DNA of 58,847 nucleotides from a virus. Taxonomy: Duplodnaviria; Caudoviricetes. The translations under genes and the position numbers were made by a program. How positions within the stretch are numbered: the first letter of the stretch is position 1; every line of letters begins with the position of its first letter. Where the stretch lies: the IMG/VR virus record IMGVR_UViG_3300014613_000029, positions 1 through 58,847 of that record; one strand, written 5' to 3'. Positions 1 through 58,847 of this stretch are shown here, in pieces. The notes under the pieces are model-generated. The model did no database searches. It saw only the letters and a program-made list of their open reading frames with translations, and was not told the DNA's origin.

Positions 1-113
1 TCGACATCATCAACAAGAAAGACAAGAGTTTTTCCAAAACCCATATCTTGATAAAATTCAACGATGACAAATTGTTTTCCCTTGAGTAATGGAACTAATA
101 AAGAATAGACCAT
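1..113 (-). CDS. 5' part of a 65-aa hypothetical protein spanning the window junction (continues 58847..58763)
   Basis: GGAGG RBS then ATG at 113. Reads MVYSLLVPLLKGKQFVIVEFYQDMGFGKTLVFLVDDV-D-WLLVDSSVENIPDEIYFPFINLLEEAK* when the ends are joined. Confidence 0.7.
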   Translation of the reverse strand, partial: MVYSLLVPLLKGKQFVIVEFYQDMGFGKTLVFLVDDV

Positions 114-122
114 AAAACCTCC

Positions 123-244
123 ATATAACAATTAGATTCAGTGGACGGCGAGCAAGCACCTTTATGACGCTTGGACTATCCATGGTAAAGGTTGAGCCCT
201 TTCGTCCCTTTCGGCATCGCCGCCACTGATCTAAGGCGTTATGC
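123..244 (+). repeat. attC-like recombination site 1
   Basis: ATATAAC-AATTA-GATTCAGT-GGAC-GGCG ... CGCC-G-CCACTGAT-CTAAGGC-GTTATGC. Imperfect palindrome with AAC/GTT ends and unpaired bases in one arm. Confidence 0.8.
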
Positions 245-409
245 AATAGAATCTAAAAACCTTTGTGCTTTTTTAATACTCGCAAAAGTATAAGGCATCA
301 TAGTGATAACAGGACCGAAATCACTGGGTGATAGAAATCCTTTATTGCTTTTTATTGCCCACCAAACTACTCCAGACCATGAAGCAACGGGGACGATTTT
401 GTATTTCAT
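239..409 (-). CDS. Cassette-borne hypothetical protein (56 aa, MKYKIVPV...)
   Basis: GGAGG RBS at 414-418 and ATG at 409. The TAA stop lies inside the GTTA core of attC1. Confidence 0.7.
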   Translation of the reverse strand: MKYKIVPVASWSGVVWWAIKSNKGFLSPSDFGPVITMMPYTFASIKKAQRFLDSIA

Positions 410-427
410 AAGACCTCCTAAAAAATC

Positions 428-516
428 GCATAACAACCAGCTTGACACCGACTGGTGATAGCCAGTTGGCTAAAAAGGTTACTCACTGCCCCAGCGGGTT
501 AGCCGGAGCGTTAGCC
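428..516 (+). repeat. attC-like recombination site 2
   Basis: GCATAAC-AACCAGCTTGACACCGACTGG ... CCAGCGGGTTAGCCGGAGC-GTTAGCC. Confidence 0.7.
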
Positions 517-744
517 CACAAATGGGCGATCTACATCCAATCTCTGGGGCTGTAGAGGTTTATTAAACGTAAGCATTCTCAGCCATATTCTGCCATTAAT
601 AAGTAACTTGAATCGTTCTTTCCAAGTCAATTGCCAACAAGATATTACCGTGCCATCATCCCCTTTCCATGCGGGCAGGGGAATATATTCTGGTTGATTT
701 TCTGCAAAAGTTACATTAGCTTCTTTAAACTTAACCGGTTTCAT
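511..744 (-). CDS. Cassette-borne phage-type hypothetical protein (77 aa)
   Basis: AGGAGG RBS. The stop lies in the GTTA core of attC2. The QPEYxPLPA / SCWxLTWxER / LTFNKPLQP pattern resembles a recurrent small phage protein family (recalled, not searched). Confidence 0.8.
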   Translation of the reverse strand: MKPVKFKEANVTFAENQPEYIPLPAWKGDDGTVISCWQLTWKERFKLLINGRIWLRMLTFNKPLQPQRLDVDRPFVG

Positions 745-761
745 TGATGCCTCCTTTTGTG

Positions 762-885
762 GGCTAACAAATCATTGGAGTTGACGGCCAATGGGCGGGG
801 TGACCTGCGTTCCCGCAGTACGCTTCATCAGCAGGTGAGTCATTCACGTATGACCACTGGCCGCCACTTACCTCAGTCGTTATGT
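762..885 (+). repeat. attC-like recombination site 3
   Basis: GGCTAAC-AAATC-ATTGGAGT-TGAC-GGCC ... GGCC-G-CCACTTAC-CTCAGTC-GTTATGT. Box spacing matches the classical attC layout. Confidence 0.8.
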
Positions 886-889
886 TGAA

Positions 890-1105
890 TTAAGTTCTTT
901 TTCCGCAGTGCTTACATTCCTTTCCCAATTCAAACCAATAGCATCCTTTCATGTTTGCTCTGGTATATGTAATAAAAATACCTTGCTCACATTTCACACC
1001 GCCTTCATAGTGAATACAGGTTGGGCAGATCCAACCATCAACGGTTGGAGACTGTTCATAAATTATATCTTCGAGGGTTGTTATATTCCTTTCTCCTGTT
1101 CCCAT
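890..1105 (-). CDS. Cassette-borne Cys-rich hypothetical protein (71 aa)
   Basis: AGGAGG RBS preceded by a GTTATAA core-like site (1123-1117, minus strand). CxxC motifs. Confidence 0.7.
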   Translation of the reverse strand: MGTGERNITTLEDIIYEQSPTVDGWICPTCIHYEGGVKCEQGIFITYTRANMKGCYWFELGKECKHCGKRT

Positions 1106-1148
1106 AAAATCCTCCTTTATAACTTCCGCCCCCTACCCACCTCATCGT

Positions 1149-1712
1149 TTAATGAAAAAACTCACTATGCGTCGGTGGATTTAGAAGTATAATACCTTTA
1201 AGCTTCGTTACCACTGCCTCAACGCATGGACTCTTTACTCCTCTCATTACCATACAGAGATGCATACCTTCTACACAACAGCCTACTCCTTGGGGTTTTA
1301 ACTTCTCTTCTAAAAAGGCGCAGATCATACCCGGAAGATCCTCTTGAAGAGGAAGGAAGGTTATGAAGTAGTTAGCAAGCTCAGGGAGCTTACTCAAACC
1401 AACTGCAAGACCTCTTGGAATATAACCAATGCGAAAGGTATAACGTACCGGTAGAAGGTGGTGTGGACAGAAGCCCCATACCACGTGGTTTTTGACGACC
1501 ATCATCTCATTACACTCGGTTGTAAATACAGTAAGAACCGGTTCCTTTACGTCGAAAAACTCTTTCCACATTCGCTCGATGCGTTCTGGTGTTCCATCGA
1601 AGTTTGGATTGTTCAGCTTGTGAATCCTGAGGATTCGTCTGATGGCTTGTTGCATCGTTGAAGGTTCTCCTTTCGTTTTATTCTCTTCCTCCATATCTAA
1701 CTTCTGCCTCAT
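1149..1712 (-). CDS. folE: GTP cyclohydrolase I
   Basis: TPERIERMW, CPHHLLP, GLSKL, LQE and HLCMVMRGV motifs. True start may be 1694. Confidence 0.95.
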   Translation of the reverse strand: MRQKLDMEEENKTKGEPSTMQQAIRRILRIHKLNNPNFDGTPERIERMWKEFFDVKEPVLTVFTTECNEMMVVKNHVVWGFCPHHLLPVRYTFRIGYIPRGLAVGLSKLPELANYFITFLPLQEDLPGMICAFLEEKLKPQGVGCCVEGMHLCMVMRGVKSPCVEAVVTKLKGIILLNPPTHSEFFH

Positions 1713-1896
1713 CTATTTTACTTCCCCAATAATCTTGCTCGGCTCTGGTTACAAGTTTATAAGAATCTGCTTTATCCAAGAACTTACTAACAACCTCTTC
1801 TATATCTTCTTCATCTTCTTTAGCTAACCCTTCTCTAACCATCTGGTTAAATATGATTTCTGTAAATAACTCTGGGTTATGACTCCAATAGCTCAT
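1678..1896 (-). CDS. Hypothetical protein
   Basis: GAGG RBS; packed in the minus-strand operon. Confidence 0.6.
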   Translation of the reverse strand: MSYWSHNPELFTEIIFNQMVREGLAKEDEEDIEEVVSKFLDKADSYKLVTRAEQDYWGSKIDEAEVRYGGRE

Positions 1897-2059
1897 CTTT
1901 GGCCTCCTCTGTTACTATTTGTTTTGTAATCGGCAGCCTAATCGCTTGAAAGTCAAACATAGCTCTCTCAGGGAATCCTCTTGTATTTCTAAACCATTCT
2001 CCTTTCATTGGACTCCTAACTTCTCCAGTGTCTTCATATATTATCTTTATTTCCTTCAT
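1877..2059 (-). CDS. Hypothetical protein (likely start MKEIK)
   Basis: AGGAG upstream; operon context. Confidence 0.5.
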   Translation of the reverse strand: MKEIKIIYEDTGEVRSPMKGEWFRNTRGFPERAMFDFQAIRLPITKQIVTEEAKDELLES

Positions 2060-2282
2060 CTTCTTTCTCCTTCCGTTCTGGGTTAAGCTTAAAGTCAAGA
2101 GGAAGCTTGTTAACCTTCTTCCACTCGAACATTGCCTCTTTAAGAACTTGGCCGAATCTTATCATCTCAGAGGCAGTAAGAATGAAGAGCAGTCTGTGAT
2201 CTGCGATTGGCCAGCAGACTTCTTCATCATCTTCATAGAACTCTACACACTCCTCATCAATGCTAAAGGTAAAGGTTCTCAT
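2034..2282 (-). CDS. Hypothetical protein
   Basis: AAGGAG RBS; operon context. Confidence 0.55.
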   Translation of the reverse strand: MRTFTFSIDEECVEFYEDDEEVCWPIADHRLLFILTASEMIRFGQVLKEAMFEWKKVNKLPLDFKLNPERKEKEDEGNKDNI

Positions 2283-2718
2283 CGTCTCTCCTTTGAGCTC
2301 GGTGATGGGCTCTAAGGCTTCTCTTTAAGACGCCTTTCTCTTTCACCATGTTGAATGCTTTCCACGCAGAGTACTTCCACATTCTCTCTACCTTTTCAAT
2401 CCAGTAGAGAGGAAGTTCGTAAGTGTAACGCTTTGAGTTTACTAAGACTGTGATTTGATCTGGGTTGTGAGTCCAGCTTAAAATTATGGGTGGTGTAGGC
2501 TTTCTATTTTGTAGTATTACTGAGTCGATAACCTCGCCGCAACCTGTACACCTCAGGCCCTCATACTTTTCGAGAGCACTTTCTGTTTTAGGAGGGTAGA
2601 AGGTTTCTTTAATTAGAAGTCCTTGGCATTTAGAACACCTCATCTCAACCTCCAAGTAGATATTGCACCTATAGTAGCACAAGTCCAACCGAGCATAGCA
2701 CTCCAGTTTCTGTCCCAT
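2263..2718 (-). CDS. Zn-ribbon hypothetical protein (likely start MRCSKC at 2643)
   Basis: CxxC...CxxC; GGAGG before the internal ATG. Confidence 0.55.
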   Translation of the reverse strand: MGQKLECYARLDLCYYRCNIYLEVEMRCSKCQGLLIKETFYPPKTESALEKYEGLRCTGCGEVIDSVILQNRKPTPPIILSWTHNPDQITVLVNSKRYTYELPLYWIEKVERMWKYSAWKAFNMVKEKGVLKRSLRAHHRAQRRDDENLYL

Positions 2719-2788
2719 GCGGGTAAGATAACGTTTAGTAAGAAGAGAGTAAGTAATATCCGATTAAACATTACTTTATACCTCCTTT

Positions 2789-3049
2789 CTACTTTATCCT
2801 CCAACACCTAACCCCTATGATTGTATTATCTTCTTTAATACACCTCGTCGTAAACTTTCGATCTCCGTATTTTGCTCGACTATTTCTTACAGTTCCCATA
2901 ATAGACGACTGAATTCTGTCAACTTCAACTCTTGATGAGCAAGGAACAAGGAAGGAATCTTCAACTTCCATTTCTAAAAAAGGGTAAAGCTTATTGCAAG
3001 TCCATTTTTGGGTTGATGGTATTGGAATAGTCTTTTCTATTTGGTACAT
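2789..3049 (-). CDS. Small phage protein with YPFxxMEVxDSF motif (putative DNA-binding)
   Basis: IEKTIPIP...YPFLEMEVEDSFLVP...IGVRCWR pattern typical of a common phage family. Confidence 0.6.
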   Translation of the reverse strand: MYQIEKTIPIPSTQKWTCNKLYPFLEMEVEDSFLVPCSSRVEVDRIQSSIMGTVRNSRAKYGDRKFTTRCIKEDNTIIGVRCWRIK

Positions 3050-3064
3050 AGCTTCTTTCCTTTC

Positions 3065-3137
3065 AAAAAAAAGCGAGGAGGGCTGGTACGTAATTTCGAC
3101 TTTACCCGAGGGCAGACGCCGCCAGTTCCCTCCCCCC
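3065..3137 (-). terminator. Rho-independent terminator with large loop
   Basis: Minus strand: GGGGAGGG(AA)CTGG pairs with CCAGCCCTCCTC, followed by T8. Confidence 0.6.
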
Positions 3138-3150
3138 TTTACTGTACAGA

Positions 3151-3654
3151 TTACTTCCCAAGAAAGGTCTTTGCTGAAATCTCAGTCCTTTCCTTACCCT
3201 TATCATCCATACCTTTTACCAGGACGAGCTTCCACTCTGTATCCTCGAAGGTCTCTTCGATCATCTCATGGAACTCCTCTTCGCTGTAGTCACCTACAGG
3301 AAGGCCTTCACCTTTTGCCTCTTTGTAAGCATCGTTCAGCTTAAAGAGTGCTTGAGGTTGAAGACTGTAAGTCTCAAGGACACGCTCACCAACAGTAGTT
3401 GGCTGATCCTCGTCGTCGTTCAGCTCATCAAGAACGGTGTACATAAAGGTTACCTTGGGTTGCTTTGTCTGTGAAAGACCCCAAGCAAGCTTTTCAAGAG
3501 AAGCTTTCGTTGTGCCTGTCATCACTTTGAGCTCTCCACCAAGTCCTTCAGGAATGTGAATGCTCATCCCTCCTTTGGAAGGTGCTTGCTCCTCACGAAC
3601 TTTACCTTTTCCTGCTGGTGCAGGCTTACTTTTACCTGGTCTGTTTACTGCCAT
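3151..3654 (-). CDS. Putative single-stranded DNA-binding protein (DUF669-like)
   Basis: Acidic OB-fold-like pattern; third gene of the Sak4-exonuclease-SSB module. Confidence 0.6.
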   Translation of the reverse strand: MAVNRPGKSKPAPAGKGKVREEQAPSKGGMSIHIPEGLGGELKVMTGTTKASLEKLAWGLSQTKQPKVTFMYTVLDELNDDEDQPTTVGERVLETYSLQPQALFKLNDAYKEAKGEGLPVGDYSEEEFHEMIEETFEDTEWKLVLVKGMDDKGKERTEISAKTFLGK

Positions 3655-3713
3655 TTTGAATTCCTCCTTTTTTGTCGCGTTGCGACTAAGTTTATAGTTG
3701 AGAGTCAGTGAAA

Positions 3714-4619
3714 CTAACTACCTTCTTCTTGTTCACCTCCCTTCTCTTTTGCTAAGTCCTCTTCAGCAGGTCGAATAGTATAGAAGTCTTTACGATTATC
3801 TGGTGTATCGTTGTCGCAAAGGATCTTAAACTCGCATGCCCTTCCATAGTTCAAGCAGGCTGAAGAGGGATAGAAATCTCCGCGCTGAATGTCTCGTAAA
3901 ACACCCTGGCAAGTTTCATGCATTCTCTCAATGCCAGGTCGACTAACTGGTGAGAAGGCACGTGGAAATTGAGGCACTTGGGTTTTGATAAGCATACTGT
4001 AAATTGTACCAGAGAGCTTCTCCTTGAAGTTCTCTTCAATGACGAAGTCATAGATCGCACCCTGCAAACCTGCCTTCAAGCCATTAAGGTAGTAGTTATC
4101 GATACGCTTTGCGGTCTTATACTCCAAGCGCCAAAGGCGCTCGTCTTGCGTGCGGGCCAAGCCATCAATACGTGCATAGAGATAGTAATCAGGCATTTCG
4201 TACTGAACGTGAACTTCACTACTAATAATCTTCAAAGGATCTTGTTCGTATTGCTTGATGTAGCCTATGACAAGGCGTGCCGCTTCACGAGCTATGGTGA
4301 GTGACTCATCTCCTTCGTTGAAGGAGTAAAGCTTTTGGACATACTGTTCAAGTTTCTCGATGTGTTCTTTGGTAAGCTTTCCATCATTCCAGAGCTTTAG
4401 CAAATCGTGTGCTACCGCACCAATCTGGAGATTCTCGTCCTTCTTCTTAGCTTGTAACCCGTCAATGTAATAGAGTTTATAACGTTGGTGGCAGTGTAGC
4501 CAAATCGAGAGTTTGTTATGAGAGAAGCGGATCTTTCCTTTTGAAGGGTTAGGATCGAAGGTTTCCAAGCTTCCATCTTTTACTTTGAGAGCTTTATGTC
4601 CTTTCTTTCTTTCAGGCAT
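3714..4619 (-). CDS. PD-(D/E)XK RecB/Cas4-like exonuclease
   Basis: FSHNKL..W..C, G...H, E, RIDGL, LEYKT, Q..IY and C..Y...C.F...C motifs. AGGAGG RBS before MPERKK. Confidence 0.85.
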   Translation of the reverse strand: MPERKKGHKALKVKDGSLETFDPNPSKGKIRFSHNKLSIWLHCHQRYKLYYIDGLQAKKKDENLQIGAVAHDLLKLWNDGKLTKEHIEKLEQYVQKLYSFNEGDESLTIAREAARLVIGYIKQYEQDPLKIISSEVHVQYEMPDYYLYARIDGLARTQDERLWRLEYKTAKRIDNYYLNGLKAGLQGAIYDFVIEENFKEKLSGTIYSMLIKTQVPQFPRAFSPVSRPGIERMHETCQGVLRDIQRGDFYPSSACLNYGRACEFKILCDNDTPDNRKDFYTIRPAEEDLAKEKGGEQEEGS

Positions 4620-4645
4620 CTTACCTCCTTTCGTTAACTTAGATG

Positions 4646-4930
4646 TTATAGTATGTTTCCGCAATGTGGACAGCCTGTGCCTACGATGTTGAGAAAACGA
4701 CTAACAGCACAGACGAAATAACCTTTTGTCCTATTCCACAATAGAACATCGTTATGATGAGAAGGATCGTATAAGTTCTCGGTAGGAAGGCGCATACCCA
4801 CCGCCTTCACAATCAGAACATCATTACTGAAAATTCCTCCGAGTGCGGACTCATGCATCACTACTCCTAATGGTAGTAGAGACATCGTTCCACTATGGTC
4901 AGCAAATTTTACAACATCTCCAACTTTCAT
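4646..4930 (-). CDS. Hypothetical protein
   Basis: MKVGDVV start with AGGAGG RBS. Confidence 0.6.
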   Translation of the reverse strand: MKVGDVVKFADHSGTMSLLPLGVVMHESALGGIFSNDVLIVKAVGMRLPTENLYDPSHHNDVLLWNRTKGYFVCAVSRFLNIVGTGCPHCGNIL

Positions 4931-5111
4931 CTTTTACCTCCTTTCTACGCAGCTGCATCCTTATTCCTAAGGATGTCCATTCTGATGAGGTTATCAGTTA
5001 CGCGATAAACCTTAATGATGTGCCCGTTAACAGCTTGCTCGACCTTTATCGTGCCTTGTTGGTTCCAAATGAACGTTAAGAGCTCGTTATACTTATCAAT
5101 AATTTCCTTCT

Positions 5112-5945
5112 TCACTTCTTACCTCCTTTCACCTTCGGCGAGGACTTCGCAAGCTCTTCCTTAAACAAGGTTGCAAAGTCACTCTCCTCTTCAGTGTCGA
5201 GGGCACGACTAGTCCGAGCCTCAGCCTTACCTACTGGCCGAGTCTCTACATAATAGATAGGCGAGCCCTCAGCAGGTATTTCAACCTTTGTATGATAAAT
5301 CTCTGTGAAGTAATCACCTACTTTGAAACGCATCGATCCTGCGATCTGGGGATAAATACCAACTACCCTACCTGTTTCTTCATCTCGATCTACCTGTTCG
5401 TGTGCGATGATGATAACGTGTTTGTACATGCCTTGGAGGCTTTGCAAAGTATGGAAGATCTCTTCAAGGTTGGAAGCCCAGGCTGCCCAATGATCACGTT
5501 CGAACTTTCCTTTATTTGTAAGAAAGAGAAGAAGTCGAGTGAGATGTTCCAGCAGGATAGTTAAGGAGTCAGGAGCAACAAGAACGGTGCAGTTATCAGG
5601 ATCCTTCTTGCCCGCTCGGTGAAGTTTTGAGAGCTCATCAATAATATCGACGAACTCTAAATAACCCTGCGGTTGTTTACTTGGAGGGTTCATTCCAAAC
5701 GAGCCCTTTACTACGATAATTCCTTTTACCCTGTCTCTCAAGGTTCCATCAAGGAGAGGTGATTTGATAGGTTGAACGATCCAAGAGCCCTCCTTGATGA
5801 AGGGCTGAAGGTTTTGCATGTCATGTGCTTTACCATCGACGTCGATGTGACGTACCTTGTGACCCATTTTGATTAGTGTTGTTGGTAAGGTTGTCTTACC
5901 GGTGCCAGGCCGGCCGTACAAGAATATAAAACTCGTAAAAACCAC
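5112..5945 (-). CDS. AAA_24 / Sak4-like ATPase recombinase
   Basis: YGRPGTGKTT Walker A, DSLT, IIIAHE; next to exonuclease and SSB. Confidence 0.85.
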   Translation of the reverse strand: MVFTSFIFLYGRPGTGKTTLPTTLIKMGHKVRHIDVDGKAHDMQNLQPFIKEGSWIVQPIKSPLLDGTLRDRVKGIIVVKGSFGMNPPSKQPQGYLEFVDIIDELSKLHRAGKKDPDNCTVLVAPDSLTILLEHLTRLLLFLTNKGKFERDHWAAWASNLEEIFHTLQSLQGMYKHVIIIAHEQVDRDEETGRVVGIYPQIAGSMRFKVGDYFTEIYHTKVEIPAEGSPIYYVETRPVGKAEARTSRALDTEEESDFATLFKEELAKSSPKVKGGKK

Positions 5946-5966
5946 CTCCTTTCCTTTATACTTTTA

Positions 5967-6152
5967 CTACTTACTTTTCTGCCAAGCTAAGTCACTTGAT
6001 CCTGGTTTTGCAAGTACTACTTCTTCATAGCCTGCTTTGGCCATCGTTACTTTTTTCCAATGATAAAGATAAACTGTCCCTAACCAAACAGCAACTATAG
6101 CTCCGGCTATTAAAGCTGTTAACCAGCAGAACATTCTTTGCTCCCCGTCCAT
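5967..6152 (-). CDS. Small membrane protein
   Basis: Single hydrophobic helix; GGAGG-type RBS. Confidence 0.6.
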   Translation of the reverse strand: MDGEQRMFCWLTALIAGAIVAVWLGTVYLYHWKKVTMAKAGYEEVVLAKPGSSDLAWQKSK

Positions 6153-6158
6153 TGTTTA

Positions 6159-6455
6159 TCACCTCCTCTCAGTAATCTCTAAGGTGTTCCATGCAGCTTG
6201 TCTTCTGTGAAATGTTTTATGACATTTTCGATGTGACGCTTCTAAGTTCCCAACGGTGTTATTCTCCCTATTCTCATCTACATGATGAATAGTAAAAAGA
6301 AAGAGATCTTCCTTTGTGAGCTCTTTGTGACAAAAGAAGCATCTCGGCTGGTACTTCTTAATCATGAAGAGAAGGGTAGGTTTTAGCTTATTAAGCTGTC
6401 TTAGAGCAGAACTACCCTTTTTAACTGGTCTTGGTTTCTTCCTTATCCTCTTCAT
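6159..6455 (-). CDS. HNH endonuclease
   Basis: CFFC...IHHVDENRENN...NL...HRKCHKTFH. Likely start MKRIRKK. Confidence 0.8.
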   Translation of the reverse strand: MKRIRKKPRPVKKGSSALRQLNKLKPTLLFMIKKYQPRCFFCHKELTKEDLFLFTIHHVDENRENNTVGNLEASHRKCHKTFHRRQAAWNTLEITERR

Positions 6456-6456
6456 T

Positions 6457-6933
6457 CTACCACCCTCTTGTACAAAATAAAGGCTTGAAACCTTCACCAT
6501 TATCAAGCCGAAGAATCCAATCCTCCTTCCACTTCTCACCAAGAGGGAGGCAGTGGGAAAGATAATACCTTTCCCCTAGCTCGAAGAGTGCCTGGAGTTC
6601 TGTAGAATAGTAGTTTCCTCGAAGATCAGGAAGGTTGATGAAGGTCTTCTTTTTACCTTTAATGAGGTTGGGCTCCCCGAGCTTTTTGAGAGCATCCTTT
6701 AAGGTTCTTCGTCCATCTAAGGTTAAAAGGTTGAGAAGATCGATCTCCTCTTGGGTGTAGACCTTGCACTGCTGCTCTACAAGGAAGTAATTAAGAAGCT
6801 CTTGGTCACCCGCCTGAGCCTCTTGAAAGAGCTCTTTGTTCTGCTCGTTGATCTTCCTTAAGGTCTCAGCAGATGTTTTACCATCCGCACCTTTCATTGT
6901 AGGTTTGATGAGCTGTCTTGTTTGTTGATTCAT
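6457..6933 (-). CDS. Hypothetical protein
   Basis: GAGG RBS; 158 aa. Confidence 0.65.
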   Translation of the reverse strand: MNQQTRQLIKPTMKGADGKTSAETLRKINEQNKELFQEAQAGDQELLNYFLVEQQCKVYTQEEIDLLNLLTLDGRRTLKDALKKLGEPNLIKGKKKTFINLPDLRGNYYSTELQALFELGERYYLSHCLPLGEKWKEDWILRLDNGEGFKPLFCTRGW

Positions 6934-6950
6934 CGCATACCTCTGTAAGA

Positions 6951-7039
6951 GAAAAACAAAAAGAGGGAAGATCTGGTTTAGGCTTGCGCTAACTCAGCGC
7001 GTTGGCTTTGCCAACGGCCTATAACCCCGATCTTCCCTC
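6951..7039 (-). terminator. Branched terminator / structured RNA
   Basis: An 11-bp stem (GAGGGAAGATC/GATCTTCCCTC) encloses an inner stem and two hairpins, followed by a U-rich tract on the minus strand. Confidence 0.65.
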
Positions 7040-7055
7040 ACTTTATGAAAACGAT

Positions 7056-7352
7056 TTACTTCATTGCAGCTTCGACCTCTTTATCACTAACACTGATACC
7101 GGCAGCGGCTGCCTTCCTCAAGATTAACTGCTGACGGATACGGAGCTTTTTACTATACTCCATAGCTTTCGCCTTCTGCTCCGGCTTCATCTCGGCCCAG
7201 GTCGAGTATCCTTTGATCTCACCAGCCTCAACTCTTTTCTTCCTTGTCTCTGTCTTGCCCAGAAGTTCAAGGCCTTTGGCGATCTGCTCCGCAGTCGCCT
7301 TCTTGGGGTCAAACTTTACTTCTGCTATCTTTGATACTTTCTTCTCAGCCAT
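7056..7352 (-). CDS. Small basic protein, paralog family A (copy 1)
   Basis: C-terminal LILRKAAAAGISVSDKEVEAAMK is shared with 10948..11133 and 11773..11958. Confidence 0.75.
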   Translation of the reverse strand: MAEKKVSKIAEVKFDPKKATAEQIAKGLELLGKTETRKKRVEAGEIKGYSTWAEMKPEQKAKAMEYSKKLRIRQQLILRKAAAAGISVSDKEVEAAMK

Positions 7353-7487
7353 GGTATACCTTCCTTCCTTTCTTTAGTGCTGCCTTTGGCAGTCACCAAC
7401 CCCTAAAGGGCTTGCTCTTAACGAGCGGATCTAAGTTCACTTCGTCTTGCCTAAACACCTCTGTTGATGGAAGCTCACCTCCTTTCT

Positions 7488-10301
7488 CTACTGCATTAAA
7501 ATGTCTTCTACTCCGACAATGCCTGAGCTAAGATAAATACCTGTCGCCGCGTCAATCTTAGCTCTATCTTCATCTACTTCTTTCATTAATCTTTTTGTAG
7601 CTTTTAGCAAAGCAAGAACTTTTTCTAATTCTTTTTTGGTCATGCTTGACCTCCTTTCTACCTTACCGATGTGTCATACTCGCAAACTGCATCTTCAATA
7701 ACTTCCCAGTTAGATTCTATAAACTTACCCCACTCTTCTTCGGTAAGACTCTTCTTAGTATCACCCCACCTCGCCTCAAGCTCTTCTAGCTCAGCTGGGC
7801 AAGGAGGGCAGTACTTTCCTCCTTTATCAGGTGGATGGATTCTATACCAGGTTACCTCGATCTCTCGTTCCTCATCTTCACTTACTTGAATGGGAATGGT
7901 TAGGCTCATGGCTTCACTCCTTTCTCTTTAAGATAGACAGCAAACTCATCAACTTTGGAAGGGTGCTGAGGAACGTCTCTTTTGAGACGTTGACCCTCAG
8001 CTTCACTAAGACTTAGCCGCGGCTCCATCTTAGTTATCTGCCCTTCACAAAGTGATGAGAGAAAATAAAGACCTCTTCCTACTCTAGCTACCAGACCTCT
8101 CATAATAAGAGGATTAATCAAAAGGTCGTAAACTTGTGCTCGGTAAACTGGCCTGCCAAATCGTACAGCGACGAGCCAATCGCGTGCCCAGCGATAGGTA
8201 AACTGCCCTTCACTCAGTGAATTGACGAAGTCATCAGCAAGACTCATTACTTTCACCACTCCCATTCTTCTGTTCTTGGCTCAATACCTTGAGAGTGCAA
8301 CCAAAGTATCAGCTTTCCGTCAAAGCAGCTGCCACATATATCGATACTAATCTCTTCACCACTACCACCTTCGGGATAGCTGTCGCCAGTACGATGTTTG
8401 ACTATTGCTTCTTCAGCACTAAAGCGTTTATATTCTATCTTGTTTCCACACAGATCACAAGTCACCTTATCAATTACTTGTTTCTCTTTTGCTGGGACTT
8501 GAATCGTTCTTATATGCTTCATGTTAACTCCTATTTCTCTTTAGTTAAGGCATCCTCAACTTTTCTTTTACTACTCTGAAGTCACTCTTTAAGACTTCGA
8601 TCTGCGTATTGTGTTTAGCAATCTGCCCGACGTAATCAAACTTTTCCCACTTCGCAACGATGAAGCCTGATTGGAAGCAGGACCATCCGAATAGGATGGT
8701 GATTGCTAACCAAAAGAAGAGATCTCGTTTACTCATCTCTTGTCCTCCTTTTGTAAGCCCTTAAGATATTCTGCTCTGCTTTTGCCGTATACTTCTAACT
8801 CCTCTTTTGTAGCTCTGCAATCCTCTTCGTCACAAAAAGGTCCGTCATCTGCATGGTACTTGCATTTGCCATAATAGCATTCAATAGTCACTGCTTCTTA
8901 CCTCTCTTCTTCAAAGCTTGACAAGGCTCTGTGAGATACTTCTCACATGCTCTCCACCCATCCTGGAAGTCTTGGAATGCAGGGTCGATAATCTCGTGCC
9001 AAGTCTTTGAGTATTGTAGGTAATAAGATAGTATTATAACACCGACTTGGCCTTCGTTGATGTTCCAGTAGTTCTGTGGTGGAGCAATTTCGTTGTGAGT
9101 AACAAGTTCTTTGTACTCATCAAAGGTGATGACTTTTGCTTGAGAGTCTCTCCAAAGTGGGAAGGTATTAAGATGTTTAACGGCTGCTCTAAATGATGGT
9201 GAGTCTTTTCTACCAGAGTACTTTAAATACCATTCATGCTCTTTCTTCTCTTTCTTCTCCTTTTGCTTCTCTTGCTCTTCCATCTTCGCTCCTTTCTGCC
9301 TTCTCGTAGGCATTTAACACCTTTTCAAGACACCAAGGATGTAAAGTGTGGTGTTCAACTAAGATGACTTGATCATCCACTTCCCAACAAAGCTCACACC
9401 TCCTAAGGTTCGTATCCTCCAGGATGTGACTTCGTCGACACGAACACTTCGGCTCGTTAAGCGAGCATCCTTCACAAACAAGCTTGTTGAAGGCAAGGCG
9501 TGGGTAGTAGGCACACTCACCTGCCAGCTTGGCGTCAAACTTTCCTCCAAGTGCTCGGTAAGCTTGATGTGTTAAGGTAACGAAGGTATGCCTAACCTTC
9601 TTACTTTTCCTGCGTGAGCCCACCAGGCCTCCTTACCACCCTCGGAGAGACACGGATCGGTTCAACCCAAGCCTTGGGCACTTCGATCGCTACTTCCCTT
9701 TCCTTAGGCTGGTGTCGATCTGATAAGATTAAAGCTGCGGTGTACTCACCAGTACGCCATTTAAAGATTGATGTCTTTTTCATCTCAATTCTCCTTTCTC
9801 GCTTCGAGAACCTCATACCTTCCTCTCTCCACCCTCTTAATCCTTTTCTCGAAGAGCAAAGGCCCGATTACTAAGGCAAAGCCCTCAGCTTGGTGCACGT
9901 ATCGTTCAGAGTGAAGGCCTGCCATAAAAAGGTAAACCTCTTTTGAGGTAAAGGCCCGTTTCTTCAACGAAGCAAGGAACCTCTCTCGTATCGTCATCTT
10001 CGATGTTTTTACTAAGGGAGGTTGTTGAACGATCTTCCTGTTAGTTTGAGTACTCATCACCTTGATCACCACCTTTCCCTTTGTCTTAAATATCAAGATA
10101 CTTTGTATCGGGTATTGGAGCAAAAGCCATAAATACCTCATTTAACTCATTTTCTCCTTCAATAAAGAGTTCATAATTTCCGACTGTTATGGTGAGAAAA
10201 GGCTCACATCCTCTCGTGTCAGGCCAAAACACTTTCCCTTCTCCTTGAACTTGCTCATTAGTTTTAACATTTACTATTCTCATAAAGACCTCCCTTCGCA
10301 A
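7488..10301 (-). CDS. Cluster of about 12 small early hypothetical genes (e.g. 7488-7643, 7658-7909, 7906-8265 wHTH-like, 8253-8522 Zn-finger, 8545-8736 membrane, 8888-9283, 9234-9623 Cys-rich, 9601-9783, 9785-10058, 10086-10283)
   Basis: Tightly packed minus-strand ORFs, most with AGGAG/GGAGG RBS, downstream of the sigma70-type promoter at 10367-10395. Confidence 0.6.
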
Positions 10302-10366
10302 AGTGTTTGTAAAGTGTAAAAAGTGTGAGTGTAAATAAAGTAGGTTAGTTTATAGTTCATATATTA

Positions 10367-10395
10367 ATTATACAATTAATTATTTAAAAAATCAA
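10367..10395 (-). promoter_or_regulatory. Sigma70-type early promoter P1
   Basis: TTGATT-N17-TATAAT on the minus strand. Confidence 0.75.
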
Positions 10396-10459
10396 TATTA
10401 AAATTCCTTAATAAAATTAACAAGTTATACGTTTACTAAAAAATTCAATAATTTTAACA

Positions 10460-10830
<371 letters not shown>

Positions 10831-10881
10831 GCTAATACCGGAGGGGGGCAAATGCTTACGAGAAGAAAGGGGTTTGGCGTG

Positions 10882-10930
10882 AAAAGAAGGAAGGGTGGCT
10901 CTACATCCTGTGTAGATCACTTCCACCCTT
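10882..10930 (-). terminator. Terminator after paralog A copy 2
   Basis: AAGGGTGG/CCACCCTT stem with inner TCTACA/TGTAGA, then a U-rich tail. Confidence 0.6.
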
Positions 10931-10947
10931 TGTGCCCGTCGATGGCA

Positions 10948-11133
10948 TTAGGCCTTCATTGCTTTGATGACCTCGTCATCGCTTACTTTAATGCCTGCTT
11001 TCTCTGCTTTAGCAAGCATGAGCTTCAACCAGGTCTGCCTTTTTAAGAAAGAACGTTTGTTGATTGCCCGGACATGATCGTCGTGTGCCGCTTTTTGCCT
11101 AAGAATCTTTTCCTCTTCGATACTGAGTGCCAT
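10948..11133 (-). CDS. Small basic protein, paralog family A (copy 2)
   Basis: AINKRSFLKRQ...LMLAKAEKAGIKVSDDEV; AGGAGG RBS. Confidence 0.8.
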   Translation of the reverse strand: MALSIEEEKILRQKAAHDDHVRAINKRSFLKRQTWLKLMLAKAEKAGIKVSDDEVIKAMKA

Positions 11134-11186
11134 TGTCGTCTTCCTCCTTTTTTGTTTTATTTGAGAAGTCTTACCCTCTCAATTAT

Positions 11187-11215
11187 AGTATACAATCTTT
11201 TAGTAGAGAAATCAA
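11187..11215 (-). promoter_or_regulatory. Sigma70-type early promoter P2
   Basis: TTGATT-N17-TATACT. Confidence 0.75.
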
Positions 11216-11459
11216 CTGTAAAAAACTTCAATAAACTTAAGTGTTTACAAGGTTACTAAACCTTAATAATTTCAATAAGTTAAAGAAGAATACTATAGTA
11301 AAGAAAATATTTAATAAACAACTACCAAAACAAATGCACACGAAAAGGAAGGGTGGTGGGTTGAAAGGAAAGTTTGCTGAAGGTAATGCACACGAGATAG
11401 GCGGGGGGGTGTGAAGAAAAAAAGAGGAAGCCTTCTGTAATGAAGACCTCCTCTTAGGA

Positions 11460-11693
11460 TTATTTTACTAAGCTATCTTCAGGAGCAAGTATTAGGTTTT
11501 TGGAAGGACAGTCACACTCAAGCTCTGAACAGACACAGTCCAGGCCACTACCATCTTCATACATTCCCTTCCCTGATGGAGTACCTTTGAAGAAGATGCT
11601 CCTTGTTCCATTGTAGTGCCCATCCCATGCTATATCCTTACAAGACCATCTAAGGTTAGGATGGTTCTTACAGGTTAGGATTCTGTGTTTCAT
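11460..11693 (-). CDS. Cys-rich hypothetical protein
   Basis: AGGAGG RBS; followed by a hairpin plus T-tract at 11413-11457. Confidence 0.65.
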   Translation of the reverse strand: MKHRILTCKNHPNLRWSCKDIAWDGHYNGTRSIFFKGTPSGKGMYEDGSGLDCVCSELECDCPSKNLILAPEDSLVK

Positions 11694-11772
11694 TCCTCTT
11701 ACCTCCTATTAAGGATAAAGAGGGAAGGGCATTGCTTCCTGAGCAACTCACTTCCCTTCCCTTCTTGGCAGG

Positions 11773-11958
11773 CTACTTCCCCAAATTGGCAAGTCTCTTC
11801 ATCTCTGCTGCAACCTCAGCATCACTCACTGTGATATTGGCCTTTACAGCCTTGGCAAGTAAAAGCTTGATCCTTGCCTGCCTTTTCAGGAAACTCTTCT
11901 TATTGATTGCCTGCATCTTCTCCCACTTCTCTGCCTTTTCTTTTTCTGTTAATGCCAT
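11773..11958 (-). CDS. Small basic protein, paralog family A (copy 3)
   Basis: AINKKSFLKRQ...LLLAKAVKANITVSDAEV. Confidence 0.8.
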   Translation of the reverse strand: MALTEKEKAEKWEKMQAINKKSFLKRQARIKLLLAKAVKANITVSDAEVAAEMKRLANLGK

Positions 11959-11988
11959 TTTCCTTTCCTCTTTTTTCTCATTCTCACT

Positions 11989-12153
11989 TTAATGAGGTTG
12001 GTTAGTTAGTTTCTTGAAAGTGTTCAATACTTCCATATACCTTTCTATAAAATACTTCTCAATACACTCCTTAAACTGTTTGTCACCTTCTTTTAAATGA
12101 AACTCATCCAACTTATCACCATCTTCATACAACTCAATGAAAATTTCTTTCAT
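11989..12153 (-). CDS. Hypothetical 54-aa protein (MKEIFIELYEDG...), below the ORF-track cutoff
   Basis: Read manually; GGGGGTG RBS; first gene after promoter P3. Confidence 0.6.
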   Translation of the reverse strand: MKEIFIELYEDGDKLDEFHLKEGDKQFKECIEKYFIERYMEVLNTFKKLTNQPH

Positions 12154-12180
12154 CTTCTCTCACCCCCTTTCTTCAACTAT

Positions 12181-12209
12181 AGTATAACATAAACTTAGTG
12201 AAAAATCAA
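12181..12209 (-). promoter_or_regulatory. Sigma70-type early promoter P3 (extended -10)
   Basis: TTGATT-N17-TATACT with TGn before the -10. Confidence 0.75.
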
Positions 12210-12581
12210 GTACCAAACTCTTCAATAAAATCAACAAGTTACCCCAACACTAAATGTCCAATAAAATCACATAGTTATAATGTTCATGAAAAGAATACTA
12301 AAGTACTCTTTAAGTTTTAATAAACTATTCTTTTTAAAAGAATACTATATTAAATAAACTTTTTAATAAAGAATGCTCACGAAAACAAAACAGTGCTGGT
12401 GGTTTATTAAATAAACTCTTTAATAAACCTGCTGATGCTTTAGTACTCTTCCAGCTTTACTAAACAATGCTTACGAAAAAGTGTAGACCTCAAAAATGAA
12501 TGTTGACGAAATCATGGATAGTTCTCTCATATACGCAGTGTTTAGATCTGAAAAAAATCTTGATCTCTATAATAAAAAATC

Positions 12582-12610
12582 TTGCATATTTTATTTTAAT
12601 ATGTTATAAT
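12582..12610 (+). promoter_or_regulatory. Sigma70-type rightward promoter for the packaging/structural arm
   Basis: TTGCAT-N17-TATAAT with TGn extension, 30 bp before the first plus-strand gene. Confidence 0.7.
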
Positions 12611-12639
12611 ATACTTAAAGACTAATAAGGGTAGTCATT

Positions 12640-12969
12640 ATGATGCACTATTGTGGTGTATGTAAAAAGGTTGGTGAAAGAAACAAACTAATTGTTGAGC
12701 ATCATAGATCTTACCGTCCTGAGGTAATAGTGTTAGTATGCCAGTCTTGCCACAAACTAATTCATAGATTAGCTAAATACCCAGACCGGCAACTAATAAG
12801 AATGGTAAAGGAGGCCGTGGCTTATAGACCGAATACTGAAGATGGGGCGAATTTTGGCCGCTGGACATACGATGACGAACTGAGAAAGACAGGTAAAAAG
12901 AGACTACGTCCTTCAAAAGTGTCCTTAACTAAAGTTGATCAGATTCTTGAACCGAAGTATATGAGTTAG
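12640..12969 (+). CDS. HNH-like Zn-finger endonuclease (terminase-associated)
   Basis: CGVC...EHHRSY...LVCQSCHKLIH; directly upstream of the terminase genes. Confidence 0.65.
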   Translation: MMHYCGVCKKVGERNKLIVEHHRSYRPEVIVLVCQSCHKLIHRLAKYPDRQLIRMVKEAVAYRPNTEDGANFGRWTYDDELRKTGKKRLRPSKVSLTKVDQILEPKYMS

Positions 12970-12979
12970 GTTAAACAAG

Positions 12980-13399
12980 ATGAACGCTTTAACTTTATCC
13001 AGTACGTACTCTGATCCGGGCCGGAAGGTAAAAAGGAGTGATTATGAACCTTTACCTTTAAAGTGGAAGGTCGTTTTGGATTACCGCCTTTCAGGTAAAC
13101 GCGTGCCGGAGATTTGCCGCTTGACGGGTTACTCACCACCTACGGTGTATCATATATTAAATCATGAAAGAACCCTACTTGCAAAACAATTCCTTTTAGA
13201 ACAAACGCAGGAAGAGTTTTCCTGTCTCTTCGAGAAGGTTACTAAAGTTATTGAAGAGAAGTTAGGCGATCCTGAAAAGCAGCTTGAGGCTGCCTCGTTA
13301 TGGCTCAAGGCTAATGGGAAGTTTAAGGATACTGGGAAGCTTCAAGTAAATGTGAGTGCTGAAGACATCGTCATGCAAATCTTGAACCAGGAAGGTTGA
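12980..13399 (+). CDS. terS: Terminase small subunit (HTH)
   Basis: HTH (VPEICRLTGYSPPTVYHIL); stop overlaps the TerL start. Confidence 0.7.
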   Translation: MNALTLSSTYSDPGRKVKRSDYEPLPLKWKVVLDYRLSGKRVPEICRLTGYSPPTVYHILNHERTLLAKQFLLEQTQEEFSCLFEKVTKVIEEKLGDPEKQLEAASLWLKANGKFKDTGKLQVNVSAEDIVMQILNQEG

Positions 13400-14994
13400 T
13401 GTTAAGTAAAGAAGGCAAAATCATCCAGGGCATGTTTCAAATCTCAACGAAGGAGGGCCCGCGCGTTCCGTTTAAGCTAAATACCTTCCAGCTTTGGCTC
13501 GATGAAATGATTCATGATCCAGACTACCGCTCTTTCATTCTGGCGAAACCCCGCCAGAAGGGTGGCTCATCCTACATCGAAGCAGTCCTCTCAACTCGTT
13601 GTCTTGGAAAGATAGGCACTCGAGCCGTCGTAATGAGTCATGAAGGAGAGGCTACGCAGCGTCTCTTGGACAAAGTCCACTTCTACCTTAAGTATACCAA
13701 CCCGCTACCTGCTTATGATCGTAACTCTAGAAACGAGCTCGCCTTCGGAAAGACAGACTCAACGTTTTACATTGGCACTGCTGGTGCACGGGCCTTCGGC
13801 AGGGGTGATACCATTACTGATCTGCACTGCAGTGAGTACTCGTTTTGGATGGATGCTGTGAAGCATTCAATCGGCCTCTTCCAAGCTGTACCGGCCTCAG
13901 GCTTTAAAATTCTCGAATCAACGGGCAATGGAAGGAATAACGACTTTCACTACATCTGGCAACATGCCGATCGGATGGGCTATAAACGCTTGTTTGCTCC
14001 GTGGTTCATCGATCTTGAGTATTCACGCTCGTTACCTTACGCAGACTGGAACCTTCGCGACGTTGATACTCAACATCTTACCTACCTCATAAACCTTCAA
14101 GGTAAGTTCAATCTCTCGATAGAGCAGATGTTTTGGTATGCCTGTAAACTCGCCGAACTTCGTGATGACCTTCACCTTATGCAGCAGGAGTATCCTGGTG
14201 AACCGGAGGAATGCTTCCAGGCGACGGGCGGGTCGATCTTTCCTGATGCTGAGCTCACCTCAAGTAAGGCCTGGCAAGATCTCTTACTCTTTAACATTAG
14301 GATGTTTGGCCTTCCAGACCATCCCAGGCCTGATCTTCACTACGTCTTCGGTGGAGATCCTTCGGGCGGTACGGGTCATGATGATGCGGGCCTTGTATGC
14401 TTTTGTGTAGAGACCTTCGAGCAGGTTTTACGGTTTAGTTCAAACACTACCGATCCAGTAATCTTTAGCAAGCTTCTTATCGATCTTGGTAGGTTTTACA
14501 ACCATGCCTACCTAGTCACCGAATCGAACAATCATGGTGCTGCCGTTATCCCGATCCTGAAGAGAGACTACGATCGTTCTCTTCTCTATTATTACAAACG
14601 CGCCACAACGAAGTCTCCGGCTAAATACGGCTGGCTTAATACCCAGCAACATAAACAAGAGCTGGTTGGTGGGATGCAAGAGATGCTTGATCAGTTTACC
14701 TTCTATGATAAGAAGACGGTGGAGGAACTTCAAGCCTTCGAAGAAGATGCTGAAGGCAGGATGGGCGCGAAGAGTGACAACCTCGTCATTGCCGCAGGCC
14801 TTGGCATGCTAGGGTGTATGAAGCAAATCAGGTTCAGGACGGATTACCTCACTCCACCACCTTTACCGAAGGAGAAGCCTTCTTCGTATATGTTCTGGAC
14901 ACTTGATGATGCGTTAAAGAGCATTGAGATGCAGCAAAGGCGAAGTGGATACTTCAAGCCACAAGTACAGATCGGGACGGGTTGGGTAAACTAA
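13396..14994 (+). CDS. terL: Terminase large subunit
   Basis: KPRQKGGSS Walker A, LHCSE Walker B, ESTGNG coupling motif, GGDPSGG and ESNNHG nuclease motifs. Confidence 0.95.
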   Translation: MMLSKEGKIIQGMFQISTKEGPRVPFKLNTFQLWLDEMIHDPDYRSFILAKPRQKGGSSYIEAVLSTRCLGKIGTRAVVMSHEGEATQRLLDKVHFYLKYTNPLPAYDRNSRNELAFGKTDSTFYIGTAGARAFGRGDTITDLHCSEYSFWMDAVKHSIGLFQAVPASGFKILESTGNGRNNDFHYIWQHADRMGYKRLFAPWFIDLEYSRSLPYADWNLRDVDTQHLTYLINLQGKFNLSIEQMFWYACKLAELRDDLHLMQQEYPGEPEECFQATGGSIFPDAELTSSKAWQDLLLFNIRMFGLPDHPRPDLHYVFGGDPSGGTGHDDAGLVCFCVETFEQVLRFSSNTTDPVIFSKLLIDLGRFYNHAYLVTESNNHGAAVIPILKRDYDRSLLYYYKRATTKSPAKYGWLNTQQHKQELVGGMQEMLDQFTFYDKKTVEELQAFEEDAEGRMGAKSDNLVIAAGLGMLGCMKQIRFRTDYLTPPPLPKEKPSSYMFWTLDDALKSIEMQQRRSGYFKPQVQIGTGWVN

Positions 14995-14995
14995 G

Positions 14996-15523
14996 ATGCC
15001 TAATCTTCGACAGAAGATTCTAAAGAAGATTTTTGAGAGGGGTGTTGAGTCGGTCTCTAAAAAAGACTTGAAAGCTCTTTTTAGTAAAGGAAGTAAGAGA
15101 ACTCATCTTTTTAGGCATGACTGGGATCCTTTAGAGCTTGCTAGAAGTGGGTTTGAAAAGACTGGCAGACCCGATGATATCAGAGGAATATATTATGCAA
15201 GAGACCCTGATGTCCTTCAGTACTTAGTTCCAGTTGAAAGTACTTCATATGCTAGTAAAATTAGACCTAACGTTGAAGGGATTCCCCGTCCCGGAGCAAA
15301 ATGGAAGGATATCTCTAGAGCTACTTTCGACGAGGATGTAGAGAACTTAGGAATTGACTTTGGAACGAGGAAAGACCCTTCTGGGTTACAAGAAGTAATT
15401 CAACTTGCTCCTAATAATGTTTTAGCAAAGATAAGGACAAAGAAGGGTATCATGTATCGTATTCTCAGCGTCTTAGGAGCTCTAGAGCTTTTAGAAAAGA
15501 GTAAAAGCGAAGAAAGGAGGTAG
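14996..15523 (+). CDS. ADP-ribosyltransferase-fold putative virion effector E1
   Basis: LFRH...GIYYA...QEVIQLAP, colinear with the two ART-like modules of the giant ejection protein. Confidence 0.55.
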   Translation: MPNLRQKILKKIFERGVESVSKKDLKALFSKGSKRTHLFRHDWDPLELARSGFEKTGRPDDIRGIYYARDPDVLQYLVPVESTSYASKIRPNVEGIPRPGAKWKDISRATFDEDVENLGIDFGTRKDPSGLQEVIQLAPNNVLAKIRTKKGIMYRILSVLGALELLEKSKSEERR

Positions 15524-15527
15524 TGCG

Positions 15528-16556
15528 ATGGCTACTGTATTACTAATAAACAAAAGAAACGAAGGTGTACCAATTGCGCTCAGACTGGCACAACAAGAAG
15601 GACATATTGTGAAGCTTTACTCATTAAACGATCACGCAGGATGCTTACAAGGCTTTAAGAATCCAGCCTTTATAGGCAACCCAAAGCGTATGGTAGAGCA
15701 ATACGATCTTGTCCTCAAGACCAATGAGTTCGGCGAGCGACTCCTCACCGACGATGAGTACTACCTAAAGGTCTGGAAGACTGTCCTTCCCTTACCTCTC
15801 TTCGATCAGTATGAATGCAAAGACGCCTTGAAGATCACCCTTGAGGGTTGGTTCACAGGCCAACACTGGTCACCTTTAGTAACCTTCTGTATCGACGACG
15901 AACGCCTAATGGACGGCGATCGAGGCGTCCTAACACCAAGTATGGGTTCGACGATGATCTCGCTCCGCGAAGGTAAGCTATTCGACACTCTTCTCCAACC
16001 TTTCACCGAGCTCCTCCAGAAGGTCTCCTACACCGGGCCTTTCAGTGTTGAAGCCTTCCTCAAGGAAGACAAAGTATGGTTAGGCTTCTTTCGCCCTCAC
16101 TACCAATACGATCATCTTCCCTTAATTTGTGAGCTTCTCCGGGAGCCCCTCTTTACCTTTCTTTACCAATTAACGCTTGATCAGAACTACCAACCACAGG
16201 TAAGTCAGGATGTAGCGCTTGGGGTAAGACTTAGTCTCAGTCCGTGGCCTCTTGAAGCTGATTGCAATCACCTGAAGGGTCGTTGTGATCTTGAAGTGCC
16301 GAAAGAAGCAAGGCCTCATGTCTGGCTTCGTGACGTATGCCGTAACGGTGATGAAGAGGAACGTACTGCAGGATGTGATGGAGTTCTCGCCTTCGTAACA
16401 GCTCATGGCAGTGATGTCAACGAAGCAAGGCGACGCGTTTACCGAACGATTAGTAACATTGTAAAGACAAAGGACGTGCAGTATCGCTCTGATGTCGGTT
16501 CGATATTTAACGACTCGATAAGTGAACTAAAGGGGCAAGGTTGGCTAAATGCCTAG
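15528..16556 (+). CDS. ATP-grasp ligase, PurD (GAR synthetase)-like
   Basis: RLMDGDRGVLTPSMGS resembles the PurD GDxGPNTGGMG loop; C-terminal G.dv.eArrrvY...YRSDVG matches the PurD C domain. Confidence 0.75.
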   Translation: MATVLLINKRNEGVPIALRLAQQEGHIVKLYSLNDHAGCLQGFKNPAFIGNPKRMVEQYDLVLKTNEFGERLLTDDEYYLKVWKTVLPLPLFDQYECKDALKITLEGWFTGQHWSPLVTFCIDDERLMDGDRGVLTPSMGSTMISLREGKLFDTLLQPFTELLQKVSYTGPFSVEAFLKEDKVWLGFFRPHYQYDHLPLICELLREPLFTFLYQLTLDQNYQPQVSQDVALGVRLSLSPWPLEADCNHLKGRCDLEVPKEARPHVWLRDVCRNGDEEERTAGCDGVLAFVTAHGSDVNEARRRVYRTISNIVKTKDVQYRSDVGSIFNDSISELKGQGWLNA

Positions 16557-17391
16557 TAGTGAACTACTAGCAAAGATGTTAGTAGAAGAAGCAGCTAAGA
16601 AGGGCTATCTTAAAGGCTCTAAAATAGCTCTAAGAGAGATTCGTAGGTCAACTATAAAAGACCTTCTAGGCAAGGTATTCAAGATAAGACCTGAGCCGGC
16701 TGAGGAAGTTCCTGGTTTATATAGAATGCACCCGCCAAAAATGCCTATAGAGCCTGTTTCTGAAGAACATGCAAGAGTAATGGAGGGTGTACTGCAGCCA
16801 ATGGCAGGAGTTCCGGTCGGTAGTAGACCAAGCGAGGATAGACTAAAATTAGTGGCTTCAATACTTGGGAACTTTAGATATGAAAGACTAGCTAAGTACC
16901 TTGCAACAAAACCTCCTGAGCAAGCCTATAAAACATATAGAAGACAGGGACGTGGTGAAACATTAAAAGAATATCTTCGGTCTCATACTCTCGATGTAGA
17001 TGTTTCTAACCTCGAAGAGTTTGTGAAAATACCTGTAGCACAGAGAGGAGTTCTAACTGCAGCTTTAAGAGCAGAACAAGCGGTAGGTGGTCCTATAGGA
17101 ACCTCAGAGCTTATGAGAACTCCTGTACCAGAAAAGACTGGTAGGACTCAATTATTCGTCAGCGGGCCTATGCACCGAGGAGGTTGGTCACCTTGGGACT
17201 GGTCTGATAGAATGTTACGTCATTTAAATAGTTTAGCTAAGCGCGGTTACCTTAATAAAAATAAGACCAGTGGCAGGTATAAGTTCTCTTCCACGGAAAA
17301 GGCTCGTAATCTTATAAAGACTTTAGGAGCAACATCTGGATTAGGGTTAGGACTAAGTGAAAGTACATTACCTCCCGGAGGGGAAGATTAA
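16549..17391 (+). CDS. Putative virion effector E2 with C-terminal winged-HTH-like segment
   Basis: HLNSLAKRGYLNKNKTSGRYKF; C-terminal Gly-rich hydrophobic tag. Confidence 0.55.
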   Translation: MPSSELLAKMLVEEAAKKGYLKGSKIALREIRRSTIKDLLGKVFKIRPEPAEEVPGLYRMHPPKMPIEPVSEEHARVMEGVLQPMAGVPVGSRPSEDRLKLVASILGNFRYERLAKYLATKPPEQAYKTYRRQGRGETLKEYLRSHTLDVDVSNLEEFVKIPVAQRGVLTAALRAEQAVGGPIGTSELMRTPVPEKTGRTQLFVSGPMHRGGWSPWDWSDRMLRHLNSLAKRGYLNKNKTSGRYKFSSTEKARNLIKTLGATSGLGLGLSESTLPPGGED

Positions 17392-17399
17392 CAAGTTAA

Positions 17400-17489
17400 A
17401 GGGGCAGGGGTGGTTGATGTGACGAGCTACCTCCTCTCGTTTGGCCGGAAGGATATGCCAGAGTCCGATAGGCTAGCCTCCCTGCCTCA
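17400..17489 (+). other. Intergenic stem-loop
   Basis: GGGGCAGGG (17401) pairs with CCCTGCCTC (17480), enclosing about 65 nt. Confidence 0.45.
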
Positions 17490-17511
17490 TCACTTTGTGA
17501 AAGGTTGAAGG

Positions 17512-18690
17512 ATGCCAAACGAAGAACAGAGCTTAGCAGAACAGATCGTTGGTGGAATTGGTAGCTTTCTTAGCCCAAGCGAAGCTGAGGCCTTTCCTAA
17601 AGTTAAATTTAAGACAAAGACTTTAGAAGAAGCAGTTGCTTTAGCCCGCAGTCGTATATTTGATAGAATTAAGTACGGCGTAAGAGAGGAGATTGCAGTA
17701 GAACCATCATGGAAGGCAACATGGTCAAACACCAGTGGCTGGTGGGTAGAGCAACCTGATAGGCTTAATACAAGCACTAAGTGGTTTAAAGCTTTATCTC
17801 CAGAAAAGCAAGAAGGACTTAAGGCTCTTTACAAGGATAAGAGAATAGGGCTTGGAGATGTAGTTAAACTAGATGCTAATGAAATCTTAGTGCCTTCCAA
17901 ATATGCAAGCAAACTTAAGAAGTGGTTTGAGCAGGAAGCTCCTCCACTGCCTCTTTACTCAGGATCATTCGAAGCAACTAAGTTAGGTAAGGAGGCTCCG
18001 GGAGCATTGATGAGAGAATCAGTGCCTGAGGCTATTGAGAGCAAGATGAGTCAGGTATCGCCGGAGGTTGAACTCTTTAAGCAAGCTGGAGGGATAGAGA
18101 AGAAAAAGAAATTGCCTCTTAGTAGTGTAGCTATTCCAGCAGCTTTTGGTGGAGGTTTAGCAATGTCTAGTTTACTCGAACCAAGCGAAGCCGAGGCATC
18201 GCCGATAGGCAAACTCGTCAGCAAGGTAGTAAAAGGCCCAGCTTCGAGTGCAGCCAGAGCACTCATCGGCCATGAGATCTCTGGTATGAAGATTAAGAAT
18301 GTTATTAAAGGTCGCGAACCTTGGCGTTACATCCTTTTCGAAGGAACAGATCAAGTGATGCCAGTAACGAAGGACGTGTTAAACGACCTTGCTCGGAAGT
18401 TTGGCGAAGATATGTACACCGGCATTGCTGAAGCTAGTCGACCTGCTGAGGCTCTCAAGATGGCTATCAAGAGTGCTGAGAGACGCCTCAGCCTTAAAGG
18501 TACAGGCTCTTATACAAAAGATGAGCTCATTGCTATGGAAGCTAAGCACGTTAACGTTCTTGAAGCTTTAGAGCTCCAGCGCGGGAAGCAAGCCTTAATT
18601 ATCTACAGAGGTGAGAGGATTCGTATTCCAGAGGTGTATGCTGATATTCTCGAGAAGTTCAACCTTGGTAGGAGAGTGAAAGGTAAGTAA
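17512..18690 (+). CDS. Two-module polyprotein E3 with PSEAEA|xP linkers
   Basis: IVGGIGSFLSPSEAEA|FP and AFGGGLAMSSLLEPSEAEA|SP. Confidence 0.65.
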   Translation: MPNEEQSLAEQIVGGIGSFLSPSEAEAFPKVKFKTKTLEEAVALARSRIFDRIKYGVREEIAVEPSWKATWSNTSGWWVEQPDRLNTSTKWFKALSPEKQEGLKALYKDKRIGLGDVVKLDANEILVPSKYASKLKKWFEQEAPPLPLYSGSFEATKLGKEAPGALMRESVPEAIESKMSQVSPEVELFKQAGGIEKKKKLPLSSVAIPAAFGGGLAMSSLLEPSEAEASPIGKLVSKVVKGPASSAARALIGHEISGMKIKNVIKGREPWRYILFEGTDQVMPVTKDVLNDLARKFGEDMYTGIAEASRPAEALKMAIKSAERRLSLKGTGSYTKDELIAMEAKHVNVLEALELQRGKQALIIYRGERIRIPEVYADILEKFNLGRRVKGK

Positions 18691-18692
18691 AC

Positions 18693-20474
18693 GTGCCAAC
18701 ACCAAACGACGAACATAAAGAATTCACAACCGACTGGATGCAACGTATCAAAACAGGCCTAGACTTCCGGAAACGTTACTCCTCTGAAAAGAAATGGCCT
18801 TCTTACCGGAAGTACTATCGTGGGCACTGGGAAGCTGACATCCTGCCGGTAAACCGCACTTTCTCCTATGGCCGTAACCTCATCCCTCGAGTTTACTTTC
18901 GCTCACCACGCGTTACCGTTACTCCTACCCGGCCTGACCTGGCTTGGCATGCTCGCGTCGTCGAAGAGATTGACAACCAGCTCATTCAACAAACCTTTCT
19001 TAAAGCAACCTTGAAGAAAGGCTCGTTAATAGGCTACCTTTGTGGTATCGGCCCGGTCAAGCTAGGTTACGACTCAGAGTTTGGCTTCGACCCTTCGCAG
19101 ATCATCTCACAGGATGGCTCAACCGTTACTCAAGAATCACGCACTAAGCCCGGCGAGCGTATCGAATACCATGAAGGCATCCAGCCTGGCTATCCATGGG
19201 CCCTTCCCGTCCAGCCCGAAGACGTTGTCGTACCTTGGGGATCGACGGATGCTCAAAGCTTACCCTGGATTGCTCATCGAATCTATCGTCCCTTAGACGA
19301 TGTTAAGCAAGACCAGAAGTACCTACAGACTAAAGACCTTCAAGGCTCACGTCAACCTGATGCTAACCGCAGGTGGGTAGGTGGTCGACGCATCGATAAA
19401 GATAAAGATATTCCCTTTGCTGAGCTCTGGGAAGTACGTGATTACAAATCACGCTCGATCTTTACCTTTTGTGAGAACACCTTGCTCCTCAGTCAGCAAG
19501 ATGCTCTCCAAGCAGCTGCTAATGGCCTTCCCTGGGAGTTCATCATCTGGAACGAAGATCCTGAGTACTTTTGGCCTATCGCCGACGTCGACATCATCGA
19601 GCCTCAACAACTCGAATTGAATGAAACTAGAACGCAGGAAAGTCGGCATCGACGTATCGCCCTTCTCAAATTTCTTTACAAGAAAGGTGCCTTTGCAAAG
19701 GAGATGCTTGAACACTTCCTTAGCGGGGAGGTAGGGCCTGCTGTAGAGGTCAATGAAGCTGAAATTCTTTCAAGCGCAATTATTGCGTTACAACCTCATA
19801 TTCCACCTGATCTTCGAGCAGCGGCGAACCAATGCCTCGTTGACATGCAAGAATCACTTGGCTTTGGGCCTAATCAGGCAGGACAATATAAGGCAGGTAC
19901 TCCTCCTTCTGCTTCGGAAGGAAACATCGTCAACCAAACTTTCGAAGCTCGTATCGACGAACGTCAAGATATCCTTAGTGATGTTCTCGTACGCATCGTC
20001 AAGAAATGGAATCAATATATCTTTAACTTTTGGACAGAGGGGAAGGTTACTCAGATTACTAGTCCTCAAGGTACGCCCTTCTGGGTAAGCTATACTGGTG
20101 ATCAGATCAAAGGTGATTACTTCCTTAACGTCGATCCTGAATCAGGAATGCCTGTCTCTCGCGTCTTACGATACCAAATGGCAGAGAATCTCTTCAAGCA
20201 GTTTAATGGTGATCAAACGGTAGACCAGCTCTTACTTCGTAAGATCTACCTGGATACCTTCTCCCAAGTCGAACCTCTTGTTAGGAATCTTTTGACTAGC
20301 CCACCTGAAATCAGCCCTCAGGAAGAGGGTCTGAGAAGGCAACCTCTAGCTCCTGGTGGGAAGGCCGGCAATCTACAAGATTTAGTAAAAGGCGTGGGTA
20401 ATCGAGGTGGCGGACCAAAGGCTCCAGGAGAGGTCATTCCGCTTGATAAGCTTGCGAAGGGAGGTAAGCTTTAG
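18693..20474 (+). CDS. Portal protein
   Basis: 593 aa; position and pattern (W..YrkyY.G, PRVYFRSPRVTV, I.EPQQ.ELN, SASE) typical of podoviral portals. Confidence 0.85.
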   Translation: MPTPNDEHKEFTTDWMQRIKTGLDFRKRYSSEKKWPSYRKYYRGHWEADILPVNRTFSYGRNLIPRVYFRSPRVTVTPTRPDLAWHARVVEEIDNQLIQQTFLKATLKKGSLIGYLCGIGPVKLGYDSEFGFDPSQIISQDGSTVTQESRTKPGERIEYHEGIQPGYPWALPVQPEDVVVPWGSTDAQSLPWIAHRIYRPLDDVKQDQKYLQTKDLQGSRQPDANRRWVGGRRIDKDKDIPFAELWEVRDYKSRSIFTFCENTLLLSQQDALQAAANGLPWEFIIWNEDPEYFWPIADVDIIEPQQLELNETRTQESRHRRIALLKFLYKKGAFAKEMLEHFLSGEVGPAVEVNEAEILSSAIIALQPHIPPDLRAAANQCLVDMQESLGFGPNQAGQYKAGTPPSASEGNIVNQTFEARIDERQDILSDVLVRIVKKWNQYIFNFWTEGKVTQITSPQGTPFWVSYTGDQIKGDYFLNVDPESGMPVSRVLRYQMAENLFKQFNGDQTVDQLLLRKIYLDTFSQVEPLVRNLLTSPPEISPQEEGLRRQPLAPGGKAGNLQDLVKGVGNRGGGPKAPGEVIPLDKLAKGGKL

Positions 20475-20956
20475 TGTCACCTTTAAAGATCAGTCCTGAG
20501 GTAAGAAAGAAGATCATTGAAAAGCTTCTCTCTACCCCTGAAAGGAAAGCTCTTTGGAAAGAAGTAGAGTCTGCGGTTGAAAGAATTTTAGCCTTACCAG
20601 AATCTAAGAGGGCTTACCTCCATGGATCATTTATTACTAAGAAGCCTAATCCACAGGATGTTGATCTAATGCTTAGAGTAACGAACAAGGCTTATGAAAA
20701 TGAAGTTTTAAATGTTCCTGAACATCTTCGTCCCGGAAACTTTTGGCCTCTGAAAGATGCTGAAGTTAAAACTGCTCCTATCGATCTTGGAGTAACAAGA
20801 AATTTAGCAGAAAGAGGCGCTAAAATACTAAGAACAAGTGGACGTAGACGATACGGCAAAGATTACAAATGGATCCGCATTGCTAGTCTCTTAGCAGCCT
20901 TAAAAGCTATGGGAGTAACGAAGGAAAAAGAAAAAGAAGAGGCGAAGGAAGAATAA
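20474..20956 (+). CDS. Minimal nucleotidyltransferase (Pol-beta superfamily) putative effector E4
   Basis: YLHGSFITKKPNPQDVDL fits the hGS...DxD motif, with a third Asp in PIDL. Confidence 0.75.
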   Translation: MSPLKISPEVRKKIIEKLLSTPERKALWKEVESAVERILALPESKRAYLHGSFITKKPNPQDVDLMLRVTNKAYENEVLNVPEHLRPGNFWPLKDAEVKTAPIDLGVTRNLAERGAKILRTSGRRRYGKDYKWIRIASLLAALKAMGVTKEKEKEEAKEE

Positions 20957-20957
20957 C

Positions 20958-21236
20958 ATGCCCCTCTACGACTATAAATGCACCTCATGCCAAGCTGAGT
21001 TTGAAGCTTTTAACAAAATAGGCGCTCGGCTTAAGCAACGCTGCATTAAGTGTGGTAAGCCAACCTCGATCCAACTCTCAAGTTTGCATAGCGATTGGTT
21101 CAAACCATTCACCAGCGAGGACTTCACCGGCGAGCCAATTGAAGTAAAATCGAAGAATCATTACCGTGATCTTTGCCGTAGGCACAACGTCTATGCCAAA
21201 GTGTTTGGAAAGGGGCATAACATCTCGGAGATCTAA
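20958..21236 (+). CDS. FmdB-family zinc-ribbon protein
   Basis: MPLYDYKCTSC...FE...CIKCG. Confidence 0.85.
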   Translation: MPLYDYKCTSCQAEFEAFNKIGARLKQRCIKCGKPTSIQLSSLHSDWFKPFTSEDFTGEPIEVKSKNHYRDLCRRHNVYAKVFGKGHNISEI

Positions 21237-21238
21237 GA

Positions 21239-21859
21239 ATGCCAAAGATTCCTCCTGGTATTAGAGAAAGAATACTTAAGGCTGTTTTAGAAGGAGGTTC
21301 TAGACCTTCTGAAGAGATTCTTGAAAGAATCATAAAGGGTATCATTGAGGAAGCTCCTATTGTACCAAGAGGAATAAGGAAGACAGGGATAGTAGCTACA
21401 AATCCTATGACCGGCAATCTAATATCAGATGTAAGACTACAGTTAGGGAAGCCACGTACTACTGAGTTCAGTACATACAAAATTACACATGACCCTATAC
21501 GAGGTGAGGTCTTCGAGCCAGGTAAGAAGACAGTACGTTATGCACCTCAAGCTCAAGTTGAAGCTTGGGATGAAGTACTGAGAAACTGGGACGTAGTTGA
21601 TACCTTCTACCGAGGAGGCACAAAGGATCCTTGGACGGGAAAGAAGATAAAAACTAGTGGCCTCGTAGATGCTCTTGAGGCTATTGCTAGATGGACCGGC
21701 TATGCGGCTGGGCCTGAAGCAGGCTTACAAAAACATATTAGAGGACTTAAAGCTCCGGTGATAAAACCAGGAAGCTTAAACTCAGTCCTTTATGGTCTAG
21801 GACTCTTAAAGGCTTTTGAAGAGCTAGAGGAATCGAGAAGGAAGGTGGTTAAGAAGTGA
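21239..21859 (+). CDS. Putative virion effector E5
   Basis: N-terminal MPKIPPGIRERILKAVL and C-terminal SVLYGLGLLKAFEELEE tags resemble those of E1 and E4. Confidence 0.55.
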   Translation: MPKIPPGIRERILKAVLEGGSRPSEEILERIIKGIIEEAPIVPRGIRKTGIVATNPMTGNLISDVRLQLGKPRTTEFSTYKITHDPIRGEVFEPGKKTVRYAPQAQVEAWDEVLRNWDVVDTFYRGGTKDPWTGKKIKTSGLVDALEAIARWTGYAAGPEAGLQKHIRGLKAPVIKPGSLNSVLYGLGLLKAFEELEESRRKVVKK

Positions 21860-22104
21860 AATCTAACCTTCATGAGGTGAAGACAGTAGGTCTCTTCTCA
21901 GAAGATACCTCAATACACTACGTAGACACTGACCTTGTTATTGCTACAACCTCAGAAGGTCAAGCACAGGTTGTGCTACGTAACGGCTCAAGGCGTGGCC
22001 TCGACTATGCACTCAAACTTTCAAACTTCAACCTGAAGAAAGGAGGTGTATGGCTTAAAAGACCTGATGGTCTCTCTTATCACTTACTAGAATCAAGACT
22101 TTAG
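21856..22104 (+). CDS. Hypothetical protein
   Basis: GTGA coupling to the upstream gene. Confidence 0.55.
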   Translation: MKSNLHEVKTVGLFSEDTSIHYVDTDLVIATTSEGQAQVVLRNGSRRGLDYALKLSNFNLKKGGVWLKRPDGLSYHLLESRL

Positions 22105-22119
22105 CGACGGAGGTATAAT

Positions 22120-22560
22120 ATGGATTCAGTACAACTAGCGCGAATGGTAACAATCAAGCTAAGTCCTGAAGGCTTTAAAGTAGAGTTCGAAGGGGCGATG
22201 TGGGGGAAGCGTTACATTGACCAGGCTCATCGAGCAATGCTTCGTAGCTTTCCAAAGTACTTAGCAGAGGCGAAGAAGAAAGGAGAAAAAGAAGATGGTA
22301 AACGAAGCGACAGAGCAGGAACAGGAACAAGGCAAGGGGTTACAGACAGAGGGGAAGGAGAAGGGCTCTCCTCCGGAGAAGAAAGAGTCTTCGACAACTC
22401 AGCAAGTAACGAAGGTGGAGTTGACAGCGGAGCAATACAGCGCGATCCTGGACCGAATGGAGGAGCAGGACAAGATGATCGAGAGGCTGACAAGCTCCTC
22501 GAAAAAGGAGAAATCGTCGAGCGTCCAAGACATCGACGAGCTGGCTCGAGAAGGACGTGA
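22120..22560 (+). CDS. Hypothetical protein whose C-terminal part overlaps the scaffold gene
   Basis: GGAGG RBS; 266-nt overlap in another frame. Confidence 0.55.
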   Translation: MDSVQLARMVTIKLSPEGFKVEFEGAMWGKRYIDQAHRAMLRSFPKYLAEAKKKGEKEDGKRSDRAGTGTRQGVTDRGEGEGLSSGEERVFDNSASNEGGVDSGAIQRDPGPNGGAGQDDREADKLLEKGEIVERPRHRRAGSRRT

Positions 22561-23065
22561 GAAGAAAAAAGGTGAGCAGGTTGAGATTGATTGGGATTCA
22601 ATGGGTAATAGAGAGCTTGTAGGTGCAGTATTCCAGCTTATGGACGAGCACGTCGTCAAGCCTTTAAACGTTGAATTACAAACTATAAAGGTTATGAATG
22701 AGATAGATAAGGTCGCTGCGAAGCACGAAGACTTTTACGATTTGCAAGATAGGGTAAAGGAGATCGCAATTGAGAACCCTACCCTTTCAATAGAGAAGGC
22801 CTACAAGATGGCGAAGCTTGAGGCTGAGGAAGAGACGGGTGCTCAGCGAAAGAGCAAAGATCGCGACGAAGCAGGTAACGAAATCGATGAATCCTCTGCG
22901 AAGCGAGGAAAGGGCGTGCACTTACTCATCCCCAGCCGCCCAACACTAGGAGAACGCCCAGGTTTATCGGGAGGCTCGACTCGTCAAGGTCCAGCAAAGA
23001 CTACACGCGAAGCGGCTGAACGAGCTTGGGATACAGTGGTTGGTAAAGGGGGAGGCGTTCAATAA
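22295..23065 (+). CDS. Capsid scaffolding protein
   Basis: Acidic, coiled-coil, ends TTREAAERAWD; directly before the MCP. Confidence 0.75.
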   Translation: MVNEATEQEQEQGKGLQTEGKEKGSPPEKKESSTTQQVTKVELTAEQYSAILDRMEEQDKMIERLTSSSKKEKSSSVQDIDELAREGREKKKGEQVEIDWDSMGNRELVGAVFQLMDEHVVKPLNVELQTIKVMNEIDKVAAKHEDFYDLQDRVKEIAIENPTLSIEKAYKMAKLEAEEETGAQRKSKDRDEAGNEIDESSAKRGKGVHLLIPSRPTLGERPGLSGGSTRQGPAKTTREAAERAWDTVVGKGGGVQ

Positions 23066-23080
23066 AGAAAGGAGATTAAC

Positions 23081-24049
23081 ATGCCCCCTACTTGGACAGA
23101 AACAGTAGACAGTCTATTTTCAAGCACCTGGGCAGAGCGTAAGGCTCAGGCAGTCGATCAGGCCTTCCTAAAAACACCAGTCATTTTCTGGCTGCGTGAA
23201 GCAGGAAGGGTAGAACACATTAATGGGTACAAACGAATTGAGATCCCGTTAAATTACGGCAGTAACGAGACCGTACGATGGATTACCCGTGGTACTCCAG
23301 TACCCATCCAAGATAGCGAAATCATTACCATCGCTTACGAGAACTGGAAGTATATGGGTGTCTCCATTATGAGATGGTTCGAAGTAGATCAGCAAAACCG
23401 TGGTAAGGCACAGGCTATCAATCTTGTAGCAACACAGGTTGATACCGCAGAGCGAAGCTTGTGGGAAGAGATGGAACGAGTTGTCTTCGCTGATGGTACC
23501 GGCCCGAACGAGCCAAACGGTCTGAAGAACCTTATCTCAACAAGCGGGGCAAGCGACACTGCGACAGTGCACGGCATTGCCCGTGGGACCTACACCTGGT
23601 TTTGCAACCAGTCAAAAGCTGCTAGTGGTGCAGCTGAAGTTTATCTCGTCTCTGACATGCGAACATGTCTAAATGACGTAACGAAGTATTCCAAAAGCGA
23701 GCTCAAGGACATCTTCATGATCACTGACCAGGCAAGCTTCGAGCTCTATGAAGACGTTTGCCTTGAGATGAAGATCTTGATGAACACAAAGCTTGCCGAC
23801 GCAGGCTTCGATTCGATTGTTTTTAAAGGACGTCCATTGATTTGGAGTCCAAGTGCTCCCTCAGGCGAAATGAGGTTCGTTAATCCTAACTTTATTAAGC
23901 TTGTTACTGACGAAGGGTTCTTTATGGAGATGACCGACTGGAAGAGCATACCCGATCAACCATTTGACCGGGTAGCGCAGATCGTCTGTACGATGAACCT
24001 GGTAACAAGCCGACCGATCTGTCAAAAGGTTCTTTATAACATTACTTAA
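23081..24049 (+). CDS. Major capsid protein (HK97 fold)
   Basis: 322 aa; FADGTG...NGLKNLI, VHGIARGTYTW, DAGFDSIVFKG patterns; strong RBS. Confidence 0.9.
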   Translation: MPPTWTETVDSLFSSTWAERKAQAVDQAFLKTPVIFWLREAGRVEHINGYKRIEIPLNYGSNETVRWITRGTPVPIQDSEIITIAYENWKYMGVSIMRWFEVDQQNRGKAQAINLVATQVDTAERSLWEEMERVVFADGTGPNEPNGLKNLISTSGASDTATVHGIARGTYTWFCNQSKAASGAAEVYLVSDMRTCLNDVTKYSKSELKDIFMITDQASFELYEDVCLEMKILMNTKLADAGFDSIVFKGRPLIWSPSAPSGEMRFVNPNFIKLVTDEGFFMEMTDWKSIPDQPFDRVAQIVCTMNLVTSRPICQKVLYNIT

Positions 24050-24161
24050 GGAACGAAGAGGTTTGTTTGTTTTCCTCTTCATGTCCTCAGGTTAACGATT
24101 AACCTTCAGGCTCTTGACTGGGCCTGAAGAACCTTAAAATAGCCAAAGAAGGGAGAATGTT

Positions 24162-24911
24162 ATGGCAAACGAAAGATGGGGAGAGTTTCAAGAAGAAACG
24201 CCTAAAGCATGGGCTCAGGCGTTGTATTCAGAGTCTAGCACTAAGAAGGCTAGGCTTGGATCGATTCGGCGATTAAACGATGGCCGAGAGTTCGTCTATG
24301 TTCAGGTGTCAGCCAATATTGGATCAGGTCTGCTTTGCCAAGCTGCAGTCGCAGATGTAGCTAACTTAGGTAACCTTGCTGTTACAGCAAATGCTAACAT
24401 TGGTGATCGGTCCATCAACTTCACGATGGGTGCTTCTAGCGCAGCTAATACGCAAAACGAGTTCGAGGAAGGCTGGGCCCATATAAGTACCATAAACGGT
24501 AGTAATTGGACTGCTTACAAGATAAAGCAGCATGCGGCGATAGCAGCTAACGCGAACGGTACACTTTACCTCTATGATAAGATTAGAGCTAACCTCACAA
24601 CAAGCGATAAGGTTACCATCACTAAGAATAAGGCGAAGAAGACCCTTATAGCACCTACAACCTTAACAGGCACTATCGTGGGAGTTACCGTCATGCCAAT
24701 GACTGCTAACTACTACGGGTGGATTCAGAAGAAGGGTGAGTGTGCAGTAGCCGTGAACGGTTCTGCCAACGACGGTGATGGGCTGGTTCCTGAAGGTGGT
24801 GTAGCTGGTTATGCAGGGCCTTCTACTGCCAATGATCTTACTTGTCTGATTGGAACTTGTATGGTCAACAATGCAGATAATGGTGCTGCATTGGTTGATC
24901 TTAACATTTAA
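24162..24911 (+). CDS. Capsid decoration / cement protein
   Basis: LGSIRRLNDGREFVYVQ and YYGWIQKKG motifs; follows the MCP. Confidence 0.65.
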   Translation: MANERWGEFQEETPKAWAQALYSESSTKKARLGSIRRLNDGREFVYVQVSANIGSGLLCQAAVADVANLGNLAVTANANIGDRSINFTMGASSAANTQNEFEEGWAHISTINGSNWTAYKIKQHAAIAANANGTLYLYDKIRANLTTSDKVTITKNKAKKTLIAPTTLTGTIVGVTVMPMTANYYGWIQKKGECAVAVNGSANDGDGLVPEGGVAGYAGPSTANDLTCLIGTCMVNNADNGAALVDLNI

Positions 24912-24990
24912 CATTTAACCTTTAACCTCAGAGTAGCACTTGGGAGGCTCCGGCCTCCCTCGTGCTTAACTACCGAAAGGAGAGATTAAG

Positions 24991-26073
24991 ATGAGTGGAA
25001 TTGTAAGAAGAAATGATCTTGATAGGTTAATGGGCTGGTTGCTTAACGTGATCGGCCCTGGCGTTGGTGATGTGTTCTTTGTAGCATCAGCTAATAGTGC
25101 TTATGAAACGTGGTATAAGAAGATTGGAGTTGATTCGAGTCATTTATTTGCAACTGTTGCACTTGCTTATGCAGCAATGACAACCGGAAGAAACGATACC
25201 ATTCTTATGGCTCCAGAAGGTATTGCGGCAACAGCAGAACTTGACTGGACAAAGAATAACTGTAATCTGATTGGTCTTGGTGGTCCTAACGTACAGGGTA
25301 GAAAAGGACCTAGTGGTACCTTCCCAACGATGTATGGTGGTTCTTGTCTCTACTCTACTACAACTGGATTGGTCCATGTACTTCATCTCACCGGAGCAAG
25401 AAATCGCTTTTACAACATGCACTTCGTAAATGCTGTCAATGAAGCGACAGCCCTCTCAGCAGTTAGGGTAGGTGGTAGTGCAAACCTTTCCTACGGTAAC
25501 TACTTTAAGAGCTGTAACATTCAGGGTATTGCAGGCACAACTTGTAATAGTGCACTAGCTAGTTCCCTTACCATAGGATCTGGTGCATCATACTACCAAT
25601 TTGACGATTGCACCATTGGTAACAACACCTATATGGGTGCAAGAGCTACTGCTAACCAAGGCCATGTATTTTATTCAGGTTCTGCTCAGGAAGGTCTTGG
25701 AGCAGGTTATGGTCCTCAGAATGGTATCTATAACCGATGTACATTCTTAGATAGAGTCGTAACAGCTGCATCAGTTCCTCTGATTACTGTTGGTTCAGCA
25801 GCTGGCGATGGGGAAGCAATGGATCGTGTCCATATCTTTAGAGATTGTGTCTTCTCTAACTGGTATGGGGCAGTGGCAAACATAAGTCATGTGTTCAAGT
25901 TAATGTGTAACTCATATTACAAGATCGAGCTACATAACTGCACAGCTTCAGGATATGATTACTGGAGAGTTGTAGCAGGTGGAGAGCCCGGTGGAAGGTT
26001 GTGGGCAAGTATGCCGATCACAGGGTTAGGCGGTGGGTTAACTAGAGAACCTACTTCGGCAGTTGGCAGTTAA
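24991..26073 (+). CDS. Beta-helix (pectin-lyase-like) virion protein
   Basis: VFFV...TVALAY...GRNDTIL and repeated F.nC.I/F strands. Confidence 0.65.
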   Translation: MSGIVRRNDLDRLMGWLLNVIGPGVGDVFFVASANSAYETWYKKIGVDSSHLFATVALAYAAMTTGRNDTILMAPEGIAATAELDWTKNNCNLIGLGGPNVQGRKGPSGTFPTMYGGSCLYSTTTGLVHVLHLTGARNRFYNMHFVNAVNEATALSAVRVGGSANLSYGNYFKSCNIQGIAGTTCNSALASSLTIGSGASYYQFDDCTIGNNTYMGARATANQGHVFYSGSAQEGLGAGYGPQNGIYNRCTFLDRVVTAASVPLITVGSAAGDGEAMDRVHIFRDCVFSNWYGAVANISHVFKLMCNSYYKIELHNCTASGYDYWRVVAGGEPGGRLWASMPITGLGGGLTREPTSAVGS

Positions 26074-26080
26074 TTCTAAT

Positions 26081-26118
26081 GGTGGGGAGAGATTAAGTTC
26101 TCTCCCTACTTTTTTTTG
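26081..26118 (+). terminator. Rho-independent terminator
   Basis: GTGGGGAGAG-ATTAAGTT-CTCTCCCTAC followed by T9. Confidence 0.85.
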
Positions 26119-26131
26119 AAAGGAGACCAAG

Positions 26132-26407
26132 ATGGGAGATGATTACAGGTCGCCGGACGGTGTACATGAGCTTACAAAGAAGAACACCGATGTGCTTGGT
26201 AATCTTTCACCGGCCTGCAAGGTAGCAAGCTGTCTCGACTTAACAGAATACCTTGCCCTAAGTGATGCTGCAAAGGACGGAGTTAAGATCGTTCTCTCCT
26301 GTGGCTTCGTTGATATGAGAGATGGTGAATGGGCAAGAAATACTCTATTTGCAATCTTTGATGCTCAGAGCACTACAAGAGCAAACCTGATCACAATGTT
26401 TGGTTAA
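26132..26407 (+). CDS. Hypothetical protein
   Basis: AAGGAG RBS. Confidence 0.65.
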   Translation: MGDDYRSPDGVHELTKKNTDVLGNLSPACKVASCLDLTEYLALSDAAKDGVKIVLSCGFVDMRDGEWARNTLFAIFDAQSTTRANLITMFG

Positions 26408-26432
26408 CCCTAACGCGAAAGGAGCCAAAGCG

Positions 26433-27131
26433 ATGACCTGGCAAAAAAAGATTAAAAAAGCGATCTTCACCTTAGCAATCGAAGGTTATGAAGGCGAAGT
26501 GACTGAAATAACCTTCCCTTTATTAAAACGTTACGCAGACAAGTTAAGAGCGGAGTTCGTAGTGATTAACATAAGGAGATATCCAGATTGGCCAATAACT
26601 TACGAGAAGCTCCAGATTTACGACCTCGGCCGTGAGATGGAAAATGACTGGAATATCTACATTGATGCAGACGCCCTTATCCACCCTGATACCTTTGACA
26701 TAACAACCATCGTTCCGAAGGACACGGTACTTCACTTTGGCTGTGATTATGCAAGTACACGCTGGCGATTCGATCAATACTTCCTCCGTGATGGTCGTCA
26801 GATCGGCAGTGGCAATTGGCTCACTATGGCTTCTGACTGGTGCCTCGATCTTTGGCATCCTCTGGAGGATATGACTCCTTATGAGGCGATCTCAAACATC
26901 TTTCCTATCGTCGATGAGCTAAAGAGTGGAGTCTTCAAGCCCTCACACTTCATTGACGATTATATTCTCGGCAGAAATATTGCTCGATATGGCCTGAAGT
27001 TCTACTCTTTGAGAGAGCATGTAGAAAAGACAAAGAGACCAATGCAGCTCTGGCATCAATTCCTCCTTCCAAAGGAGGCAAAGGTCATCGAGATGCAGAA
27101 GATCTGCAAGGCATGGGGGGTGATGTCATGA
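26433..27131 (+). CDS. Glycosyltransferase-like protein (GT-A fold)
   Basis: YEKLQI...IYIDADALI (DxD); AAGGAG before ATG 26433. Confidence 0.7.
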   Translation: MTWQKKIKKAIFTLAIEGYEGEVTEITFPLLKRYADKLRAEFVVINIRRYPDWPITYEKLQIYDLGREMENDWNIYIDADALIHPDTFDITTIVPKDTVLHFGCDYASTRWRFDQYFLRDGRQIGSGNWLTMASDWCLDLWHPLEDMTPYEAISNIFPIVDELKSGVFKPSHFIDDYILGRNIARYGLKFYSLREHVEKTKRPMQLWHQFLLPKEAKVIEMQKICKAWGVMS

Positions 27132-28033
27132 GAGCACTAGTAGACATGGACACCATCCAGATCGAAATCTGCACGGCTTGTATTAATAGCTGTTCAAATT
27201 GTACCAGGTTTTGTGGGCACAAACCTGCTTGGTTCATCTCAGAAGATGCCTTTAAAAGGGCAGTTGACTCTATGGTGCAGTATCCCAAAATGACGGGTAT
27301 TATGGGAGGCGAACCTCTCCTTCACCCACAGTTTGAGGAGCTTTGTCAATATGCTCTGAGCAAGATTCCAAAGCAACAGCTTGGCCTGTGGACTTCTCTA
27401 CCTGCAGGGTACGAACACTATCGTGAAACGATCTGCGAAACCTTCGAACACATCTTTGTAAATGATCACACTCGAGATGACATTTACCACCATCCTTTCC
27501 TTGTAGCAATTGATGAGGTCTTTCAGGAAGATGAAAGAAAAGAGATGTGGTATTCCATCGATAGATGCTGGGCTCAAATGTCATGGAGCGCCTCCATCAA
27601 CCCTCACGGGGCTTTCTTCTGTGAGATAGCAGCTTCGCTAAGCATGTTACTCGACATGAACGGCGGCTGGCCAGTCGAACCAGGATGGTGGTGGAGAACT
27701 ACTAAAGATTTCAGAGAACAGATCGAGCAATACTGCCCGATGTGTGGAGGCTCGATTCCTTTGAAGCGCCGGGTGTCAACAGAAGGAGTTGATGACATCT
27801 CCCCACGAAACCTCGAGAGGATAAAGAACTTTTCTAAGAAGGCTGCTTCTGGCAACTGCAAAGTTCATGATCTCAAACTGGTTCATCCAGAAGAACAAGA
27901 GCAACTGGCTGCTTACAAAGATCAATGGTGGAGGAATAGAGTGTCTCAACGCTATGGGATCTATCAGAGTCTGAACGAGCAACGCTTCTTAACTCCTTAC
28001 CTATTAAAGAACTGGGGGAGGGACGAGAGATGA
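27128..28033 (+). CDS. Radical SAM enzyme with SPASM/Twitch-like C-terminus
   Basis: CINSCSNC, GGEPLLHP, later CW, FCE and CPMCG motifs. Confidence 0.9.
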   Translation: MRALVDMDTIQIEICTACINSCSNCTRFCGHKPAWFISEDAFKRAVDSMVQYPKMTGIMGGEPLLHPQFEELCQYALSKIPKQQLGLWTSLPAGYEHYRETICETFEHIFVNDHTRDDIYHHPFLVAIDEVFQEDERKEMWYSIDRCWAQMSWSASINPHGAFFCEIAASLSMLLDMNGGWPVEPGWWWRTTKDFREQIEQYCPMCGGSIPLKRRVSTEGVDDISPRNLERIKNFSKKAASGNCKVHDLKLVHPEEQEQLAAYKDQWWRNRVSQRYGIYQSLNEQRFLTPYLLKNWGRDER

Positions 28034-28854
28034 ATGTATTGATTACAGGCGCAAATGGCTTTCTTGGTACACATCTCAGTCGAAAGTTCTCTGTCCGTGA
28101 TCATAAGGTGATTCGACCAAATAGCTTTAATGAGGGGATTGAAGAGCCTATCAGCTTTGTTTTACACTTTGCTTCTCATCCCTCGCCGAAAGATCACCTG
28201 CAAATGCCAATAGAAACTTTAATGGCAGATTCTCAGGGCACTCTGGCGATGCTGGAAATGGCCAAAGAAAAGGAAGCTGTTTTTCTTCTTGCTTCGACTG
28301 CTCACATCGATCAGTCAGGAGATCCTACTGCTGAAAGATCTGTTTACAAAGAAGGAAAGAGATTTGCAGAAGCCTTGACAGCTGCTTACCAAAGAAAGTA
28401 TCAAGTAATAACTAGGATAATTCGAATGTTTAACTCCTACGGGCCAGGGATGAAGCTTGATGATGGAAGGGCCGTCCCGGCGTTTATTATGAAGGCTCTT
28501 CGAGACGAACCAATAACCTTAATAGGAGGAGGACAGTTAATAAACCTTTGCTACGTTGATGATATGGTAGAGGCTATTCTTAAGGTACTTTTTTCTAACA
28601 GCCCGGCTCCTGTAGAGGTAGGTGGTGATGAGCAGGTTACTGTTCATCGACTTGCTGAGCTAATCATTGAGCTGACAAAGAGTAGGAGTAGGTTGGAGAT
28701 CATTCCAGAGTATGTTCAAAGTGAAAGGCCTCCTAATAATTCTAAGATATATGAGTTAGGATGGAAGCCTCAGGTTAGTCTTATGGCAGGCCTGGAAAGA
28801 ATGATTGAAGACTTCAAGCAGAGATTAGGGAGAGGAGAGAGAAGAGATGAATAA
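28030..28854 (+). CDS. NAD-dependent nucleotide-sugar epimerase/dehydratase (UDP-glucuronate decarboxylase-like)
   Basis: GANGFLG, YKEGK, RMFNSYGP, DDGR, CYVDD. Confidence 0.9.
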   Translation: MNVLITGANGFLGTHLSRKFSVRDHKVIRPNSFNEGIEEPISFVLHFASHPSPKDHLQMPIETLMADSQGTLAMLEMAKEKEAVFLLASTAHIDQSGDPTAERSVYKEGKRFAEALTAAYQRKYQVITRIIRMFNSYGPGMKLDDGRAVPAFIMKALRDEPITLIGGGQLINLCYVDDMVEAILKVLFSNSPAPVEVGGDEQVTVHRLAELIIELTKSRSRLEIIPEYVQSERPPNNSKIYELGWKPQVSLMAGLERMIEDFKQRLGRGERRDE

Positions 28855-29194
28855 TCCAAGTGCAGTAAAAGAAGCTTTCAGTAAGGTTGATAAAACTAGT
28901 AAGCTCATTGACATGAAACTTCCTCCTGAGCCTTGTTATAAAGAAGCTCAGGCAGAGAGGCCAGTGCCAATGCCCTCTCCGAAGGAGCGCTACCCTTACG
29001 GCTTACAACTTCGCTTTGAACAAGAGCAGGTCAGTAAAATGCCAAAGCTCAAAACCTTCAAGGTAGGTGACCAGATCACTCTGACCGGCAAGGGTGAAGT
29101 CATTGAGCTTAGAATGCGTGAAGAGCAAGGAGGTAAGGAGAGCTGGACTGTTGAAGTTCAGATCAAGAAGGTTGATGTAGTGAAGGGAGGATGA
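28847..29194 (+). CDS. Capsid staple-like protein
   Basis: YPYGLQL...KVGD...EVQIKKV pattern recalled from podoviral staple/cement proteins. Confidence 0.55.
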   Translation: MNNPSAVKEAFSKVDKTSKLIDMKLPPEPCYKEAQAERPVPMPSPKERYPYGLQLRFEQEQVSKMPKLKTFKVGDQITLTGKGEVIELRMREEQGGKESWTVEVQIKKVDVVKGG

Positions 29195-29197
29195 GAG

Positions 29198-29380
29198 ATG
29201 CCGTTGGCGAAAGGTACTTCACAAAAAACAGTGAGTAAGAACATCGGAGAGTTAATGCATTCCTACCGCAAAGGTGGAGACTTTGCAAAAGGTAAGTCTC
29301 CTCAGAAGGCCCGTCAAATGGCCATCGCAGCCGCCTTTGGTATAAAGGAAGCGCAGATGAAGAAGAGAGGAAAGAAGTAA
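29198..29380 (+). CDS. Small basic phage protein (MPLxKGxS...NIxEL...QxxAAA family)
   Basis: Recurrent motif in phage head modules; GGAGG RBS. Confidence 0.7.
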   Translation: MPLAKGTSQKTVSKNIGELMHSYRKGGDFAKGKSPQKARQMAIAAAFGIKEAQMKKRGKK

Positions 29381-29389
29381 GAGGAAAGA

Positions 29390-29782
29390 ATGAAAAAAAT
29401 AATGTTTACCTTATTGGTGATTCTTTTGGGCTGTGGGTTGGCATTTGGTGAACCAAAAACTATTCCAGCTCCTTTTGAAAAAGCAAAAGAACTGGCATTG
29501 AAAACAACCCCAAATGAATCAGGGAACTATTTTCTTGAGTTCGAGGGAACAGTTAATGGGGAAAATTATTATTTTTTGCTGGCTTTTGTCCCTCAATGGG
29601 GAGATCAGAAAGGAGTTATTGGTATTAGTGGTTCAGGGTGTATTTTTGAATATACAGAATCTACTCAGAAGTTTACAATCTACATTTTTAGAAGGGGTCA
29701 AACTTTTGCTGCTGATGAGAAGATAGTTATTAATGGGGCATTTGAAACTTTCAGGAAGCTTGTTTCTCTGGGATTGTTGTGA
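29390..29782 (+). CDS. Exported protein with Sec signal peptide
   Basis: MKKIMFTLLVILLGCGLAFG|E; T-rich codon usage differs from neighbours. Confidence 0.65.
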   Translation: MKKIMFTLLVILLGCGLAFGEPKTIPAPFEKAKELALKTTPNESGNYFLEFEGTVNGENYYFLLAFVPQWGDQKGVIGISGSGCIFEYTESTQKFTIYIFRRGQTFAADEKIVINGAFETFRKLVSLGLL

Positions 29783-29942
29783 AAGAACACGAAGACTATT
29801 TCTCAATGCTCGAAAAACATGCTTGCGTTCTCTGCTATTGGCTACCAGCTTGCAGGGGTAAGGAATTTGTGAAGTGCGATAATCTATTTAAGCCGATTGG
29901 ATTTGGCGAATATGTCAATCGAGTAGAAAAGGCCAAAAATGA

Positions 29943-30161
29943 ATGAGCAAGAACCTTCTGATAGGTCTAATTGCAGATACAAGGAACAGAGCATTAGAGA
30001 CGAGAGCTATTATAAAGCTTGTTGGAAAAGGGAAATATACGGAAGTCCAGGCCCTGTTCATGATAGATAGGGAAATGGTTAAAATCGATGAACTTTTGGC
30101 GGGATATGAGAAGGCATTAAGAGATTCCTCAATAAATGAAAGAGATATTTGGAATGAATAA
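29943..30161 (+). CDS. Hypothetical protein
   Basis: 72-aa ORF on the coding strand. Confidence 0.5.
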   Translation: MSKNLLIGLIADTRNRALETRAIIKLVGKGKYTEVQALFMIDREMVKIDELLAGYEKALRDSSINERDIWNE

Positions 30162-30176
30162 TCATAAGGAGGTTTT

Positions 30177-30635
30177 ATGATTGCACTTCTTGGTTCACTT
30201 CTTGGTTTAATTGGTGGCTTAATCCCAAATCTCCTCAAACTTTGGCAGGACAAAAAGGATAAAGAGCATGAGCGCAGCATTCTCAAAATGCAGATGGAGA
30301 TGATGAAAGCAGGGCACATCCAACGTCTTGAGGAGATCAATGCAACAGCTGATATTGAAGAAACAAAAGCTCTCTATCACTCAATGAAACCATCTGGGAT
30401 TCTCTGGATTGATGCTCTCACCGCTTCTGTACGACCAGTCATTACTTATTGCTTTTTTGCTCTTTATGCATACATCAAAATCCCCATTGTAGTGAGTAGT
30501 TATAAACTTGCTTCGACCGATTACATTACCTTTTACATTAGAGTCTGGTCTGATATGGATGTTGCGATCTTTTGTACTATCATCACCTTTTGGTTTGGGA
30601 ATCGAACTTTTCAAAAGATATTCATCAAAAAATGA
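30177..30635 (+). CDS. Holin-like membrane protein
   Basis: N-terminal TM, ASVRPVITY, IITFWFGNR; coupled to the lysozyme gene. Confidence 0.75.
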   Translation: MIALLGSLLGLIGGLIPNLLKLWQDKKDKEHERSILKMQMEMMKAGHIQRLEEINATADIEETKALYHSMKPSGILWIDALTASVRPVITYCFFALYAYIKIPIVVSSYKLASTDYITFYIRVWSDMDVAIFCTIITFWFGNRTFQKIFIKK

Positions 30636-31087
30636 AAGTTAGAGAAACTGGACAGGCAGGGTTATATCTGATTAAATTCTTTGAAGAGTTTCGACCAACC
30701 CCTTACATTTGCAGTGGGGGGTGGCGAACAATTGGGTATGGGCATGTAATCCTTAAACAAGAAACCTTTACTAAAATCATTAAGGAAGAAGCACTTGTTT
30801 TATTATCCCAAGATGTCAAGGTTGCTGAGAGAAGTGTTTGTTCTCTCATTAATGTTCCTCTTGAAGATTACCAGTATGATGCTCTTATCAGCTTCACCTT
30901 CAATCTTGGTGGTGGTGCGTTGCAGAGATCGACTCTCAGACAAAAACTAAATCGGGAAGAGCATTATACAGTTCCTGATGAGCTCTTGAGGTGGGTTTGG
31001 GCAGGAGGAAAAAGGTTGGCAGGGTTAGTTAAAAGAAGATTAGCTGAAGGAAATCTTTACTCAGGAGGTGAAGTATGCTTTGGATAG
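30632..31087 (+). CDS. Endolysin, GH24 lysozyme
   Basis: FE...Y.C..G..TIGYGH, QYDALISFTFNLG, STL, GLVKRRLAE; ATG 30632. Confidence 0.92.
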   Translation: MKVRETGQAGLYLIKFFEEFRPTPYICSGGWRTIGYGHVILKQETFTKIIKEEALVLLSQDVKVAERSVCSLINVPLEDYQYDALISFTFNLGGGALQRSTLRQKLNREEHYTVPDELLRWVWAGGKRLAGLVKRRLAEGNLYSGGEVCFG

Positions 31088-31338
31088 TTCTTTTCATCAT
31101 CTTAAATGGAGTTGATTTTTGGTTGACAAGAAGGATACTCAAAGCCGGTGGGAGAGAGTTGAATCCTATCATCAGGAAGCTCGGCCTCTGGCAGGTAAAG
31201 GTTGGTGGAATTATCGTTGTCCTCCTCTGGTGGTTGATAACAGGAATTGAATTCCCAATTCATCTTCTTAATTTGAGTCTCCTTGCAGTCTGTATTTGGA
31301 ATCTATTTCAATATTTCACCCAAAAGAAGGGAGGATAA
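31075..31338 (+). CDS. DUF5658-like membrane protein
   Basis: LNGVDFWLT...GGRELNP; hydrophobic helices. Confidence 0.65.
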   Translation: MLWIVLFIILNGVDFWLTRRILKAGGRELNPIIRKLGLWQVKVGGIIVVLLWWLITGIEFPIHLLNLSLLAVCIWNLFQYFTQKKGG

Positions 31339-31339
31339 C

Positions 31340-31484
31340 AATGGACTGCCCTAAGTGTGGAGGGACGATGATTTCTTTATATGATGGTAGGCTTAAGTGT
31401 ATGGAGTGTGGATACCTTATGCCTAAACCTAAGAAAAGTGTTAGAGGTCAGGCTGTGAGTAAGGCCTTTGGAAAGGAGAAATGA
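31340..31484 (+). CDS. Small Zn-ribbon protein
   Basis: MDCPKCGG...CMECG; GGAGG RBS. Confidence 0.55.
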
Positions 31485-31485
31485 G

Positions 31486-31815
31486 ATGGGCCATAGTATA
31501 ACAGTTCCTGTAAATAGTACTTCAAGACAGAGCGCGAATATTACTGGTAGTTTTACGAGCCGTACTACAAGAGAGGTGCAGGTTATTATAGCAAACTCGG
31601 CCAATACCGTGACCTTTACGTTTGATATCTACGACTCAAATAGCTACCCAAGGTATAGTATCTCAGGGCTTGCTAAGAATGCTAACCACTTGATTCTTGT
31701 TGAGAGAGTAGTTCGGCCAAACTGGACCTATGGAATTACGGCAAATGCTAACTGCGCAGCTAATGTAGCCGTTACGATAAACCCTGAGTATTATCCTGCT
31801 AGTGAGGTAAGGTAA
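31486..31815 (+). CDS. Putative virion beta-sandwich protein
   Basis: Asn/Thr/Ala-rich; AAGGAG RBS. Confidence 0.55.
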   Translation: MGHSITVPVNSTSRQSANITGSFTSRTTREVQVIIANSANTVTFTFDIYDSNSYPRYSISGLAKNANHLILVERVVRPNWTYGITANANCAANVAVTINPEYYPASEVR

Positions 31816-33191
31816 TGAGAATTAGGAGAGGGTTTGATCTAGATCCTTCTTGTAAGCTCTACCTTCCATTCTACAAGTATGGAGCGGAGCAGTCAAAGAT
31901 TTGGGATATGTCGGGCAACAACAACCACGGGACTATTAGTGGGGCCATTCCAAGCACATACCCCATGCTCATCCCTGTTGCCTCTGGTTCTGTTACTCAA
32001 GCCAACATGAAGATTAGTGCAGTTAATGGCACTTCCTTTGTGGACTTCTCTGCCGCAAATGTATTGACTGACTACCTCAACGATCTCCTTGTGATCAAGG
32101 ATTCCGCTGGCAGGGTGATTCAGGGTTATATCAAGGCGGCGGGGACTGGGGAGACGTTGGGGAGTGAAATTTTAGATAATCCAACTTTTGATGCTAATAC
32201 AACGGGTTGGAGCGGCGACAGTGCGACATTAGCTTCTGTTTCTGGGGGGCAAAGCAATAATTGTTTACAGAATACCCGTACTATTGGGGGAACGGTTTGG
32301 TCTGGAGCAATCGATACCACCGTAACAACCACTTCATCTGCATTATATAAATTAGTTGCTTATGCAAAACAGGGAACTGCAGGGGCCGTAAATTTAAATT
32401 TCAGTATATGCAAATCTGGTTGGACACTTAGTACTGGATTACTTTTTACTGCACCTGTTGAATGGACTTTAAAATCATTTTATGCCAACACACCATACAC
32501 TGCTGCATATTTCTGGTTGTTTTCAAAAGGTAGTGAAACTCAAACAACTTTATGGGATGAGGCTTCCCTCAAGCAAGTCCTCACCCCCTCACCAACAGGC
32601 GTTACCATTGTCAATCAAAAAGGAGGGTCAACGTTTAATTGGGAATCAAAGGCTCCACTTTTTAATTACAACGATTCTTCTAATTACACTTATACGATTT
32701 ATTCAGTCCCTGGTCAAACAGGATTAGGATGGTTTGGGGACGGTGTTGATGACAGATTCGTTCATACATCCTTAAATCTCGGCACAGTCCATACCCTTCA
32801 TTATTGGCTTCTGTATCGAGGGCTTTCTGGAGTCATTCATGGCGGGGCAGCAAACTATCATGGATTAAGATTGACCCCGACAGCTTGCGGTTACAACGTG
32901 GGCACGACAGAAGTCACCGTAACCCATTCGGCAGCATACGGGCAACCTGTTTTGTTTTCGATTGATCGGAATGGGACATCGGTAGATTTCTATCAAAATG
33001 GAGTGAAGATAGGAGCAACCCAAACTCTTCTCGCAAACAACGATTTAACAGTAACAGACTTCCTCAGATATTCAGATGGAACGAGTTATTGGAATGGATT
33101 TCTCTTTGATGCTGTTACTTTCAATATTAACAAAGGGGCGCAGGAGATTAGGAATTATTATGAACTAACAAGATATATTTACGGAGTGTGA
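31815..33191 (+). CDS. LamG/concanavalin-like tail fibre protein with internal carbohydrate-binding module
   Basis: WDMSGNNNHGTISGA, FGDGVDD, FYQNGV; CBM-like EILDNPTFDANTTGW...WDEASLKQV insertion. Confidence 0.7.
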   Translation: MRIRRGFDLDPSCKLYLPFYKYGAEQSKIWDMSGNNNHGTISGAIPSTYPMLIPVASGSVTQANMKISAVNGTSFVDFSAANVLTDYLNDLLVIKDSAGRVIQGYIKAAGTGETLGSEILDNPTFDANTTGWSGDSATLASVSGGQSNNCLQNTRTIGGTVWSGAIDTTVTTTSSALYKLVAYAKQGTAGAVNLNFSICKSGWTLSTGLLFTAPVEWTLKSFYANTPYTAAYFWLFSKGSETQTTLWDEASLKQVLTPSPTGVTIVNQKGGSTFNWESKAPLFNYNDSSNYTYTIYSVPGQTGLGWFGDGVDDRFVHTSLNLGTVHTLHYWLLYRGLSGVIHGGAANYHGLRLTPTACGYNVGTTEVTVTHSAAYGQPVLFSIDRNGTSVDFYQNGVKIGATQTLLANNDLTVTDFLRYSDGTSYWNGFLFDAVTFNINKGAQEIRNYYELTRYIYGV

Positions 33192-33451
33192 AAATGTCGT
33201 ACGAAAAAGCAAATATTCAAATTACAATTAAGCTTGATGGAGAAGGATTGATTCCAGATTCCTTTAAAAAGGGTTACGATCTTCTTATTGAATCAGTTAA
33301 AGTTTTAAAGGATGGTTTTGTATCTACTCGCTTGGATATGGAGGAAATCTCCAAAGAAAATATTGTGGATGAGACATCTATAATTGCAAAGAGGCATACT
33401 TGCAACCATGATGTGAGTCCGTCAACCCCTTGCGTGGAGGAGGAAATCTGA
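33188..33451 (+). CDS. Hypothetical protein
   Basis: Coupled to both neighbours. Confidence 0.55.
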   Translation: MKMSYEKANIQITIKLDGEGLIPDSFKKGYDLLIESVKVLKDGFVSTRLDMEEISKENIVDETSIIAKRHTCNHDVSPSTPCVEEEI

Positions 33452-34383
33452 TGGCTACACTTTATACAGAGCTGATAAGACAAATAATGCTTAACCTCCA
33501 ACCAAGGAGCGATGGTGTCACTCGCTTAGCGGTTGAGAAAGCAATAAGTGATGCTCAGCGAATTATTGCCTCGGTTAAAGATTTCGACGAGTTAATGACT
33601 CTCGATACAACCAATGCTTTCACCGCAGTAATCTCCTCAGGAGAGATCTCAGTTGTTTTTGCAGCGACTGGGGATACAATCACCAGAGCAACCGGCTCCT
33701 TCGTAACTGATGGCTTTACAGCAGGAACTTCAATAACGACAGATGATGATGATAATCCTGGGCCGCTTACCATCCTGACTGTTACTGCCTTGGTAATCAC
33801 CGTACATGATGACTTGACAGACTCTACCAACACTGCTTGTACTATAACTCATAACAAGAGACTATATCACATCGAAGATGATCTAGATCTAACAAGACCT
33901 AAGGATATCTACTCAATCAGGCTGATGGATAGTGCTAATAGTAGAAAGCTCACCTACGTACCACCAAGAGAGCTTGACAGTAAGATTCCTTACACAGATC
34001 TAGTAGGAACTGGAAGGTCGTCTTGGTACACAGTGAGAGGACGCTATATCGAATTGTTTAGAATACCTGATGATGTCTATCCTCTTTACATCTCGTATAG
34101 CCAGTGGCCTGCTGCTGCTGACTTTACAGACTCAAGTGATGCAACTCCTTTCGAACGAATAGATCATGTCATAGTCTCGCTTGCTACTGATATGGCCTTA
34201 GCTAGTCTTGAAGGAGGCAGTGGAGATTGGTTTCAGAGAGCAAAGCAACTACTTGGTACAGCTGTAAGTGAGGAAGTAACGAGACCAGATCAATTACTTG
34301 TTGCTAGGCCTTTTCAATCTTCTAAGGTTGGACCGATCGGAGAGTATTGGAACAACCCATGGGTGAAGAGACAACCGGAATAG
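33451..34383 (+). CDS. Head-tail adaptor protein with an inserted Thr-rich domain
   Basis: TLYTELIRQI...AISDAQR...IELFRIPD..Y.L.I.Y adaptor pattern. Confidence 0.7.
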   Translation: MATLYTELIRQIMLNLQPRSDGVTRLAVEKAISDAQRIIASVKDFDELMTLDTTNAFTAVISSGEISVVFAATGDTITRATGSFVTDGFTAGTSITTDDDDNPGPLTILTVTALVITVHDDLTDSTNTACTITHNKRLYHIEDDLDLTRPKDIYSIRLMDSANSRKLTYVPPRELDSKIPYTDLVGTGRSSWYTVRGRYIELFRIPDDVYPLYISYSQWPAAADFTDSSDATPFERIDHVIVSLATDMALASLEGGSGDWFQRAKQLLGTAVSEEVTRPDQLLVARPFQSSKVGPIGEYWNNPWVKRQPE

Positions 34384-34389
34384 GAGGCT

Positions 34390-34635
34390 ATGATGCCAGA
34401 GTGGTTATTAAGTTTAAGTGTTGGAGGTGTGATTATGGGTTTGCTAGGAATACTTTACAAAAATATGTTAACAAAATCCGAACACGCCGATGTTTGTAAG
34501 GCTAACACCAAGGCAGTCAAAGAAGAAATAAGTAGTACAATTAAGGAAGAGTTGAAGGACATGAAAGAATACTTTGATGTTAAGATTGAAAGAGATATAC
34601 TCAGAGAGCTAAGAAGATTAAATGGGAGGATCTAA
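34390..34635 (+). CDS. Small membrane protein
   Basis: N-terminal TM plus coiled coil. Confidence 0.6.
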   Translation: MMPEWLLSLSVGGVIMGLLGILYKNMLTKSEHADVCKANTKAVKEEISSTIKEELKDMKEYFDVKIERDILRELRRLNGRI

Positions 34636-35273
34636 TGCCGAGCAGTCTTTCAACATTAGAAACTTTGGTTAGGAAGGGTTTAGGCGGTAGGGATGACTCC
34701 GCTGCTGATACGGTAATAGGCGCTTGTATTAACTACGCGATCTTACTTGCAGCTATACTCTTTGAACCTCCTGAACTGCTAATCGCTAATAATGTAACAG
34801 TGAGTGCAAACTCTAACAATGCTAATATAAGCACTTATTTAGCAGACCAGCTCGATGTCAAAGGAGTTTGGAATAACACAGGCAGCTTTAAAATGTGGTA
34901 CATTCCCTGGGAGGTCTGGGAAACCATCGTCCCGGCAAATGTAGGAGCGGTTAAATACTTCACTACCTTCGGTGATAAGATTTATGTTAAGGATACACCA
35001 TCTGCTAATACAGTTCTGGCCGTTAGTCGTTCTACCTATCCTTCGGATGTGTCTAATGGAAATGATACTATTGGTTTTGATCATCATGACAGCTTTATCG
35101 TTTCGACTGCAATAACGATTGCAAGAGCGTTCTTTGAGAAAGCTGACGTTGGGAAGGCTATGGATACGATAACCCTACCTTTAACCTTAAGCGCAAAAGC
35201 AAGGCAGATAATTGAGGGAAGGAAGAGTGGATTGAACGAAGCATTAATGCAAGGAGTAGGAAGCCAGCCATGA
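34635..35273 (+). CDS. Second adaptor-like protein
   Basis: LSTLETLVR...CINYA...IYVKDTP; similar layout to the 33451 protein. Confidence 0.6.
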   Translation: MPSSLSTLETLVRKGLGGRDDSAADTVIGACINYAILLAAILFEPPELLIANNVTVSANSNNANISTYLADQLDVKGVWNNTGSFKMWYIPWEVWETIVPANVGAVKYFTTFGDKIYVKDTPSANTVLAVSRSTYPSDVSNGNDTIGFDHHDSFIVSTAITIARAFFEKADVGKAMDTITLPLTLSAKARQIIEGRKSGLNEALMQGVGSQP

Positions 35274-35608
35274 TAGATGAGAAGGAAAAAGAAGAGATTA
35301 TAAACAAAGCAGTTGAGAGAGCTTTATTACTGTTACCCGACACAGTAGGTAACCTAATTGCAAATCATGCAGCCTTAAGCAAGTTGAATAGTAAGTTTTA
35401 CGCCGATCATCCTGAGTTTAAGGATAAGAAGGACATCGTAGCTTCAGTAGTTGAGATGATAGAAGGGAGGAATCCTCTCAGTAAGTACGAGGATATCTTG
35501 AAGGAAGCCGTTCCTGAAATTAAGAAAAGGATTGATACTTTACAGCATTTGGACATGGAGAAGGTTAAACCACCTAATCTGGATTTTAAAGGTCAGGGAG
35601 AGATATGA
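35270..35608 (+). CDS. Hypothetical protein
   Basis: Coupled ORF. Confidence 0.6.
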   Translation: MIDEKEKEEIINKAVERALLLLPDTVGNLIANHAALSKLNSKFYADHPEFKDKKDIVASVVEMIEGRNPLSKYEDILKEAVPEIKKRIDTLQHLDMEKVKPPNLDFKGQGEI

Positions 35609-36228
35609 GTTTAGACTTTGCACAAGATGGTAGCTTTGAACTTTTAATCGAGTCGTCTCAGCTGTCAAAAGGATTGAGGCCGAGCAAAAGAATGCCTCGT
35701 AATAGTAACTTTCTTACTACCTGCGAAGGTGCTGTAGGCCTGGATGGAGTTCTTCAGGCTATCGAGCAGTTAACTCGTCTTGACACTTCAGCTGTTAGCT
35801 CGGCCTTTCCCTTTCCTCAAATATTTGTCTTTACTAACATGATCATTGTGTGTTTCCAAACCGCTATCTATGAATGGGTGGCAGGAGCGCTAAGCGAAAA
35901 GCTTACAGGCCTAACAGCAGGAGGACCTTGGGAAGCAGTTGACTTCTTTGATTACATTTACCTTACAAATGGTAGGGCTTCAGTCGTTAGGAGTTCAGAG
36001 AGTAAAACTTATGCTACTTCAACCTTACCTCATGCGGCAGCTGCCTGTAATTTTAATGGACAGGTTGTAATAGGAGCTCCTGACGTTGATTGCGATGTTG
36101 TTACCTTGGTAAATCCTGTAGTAGGGTTGGGAGTAACTGTTACAGTTCATGGCACTCCTGTTGAAGGTTTAGTGTTAGATGCGCTTTTGCCCGTAACACT
36201 AACTATGGATGGAGATTATAGTGGGTGA
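35605..36228 (+). CDS. Tail nozzle / stabilisation protein, N-terminal part
   Basis: Beta-propeller-like repeats: WEAVDFFDYIYLTNG, ACNFNGQVVIG. Confidence 0.55.
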   Translation: MSLDFAQDGSFELLIESSQLSKGLRPSKRMPRNSNFLTTCEGAVGLDGVLQAIEQLTRLDTSAVSSAFPFPQIFVFTNMIIVCFQTAIYEWVAGALSEKLTGLTAGGPWEAVDFFDYIYLTNGRASVVRSSESKTYATSTLPHAAAACNFNGQVVIGAPDVDCDVVTLVNPVVGLGVTVTVHGTPVEGLVLDALLPVTLTMDGDYSG

Positions 36229-45500: not shown

Positions 45501-47560
45501 TTGCTAGGAAGTTAACACAGGTTGTTCAAGGTGGGAAGGGCTTAACAACGGAGAAGGTGTTTAAGACTTTAGGTGAGACTTTCAAACCAGCAATCGAGAG
45601 GATGAGAGAAGGAGGAGCTAAGGCTAAGCAAGTAGCTGCAACCTTTAGAAGTGCTAGAGTTCAGGAAACCTTTACGAAGAATCTCTCACGAGATGTTAAG
45701 GAGGCTACTAAGGACCTCTTGCCTAGTGAGAGGATAGAGTTTATAAGAGGTCTGTCTGGCACTCCTTCAGCAAAGTTGAAGAGCTCGGCTGCTCAGGCAG
45801 CTCTGCAAGAAGTTGATATCACAATTAATAAACTAGGTCTTCAGCCTCTCTATGAGGATGCGTTCAGGAAGCACTTCGGAGAGCTGATGGTCCATCCTCT
45901 TGAACAAGCAACCTCATCATTACCTCTTAGGACGATAATGAGTTATACCAAGCAGTTTGAGCGTAGGGCCGGTCTACAAAGTGGGCAGGTTACCTACACC
46001 CAAGCTCAAAACCTCTTAGATGAGATTATCACCCATCCGACCGTCAACCCAGAGATGAAGAAGTTGGCTGTCCAGCTTTACGATATGACGGCAATGACTC
46101 CAGTTGAGGCTGCGAAGGCTTCAAGCCATGCGATGGAGACCTTTCTTATTGACAAGCTTGTAAAGAATCCGGGGGTGGTCTCACCCGTGATGAAGTTGGG
46201 CTTCGTCGAATCAATCCATCCTAAGATTAAAGGAATGTATGTTTCGCGTGACTTAGAGCTTGAACTGGAGGGCATGATGAAGATGCATCGCTTTGCGAAT
46301 GATCTTTATCAGAAGTTCTTCTTAACGCCTTGGAAGACAAACAAGGTTGTTTTAAGACCGGCTGCTCATTTCAGGAACTTGATGAGTAATGTCATCCTTA
46401 ACGATTGGGGCGGCTTACCATTTTGGAGACAAGATGTTTACATACGGTCTCTCAACGAGGTACTAAGAAAAGGCCCTTTGTTTAAGGAGTTTACTAGGCT
46501 GGCAGGTGAGACACGATTTGCTACAGGTGAGGAGTTCTTCCGTCCACTAGCTAATGCAAGGCACGGAGACTCAGTTGCTGATATGATCTACCGGATTTAT
46601 GATGGTGCAGTTAGCCCGGCACGTAGTGCTTACGCGGCCGAGGAAACCTGGGCTAAGCTTGCGAAGTATATTCATAATCGTGAGCTAGGAATGAACAAGG
46701 TAGAAGCTGCAGTGGACGCTGTGAAGTGGACGTTTAACTATCAGGAGGTTACTCCAGCACTTGCTCGCCTCCGAACTGCTTGGTGGGGTGCGCCATTTGC
46801 TACTTGGACAAGCAAGGCTATTCCGTTGACAGCAGAGACAGCAGTGAAGCATCCTTTACGCTTTGGTAAGTGGGTCGCTCTTGGGTATTATCTTAATGGT
46901 TATGCTCTCAATCAGATTGGTATGAGTGAAGAGGAGTGGGAGAGTATGAAGAAGGTAATGCCTGATTATATTGGCAAATCGTTGATGTTAATGCTGCCCT
47001 ATCGAGGTGCAGAGGGTGAGTTGAAGATGCTTAATCTAACGTGGATGATTCCAGGCATTGGCGATCTGGCGGAGATTAGGCAGAAAGGTGAGGAGTCACC
47101 GGGCTCACTTGCTACGATAGCCTTTCAGAATCCGGTCGGTAATATTCTGGCAGCTTGGAAGCTTAATAAGAAGTTTGGTGGTGCTCCGATTTGGCACGAC
47201 TGGGAGTCTTATCCTACTCAAGCAGCGAAGATGTTGAATTACGCTTGGCAGCAATGGGCACCGGCGGTAGTACCTGGTGGAGCAGACTGGAAGGCTGTGT
47301 ATAATGCATTGACGGAAGCACCTGAAGCTCCTTCACCAGAGGAGGCTTTGGCGGGCCAGTTTGGTCTTAGGATAACGACAGTCTCTCCTGAAGCGGCGTT
47401 TAGAAGGAAGGCAGCTCTTGATAAGATCCATAGAGCAGAGATTATGCAAGAGATGAGAAGACAGTTGCGGTTCGCAACATCTCCTGAAGAGCAAGAGGAG
47501 ATTGTTAGGAGTGCCCAGGAGTATTTGATGAGTCAGGGTGAAGAGGAAGAAGAGGATTAG
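42557..47560 (+). CDS. Giant ejection polyprotein: N-terminal effector modules (two ART-fold) separated by AEA linkers, then a membrane-spanning core and a large-polyvalent-protein-like C-terminus
   Basis: ATG 42557 overlaps the upstream TAA. Seven AxA-type linkers. IYH...GVYFS...YDAII...QEVIAMNP ART pattern. C-terminal RNLMSN, KWTFNY, PFATW. Confidence 0.8.
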   Translation: MPSLAELLAGKIVEGLGPAEAEAAPKLPKGLKPKGMIPPEEYLKNLPKEELDRLWEYARSLVKDKKLKEPITKEMVPERLKKFFPVVGGGLVASQLLEPEEAEAAGPEAIWRKVVKEQVPEKLKKIYRIMQPMELMRPVSKESAQWPGTGMTALEPGGLYFAKEFGDLPMLLNPDIVIGHPWSAKQTMKELKTNFGYKKMSEAIIRGEIKPEAKVLNAENVEIWYNTLDQFSKTLKGKQKATFQNLLEDTKAGNWLEEISTPEEEAIQRKLTNWLSKQYDVAIFPDVAMGAGHLPQVVALNPGAVIGRTKKQGKWITRTLGVAGGGLLASQLGEEEAEAAPLTKPVREIYRQVSKEGKRIYHITDPRTAEKLLEKGIENPRIAKHFWEDWKPLGVYFSPNLESAAKLAPTGLGGEYTTVRKVLGRRHPNAPVDVVRGVLKSDRVLEIDESKLKQAFSDFANMNKPSEATSLKLLDETELNKLNQKWSRVLSKKYDAIIVNNVDGIKEAQEVIAMNPKSVKLFYKNLRWPIIAGATTVGASLGLDQEAAASGLMSPINLVGEAEAAPKLNKILFDQLWGSINRTEDEFLKQEFRQLLSKYGLTVENKTLADYARILEKEFPRTIKKVIPGAIIGGGLLTSQQKAEASGLQPPINLTGEALAQPLGEETGGLQPPIQLGGGPLEGLPPRPQPIAEGGEPIDLVQREPGLYALPEEKMRADVERQEAIERGEVLRKEPRGLLRRGAEMFLGEGPVSAVTHPIETAKLAAEGYTRPLEELGQEVSKQALAFGAAAMTAGIVNPITISMATRLGPNIAGKLLPALVKNAAIWSAFQLPFAMTGEVPQEKEVKEEAGVAHAIAFDPSVMGERPGKLGPPSPADVAEDLAWAGAMGAGFGLLGKVFVPAFKGLYRVFGWPFSPLKPYWAKVADLVWESHSIPTIAGIGAVGATVGALTDEEPLEGALKGAGLALGGKALIESGHLPNIFARKLTQVVQGGKGLTTEKVFKTLGETFKPAIERMREGGAKAKQVAATFRSARVQETFTKNLSRDVKEATKDLLPSERIEFIRGLSGTPSAKLKSSAAQAALQEVDITINKLGLQPLYEDAFRKHFGELMVHPLEQATSSLPLRTIMSYTKQFERRAGLQSGQVTYTQAQNLLDEIITHPTVNPEMKKLAVQLYDMTAMTPVEAAKASSHAMETFLIDKLVKNPGVVSPVMKLGFVESIHPKIKGMYVSRDLELELEGMMKMHRFANDLYQKFFLTPWKTNKVVLRPAAHFRNLMSNVILNDWGGLPFWRQDVYIRSLNEVLRKGPLFKEFTRLAGETRFATGEEFFRPLANARHGDSVADMIYRIYDGAVSPARSAYAAEETWAKLAKYIHNRELGMNKVEAAVDAVKWTFNYQEVTPALARLRTAWWGAPFATWTSKAIPLTAETAVKHPLRFGKWVALGYYLNGYALNQIGMSEEEWESMKKVMPDYIGKSLMLMLPYRGAEGELKMLNLTWMIPGIGDLAEIRQKGEESPGSLATIAFQNPVGNILAAWKLNKKFGGAPIWHDWESYPTQAAKMLNYAWQQWAPAVVPGGADWKAVYNALTEAPEAPSPEEALAGQFGLRITTVSPEAAFRRKAALDKIHRAEIMQEMRRQLRFATSPEEQEEIVRSAQEYLMSQGEEEEED

Positions 47561-47763
47561 TATTTGAAAGTTAACCTGATCTCCTTTATATGTAGAAAAT
47601 TAGGTACTTGTACTCCTCCTACTGTTCCCATCTCTCCTGCGTGCCCAGAGGCCATTGAAAAGCAAGTATACCTACCGTGAGAATTCTTAGGCATCTGGAA
47701 GCGTAGTGCTTTCAAAGCTCCTTTATTCTTACCAGTTTTAAATCTAATAGTCTTTGTCATCAT
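47557..47763 (-). CDS. Hypothetical protein (last gene of the minus arm; stop overlaps the giant gene's stop)
   Basis: AGGAGG RBS. Confidence 0.55.
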   Translation of the reverse strand: MMTKTIRFKTGKNKGALKALRFQMPKNSHGRYTCFSMASGHAGEMGTVGGVQVPNFLHIKEIRLTFKY

Positions 47764-47778
47764 TTCTTCAACCTCCTT

Positions 47779-48258
47779 TCACTTTACCCACCTACAAGGC
47801 CTTTCATAACAATCAGGTTCAAGATAGCAGACCTTTTCTAAGCACTGTCTCATCTTTTCAGTCTGTCTAAAGGCTTCCTTTTGAGCTTTGTCCCAATCGA
47901 ACTCTTTTTCAAGTTTGTCAACCTCTTCCGAAGTTAGGTCTCTACCTTCTGGACATGAAGAGGGAGTAGAAATAGAAACAGAGTTCCTTCTAGGAGACTT
48001 CTTAGCTCTCAAGACACTACTCACCTGAGCTTTAGTTGTCTTCCTATCGTAATCATCCCATAGATTGGTAGTATGGATAACCTTACACACTTTATCAGCG
48101 TTATCGTTATGAGCCCAAAGCAGGTGGCCCGCTAACCAAACTCTTTCGTTATGAGTTGGGTGATGAGATGTAAGAATCTGTCTCATTTGTATGTTAGGCT
48201 TTTCTTGAATGAAGCTCTTTTTGATTACTTGTTTCCTCTTCATGTCCTTAGGACTCAC
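47779..48258 (-). CDS. Primase accessory (PriL-CTD/PriX-like helical) protein
   Basis: THNERVWLAGHL...WDDYDRKTTKAQVSSV resembles primase large-subunit C-terminal motifs. Confidence 0.45.
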   Translation of the reverse strand: MSPKDMKRKQVIKKSFIQEKPNIQMRQILTSHHPTHNERVWLAGHLLWAHNDNADKVCKVIHTTNLWDDYDRKTTKAQVSSVLRAKKSPRRNSVSISTPSSCPEGRDLTSEEVDKLEKEFDWDKAQKEAFRQTEKMRQCLEKVCYLEPDCYERPCRWVK

Positions 48259-48261
48259 TTC

Positions 48262-48597
48262 TTAACTCCTTTTCAGCCTCCTCCTTGCTTTCTCTACAGT
48301 AGTTTTACTCACACCATACTTCTTACAAAGCTCTTTTAGAGACATCTCTTCAAGATCGCTTTGTAAGAACTTCGTTTCTATCCTTCTCGGTCCTCCTCTC
48401 TTCTTAAGGTTGATGCCTGTCTTGAGAAGCTTCTCTCGAAGAGCAAAAGGACTTACTTCGCAGAGATCTGCAATCTGCTTGATGCTCATTGTGAGGTCGC
48501 AGTAACACTCAAACAATACCTCGTCTACGTCTTCTATATCTGCTAGCTGAGGTACTTTCATTCTAAGCTTTTCTATAGTACTACGCCAATATATCAC
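48262..48597 (-). CDS. Double HTH DNA-binding protein
   Basis: SIKQIADLCEVS and SLKELCKKYGVSKTTV. Confidence 0.75.
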   Translation of the reverse strand: MIYWRSTIEKLRMKVPQLADIEDVDEVLFECYCDLTMSIKQIADLCEVSPFALREKLLKTGINLKKRGGPRRIETKFLQSDLEEMSLKELCKKYGVSKTTVEKARRRLKRS

Positions 48598-49022
48598 CTA
48601 TCTAACACCTCCCTTCTGAACTTCCATCTCTCAAGCTGAGCCTGTTTCATTTTGGCCTTAGTTTCTAAAGAGTGTGTCTTTCCTCGCATTGCCCTACCCA
48701 TTCCTTTCTTCGCTTCTTCTGAAAATCGTCTTCCTGTATTTGCTTTTCTTATTCCCTCTTTATGCTTTTCAGAAATATGTTTACCTGTATGATGAAAGCT
48801 TGTATGCTCTGCTCTAGTTATTAGCTTTAGATTGGAGAAATTATCATTAAGAGAATTGCCATCAATGTGATGAACTATCTCATTCTTAGTTAAGAATCTG
48901 TTAAGGTGCTCTTCCATAAGAGCTCTAGCGTATGATTTAACTCCGCCTGCTGACCCTATGTAGAGATGTCTGTCCTTCTTATTATACCAAAATGCCATTA
49001 TGCTTCTCTCCTCTCTTGCCAA
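48594..49022 (-). CDS. HNH homing endonuclease with NUMOD3 repeats
   Basis: VHHIDGNSLND..SNL...EH; GKHISEKHK, GRRFSEEAK, GKTHSLETK repeats. Confidence 0.85.
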   Translation of the reverse strand: MAREERSIMAFWYNKKDRHLYIGSAGGVKSYARALMEEHLNRFLTKNEIVHHIDGNSLNDNFSNLKLITRAEHTSFHHTGKHISEKHKEGIRKANTGRRFSEEAKKGMGRAMRGKTHSLETKAKMKQAQLERWKFRREVLDR

Positions 49023-49149
49023 GCTATCTTCTTAAGACTTAAATCTAATGAATAAAAATGTCATTGATGTTATCTTCATCCTCAAGCTGAGGGATACGGG
49101 CTTTTAGTAAGGTAACTATTTTCTTCCAATAGATCATCTCTATTCTCCT

Positions 49150-50019
49150 TTATGAACGAAATCCAAGAAAAGTAGGAAATCGTGGTTTGTCAACTGATCC
49201 ACACTCCTGGTGCTTGTACTTAATAATCTTTCCTCTAAAGGTCTCCTGGTTAAGCCAGATCTCCTTTCTCTGTGCTTCATCCAGACCGGACCCAACACTA
49301 AAGACAACTCCCGTTTCGATGTCCTTAACGACGAAGGCTCCTAACATTCCACTAGGCTGAAGGTTAGCCTGATGACTACTACGCTTTGCAAGACCGAAGG
49401 CATCTTTTGTTTGAGGGTTGAGGTTGATCATTCTCTGTTCAAAGTCAAGGATGATGGCTTCGCCATCTTCAAATCTCTTCAGCTTTAACAAGTAGCCTTC
49501 CTTTGTTGTCGACCGACCTTCTTTATAAGGTCCGTCATGCGAGCGAATCATCACACCTTCATAGCCATCCTTAAGGACTTCATCCTCATACTTGAGGAGA
49601 TCATCTTCATTACCAATGGTACGGAAAGTAAGAATAGACACATCACTAGCTTTAGGAAGAGCATTAGCTATTGAAGTGATCCTGTCGTAGTAAGCTCTCT
49701 TCCCTTCTTCAAAGCCACCAAACCAATCAAAGATCCAGTATTCGACTTTGCTAATATCAGAGTACTCACCCATTACAGCTGAGCTTATCTCGTTAAAGGC
49801 TATTGATGGAATGACAAGCTCTCCGTCTACTCCAGCTGGAAGCCATCTGAACTTCTTATTGATCTCTCGATTGCGAAAGGGCTTGAAGTTACGCGAGATG
49901 AGAGACCCGTTTGTTTCGAGTTTAAGAGCACGAATGCCATCAAGTTTAGGGGTGCAAAGAACGGGGTACTTAAGAGTTGATAAGTCTGCTTTGCCAGCAA
50001 GCATTGGTCTTTTAATCAT
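49150..50019 (-). CDS. lig: ATP-dependent DNA ligase (minimal type)
   Basis: PKLDGIR, DGEL, IFD, EGVMIR, LLKLKRFED, PRFP. Confidence 0.95.
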   Translation of the reverse strand: MIKRPMLAGKADLSTLKYPVLCTPKLDGIRALKLETNGSLISRNFKPFRNREINKKFRWLPAGVDGELVIPSIAFNEISSAVMGEYSDISKVEYWIFDWFGGFEEGKRAYYDRITSIANALPKASDVSILTFRTIGNEDDLLKYEDEVLKDGYEGVMIRSHDGPYKEGRSTTKEGYLLKLKRFEDGEAIILDFEQRMINLNPQTKDAFGLAKRSSHQANLQPSGMLGAFVVKDIETGVVFSVGSGLDEAQRKEIWLNQETFRGKIIKYKHQECGSVDKPRFPTFLGFRS

Positions 50020-50122
50020 CCTGGCTCACCTCCCTTCACGAGCTATCTGCAAGACCGACATGGCTAGAACACCTATGAAGAATCCAATGAAGATACCTAC
50101 AGTAAGAGTTACCCAGAACATT

Positions 50123-51376
50123 TTATTTTACCTCCTTTCCTTTAAGACTAAAAACCCAGTTTCGTGTACCATCGCCCTTCTTCTCGCCTGAGTCTTCGAC
50201 GCAAAGAACACCACGATTACGAAGGATGTTAATCGCTTCGTAGAACTGCCTCTCTCCCTGGGAAAGGTACCTATACGTCCTATTAAGCAGGTCCATCTCA
50301 CTAAGCTTACCATGAATCTTTAAAAGATCCTCTATATCAGAAACGATCTGCATTCTTGGATGGGTAGAGAGCTGTTCAATCCTTGAGCCTACCTCCTTCC
50401 TAAGACAATAAATTATCTCTTTAGCTTTAAGTACATCCGGCCCATCAAGCTTTAGTCTTCCCTTATCGATCGCTAAGAGCATTGCTATACGAAGTGTCTG
50501 CTCACTCTCTCTTTCTCGATAAGCATCTTCCTGAACATTACCTGTAGGCTGACCTTCAGTGTAGCAAATATCATACTCTTTAAGGCCGGAAGTTGACCAT
50601 TCAAACTTACCTTTAACTTCTTCAAAAGCTCGAAGTCCTTCTACAAGAGATTTCCAACTAGAGCCTGAAGGCTTTTTAGGAAGTGTAACACGTTTAAAGT
50701 AGTTAATTGGCATCTCTACAAGAATGAAGCGGCTCATAAAACCGCCTGTGAAGGCGTCTTGCGGAAGCATATGTTGAAGCCATTGAGGTGTCGAGCCTCC
50801 TAGAATAGAGATGCAGTTATTCTTAAGAACTTCCTTCCCACGGCCAATTGTCTCGCCTCGCCATACTTCACGGAAGTCGTAGAGATCGGTTATTAAGGAG
50901 ACCATGCCTACGTTATACTGTTGCTTGCCGAAGAACACTGAAATCTCTGGTGCCTTGATCAGGCCTGTTGCATCCCGTGGGCCGATACGGATTCGCTCAC
51001 CTGAGGTTTGCGGAGCACTAAGATTCCTAACCAGAGTTTCAGGAGTAAGCTTATCTGCCAGAACGCGAGCGTTCGGCGTAGCCTGCTCGAGGCAGTTGCA
51101 GGCCATGTTAATACATGCTGTTTTGTGCCCTCTACCTGGAGGAGCAAGAAGGATTACCCAGGGGTTAGGGAAGAGTTTGGGCAGTAAGCCTTCATCGCCC
51201 CGCTGGATCCATACCTTGTTACTTATCACGGTACCCATTACACAGCAGGCACTGAAGAAACGAAAACGAGGGCACACTTCAAGGCCGCTTGTAAAGTGAA
51301 GGTATTTACCTAACCAACCTTCCTTTGGAAGAAACTCTTCAAGAGAGTCGAACTCTTTTTCATTTCGTGAGGTCAT
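50123..51376 (-). CDS. DUF3987-type P-loop ATPase (putative replicative helicase)
   Basis: LLAPPGRGHKT, TPETL, LITDLYD, ISILGGSTP, GGFMSRF; C-terminal wHTH. Confidence 0.75.
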   Translation of the reverse strand: MTSRNEKEFDSLEEFLPKEGWLGKYLHFTSGLEVCPRFRFFSACCVMGTVISNKVWIQRGDEGLLPKLFPNPWVILLAPPGRGHKTACINMACNCLEQATPNARVLADKLTPETLVRNLSAPQTSGERIRIGPRDATGLIKAPEISVFFGKQQYNVGMVSLITDLYDFREVWRGETIGRGKEVLKNNCISILGGSTPQWLQHMLPQDAFTGGFMSRFILVEMPINYFKRVTLPKKPSGSSWKSLVEGLRAFEEVKGKFEWSTSGLKEYDICYTEGQPTGNVQEDAYRERESEQTLRIAMLLAIDKGRLKLDGPDVLKAKEIIYCLRKEVGSRIEQLSTHPRMQIVSDIEDLLKIHGKLSEMDLLNRTYRYLSQGERQFYEAINILRNRGVLCVEDSGEKKGDGTRNWVFSLKGKEVK

Positions 51377-51514
51377 TAAACCTCCTTCCTAACCATCTCT
51401 TCCTTCTCCACCACTCTCGAAGCTCCCAGCTTAGCTTTATTAAGAAGTAGGTAAACCAGGCTGAGAGAAGAAGAAGGTAGAAGAGGAGTGCTCCTTTTAT
51501 TAAGCTCATAACTT

Positions 51515-51733
51515 CTACCTCCTCCTAGCATCATAAATCACTTGTGTAGGCAGGTATTTCAATATAAAGTTCCATTCTTGTAGAGAAATGTCAGCAACGG
51601 TTGCGTTGTTACTGCCCTCAAATATTATCTTTATTCTTATCATGTCTGGAGTACTTTCGTTAGTTTTACTAATAAGAGCAACTTTGTCTATATCCAACAG
51701 CATCTCAGTTACATCATCAAATCTTATGATCAT
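51515..51733 (-). CDS. Hypothetical protein
   Basis: GAGGAG RBS. Confidence 0.55.
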   Translation of the reverse strand: MIIRFDDVTEMLLDIDKVALISKTNESTPDMIRIKIIFEGSNNATVADISLQEWNFILKYLPTQVIYDARRR

Positions 51734-51912
51734 AGCTTAGACTCCTCTCGATTTTGTTTGATATCTCGACTTATCTCTTCTTGAAGCTTTTTTGTAGTTT
51801 CGTTCATATACTTATGACGTAAGGTATCTAAGGCAAGAAGGATTTCCCGTTTACTCCAGACACCCCGGTTACTCTCATTAAAGAAGTTTCTAATAAGCGT
51901 AAATATGTCCAT
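51730..51912 (-). CDS. Hypothetical protein
   Basis: AGGAGG RBS. Confidence 0.55.
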   Translation of the reverse strand: MDIFTLIRNFFNESNRGVWSKREILLALDTLRHKYMNETTKKLQEEISRDIKQNREESKL

Positions 51913-51922
51913 TTAACCTCCT

Positions 51923-52552
51923 TTAAACTAAGTCTAGAGGATCTTTTACTCCCGCTTCCCTAAACCCTTTATCCCGGTTAAGACAAGAGTTACATTTATG
52001 ACATGGTTTGTTCTCCCCGCGATAACAACTCCATGTCTTCTCAAAAGGAACTTTTAAGCTCAAGCCCAGCTGAATGATTTGAGCCTTTGTTAAGTGAAGC
52101 AACGGTCCATGTATAGTTACTTTATAGTTCATTCCTACGCAGAGAGCATCTTGCATAAGACCAAGAAATGCTGGACGGCAGTCCGGATAACCTCCAAAGT
52201 CTATAATGTTCCATCCTCCTACGATGTGCTTAGCCTTAATCTCTAAGGCAATACCTCCTGCGTAGGCAAGCTGTATGATATTTCTTGCTGGGACGTAAGC
52301 AGTACCCTTTACTTCCTTTCTTCCTTTTAGAAGACAGCTACTACACCAATCCATGTCTAGCACTACCTCTTTAAGAGAATAAGAAGAAAATAAGCTGCAT
52401 ATTTCACTTGCATACTTTTTCTCCTTAGTATGCTTTTGATTATAGTTAAACCAAACCGGGTATACTTCCCACCCTTGTTCATAAACTGCCCAAGCCATAG
52501 CTACTGCTGAGTCCATTCCTCCACTAATTAAGCAAATGCATTTATCTTTCAT
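51923..52552 (-). CDS. queC: 7-cyano-7-deazaguanine synthase
   Basis: SGGMDS, YVPARN, YPDCR, TWSCY...CxxCxxC; ATG 52552 after AAGGAG. Confidence 0.95.
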   Translation of the reverse strand: MKDKCICLISGGMDSAVAMAWAVYEQGWEVYPVWFNYNQKHTKEKKYASEICSLFSSYSLKEVVLDMDWCSSCLLKGRKEVKGTAYVPARNIIQLAYAGGIALEIKAKHIVGGWNIIDFGGYPDCRPAFLGLMQDALCVGMNYKVTIHGPLLHLTKAQIIQLGLSLKVPFEKTWSCYRGENKPCHKCNSCLNRDKGFREAGVKDPLDLV

Positions 52553-53042
52553 TACACTCTCCTTTTGATATGCCATATAGTAGTGAAGCTGTTGCATATA
52601 CTGCCACGAGTCTAAGTCTCTCCTCAAGACTGGTAGGTGTGTCGTTTTTGTTTATTCTAACCGGCACCTCCATTAGAATATCTCCACAATCTATTTCCTC
52701 TGTTACTTTATGAATTGTTACGGCGGTCCATTCAACACCGGCCTTGAGGGCCTGTATATGAGGGTCCTTACCTTTGAAGGCCGGCAGTTTGCCTGGATGG
52801 ACGTTAAACGTAGGGATGTGTTCAAAGAGTAAATTGGGAATGTGAGACATAAACCCTAAGGAAATGACTATGTCGAAGTTTTGTTCTCTTAGCCAAGACC
52901 AGTTTTGTTTTGGGTAAAGTATCCAGGCTACACCTGGAGGTGGTGCGTGTAACGATACTGCAGTGTGTACAGGGTATAAGGCATGCAGTAACTTCAACGC
53001 TTTACCAGTTCTAGAACTAAGGACTAGTACCCTCATTTTCAT
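52542..53042 (-). CDS. dpdN: PurN-like formyltransferase (putative preQ1 formyltransferase)
   Basis: NVHPGKLPAFKG, TIHKVTEEIDCGDI; sits between dpdA-like and queC. Confidence 0.75.
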   Translation of the reverse strand: MKMRVLVLSSRTGKALKLLHALYPVHTAVSLHAPPPGVAWILYPKQNWSWLREQNFDIVISLGFMSHIPNLLFEHIPTFNVHPGKLPAFKGKDPHIQALKAGVEWTAVTIHKVTEEIDCGDILMEVPVRINKNDTPTSLEERLRLVAVYATASLLYGISKGECNER

Positions 53043-53901
53043 GCTCCCTTATTAACCGTTCTAGGTAGAACTTTGCTTTCTTTAAATCTTCAAGGCCACC
53101 TTTAAACCTATAACGGCAGATGTATTTCAATACTGCACTTGGAAGGTAAGGCAAGTTCTGATCCTGTATAAAATCTAACACTTCGATACTTCCTTGCGTA
53201 TAGTGCTTAGGGTGGTTGACCTGATCTTCTTCATCTAAGAGATGCCTCAACTCTTGTATATTCTTCTTAGCTAATTGCAACTCCTTTATACTTAAAGTTA
53301 AGTTAAAGAACCCGGGAGTAGAGTGTAGATGAGGACAACCATTTGACACCCAGTCTTCCATTGTTTGTCCTAGTAAGGCTAACTTAATAGGCATGGAGGT
53401 ATCGCATGTTGCTGGCTTAGCTATCTTAAGCTCTTGTATGGATAGTAAGCCTAAGAAGTGACACTCTTCGAAACGTTTAAGTTTCTCTCTAGTACAATAC
53501 CTAAAGTCATAAGGCACGGCGAAGTGCTTAACTTCATAAGACTTAAAGTGCCCGATCCAGTCAGGGTGATGTATAATGACGCAAATCTTCTCAGGAGGTA
53601 CTCCGCAGTCTTGAAGCTTAAGAAAAGAGTTAAGCATGGTTTCTTGATTCCAGTCAGGATGGTCAGGTGCAACAACGTAGGTAGGCTGTAGCTCAGTATA
53701 GAGCTTAGACAGTAGAGAACAGCTATCCGGTTGCTTAAGCTCGTTCGTGGAGTTGTCGAGCCATAACTCTTTCTTAGTTCTTAGCATAAACTCTTTGTAC
53801 TCTGGATATTTGTACAAAAAGCTTAAGGAGAAGTGAAAGTCTTGAAGGTGCTCAAAAGCCTCTAAATGCTTTATAGGAACTTCAAATGAAAGTTTAATCA
53901 T
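53017..53901 (-). CDS. dpdA: DpdA-like (TGT-fold) deazaguanine transglycosylase fused to a DUF3310 domain
   Basis: LWLDNS, VAPD, HFLG, CDTS motifs; C-terminal VNHPKHY...VLKYICR...[14 protein letters not shown]. Confidence 0.65.
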
Positions 53902-54280
53902 AGATTACTCCTTTCGCACATACTGTAATTCCCCCTCTTGATACGGAAGCTACAAGTACTTCTACCTGGCATTCTAAGACTTCGTGTAGGTCATGTGCTA
54001 TGTGCTGGGCAAGCTTCTCTGTGAATGCTCCGTAGTTGCGAAAACTTACACAGTAAAGCTTTAGAGACTTACTCTCTATACACCTTTCCTTCGGATAGTA
54101 AGTTATTGTAATTTCAGAATAGTCGGGTTGCCCTGTTATTGGACATAGTGAGGTGAACTCTTTGTTTACTAACGTTACTTCACGTACACCAGGATTCTCA
54201 AACCATTCAAGTAGCCCTTTATCAGGCCCTGAGTAGCTAAACTCTTTTTTAACCTGTAAAGCTTTAAATTGTTTTGTCAT
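53894..54280 (-). CDS. queF: PreQ0 reductase (QueF type I)
   Basis: [13 protein letters not shown] and the QueF motif ESKSLKLY. Confidence 0.92.

Positions 54281-58847: not shown

Follow-up and report, generated by a model that had tools for sequence, protein, structure and literature searches.

A probable integron-type cassette array, with genes antisense to its attC-type sites, at the end of an uncultivated groundwater phage contig

Clusters of attC sites that lack an integrase (CALINs) have been described in virulent as well as temperate phages, with 17 phage CALINs reported, among them that of Tetrasphaera phage TJE1 (Qi et al. 2023, Front Microbiol, PMC9892861). According to the figure legend in that work TJE1 carries three attC sites, and the class 1 integrase IntI1 recombined five of the six phage attC sites assayed, two TJE1 sites among the five (PMC9892861). 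Phage-borne attC clusters are a recently recognised potential route for the movement of cassettes between bacteria and phages, and CALINs of virulent phages have been in print since 2023. The window that we describe, by which we mean the whole 58,847-nt stretch of DNA analysed (IMG/VR record IMGVR_UViG_3300014613_000029), is an incomplete contig of an uncultivated tailed groundwater phage with a 7-deazaguanine DNA-modification module, and it adds such a phage to the short list of phage CALINs.

As in the TJE1-type phage CALINs, co-oriented attC-type sites lie between small single ORFs of a tailed phage without an integrase (in the window, on the contig). The sites of the window differ in being 89-124 nt long, compared with 50-60 nt in TJE1-type CALINs, in that two of them miss the usual G at the first extrahelical position, and in their polarity: the attC top strand is the gene sense strand in TJE1 and antisense in the window. 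With class 1 cassettes (aadA1, dfrA12, cmlA1 and others) the window shares the order R''-5 nt-L''(8)...L'(7)-5/6 nt-R' and the AAC/GTT triplets (PMC4889954 and excerpts of PMC5027507), extrahelical bases at 16 and 23/24 with a 6-bp stem that separates the first from the last, and cores that are complementary across the cassette. Unlike class 1 integrons, the contig has no intI, the ORFs are antisense and the cargo consists of small genes of phage type, not resistance genes; and whereas a complete integron has intI, attI and Pc adjoining the array, the window holds no tyrosine recombinase and stops short of the array's upstream end. A third likeness is to the PeSL cassettes of T4-type phages, in which, as far as excerpts of PMC2839356 and PMC4122927 describe them, repeated intergenic stem-loops also flank small accessory genes in a variable region with modular shuffling.

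attC-type hairpins at the contig end

The hairpin elements (E1 to E3), the ORFs around them and the flanking genes are arranged as follows.

3-113, minus strand: ORF0, small gene cut by the contig end (ORF list), GGAGG RBS after GTTATAT
123-244, plus strand (top strand of the site): E1, attC-type site of 122 nt; R'' ATATAAC (123-129), R' GTTATGC (238-244); extrahelical bases T138 (position 16) and A145 (position 23); crossover predicted between G238 and T239
239-409, minus strand: ORF1, cassette gene of 56 aa (ORF list)
428-516, plus strand: E2, 89-nt site of attC type, weak or atypical; R'' GCATAAC (428-434), R' GTTAGCC (510-516); the AAC arm has three extra bases, T443, A447 and A451 (positions 16, 20 and 24); crossover predicted between G510 and T511
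511-744, minus strand: ORF2, 77 aa, widespread family of small phage proteins (phrog_11885, E 1e-4)
762-885, plus strand (top strand of the site): E3, attC-type site of 124 nt; R'' GGCTAAC (762-768), R' GTTATGT (879-885); extrahelical bases G777 (position 16) and A784 (position 23); crossover predicted between G879 and T880
890-1105, minus strand: ORF3, 71 aa, orphan with CxxC...CxxC motifs (ORF list)
1117-1123, minus strand: lone GTTATAA core (TTATAAC on the plus strand), in front of the ORF3 RBS and 25 nt after the folE stop
1149-1712, minus strand: folE (GTP cyclohydrolase I; Pfam PF01227, E 1.9e-34), flanking backbone gene of the 7-deazaguanine module
57972-58766, C-terminal part: queD (Pfam)

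The initial annotation had read 123-244, 428-516 and 762-885 as imperfect palindromes running from TAAC to GTTA with attC-like box spacing and unpaired bases. The palindromes were borne out by the sequence and by a repeat finder, and the geometry of the extrahelical bases is canonical in all three. In each element the R'' and R' cores are inverted and carry the conserved AAC and GTT triplets, and the spacing of the L''/L' boxes from the R boxes agrees with that of real attC sites (14 parsed of 16 fetched), the spacers of E1, E2 and E3 being, respectively, AATTA, AACCA and AAATC (5 nt) and TAAGGC, CGGAGC and TCAGTC (6 nt). The rule given in excerpts of Nivina et al. (2016, PMC5027507) places extrahelical bases on the AAC arm at 16 and at 23 or 24, optionally also at 20, the count beginning at the first base of R'', with a stem of 6 bp separating the two where a site has only two such bases; the same positions recur in the 14 parsed sites. 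Read on the bottom strand, the last extrahelical base is the canonical T in E1, E2 and E3, while the first is A in E1, A in E2 and C in E3, as against the usual G. The 3' arms of E1 and E3 are 84% identical over 25 nt by the repeat finder, and the L box of E3 pairs at 4 of 7 positions only.

For a search by structure we used R2, a stand-in attC covariance model built solely from 13 class 1 integron attC sites of plasmids, which replaced a narrower model (R1, nine 60-nt attC sites) that was dropped because it matched none of E1-E3 at E<=10. Over the whole window, on both strands and with filters off, the best R2 match is E1 (123-244, plus strand, 38.6 bits, E 1.8e-8) and the second best is E3 (762-886, plus strand, 23.1 bits, E 6e-4); the next match scores 16.3 bits. 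E2 aligns to the model over its full length on the plus strand but with 8.3 bits, and is absent from the window-wide matches. Across 45 loci of bacteria and archaea, 412 kb in all, R2 gave no match at E<=1, in plasmid loci it matched known attC sites only, and in TJE1 it found the three sites directly after orf1, orf2 and orf3 (20.9-33.7 bits), so that one model finds both the TJE1 sites and those of the window. Its sensitivity is low, since three of four held-out real sites were missed (estX, dfrA14 and arr-3) and dfrA27 was found at 24.5 bits. When 12 phage matches were aligned to R2, 89% of the cells were paired and compensatory changes occurred in 15 of 21 pairs, values reached by 0-1 of 500 shuffles, although an alignment fitted to the model leans toward structure.

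As DNA, E1 folds better than its shuffles on both strands (z -3.96 on the plus and -3.44 on the minus strand), E2 does not (z 0.18 and -0.75) and E3 does so weakly (z -1.87 and -1.22). A rigid scan for attC geometry gave 14 of 14 pairs for E1 and 10 of 14 for E3, where 0.03 scores of >=12 and 1.86 scores of >=10 are expected per window. With E1 and E3 significant against R2 and the geometry canonical in all three, the proposal of the initial annotation that these are attC-type sites in an integrase-less cluster is supported; what the model and the folds do not sustain is E2, and for E3 the fold is weak. E1 and E3 lie 518 nt apart on the same (plus) strand, which is clustered by the CALIN definition of Cury et al. 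(2016, PMC4889954), and the 58.8-kb record has no PF00589 match at E<=1, hence no tyrosine recombinase on the contig; an attC cluster in that setting is a CALIN. Searches of the window with PF00239 and PF01797 were likewise without a match, and a larger-array contig of a relative type, 100% complete, also lacks an integrase. The initial annotation had spoken of a phage genome without an integrase: this stands for the contig and goes too far for the whole phage, the record being 77% complete by CheckV.

Exact-pattern scans of IMG/VR with the E1/E3 arm consensus and one E2 arm, and of JGI metagenome contigs with the E2 arm, returned no further copy. Outside the window, R2 marks positions 30005-30059 of Polaribacter phage P12002L, antisense between two methyltransferase genes, with 13.1 bits and E 0.81, which is too weak to count as a case.

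Cassette layout and the polarity of the genes

Single minus-strand ORFs alternate with the elements, each with an AGGAGG-type RBS just after a GTTA core, and two of these ORFs have their stop codon inside the TAAC core, in line with what the initial annotation had reported. The complementarity that it had noted between the cores flanking each gene was likewise confirmed: 510-522 pairs with 756-768 at 13 of 13 positions, within 16-nt arms (510-525 and 753-768) that are 94% complementary, and 238-247 pairs with 425-434 at 9 of 10 (10-nt arms, 90%). The core at the start of a cassette is complementary to the R'' of its own attC, as in canonical integron cassettes. Beyond the triplet, cores across the genes pair at 6 of 7 and 7 of 7 positions, and within the hairpins at only 2, 3 and 1. 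The array of a second viral contig, L011, shows the same preference, with a mean core pairing of 4.86 of 7 across genes versus 2.75 within hairpins (permutation p 0.008).

These features suggest an array of at least three cassettes, each of which would consist of a small gene and an attC-type hairpin. On the plus strand, that is, along the attC top strand, the units would be ORF0 with E1, ending at G238, then ORF1 with E2 (239-510) and ORF2 with E3 (511-879); by this polarity ORF0 would be carried by the cassette that E1 closes. The attC top strand is the plus strand and the genes lie on the minus strand, so that, followed in gene direction, each hairpin precedes the gene with which it would travel. 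A site-specific crossover within the conserved AAC/GTT triplet of the single strand in its folded form, on a strand that we infer, would swap units, and the enzyme would be encoded off the contig, most likely as a host integron integrase (IntI).

The canonical order, in which the ORF lies on the attC top strand and is followed by its attC, is therefore not the one found in the window: both significant matches and the weak E2 are on the plus strand and the ORFs on the minus strand. Antisense polarity holds for 11 of 12 unambiguous R2 matches across four viral contigs; in contrast, the class 1 cassettes (16 of 16) and the TJE1 sites (3 of 3) are all in sense polarity, as is one site in another contig, G002. 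The initial annotation does not mention the reversal. Taking the minus strand as the functional top strand would give canonical polarity and make GTTATAA a proper array start, but we rejected this as the main reading because the R2 matches are on the plus strand only, the extra bases are on the plus-strand AAC arm, and in the viral contigs L011 and L014 the hairpin precedes the gene. A contig break at position 129 in one groundwater run (X2) fits the minus-top reading better.

We tentatively suggest, at odds that we put somewhat below even, that groundwater-type phages carry integron cassettes in which the hairpin comes first: the gene-sense strand would be the recombining bottom strand, the site would travel ahead of the gene, and the array would be built for fast gene turnover and not for expression from Pc, perhaps with a host enzyme other than a classical IntI. 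Antisense cases may already sit among the 17 phage CALINs of PMC9892861. If transcription and replication are co-directional, the recombinogenic strand would be on the lagging-strand template, an orientation that is reported to raise cassette excision in Vibrio (PMC13108822). If the reversed polarity is general, a bacterial Pc promoter could not drive cassettes of this pool once they were captured; the reversal would also point to selection for recombination over expression and could change models of phage hyper-variable regions and of the genesis of integron cassettes.

Polarity also bears on the lone GTTATAA, which the initial annotation took for the array edge. The motif is present at 1123-1117; the role assigned to it is doubtful. 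With the attC top strand on the plus strand E3 is the last complete site, and GTTATAA would be at most a truncated R'' box and not a canonical array start. No hairpin was found on either strand of 1100-1160, R2 gave nothing significant around the motif (the only nearby match listed is 1029-1050, 8.8 bits, E 9), and the motif may be what is left of an R'' box or may match by chance. Integrase-mediated insertion of cassettes outside att sites, as described in parts of bioRxiv 10.1101/2022.09.11.507474, offers a possible route of entry into a phage genome at a simple site that would leave a lone core at the array end. Such a core stands at the end of the L011 array that carries the ORF2 homologue; in the window the corresponding end lies beyond the contig and, given the polarity, GTTATAA is on the wrong side for this route.

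Exchange of units and competing explanations

The initial annotation had expected gene content at such sites to vary, and other sequences agree with it. L011 and L014 have in common a 341-nt module of 92% identity, made up of a hairpin and an ORF2 homologue, which starts at AAC, ends at AAC and has unrelated flanks. Logan contigs from three groundwater runs, none of them the probable source run, join parts of the locus to other neighbours, with breaks at 129, 428, 514/517, 759 and 889, which are core edges, bearing in mind that repeats can cause De Bruijn contigs to break or join. A contig of run X2 leads from position 1114 over 8 additional letters into an E3-like site that begins at 759, in X3 the site ahead of 889 is a different one, and in X5 the E2 segment has the highest summed contig depth and different neighbours on both sides; in X3 and X5, stretches without contig cover do not count as absence. 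Environmental contigs break on both sides of the hairpins and within them as well (796, 799 and 861), a pattern that homologous exchange between similar hairpins would give too. The shared module and the breaks at core edges support an exchange of such modules between viral contigs, adding evidence at the level of sequence for cassette exchange between unrelated phages at the AAC/GTT core, and an exchange of this kind may still be going on in this phage.

Taking the evidence together, we hypothesize, with a probability of roughly two in three, that we are dealing with a genuine integron-type cassette array that lacks an integrase, placed at the end of an incomplete groundwater tailed-phage contig, whose units are exchanged by site-specific crossover, most likely through a host IntI. 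Conserved intergenic repeats, with ordinary homologous recombination between similar copies shuffling the genes in the manner proposed for the PeSL of T4-type phages, would need no IntI and would account for the likeness of the E1 and E3 arms, for environmental E3 variants that keep the arms and change the centre (with loose ends at the three internal breakpoints), for breaks on both sides of hairpins and for the lack of a recombinase on the contig. Yet shuffling of this kind predicts neither the attC spacing, the extrahelical bases and the match to a bacterial attC model, nor better pairing of cores across genes than inside hairpins, nor module borders exactly at AAC. Moreover, in excerpts of PMC2839356 and PMC4122927 PeSL are defined by a promoter and a terminator, with exchange thought to be homologous, whereas the elements here have attC anatomy and, by consensus scan, neither a promoter-like nor a terminator-like motif on the strand of the genes; we consider this explanation unlikely.

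The reversed polarity would be explained if another structure-specific recombinase of the host or a helper element, for example a short Xer-like enzyme without the IntI-specific domain, recombined the gene-sense strand. The prevalence of antisense matches here, against uniform sense polarity in class 1 cassettes and TJE1, argues for such an enzyme, as does the absence of the usual G as first extrahelical base in E1 and E2. But the sites of L011 are textbook attC sites, with bottom-strand G at 16 in 6 of 7 and T at 23 in 7 of 7, the G002 site is in sense polarity, IntI1 itself acted on most of the phage sites assayed in PMC9892861, and no candidate enzyme was found, all of which leaves this, too, improbable in our view. 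Structures acting at the level of RNA (mRNA stabilisers, processing sites or translational insulators) or arising by chance, with a coincidental likeness to attC, could be argued from the presence of an element in each gap between the genes of a co-transcribed row, from the failure of E2 and E3 to fold better than shuffles, and from the outcome of an Rfam search of the window at gathering thresholds, in which no family matched (nor did ARAGORN find a tRNA), leaving room for an undescribed RNA element. We regard them as very improbable, since out of 58.8 kb it is exactly this region that holds the two best attC-model matches, both on one strand, a geometry score such as that of E1 is so rarely expected in a window, and the AAC-bordered shared module and the alternative neighbours at the cores are signatures of DNA exchange.

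Cargo and flanking genes

Neither ORF0 nor ORF1 has a Pfam or PHROG match. ORF1 has as relatives one 64-aa homologue (58% identity, E 1.7e-8) and one 1297-aa protein with six matching stretches. The last codons of ORF2 (F V G stop) make up the core TTTGTGGGCTAA, and for its family there are 138 homologues, 436 confirmed viral stretches and 45 genome loci; the nearest relatives (L005-L009) have no hairpins on their flanks. ORF3 matched only itself in a word-indexed search of 5.8 billion proteins and, like ORF1, has no confirmed IMG/VR relatives by the pattern method; it would be the first gene of the backbone or else a cassette gene that has lost or lacks its attC here. The L011 array includes a DNA methyltransferase cassette (phrog_799), as do the phage cassettes of PMC9892861. 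Consensus scans of positions 1-2000 found no sigma-70-like site on the minus strand, which agrees with the earlier description of the genes as promoterless, and no intrinsic terminator.

The identities of folE and queD that had been proposed from the sequence were both upheld by Pfam; the placement of the array between them on a circular map was not, for the record is linear and the circle was only assumed. Three relatives of folE (L002-L004, 42-47% identity) have no attC matches within about 5 kb, and are too distant for variation in gene content to be judged. A blastn search of positions 1-6000 against 50,697 phage records gave no match. The array touches the end of the linear contig, and to the left of window position 1 a Logan contig runs 237 nt further, while another assembly reaches 59,600 nt.

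Organisation of the array and its phage

The record, which is linear (58,847 nt) and about 77% complete (CheckV), encodes a terminase, a DNA ligase, a PD-(D/E)XK nuclease, an AAA ATPase (PF13479, AAA_24), a PolA-like protein recognised by reading its sequence, and a 7-deazaguanine module of FolE, QueD, QueE-like radical SAM protein and QueC; from these genes we conclude that it is a tailed dsDNA phage. The 7-deazaguanine (queuosine-precursor) module is divided between both contig ends (47779-58847 and 1149-1712). Every gene in approximately 1-7,000 lies on the minus strand and, downstream of folE, neighbouring small ORFs are separated by three elements resembling attC, the integron recombination site with R'', L'', L' and R' boxes.

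Features of the array and of the 7-deazaguanine module
3-113, minus: ORF0, downstream of folE, truncated by the contig end
123-244: E1, attC-type element separating neighbouring ORFs
239-409, minus: ORF1 (56 aa), downstream of folE
428-516: E2, attC-type element separating neighbouring ORFs
511-744, minus: ORF2, downstream of folE
762-885: E3, attC-type element separating neighbouring ORFs
890-1105, minus: ORF3, downstream of folE
1149-1712, minus: FolE (folE), 7-deazaguanine module
51923-52627: QueC, 7-deazaguanine module
52542-53042: formyltransferase-domain protein, 7-deazaguanine module
56691-57341: QueE-like radical SAM protein, 7-deazaguanine module
57972-58766: QueD domain preceded by a fused coiled-coil N-terminus, 7-deazaguanine module

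All three elements open with xxxTAAC and close with GTTAxxx, an AGGAGG-type ribosome-binding site lies a few bases past each GTTA core in gene direction, and the stop codons of ORF1 and ORF2 fall within TAAC. A repeat finder recovered complementarity between the cores flanking a gene (510-525 with 753-768, 16 nt, 94%; 238-247 with 425-434, 10 nt, 90%), and core pairing is 6/7 and 7/7 across genes versus 2, 3 and 1 within hairpins. Neither a minus-strand promoter-like site nor an intrinsic terminator was found in window 1-2000. The initial annotation had described three palindromes between small genes, complementary cores flanking each gene, and promoterless ORFs with ribosome-binding site and stop at the cores, all of which we recovered. 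Folded as single-stranded DNA, E1 alone was clearly better than shuffles (z about -4), E3 being marginal and E2 no better. Six separate stretches of the 1297-aa protein P0123 match ORF1 (27% identity, E 1.2e-8), so ORF1 may represent one copy of a repeat domain.

Comparison of the elements with known attC sites

An Rfam search of the window gave no match to E1-E3. Our reference set comprised nine class 1 integron regions of plasmids, with 16 sites behind annotated cassette genes. The 14 that could be parsed share one layout in gene direction. An R'' that closes with AAC is followed, after 5 nt of spacer, by L'' (8 nt, with an additional base at the fourth place), then by two base pairs and an additional A; past the variable centre come L' (7 nt), a spacer of 5-6 nt and GTT. 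This is consistent with the passages of Nivina et al. 2016 (PMC5027507) that place extrahelical bases at 16 and 23 or 24, sometimes 20, on the top-strand AAC arm. By inspection and script, the corresponding bases are T138 and A145 in E1 and G777 and A784 in E3 (positions 16/23), and T443, A447 and A451 in E2 (positions 16/20/24).

A covariance model of nine 60-nt sites (R1) recovered 4/7 held-out real sites and detected none of the three elements. With a surrogate model of 13 class 1 sites (R2), searched over the whole window on both strands with filters off, the best match was E1 (123-244, + strand, 38.6 bits, E 1.8e-8) and the second E3 (762-886, + strand, 23.1 bits, E 6e-4); E2 aligned over its full length on the + strand at only 8.3 bits. 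As controls, R2 gave no match in bacterial and archaeal loci totalling 412 kb, matched only known sites in integron loci, and found dfrA27 (24.5 bits) among held-out sites, missing estX, dfrA14 and arr-3. In the Tetrasphaera phage TJE1 it gave three matches, directly behind orf1-orf3; PMC9892861 describes a TJE1 CALIN (an attC cluster without an integrase) with three attC sites, and reports that IntI1 recombined 5/6 tested phage attC sites, including the two tested from TJE1. E1 and E3 thus pass what is a reasonable surrogate for the covariance-model check, whereas E2 is attC-type by geometry only. The third-best match (38600-38632, 16.3 bits, E 0.055, scored on both strands) is a 33-nt palindrome with perfect ends, ACCTAAC...GTTAGGT, too short for L boxes and probably unrelated.

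Related arrays and site polarity

ORF2 belongs to a widespread family of small phage proteins (138 homologues, 45 genome loci; 436 stretches in viruses, the best 80 of which were retrieved). No hairpins surround the homologues in the nearest relatives, L005-L009, so the hairpin frame is not part of the gene family, and in 83 viral loci R2 matched in only 3. The viral contig L011 (IMGVR_UViG_3300031873_000003; 93.8 kb, 100% complete by CheckV) carries at its end, at 1178-3763, an array that is larger and cleaner than that of the window: seven R2 matches (21-47 bits) between consecutive small genes, plus an eighth hairpin, seen by inspection, in front of an ORF2 homologue. Its attC sites have textbook form (55-64 nt), with top-strand extra C at position 16 in 6/7 and A at position 23 in 7/7, and core pairing averages 4.86 across genes versus 2.75 within hairpins (permutation p 0.008). 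Two cargo genes have PHROGs matches (DNA methyltransferase; ASCH-like RNA-binding protein), and one unit (2646-2774) has no ORF and 7/7 complementary cores. The contig contains no tyrosine recombinase, serine recombinase or Y1 transposase.

R2 was built from attC top strands, the top strand being the gene-sense strand in 16/16 class 1 cassettes. In the window, the significant E1 and E3 and the weak E2 all match on the + strand, with the genes on the minus strand.

Polarity of R2 matches in other viral contigs
L011 array: 7 matches, antisense
L011 contig, lone match near 18.6 kb: antisense, judged from ORFs only
L014: 1 match, antisense
G002 33734-33792: scored on both strands, ambiguous; near-symmetric, in front of an ORF2 homologue
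G002 41136-41257 (L141:1137-1258): 122-nt attC-type site, 23.4 bits; sense, behind a small gene

Unambiguous matches in these viral contigs, the window included, thus number 11 antisense and 1 sense, whereas TJE1 has 3/3 sense; given the sense site in G002, polarity is not uniform among these phages. On the antisense reading, the window cassettes are ...ORF0+E1, ORF1+E2 and ORF2+E3, with E3 the last complete site and ORF3 either a backbone gene or a cassette with a missing attC. The GTTATAA at 1123-1117, previously taken as the array edge, would by attC polarity be at most a remnant R'' box. We rank lower the alternative that the minus strand is the functional top strand, which would make the array canonical-looking; a contig break at 129 fits it, while in a module common to L011 and L014 the hairpin stays ahead of the gene, the arrangement predicted by antisense polarity.

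Neither a full-text literature search nor the orientation passages of PMC9892861 yielded a description of phage arrays with antisense polarity; the supplementary tables of that paper, outside this scope, may bear on the newness of this polarity. One published phage CALIN, that of Polaribacter phage P12002L, may also be antisense to its genes: R2 weakly matches 30005-30059 (13.1 bits), a stretch flanked by two methyltransferase genes on the minus strand, and the additional base is on the AAC arm of the + strand.

Evidence for cassette exchange and the proposed source of the recombinase

The L011/L014 module (341 nt, 92% identity) starts exactly at the AAC before the hairpin, runs through hairpin and ORF2 homologue, and ends exactly at AAC, with unrelated flanks on both sides; such borders are those expected of a cassette swapped through crossover within the AAC triplet. 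In three further groundwater runs, contigs aligned to window 1-2600 carry pieces of the region with other neighbours, their loose ends beginning or finishing at 129, 428, 514/517 and 889; one joins 1114 to 759 via 8 other letters. Because E3 itself contains further breaks (796, 799, 861) and repeats can interrupt contigs, these contigs support modular variation at the hairpins, with no particular mechanism singled out. The predicted variation in gene content at such sites finds support in the different neighbours at core edges and in the AAC-bounded module.

The best-supported reading is that the array is a CALIN whose cassettes would change places through site-specific recombination within folded single strands, at the AAC/GTT triplet; the enzyme would presumably act in trans, with a host IntI the likeliest candidate. 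The window, described as lacking an integrase, indeed has no match to PF00589, PF00239 or PF01797; since the record lacks part of the genome and the array runs into its left end, an integrase could nevertheless lie beyond that end in the same phage, and further sequence there exists (a Logan contig adds 237 nt; another assembly has 59,600 nt). In Vibrio, PMC13108822 reports that folding and excision are favoured when bottom strands lie on the lagging-strand template; were replication codirectional with transcription here, antisense polarity would place the bottom strand on that template. PMC9892861 reports 17 CALINs among 10,705 genomes, in virulent and temperate phages. These are the same kind of system, attC clusters in phages, and the window array therefore adds a member to a known kind.

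The window and L011 arrays both lie at the very end of an assembled contig (1-123 and 1-1232), which could stem from array variation within the population breaking the assembly, or from a location close to the genome ends. The first 1,400 nt of the window are present in 10 runs from 7 studies, every run labelled groundwater metagenome; only 2 of the 10 contain over half of the sampled words, and one of these is probably the source run.

Follow-up and report, generated by a model that had tools for sequence, protein, structure and literature searches.

Fused and free-standing protein cassettes among the head genes of an uncultured podovirus-like phage: a candidate capsid-cargo system

Results

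Gene order and core genes

The window, i.e. the whole stretch of 58,847 nucleotides that was analysed, originates from an uncultured, short-tailed (podovirus-like) phage known solely from a metagenomic record. Between positions 13396 and 21859 the genes are arranged in the order terL, E1, an ATP-grasp-like gene, E2, E3, portal, E4, an FmdB zinc ribbon gene and E5 (Table 1). From E1 through E5, the distances to the respective preceding gene were +1, +4, -8, +120, +2, -1, +1 and +2 nt, and E5 was separated from the next gene by -4 nt. The gene order and the mostly coupled, tight spacing proposed in the initial annotation were borne out by these coordinates and gaps, and all peptides quoted there were found in the window.

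The portal protein, with 117 relatives in IMG/VR, matched a record annotated as head-to-tail joining protein (tblastn, E 3e-14), and the FmdB zinc ribbon was present in 29 loci. Weak matches were obtained for the ATP-grasp-like protein with Pfam GARS_C (9.3e-5; 23.1 bits vs a cut-off of 34.8), NCBIfam purD (1.1e-5; 24.5 bits vs a cut-off of 288) and the PDB entry 2xcl (PurD; E 0.23). Among 57 loci with at least 3.5 kb upstream of the portal gene, 15 contained both the ATP-grasp-like gene and the domain E3C, none contained E3C alone and 36 contained neither. In L021 the ATP-grasp gene was present without a pre-portal protein.

Table 1 Features of the head-gene locus and of the large late polyprotein
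Feature	Position	Strand	Remarks
terL	13396-14994		
E1, free-standing cassette, 175 aa	14996..15523	+	fused homologues, N-motif, C-terminal helix
E1 N-motif, residues 2-20	14999-15055	+	
E1 C-terminal helix YRILSVLGAL and charged tail, residues 151-175	15446-15520	+	
ATP-grasp-like (distant PurD-like) core gene	15528..16556	+	conserved; pre-portal protein gene always directly downstream
E2, free-standing orphan cassette, 280 aa	16549..17391	+	linker-like C-terminus
E2 C-terminal TLGATSGLGLGLS helix and tail, residues 254-280	17308-17388	+	
E3 leader, 27 aa	17512..17592	+	ends ...GGIGSFLSPSEAEA; homologous to L082 and L001 leaders
E3N, inserted module with its own linker, residues 28-229	17593..18198	+	ends ...GGGLAMSSLLEPSEAEA
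E3C, conserved carrier domain, residues 230-392	18199..18690	+	starts SPIGK at junction P1'
Portal protein (core)	18693..20474	+	tblastn, weak Pfam and PHROG portal matches
E4, free-standing nucleotidyltransferase cassette, 160 aa	20474..20956	+	Pfam DUF6932
E4 N-motif, residues 2-20	20477-20533	+	
E4 C-helix WIRIASLLAALKAMG and acidic tail, residues 132-160	20867-20953	+	
FmdB-type zinc ribbon (core)	20958..21236	+	Pfam Zn_ribbon_8 1.2e-11; NCBIfam 8.4e-12
E5, free-standing cassette, 206 aa	21239..21859	+	one homologue; N-motif; weak C-tag
E5 N-motif MPKIPPGIRERILKAVL	21242-21298	+	
E5 weak C-tag, residues 179-206	21773-21856	+	
Large polyprotein, N-terminal part: 23-aa leader and modules PA, PB, PC, PD	42557..44491	+	EAEA or KAEA junctions between modules
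Large polyprotein, C-terminal body, ~1020 aa	44492..47560	+	placed by position, end of tail/adaptor block

E3 and the pre-portal carrier domain

The E3 gene (17512-18690), previously considered a free effector, was found to encode a leader, one inserted module (E3N) and a conserved core carrier domain (E3C). E3N had no counterpart in L082 or L001 and is bracketed by a 16/17-nt repeat that encodes PSEAEA. In an alignment of 22 carrier sequences invariant residues of catalytic type were absent; the two leaderless carriers among them (L011 and L051) begin with a Met placed exactly at P1', and an in-frame stop lies 0-1 codon before it. AF2 modelled E3C with a pLDDT of 81.5 and the linker as disordered, and thus the linker would be accessible. 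An assignment of E3C to the MuF / SPP1 gp7 head proteins was rejected, as the domain had no match in Pfam, PHROG or NCBIfam and no Foldseek match at E<=0.001 in PDB or BFVD.

Fused and free forms of the cassettes

Homologous modules occur both fused and free-standing, as the initial annotation had claimed. E1 is a free protein in this phage and in P0005, and forms a fusion with the pre-portal domain in P0006 (79% identity), P0007, L014, L009 and L002. E4 is free in this phage and in L015 and fused in L002, L016 and L012; the polyprotein of L002 combines an E1-like module, a nucleotidyltransferase and the carrier. Within the pre-portal polyproteins of the relatives, the E1 and E4 homologues are joined via a hydrophobic Gly/Ala/Leu helix, x-P-x-EAEA and [S/A]-P, and YRILGLTGALGG...EAEA is present at the E1-equivalent position in P0006 and P0007. 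The free-standing genes end at most about 5 residues from the position of the polyprotein junction. Counted by eye, the distance from the start of the helix to the C-terminus was 22 residues in free E1 and 30 in P0005, and five fused forms had 24-27 residues between helix start and junction; for E4 the distance was 28 residues, for the L015 copy 21, and three fused forms had 23-28 up to the junction. Beyond the helix, the sequences of free and fused forms diverged completely. All cassette homologues that were found belong to head modules or to large late polyproteins.

E4 is a DUF6932 nucleotidyltransferase (2.3e-11; 44.7 bits vs a gathering cut-off of 27). The match covers residues 13-77 and is overlapped by the N-terminal helix, and hGS and DxD-like motifs were visible in the alignment with the L015 copy. 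The two free orthologues shared 10/21 residues in the N-motif and 9/15 in the C-helix vs 30/109 (28%) in the body. Since an enzymatic family was supported for E4 only, the term 'effector' is mostly a label. For E1, weak Atlas leads pointed to ART-PolyVal (TM 0.46, score 0.78). Searches of 5.8 billion proteins (154-490 aa) returned no homologue of E2 other than E2 itself. E5 had a single homologue among 1.84 billion representatives, P0003 (50% identity), which stops short of the tag region and may be truncated.

The large late polyprotein and the EAEA junction

The large polyprotein probably starts with the ATG at 42557, in overlap with the stop codon of the gene before it. Two of its modules have counterparts in pre-portal polyproteins of relatives: PB resembles the pre-portal protein of L022 and PC that of L087. 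An SU10 adaptor match (Pfam) was located in the tail/adaptor block at 33430-34383. No family match was obtained for the C-terminal body; its position suggests a putative ejection or internal virion protein that acts as second carrier. Gly/Ala-rich hydrophobic, linker-like stretches occur also within this body.

The 27 distinct junctions follow the consensus helix-x-P-x-EAEA and then [S/A]-P, with P at -6 in 20/27 and P at +2 in 20/27; their uncharged runs comprised 8-21 residues (median 12). The EAEA motif was retained despite differing codons, and the junction is conserved at the protein level. Peptidase families were detected neither in the 20 late proteins scanned singly against Pfam nor among the matches listed for the other 71 ORFs (25 of 38 Pfam families), and the HExxH motif was absent from the late proteins. 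Sec signal peptides with a signal peptidase I site were considered and rejected: despite the hydrophobic core and the A-x-A, the sites lie within the proteins or behind acidic leaders, and not behind basic n-regions.

Common termini

The unrelated proteins had been proposed to share a C-terminal hydrophobic helix with a charged tail and an N-terminal Pro with a basic amphipathic helix. A strict C-terminal rule (uncharged run of at least 10 residues) was passed by 2/102 ORFs of the window and, among the four E proteins, by E2 alone. A loosened rule, set post hoc with the data already seen (run of at least 8 residues, then a charged tail), was passed by 7/102 ORFs, including 4/4 E proteins (Fisher 8e-6), and by 51/1608 ORFs of the relatives. 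When 1710 C-terminal 40-mers were compared with a profile of the relatives' fused linkers, E2 ranked 2, E1 4, E4 6 and E5 467, with non-significant individual E-values of 0.3-3; a broader linker profile yielded only 1.5-3.1 bits. The C-terminal helix was thus upheld for E1 and E4 by homology and for E2 by its rank, but in E5 the likeness is one of composition.

A Pro at residue 2-3 was present in 13/42 late ORFs vs 4/48 others and is a general late-gene trait. In leave-family-out comparisons against 1796 N-termini, E5 was recovered with the E1 profile (rank 6, E 0.0017) and the E4 profile (rank 4, E 0.0013), and E1 with the E5 profile (rank 4, E 0.0083). The N-terminus of E2 was never among the top 22 of the cross-family matches; the motif links the three unrelated families E1, E4 and E5, but not E2. 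The post-EAEA N-termini of the window's polyproteins were missing from the top 45 matches of the combined N-profile, so that the suggested mirroring of mature N-termini is reduced to a loose likeness. As no nucleotide repeats joining the termini were found, the likeness is one at the protein level.

Accessory status and composition

L082, with a portal protein 92% identical to that of the phage studied here, is devoid of E1, E2, E3N, E4 and E5, with breakpoints at gene or junction boundaries, and L001 likewise is without all five cassettes. The variation of cargo with persisting tags, for which the initial annotation proposed a synteny check, is thereby shown. Two of the five insertions possess 17-nt flanking repeats; for E2, a direct repeat of 15/17 nt lies on both sides of the gene (16528 and 17397). 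The GC3 values were 0.33 for E1, 0.28 for E2, 0.34 for E3N (on 17593-18207), 0.29 for E4, 0.31 for E5 and 0.27 for the N-terminal part of the large polyprotein. This range of 0.27-0.34 compares with a median of 0.38 in the other late genes (MW p 0.0016) and with 0.46-0.55 in the immediate neighbours of the cassettes.

Discussion

With moderate confidence, we interpret the locus as a cassette system for accessory proteins, linked to head assembly, of a podovirus-like lineage that is uncultured. Across related phages the modules occur separately or in junction-joined polyproteins, which suggests that they are probably capsid cargo; cutting and packaging are predicted from the sequences. A cassette would comprise a variable globular domain with a hydrophobic, Gly/Ala/Leu-rich helix at its C-terminal end, and three cassette families would also start with a common basic amphipathic helix. 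The cassettes can be strung N-terminal to either of two conserved carriers, the 160-aa domain encoded immediately ahead of the portal gene or, in the last of the large late proteins, the body of ~1000 aa, and are joined via helix-x-P-x-EAEA, with [S/A]-P behind the predicted cut. In their alternative form they are separate genes inserted between genes of the head operon, with their ends at the would-be junction. A protease would cut the EAEA junction, fused cassettes would enter the procapsid by means of their carriers, free cassettes would be recruited through the helix or helices that they retain, and the cassette proteins would exit together with the DNA.

A tentative extension is that the Gly/Ala/Leu C-helix, in some families together with the N-terminal basic helix, acts as a portable capsid-loading tag both in cis, cut at EAEA, and in trans. 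It would be read by a head component and would represent a counterpart of the encapsulin cargo-loading peptide in a lineage without recognisable head protease. We consider it possible, with similar doubt, that the free genes arose by cassette shuffling or gene fission, that the helices are leftovers of linkers that play no part in addressing, and that the proteins act late in the cell without being packaged. Descent from fused forms explains the tails of E1 and E4, and the complete divergence behind the helix fits such an origin, as do the E5 C-tag and E2 N-motif undetected by profiles, the homologue P0003 without tag region and the insertion footprints, which suggest recent events. The better conservation of the helix than of the body in the two free E4 orthologues argues against mere leftovers, as do the linker-like C-terminus of the orphan E2 and the N-motif common to three unrelated families. 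That common N-motif (E about 1e-3), the C-terminal ranks of 2, 4 and 6, the whole-module homology to fused forms and the low GC3 common to the cassettes also disfavour chance, i.e. common composition among unrelated small late proteins. This reading is highly improbable, even though short linker profiles score non-significantly and an N-terminal Pro is common in late genes.

RimK and LysX are ATP-grasp enzymes that modify or ligate acidic C-termini. The ATP-grasp ligase co-conserved here might likewise recognise the EAEA junction and the acidic tails or use them as substrate, in which case they would not be sites for a protease; the ATP-grasp gene always directly upstream of the pre-portal protein, its co-occurrence with E3C and the C-terminal ends EE (E4), ED (E2) and EEEEED (large protein) are consistent with this activity. 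However, the co-occurrence may only mirror common ancestry, L021 has the enzyme without the pre-portal protein, the enzyme is a distant PurD-like match, and the leaderless carriers beginning at P1' fit cutting better; we regard a role as ligase substrate as unlikely. Signal peptides combine a hydrophobic core of limited length with a helix-breaking residue at -6 and with Ala in positions -3 and -1. The short uncharged runs, the P at -6, the A-x-A ahead of the boundary and the similar stretches within the large-protein body would suit linkers that work after ejection as membrane-active segments: host signal peptidase I might cleave them at the inner membrane, or they might ease the passage of the modules across it. 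The A-x-A was built into the junction search pattern and is therefore not independent evidence. A function at the membrane appears quite unlikely given the internal sites and acidic leaders, and a cargo such as a nucleotidyltransferase would have to be in the cytoplasm.

Whether or not the proteins are packaged, L082 provides by comparison a clean natural example: within 7 kb, five insertions interrupt a head operon that is collinear in other respects. If the helices do address proteins to the capsid, injected proteins could be added, dropped and swapped cassette by cassette, fused or free, and the lineage would offer a short natural tag and a junction to try out for bringing foreign proteins into phage heads. 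Two things are worth solving, the pre-portal carrier domain without known fold and the junction without known protease.

In phage T4, the internal proteins IPI-III and Alt carry an N-terminal capsid targeting sequence that is removed by the prohead protease gp21, and are loaded into the head for injection. The cassettes are similar in having a short common peptide on otherwise unrelated proteins and a stereotyped junction, at which cleavage is predicted. Capsid targeting of the T4 type was rejected, as no peptidase family was found in the 20 late proteins and 25 of 38 Pfam families of the other ORFs, and the junction is A-E-A (EAEA), not L/I-x-E. Unlike in T4, the conserved element precedes the cut site and remains at the C-terminus of the cargo, and the phage is podovirus-like. 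Encapsulin cargo-loading peptides are short, C-terminal and rich in Gly/Ser/Leu, and bring unrelated cargo into a shell of HK97 fold. The cassettes share with them the short C-terminal peptide on unrelated proteins, here known from sequence (for a related system, see PMC13669383), but their tails are acidic or mixed.

Podovirus ejection proteins (T7 gp14-16, P22 gp7/16/20, N4 vRNAP), as outlined in the literature, are late proteins of large size whose genes follow those of the tail; they reside in the capsid and are ejected into the cell. The large protein resembles them in position, with no sequence or family match. MuF / SPP1 gp7 fusions are described as small conserved head proteins beside the portal that bear variable effector domains (PMC5512222). 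E3C is likewise a small conserved carrier beside the portal with variable domains, but it is encoded upstream of the portal, bears its cargo at the N-terminus and has no MuF or fold match. Phage polyvalent proteins unite unrelated domains in one polypeptide, are encoded beside portal-terminase head genes and are predicted to undergo packaging and delivery along with the DNA, with processing proposed (Iyer, Burroughs, Anand, de Souza, Aravind 2017, PMC5512222). Their marker domains named in that account, MuF, the zincin-like peptidase and ART-PolyVal, were not found here by Pfam. The present proteins differ from polyvalent proteins as described there in having the helix-P-x-EAEA junction, a pre-portal carrier domain and tagged copies encoded by free-standing genes. 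At least two unrelated domains per polypeptide, in E3, the large protein and the L002 polyprotein, and the encoding of the cassettes in the portal-terminase virion module are common to both, and the cassette system is a variant of phage polyvalent or cargo proteins.

The cassette system and its genomic setting

The window and its relatives hold a real cassette system, beyond chance, in which a conserved junction recurs and cassettes occur either free-standing among the head genes (E1, E2, E4 and E5) or fused into two carriers, the pre-portal protein E3 and a large polyprotein with the N-terminal modules PA to PD. The gene order from terL to E5 (terL, E1, ATP-grasp, E2, E3, portal, E4, FmdB, E5) was exactly as the initial annotation gave it, and the tight packing was evident from intergenic gaps of +1, +4, -8, +120, +2, -1, +1, +2 and -4 nt. 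The terL and FmdB labels are solid. The portal label is weak by profile and backed by tblastn and 117 relatives, and the ATP-grasp label is a distant PurD-like match below every curated cut-off. E4 is a DUF6932 nucleotidyltransferase (Pfam, 44.7 bits versus a cut-off of 27); a literature search found no papers on DUF6932. Searches of Pfam, PHROGs and NCBIfam assigned no family to E1, E2, E5 or the N-terminal part of E3.

The virus record (IMG/VR, 58.8 kb, linear) has an estimated completeness of 77%. On the plus strand, the late block leads from HNH, terS and terL through the cassette region to the scaffold gene, followed by that for the major capsid protein (PHROG 9953, 2.6e-32) and by the tail genes, among which an SU10-type adaptor was recognised (Pfam, 8.7e-7). 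The 3' end of the late block encodes four proteins of 337, 465, 285 and 1681 aa. From the adaptor match and gene order, rather than from a cultured relative, we read this phage as podovirus-like. In tblastn searches against 50,697 phage records, the portal had a single match (20% identity), E4 none and the body of the large protein one (12% coverage). A scan gave fewer promoter- or terminator-like sites than the shuffled expectation, and no tRNA genes were found in the window.

Several side features were recorded. A set of queuosine-type/7-deazaguanine genes (QueC, 2.8e-55; GTP cyclohydrolase I; PTPS; QueF-like; radical SAM) suggests that the DNA may be modified, and DNA polymerase A, ligase, UDG and lysozyme are further encoded. 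The longer terminase large subunit of the relative locus L001 suggests an inserted element, e.g. an intein or endonuclease.

Features with positions in the window and in relative loci
Feature	Locus	Position (nt)	Strand	Observation
E1, C-terminal part	window	15380-15520		last ~45 residues align with PB (hhalign E 4e-4)
PurD-like ATP-grasp gene	window	15528-16556		immediately precedes the pre-portal carrier gene in every case, here and in relatives
Direct repeats around E2	window	16528-16544 / 17397-17413		15/17 nt
E3	window	17512-18690		leader, inserted module E3N, carrier domain
Direct repeats around E3N	window	17575-17591 / 18181-18197		16/17 nt
ORF in other frame	window	22120-22560	+	146 aa; 266-nt overlap with scaffold gene start
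Separate small ORFs	L002; L013	7193-7468; 5795-5995		resemble first ~60 residues of the 146-aa ORF
Late protein	window	24991-26073	+	360 aa; C-terminus ...ITGLGGGLTREPTSAVGS
Small ORF	window	29198-29380	+	60 aa; Pro-basic N-terminus, hydrophobic C-terminal helix, basic tail
Start region of large protein	window	42515-42559		ATG at 42557 likelier than TTG at 42515
Large protein	window	42557-47560		
PB, C-terminal part	window	43430-43573		aligns with E1
Terminase large subunit	L001	880-3480		866 aa, versus 532 aa in window and L082

Accessory, fused and free cassettes

The cassettes proved accessory in a blastn comparison with L082, a relative whose portal is 92% identical: collinear blocks of 72-83% identity were broken exactly at E1, E2, E3N, E4 and E5. 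At the E1 site L082 carries a 60-aa ORF instead, and L001 shows the same cassette pattern. The imperfect 17-nt repeats look like footprints of E2 and E3N entry; flanking direct repeats were not found at E1, E4 and E5. GC3 was 0.27-0.34 in the cassettes (those at the N-terminus of the large protein among them) and 0.46-0.55 in flanking core genes; compared with 34 other late genes (median 0.38) the cassettes differed (MW p 0.0016), with certain tail-region genes being equally low. No E2 homologues of 154-490 aa were found, and E5 had one homologue.

Modules had been proposed to exist singly or fused, and homologues of E1 and E4 were indeed seen both ways in relatives. The pre-portal protein of L002 (549 aa) consists of an E1-like module, junction, E4-like nucleotidyltransferase, junction and conserved C-domain. 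Among database homologues, P0006 (79% identity to E1) and P0007 have the order E1, junction, C-domain, and P0005 (69%) is free-standing, as E1 is. The E4 homologue is fused in L002, L016 and L012 and free in L015, directly 3' of portal. Together with homologues of PB in the L022 pre-portal protein (E 5e-7) and of PC in that of L087 (E 5e-13), this indicates that modules move among both carriers and the free state.

AF2 modelling of E1 from a seven-row alignment was unusable (pLDDT 39.4). The ESM Atlas gave nothing usable for E5 and only weak leads for E1 (DUF3990, ART-PolyVal), which Pfam searches of seven E1-family members at E<=10 did not back. E1, PB and PC might conceivably be ADP-ribosyltransferases.

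The EAEA junction and its possible processing

The element repeated within E3 and the large protein begins with an uncharged stretch rich in Gly, Ala and Leu; this is usually followed by x-P-x, and EAEA and [S/A/F/G/M]-P come next. Our own simple ORF caller, run on the window together with 87 fetched loci, gave 1796 ORFs and, among them, 27 distinct junctions. Those in relatives all lie in the protein encoded directly before portal, those in the window in E3 and the large protein. Pro stood at -6 in 20 of the 27 and at +2 in 20/27, and the preceding uncharged run had 8-21 residues (median 12). The EAEA codons vary from site to site, so conservation acts on the protein. Literature searches, which cannot query peptide motifs, found no published description of a helix-P-x-EAEA junction.

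We take the junction to be a probable real end of mature proteins chiefly because of boundary coincidences, namely the ends of free forms and starts at P1', the first residue after EAEA. Counted by eye from the start of the helix (in E1 the Y of YRIL), free E1 ends at 22 residues and P0005 at 30, and five fused E1 forms reach the junction at 24-27; free E4 ends at 28, the L015 copy at 21, and three fused forms at 23-28. Two of the 22 aligned carriers, those of L011 and L051, have their initial Met in the P1' column and a stop lying 0-1 codon before it. On balance, cleavage at the junction appears slightly favoured. For the large protein, the likeliest start is the ATG at 42557, which forms a TAATG overlap with the upstream stop, follows a purine-rich stretch and gives a 23-aa leader resembling the 27-aa leader of E3.

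The C-domain of E3 occurs in at least 22 relatives, and the 22-sequence alignment (A2) contained no invariant catalytic-type residues. Its model had a pLDDT of 81.5 (linker <50), and fold searches of PDB and BFVD yielded no match at E<=0.001. Peptidase families were absent from the 20 late proteins scanned and from the 25 families listed of the 38 Pfam families matched by the other 71 ORFs, and the late proteins had no HExxH. When the carrier domain in its mature form (A2 residues 27-189) was paired with the tail of E1 (A4 residues 136-175), complex prediction scored 0.00, which weighs neither for nor against an interaction. The junction and acidic tails might instead be recognition or substrate elements of the ATP-grasp ligase. 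This reading is kept alive by co-occurrence: among 57 loci with 3.5 kb or more upstream of portal, ATP-grasp and carrier were both present in 15, the carrier alone in 0 and neither in 36, and of six loci with ATP-grasp alone by BLAST, three have the carrier in A2. Shared ancestry may account for the co-occurrence, however, and we regard a ligase role as improbable.

Shared termini

A common N-terminal Pro plus basic helix, as initially annotated, was upheld in part. Single-family profiles ranked the N-termini of other families, and those of the first modules of polyproteins, high among 1796, giving a motif of approximately P-x-[IL]-R-x-x-[IV]-L-[KR]-x-[IVL]-[FL]; the E2 N-terminus, however, was absent from these cross-family matches, and a Pro in position 2 or 3 is common among late genes in general (13/42). 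That these termini mirror the predicted mature N-termini stands as no more than a loose resemblance, the motif differing from the N-termini that follow the junctions in the window. In E4 the motif overlaps the Pfam domain match. Two free E4 orthologues were identical at 10/21 motif, 9/15 C-helix and 30/109 body positions; the better-kept termini point, on small numbers, to a function in the free state. The small 60-aa ORF at 29198 is conserved in L015, L017, L018 and L019, and the more distant L024 and L070 have a similar small protein directly upstream of portal.

The shared C-terminal helix likewise stood for some cassettes only. Three of four E proteins failed a first C-end rule; loosened post hoc, it captured 4/4 against 3/98 of the remaining ORFs in the window; the 3.2% that passed among relatives' ORFs encode mostly membrane proteins. 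A profile of eight fused linkers ranked E2 2nd, E1 4th, E4 6th and the L015 copy 7th among 1710 C-termini, but E5 467th, and the E-values were non-significant. A general linker profile was rejected as too weak (1.5-3.1 bits); its best match was the 360-aa late protein (non-significant 3.1 bits). When the E1 family was compared with PB and PC by hhalign, only the final 36-45 columns aligned (E 4e-4 and 0.041), and the E1/PB unit comprises a QEVIxLxPxxV strand plus helix, so the common C-terminal unit may exceed the helix. No DNA-level repeats were found between termini. That the termini form a true address tag seems rather doubtful, and packaging and delivery of the cassette proteins has close to an even chance.

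Comparison with known systems

Among described systems, the phage polyvalent proteins come closest; Iyer et al. 2017 (PMC5512222) treat their packaging, MuF fusions and proposed autoproteolysis. The window case shares their features of architecture and gene context, and none of the marker domains tested was found in it. By functional analogy, the window cassettes may also be likened to cargo of the T4 targeting-sequence system and of encapsulin loading peptides.

Follow-up and report, generated by a model that had tools for sequence, protein, structure and literature searches.

The gene upstream of the portal gene and its surroundings

The window, by which we mean the whole stretch of 58,847 nt analysed here, comes from an uncultured groundwater phage of podovirus type whose record is 77% complete; all genes and gene parts given with coordinates lie on its + strand. 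The ORF at 17512..18690 starts with ATG and encodes a protein of 392 aa, P0002, composed of a 27-residue leader, an N-module, a Gly/Ala-rich junction 2 and a C-terminal domain (C-domain), a layout already drawn from the letters in a sequence-only reading (leader, second linker, two domains) and borne out here with modules of about 173 and 163 aa. The leader, MPNEEQSLAEQIVGGIGSFLSPSEAEA (17512..17592, net charge -3), ends in junction 1 and is homologous to the leaders of the stand-alone C-domain proteins of two relatives, L002 and P0007. Junction 2, KKKKLPLSSVAIPAAFGGGLAMSSLLEPSEAEA (18100..18198), runs from basic residues through a Gly/Ala-rich, weakly hydrophobic stretch to LLEPSEAEA, and both leader and junction 2 thereby end in PSEAEA, encoded by a 17-nt repeat in two copies, CCAAGCGAAGCTGAGGC at 17575..17591 and CCAAGCGAAGCCGAGGC at 18181..18197. 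The C-domain follows at 18199..18690 (residues 230-392 plus the stop). A contig of 971 nt from a non-source run (X2) covers both junctions with no differences, so an assembly artefact confined to a single sample does not account for the arrangement.

Between the two junctions lies the N-module (17593..18111, residues 28-200), an orphan in every search that we made: it matched no Pfam or PHROG family, found no homologue in a word-seeded search of 5.8 billion proteins (lengths 95-303 and 304-2000 aa) or in a first protein search with the full-length P0002, and reached an hhalign probability of less than 1% against the other module families. P0002 as a whole contained 0 Pfam families, the ESM Atlas gave no usable match for either of its modules, and IMG/VR searched with P0002 alone returned no relative. 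A single-sequence AlphaFold (AF2) model of the whole protein was unusable (pLDDT 41), its N-module being poorly modelled.

Downstream, the portal gene (18693..20474) begins with GTG 2 nt after the stop of the P0002 ORF. It is assigned as such by tblastn, which aligned 82% of the query with a protein annotated as "head to tail joining protein" (3e-14) and also matched a Microcystis phage "portal protein" (3e-4), and by its position between TerL and the scaffold/MCP genes; Pfam, PHROG and PDB gave no match. In all five loci compared, the stop of the C-domain gene either overlaps the start of the portal gene or lies 2 nt from it, and the order TerL, PurD-like gene, C-domain gene, portal, Zn-ribbon, scaffold, MCP is found in the window and in L002, L003 and L004, with C-domain, portal, Zn-ribbon, scaffold in L007. 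A conserved intergenic block had no Rfam match and a fold z-score of -0.86.

Two small ORFs lie on either side of this pair of genes, namely ORF 14996 (14996..15523), a free-standing gene of cargo type whose product ends in a hydrophobic stretch and an acidic tail, and ORF 20474 (20474..20956), a free-standing DUF6932 nucleotidyltransferase (Pfam, 2.3e-11). Farther away, 23.9 kb from the P0002 ORF, a giant protein of 1667 aa is encoded at 42557..47560. Its leader, MPSLAELLAGKIVEGLGPAEAEA, is followed by AP where that of P0002 is followed by FP, and its EAEA sites (at about 42614, 42857, 43562 and 44237) stand ahead of modules 1-4, after which comes a C-terminal part of about 1000 aa. The giant protein had no sequence or family match (Pfam, PHROG), and its C-terminal part found none in IMG/VR and nothing meaningful in PDB.

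The C-terminal domain and the junction motif

The C-domain is a core protein of this phage lineage, and its gene adjoins the portal gene. A profile search at E <= 1e-3 gathered a family of 221 protein clusters, of which the best 150 span lengths of 131 to 1081 aa. The domain stands at the C-terminal end in 142 of 154 family members; some 97 of the 154 carry varied N-terminal modules ahead of it, and the remaining 57 are short-leader forms. R272 is invariant throughout, and S245, G253, P373 and L380 are at least 95% conserved. Its AF2 model (pLDDT 87.5, pTM 0.76) predicts a beta-meander with a three-helix insert and a C-terminal helix, which Foldseek matched to nothing in PDB or BFVD at E <= 1e-3, while the profile search against PDB sequences produced no significant match and one hit at chance level (E 0.022). 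With no structural or sequence relative of known function, it is solely the position of its gene that points to a role as an anchor.

No INPHARED phage matched the C-domain, and among the GTDB genomes 38 pattern matches included 0 relatives. Pattern scans of sequence collections matched 127 and 444 stretches, only 3 of each encoding C-domain relatives; by a rough estimate, chance alone would produce matches to such 8-residue patterns in collections of this size, and these matches are uninformative. In the main texts of the literature on the motif, on phage polyproteins and ejection proteins, and on DUF6932 together with phage, we found no description of the junction or of the family.

What joins the C-domain to whatever precedes it is a junction of recurrent form: basic residues, then 10-15 Gly/Ala/Leu, then L-x-P-x-E-A-E-A, then x-P with basic residues. 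It stands at the N-boundary of the domain in 109 of the 154 homologues (71 of the 97 fused forms, 38 of the 57 short-leader forms) and is not detectable in the other 45; 14 of the 154 proteins hold two or more junctions, three at most, and some leaderless C-domain proteins start at the x-P position. Conservation is highest at A(-1) with 96%, followed by A(-3) with 87%, P(+2) with 84%, E(-4) with 81% and P(-6) with 73%, position +1 being S, F, G, M or A, and is of a degree comparable with that of the core residues of the C-domain. In the window, [PS]xEAEA occurs at only 4 sites in all six frames, two in the P0002 ORF (17575, 18181) and two in the giant ORF (42608, 42851), and a linker HMM built from 89 distinct instances matched only these two proteins in the six-frame translation, the MCP, scaffold and portal of the window being free of it.

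The motif is found at N-termini, internally and as the C-terminal tail of free-standing cargo ORFs, and also in N-terminal leaders that link nothing. In an alignment-based AlphaFold model the junction linker is predicted with a pLDDT of 50-58 and the confident fold begins directly after EAEA-SP, which argues against a single domain spanning the linker. As most homologues (the 109 of 154) have the junction, neither of the two outcomes named as refuting the sequence-only reading, one spanning domain or homologues without the motif, was obtained. Since the motif is conserved like a domain core, predicted to be unstructured and present in non-linking leaders, we take it to serve recognition and not to be an inert spacer. 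The contrary view, that the junction is an inherited low-complexity spacer with no function of its own whose pattern reflects common descent, could draw on the Gly/Ala-rich part, which varies in length and sequence; it is nevertheless hardly credible, since the E-A-E-A-x-P core equals the fold core in conservation even among proteins of about 25-30% identity, the junction stands ahead of unrelated modules as well as in leaders, and EAEA occurs 97 times in 82 of 155 family proteins against 2.7 expected from composition.

The same residues recall the A-x-A site of signal peptidase I, and it could be imagined that this host enzyme cuts the junctions as signal or anchor sequences of Sec type, in which case the modules would not be virion cargo but would be exported or reside in the membrane. 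Basic residues, a hydrophobic stretch, P at -6, A at -3 and -1, and a residue other than Pro at +1 would all suit signal peptidase I, and 6 of 38 N-terminal leaders (e.g., P0109 and P0081) have the appearance of genuine signal peptides. We nonetheless regard this as improbable: 20 of the 38 leaders are net negative, including those of the nearest relatives and that of the window (best 15-residue hydropathy 0.99), which does not show the positive n-region and the hydrophobic h-region of about 10-15 residues that define a Sec signal; the 18 residues before the motif have a mean hydropathy of 0.55, and of 66 internal linkers only one in three attains 1.6 across a 15-residue stretch. By Sec topology rules, moreover, repeated internal signals would alternate in topology, so that one site in two would lie on the wrong face of the membrane, and the gene is coupled to the portal gene.

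A different reader of the motif could be sought in the neighbouring gene at 15528..16556, which encodes a PurD-like ATP-grasp homologue without its lid region and lies upstream of the C-domain gene in 4 of the 4 loci that reach that far. It might be supposed that E-A-E-A / x-P-x-G-K, offering Glu and Lys side chains, is a substrate whose glutamate carboxylates this protein ligates or cross-links, in the way that graspetide or glutamylation enzymes treat repeated cores, and the orthologue in L004 is indeed of full length (GARS_A, 5.8e-14). In the window, L002 and L003, however, about 70 residues of the ATP-binding lid are deleted and the proteins match GARS_C only, and weakly (in the window E 9e-5, below the cut-off; PDB PurD, E 0.003), so that, judged from their sequences, these three versions are probably inactive; the two genes are separated by gaps of 66-120 nt and, in the window, by a whole ORF, and to our knowledge PurD-type enzymes carry out no ligation or cross-linking of this kind. 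We therefore think a role for the ATP-grasp protein very unlikely.

Exchange of modules at the junction

In the closest relative, L002, the corresponding protein consists only of leader, PSEAEA and C-domain (192 aa). Aligned with its DNA, the window has an in-frame insertion of 606 nt, or 202 codons (residues 28-229), the ends of which fall within the two 17-nt PSEAEA-coding repeats, copy 1 at the left and copy 2 at the right. The suggestion in the sequence-only reading that the linker is a recombination point thus finds its direct counterpart in an insertion bounded by the repeats, and the orphan N-module may be regarded as one such insertion. The likeness of the two junctions in DNA, which had been called near-identical, is a weaker matter. 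The repeat is indeed present twice, CCAAGCGAAGCYGAGGC occurring exactly twice in the window (17575, 18181) against 0.01 expected in shuffles; the longest exact run between the copies, however, is only 11 nt, with unrelated flanks, and four or more identical codons of six are expected with P = 0.14 from the same peptide and the codon usage of the genome, so the likeness in DNA is not significant by itself and adds little beyond the common peptide. In four runs, kept as contigs that cannot show absence, no joint or deletion form between the two repeats was seen.

The position taken by the orphan in the window is filled differently in its nearest relatives. P0003 and P0004, whose C-domains are 74% and 71% identical to that of the window over the domain columns, carry a homologue of ORF 14996 ahead of the same junction, and in P0006 it is a homologue of ORF 20474 that the junction joins to the C-domain; among the nearest C-domains (64-74% identical), then, the N-terminal part is an ORF 14996-type module (P0003, P0004), an orphan (the window) or nothing (P0007). 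The modules of the window recur in other phages in fusion with the C-domain (blastp, E <= 1e-3), with the ORF 14996 type in 20 proteins, DUF6932 in 23, and modules 2 and 3 of the giant protein in 22 and 6, respectively. By Pfam, DUF6932 was detected in 16 of 96 fused relatives, Polbeta in 11 and ART-PolyVal in 1.

The free-standing ORFs end where the fused modules end. In alignments with four fused homologues each, the last residue of ORF 14996 falls between 1 before and 2 after the end of EAEA, and the C-terminus of ORF 20474 falls 1 to 3 residues after it, that is, between -1 and +3 in 8 of 8 alignments. Taken together, the insertion relative to L002, the modules fused elsewhere and the ends of the free-standing ORFs at EAEA directly support the conclusion that the linker can be reused and that modules are exchanged there. 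Its reuse, which had been proposed from the letters, is plain from the different modules that one junction joins in P0003, P0004, P0006 and 71 of the 97 fused forms.

Across the family, 247 pairs of proteins share a C-domain identity of at least 45%, and in 169 of these the two N-terminal extensions are of different class. A tree of the C-domain only (FastTree of 50%-identity representatives, 152 tips) requires no fewer than 72 changes of extension class, where shuffles give 80.3 +/- 3.2; the weak resolution of the tree inflates the number of changes.

The giant protein belongs to the same traffic. The parallel between its leader and that of P0002, which the sequence-only reading had pointed out, is real in the peptide and partly so in the DNA; the description of P0002 as a second, "independent" protein is not tenable, because their leaders are homologous and both draw on one pool of modules. 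ORF 14996 and modules 2 and 3 of the giant protein form one superfamily (hhalign 96-99%). Its kinship to ART-PolyVal is a weak lead at sequence level: module 3 matches at E 0.023, below the cut-off, and 0 of 10 further relatives matched ART-PolyVal.

As to how the junction arose, it is best read as the natural C-terminal tail of a small cargo protein that became fused to the "M-P" start of the next; as the tail of one protein and the start of another, it marks true protein ends. Recombination within its short conserved coding sequence inserts, deletes and exchanges modules among the P0002-type protein, the giant internal-type protein and the free-standing cargo genes.

A possible processing site on putative virion cargo

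We consider P0002 to be a modular head-block protein in which the C-domain would be the anchor, the junction a portable point of exchange and the motif a processing site, and we give this reading a probability of roughly 0.5. In the best reading of its biology, P0002 would be virion cargo whose motif serves for processing or docking and is recognised by an enzyme, perhaps one of the host. The C-domain would be made together with the portal, be built into the procapsid and probably exit the virion with the DNA, anything ahead of it being attached through the portable junction. The motif would most likely be an endoproteolytic site after E-A-E-A, where small residues occupy -1 and -3, and a cut at this bond would take off the leader and set the modules free, either before assembly into the capsid or inside it.

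The cutting enzyme would be encoded outside the head module and could be a host protease. In six frames of the record (77% complete) we found neither the prohead-protease families S78, S77 (PF03420), S49 and ClpP nor S26 signal peptidase, and none of 38 window ORFs scanned with Pfam and/or PHROGs contained a peptidase domain. Between portal and scaffold, L002, L003, L004, L007 and a distant annotated podovirus had no ORF assignable as a protease, the small ORFs there being judged without a family scan. In podoviruses whose head module includes a separate scaffold, maturation often involves no proteolysis. With no maturation protease found and the linker motif missing from the phage's own capsid, scaffold and portal, the system differs from head polyproteins processed by a prohead protease, and the motif from classic maturation sites. 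Trimming of EA-EA-xP by a dipeptidyl-peptidase, as in yeast alpha-factor, was dropped as an explanation, because one junction (EAEA-AG-P) breaks the pattern; we know of no such pathway for cytoplasmic bacterial proteins.

The same facts allow the motif to be seen as an uncleaved docking or packaging tether, the chains staying whole like beads on a string. The hydrophobic stretch and acidic peptide would then act as a short linear motif with affinity for the scaffold, the portal or the inside of the capsid, so that each module is recruited and still threads through the tail, perhaps in the manner of an encapsulin cargo-loading peptide or of a T4 capsid targeting sequence left uncut. A motif that is conserved yet disordered, placed at N-termini, internally and on the tails of free-standing cargo ORFs, would suit a tether well, as would the want of a protease in the record and a protease-less scaffold-plus-MCP head module, seen also in the distant annotated relative. 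We are nonetheless doubtful of it: with small residues at -3 and -1, the latter an almost invariant A, the motif resembles a cut site more than a binding helix, the leaders of 10-30 residues before the motif look like propeptides, and the binding partner is hypothetical. A complex prediction for the portal (1-545) with linker and C-domain scored 0.00, a model result that counts neither for nor against binding.

Several known systems resemble the one proposed here in part. The T4 targeting sequence is about 10 residues long and is cut after L/I-x-E by the phage protease gp21. The T4 internal proteins (IPI-III, Alt) are described as diverse and fast-evolving, with only the capsid targeting sequence, one short N-terminal peptide that directs them into the head, in common (PMC3012670), much as unrelated modules share only the leader or junction here. 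Unlike in T4, the leader of P0002 ends in P-x-EAEA after a hydrophobic stretch, the motif also chains modules internally, and no S77 protease was found. Other phages lack a head protease of their own and rely on their host: 20 N-terminal residues of the P22 ejection protein gp7 are reported to be removed by a host protease (PMC4992974), and the host enzyme Prp to cut the capsid and scaffold proteins of 80alpha at a motif that is also present on non-homologous phage proteins (PMC5744158). There, too, a short N-terminal motif is carried by non-homologous proteins; the motif itself differs, single N-terminal leaders stand in place of chained modules, and the cutting proposed for P0002 is putative, being read from sequence. 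The motif cut by Prp is also found on a host protein, L27.

More tentatively, the end-to-start junction may in protease-less podophages be a plug-and-play site on two carriers, the P0002-type and the giant protein, into which injected effectors are spliced by recombination and from which a hijacked host protease or another one later cuts them free. If true, this would be a bacterial-virus counterpart of the processing of eukaryotic-virus polyproteins by cellular proteases and would offer a ready-made tag to load foreign proteins into capsids. Should a protease or a docking site recognise the junction, this would in either case provide a simple, transferable rule for the proteins that a phage carries into its host and would show how new effector modules are acquired. 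Such a rule concerns at least 221 protein clusters with no annotation, structural relative or cultured member, and it would open to experiment the way in which podoviruses lacking a head protease take up accessory cargo and let it go again.

The giant protein may be compared with the ejected core protein of T7 gp16 type, a large internal protein encoded at the end of the structural block and carrying an N-terminal add-on enzyme domain; the likeness is in position only, with no sequence or family match. MuF polymorphic toxins, as outlined in PMC5576092, likewise have a conserved head-associated domain next to the portal that carries variable effectors; there the MuF domain is N-terminal and the variable part C-terminal, the reverse of the polarity found here, and MuF (PF04233) was not found in the record.

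The polyvalent proteins (Iyer et al. 2017, PMC5512222) are made up of several shuffled, effector-type domains thought to travel with the DNA, and P0002 resembles them in its multi-domain make-up. They are defined by two to fifteen distinct domains in one polypeptide of a phage or conjugative element, with MPTase, ART-PolyVal, methylases and helicases among the characteristic ones, and P0002 has a leader and two modules, its relatives reaching 1081 aa and three junctions. The main text of PMC5512222 proposes release by built-in zincin-like peptidase domains and does not contain the word "linker", whereas in the present family the fusions are organised by a junction peptide of defined form and by a conserved C-terminal domain dedicated to them; no peptidase domain was seen, and P0002 itself is without a Pfam domain. 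The DUF6932/Pol-beta nucleotidyltransferase domains among the fused relatives, one of which has the ART-PolyVal match, may be a point of likeness to polyvalent proteins, and the module pool as a whole (nucleotidyltransferases, a large superfamily faintly like ART-PolyVal and many orphans) forms a catalogue of candidate anti-defence or takeover proteins.

Two junctions in P0002

The P0002 ORF (17512..18690, + strand) encodes 392 residues, made up of a leader (residues 1-27, MPNEEQSLAEQIVGGIGSFLSPSEAEA), an N-module of ~173 residues (28-200), a second junction (197-229, KKKKLPLSSVAIPAAFGGGLAMSSLLEPSEAEA) and a C-terminal part of 163 residues (230-392). The sequence-only reading held that this protein and the 1667-aa giant protein share one linker, and so it proved: six-frame translation of the window gives four [PS]xEAEA sites, two in the P0002 ORF and two in the giant ORF (ATG at 42557), and in the same translation a linker HMM made from 89 distinct instances matched these two proteins only. 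The giant protein carries extra, degenerate copies of the motif besides. The observation of a two-junction P0002 is confirmed, and the arrangement is real, since a contig from a groundwater run other than the source covers 17330-18300 without any difference. The near-identity of the two junctions in DNA, also claimed earlier, stood only in part: a 17-nt string is present in exactly two copies, where shuffles predict 0.01, but the perfect match covers just 11 nt between unrelated flanks, and identity of 4/6 codons has P = 0.14 given codon usage. The signal of the repeated junction is the peptide, not the DNA.

Across 97 EAEA instances, with positions counted from the end of EAEA, the junction shows K/R at -22 to -19, Gly/Ala/Leu at -18 to -7, L-L-x-P-x, E-A-E-A, and then [S/F/G/M/A]-P-[L/I/V]-G-K. 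Its conservation in the family alignment (A(-1) 96%, A(-3) 87%, P(+2) 84%, E(-4) 81%) equals that of the fold core. A minor alternative takes the junctions for export signals read by signal peptidase; 6 of 38 N-terminal leaders are indeed signal-peptide-like, 20 are net negative, and the hydrophobic stretch (mean hydropathy 0.55, with a third of 66 internal linkers reaching 1.6 over 15 residues) is too weak for a membrane helix.

A C-terminal domain family beside the portal gene

A word-seeded search returned four relatives of P0002, covering just 22-45% of the query at its C-terminal part. The family profile A2 (linker plus C-domain) picked out 221 proteins with E <= 1e-3 among 1.84 billion representatives, 169 of them with E <= 1e-10, and lengths ran from 131 to 1081 aa among the best 150 of the 221. 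The domain is C-terminal in 142/154 family proteins, and more than 40 residues follow it in 12. The predicted fold does not span the linker: in the AlphaFold model (45-row alignment; pLDDT 87.5, pTM 0.76) the fold begins right behind EAEA-SP, and 30 linker residues stay at pLDDT 50-58. Most homologues also carry the motif: the junction-HMM matches at the C-domain boundary in 109/154 proteins (71/97 with extensions, 38/57 with a short leader only); 14 of the 154 possess two or more junctions. For the C-domain, no usable match was obtained by Foldseek in PDB or BFVD, by PDB sequence profile, in Pfam and PHROGs, in the ESM Atlas or among INPHARED phages. R272 is conserved at 100% and S245, G253, P373 and L380 at 95% or above, forming no obvious catalytic set.

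In every readable locus (the window; L002; L003, on the same contig as L005; L004, on the same contig as L006; and L007) the C-domain gene adjoins the portal gene, the stop and start overlapping or lying 2 nt apart. Conserved and without annotation, the family of the C-terminal part is linked to the portal. In the window, a linear IMG/VR virus record estimated to be 77% complete, TerL (13396..14994, phrog_2), the portal (a 593-aa ORF starting 2 nt past the P0002 stop, which an annotated head-to-tail joining protein matches over 82% by tblastn, 3e-14), a scaffold-like acidic ORF (22295..23065), the MCP (23081..24049, phrog_9953, 2.6e-32) and two SU10-adaptor-like genes make up the head block; the podovirus with that joining protein has the order TerL, small ORF, portal, putative scaffold, MCP.

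A PurD-like ATP-grasp homologue (window 15528-16556; L002 3702-4727; L003 1516-2574; L004 4018-5286) sits after TerL and ahead of the C-domain gene in 4/4 loci reaching that far. L004 has a full-length version (422 aa, GARS_A 5.8e-14). Those of the window, L002 and L003 have lost ~70 lid/ATP-binding residues, suggesting a non-catalytic part in head assembly. Another minor alternative, that the motif is a substrate modified by this neighbour, is weakened by the same loss in those three loci.

Ahead of the P0002 ORF, an intergenic block of ~60-70 nt (17430-17490) is essentially 100% identical to L002, the flanking coding DNA being visibly more diverged, and travels with the C-domain gene. It gave no Rfam match and its fold energy is unremarkable (z -0.86); it might act as a promoter or in regulation. 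The TerL of L002 (880-3480) has 866 aa vs 532 aa in the window, with a ~330-residue internal insertion that looks intein-like.

Insertion and exchange of modules at the junction

The conserved, disordered motif sits at true domain and protein boundaries; both carrier proteins use it, as do leaders, and modules are inserted and exchanged there. In L002, the closest relative, the order is TerS, TerL, PurD-like gene, a 192-aa protein, portal, Zn-ribbon, scaffold, MCP, and the 192-aa protein is leader plus C-domain (MEEQEQSLAAQIVGGIGSFLGPSEAEA followed by SPVGK...). The DNA of the two loci is collinear as far as ...AGCTTTCT and homologous again from CCAAGCGAAGCCGA..., the window having 606 extra bases, i.e., 202 codons (residues 28-229). 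As the break points lie at the PSEAEA-coding repeats, this insertion is bounded by both of them. Further close C-domains have different parts ahead of them: P0003 and P0004 (74% and 71% identical to P0002 over the domain columns) have a homologue of the free-standing ORF 14996, P0006 a DUF6932 nucleotidyltransferase of the kind encoded by window ORF 20474, and P0005 a different module, all attached via G/A-rich...L-x-P-x-EAEA and SP. The earlier suggestion that the linker is reused and is a site of exchange is supported.

On a FastTree tree of the folded domain alone (linker columns omitted; 152/154 rows kept), the N-extension classes (none 55, ART-like superfamily 41, other 31, nucleotidyltransferase 22, both 3) required at least 72 changes vs 80.3 +/- 3.2 in label shuffles (5/500 at or below 72), an upper-leaning estimate because the tree is weakly resolved and its tips are 50%-identity representatives. 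Of 247 pairs whose domains are at least 45% identical, 169 differ in class, and module turnover is plainly fast all the same.

By blastp (E <= 1e-3) against the 154 family proteins, the ORF 14996 type is fused to the C-domain in 20, DUF6932 in 23, the types of giant modules 2 and 3 in 22 and 6, and P0002's own N-module in none. Pfam assigned DUF6932 to 16, Polbeta to 11, NTP_transf_2 to 6 and ART-PolyVal to 1 of 96 fused members. ORF 14996 (14996-15523) and giant modules 2 and 3 (42869-43549 and 43616-44239) are three paralogous members of one superfamily within a single genome (hhalign 96-99%), with a faint ART-PolyVal resemblance (E 0.023, module 3). The hydrophobic tails of ORFs 14996 and 20474 are the same as the junction's, and these ORFs end from 1 residue before to 3 after the EAEA end in 8/8 fused homologues. 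Several leaderless C-domain proteins start at the x-P position; the junction therefore joins the natural end of one protein to the natural start of another.

Met-Pro starts are strikingly frequent in this phage group (56/97 fused family proteins), occurring in the window at ORFs 14996, 16549, 17512, 20958, 21239, 23081, 34635, 37627, 41700 and 42557; the portal ORF (GTG at 18693) likewise has Pro second, and internal modules start with x-Pro behind EAEA. Such starts would fit junctions made of fused gene ends. ORFs 16549-17391 and 21239-21859, not in L002, have an MP-amphipathic start and hydrophobic-plus-acidic C-terminal tails (…GLGLGLSESTLPPGGED, …GLGLLKAFEELEESRR), and are likely further free-standing cargo genes near the portal.

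Possible reading of the motif and known systems

We infer that both carriers are virion proteins, on the grounds of their place in the head and internal-protein blocks and of the coupling to the portal, and that the motif is read by something. The favoured reading is endoproteolysis after E-A-E-A, since residues -1 and -3 are small, the leaders are propeptide-like, and the products would equal the natural free-standing forms. The main alternative is a docking tether that stays uncut. For endoproteolysis, a host enzyme would be a plausible cutter, as no phage protease is visible: S78, S77, S49, ClpP and S26 peptidase families were undetectable in six frames of the 77%-complete record, and Pfam and/or PHROG scans of 38 ORFs gave no peptidase domain. 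As described for P22 gp7, a host protease removes 20 N-terminal residues (PMC4992974), and host Prp reportedly cuts the 80alpha capsid and scaffold proteins, its cut motif being found also on non-homologous phage proteins (PMC5744158). Cleavage at the junction and virion delivery would both be plausible.

The P0002 system would work like the T4 internal proteins, whose capsid targeting sequence is described as their sole shared part (PMC3012670), and like polyvalent proteins, for which the main text credits release to built-in peptidases and does not use the word "linker" (PMC5512222). It differs from T4-type targeting sequences in its motif and the lack of an S77 protease, and from MuF toxins in having no MuF domain and a reversed polarity. 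Unlike protease-matched head polyproteins, it came with no protease found, and the motif is absent from the window's own capsid, scaffold and portal (linker HMM, six frames). The literature searched yielded nothing on this motif or such a system. It stands apart in that its C-terminal carrier domain is coupled to the portal and has no recognised fold, its junction runs end to start, and no cognate protease was found.

Neither tRNA nor Rfam family was found in the window. The opposite strand encodes a family-A DNA polymerase (54264-56501, fused with a uracil-DNA-glycosylase-superfamily domain), a ligase, a PD-(D/E)XK nuclease and four queuosine-precursor synthesis genes: GTP cyclohydrolase I (1149-1712, - strand), QueC (51923-52627, - strand), a QueE-like radical-SAM protein (56691-57341, - strand) and a PTPS/QueD homologue (57972-58766, - strand). 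This 7-deazaguanine (queuosine-precursor) pathway suggests modified DNA. Amid the structural genes, 26400-28854 holds a radical-SAM-like ORF and a nucleotide-sugar epimerase (phrog_540, 2.2e-39), directly preceded by an ORF without PHROG match (26400-27131). Finally, ORF 39245-40258, followed by two unannotated ORFs and then the giant protein, ends in a glycine-zipper-like tail of ~60 residues (…GGWAGVGVGGGAMMGMGAGPLGAIAGGLLGLAGSLFS), and by its position may be a membrane-inserting ejection protein.
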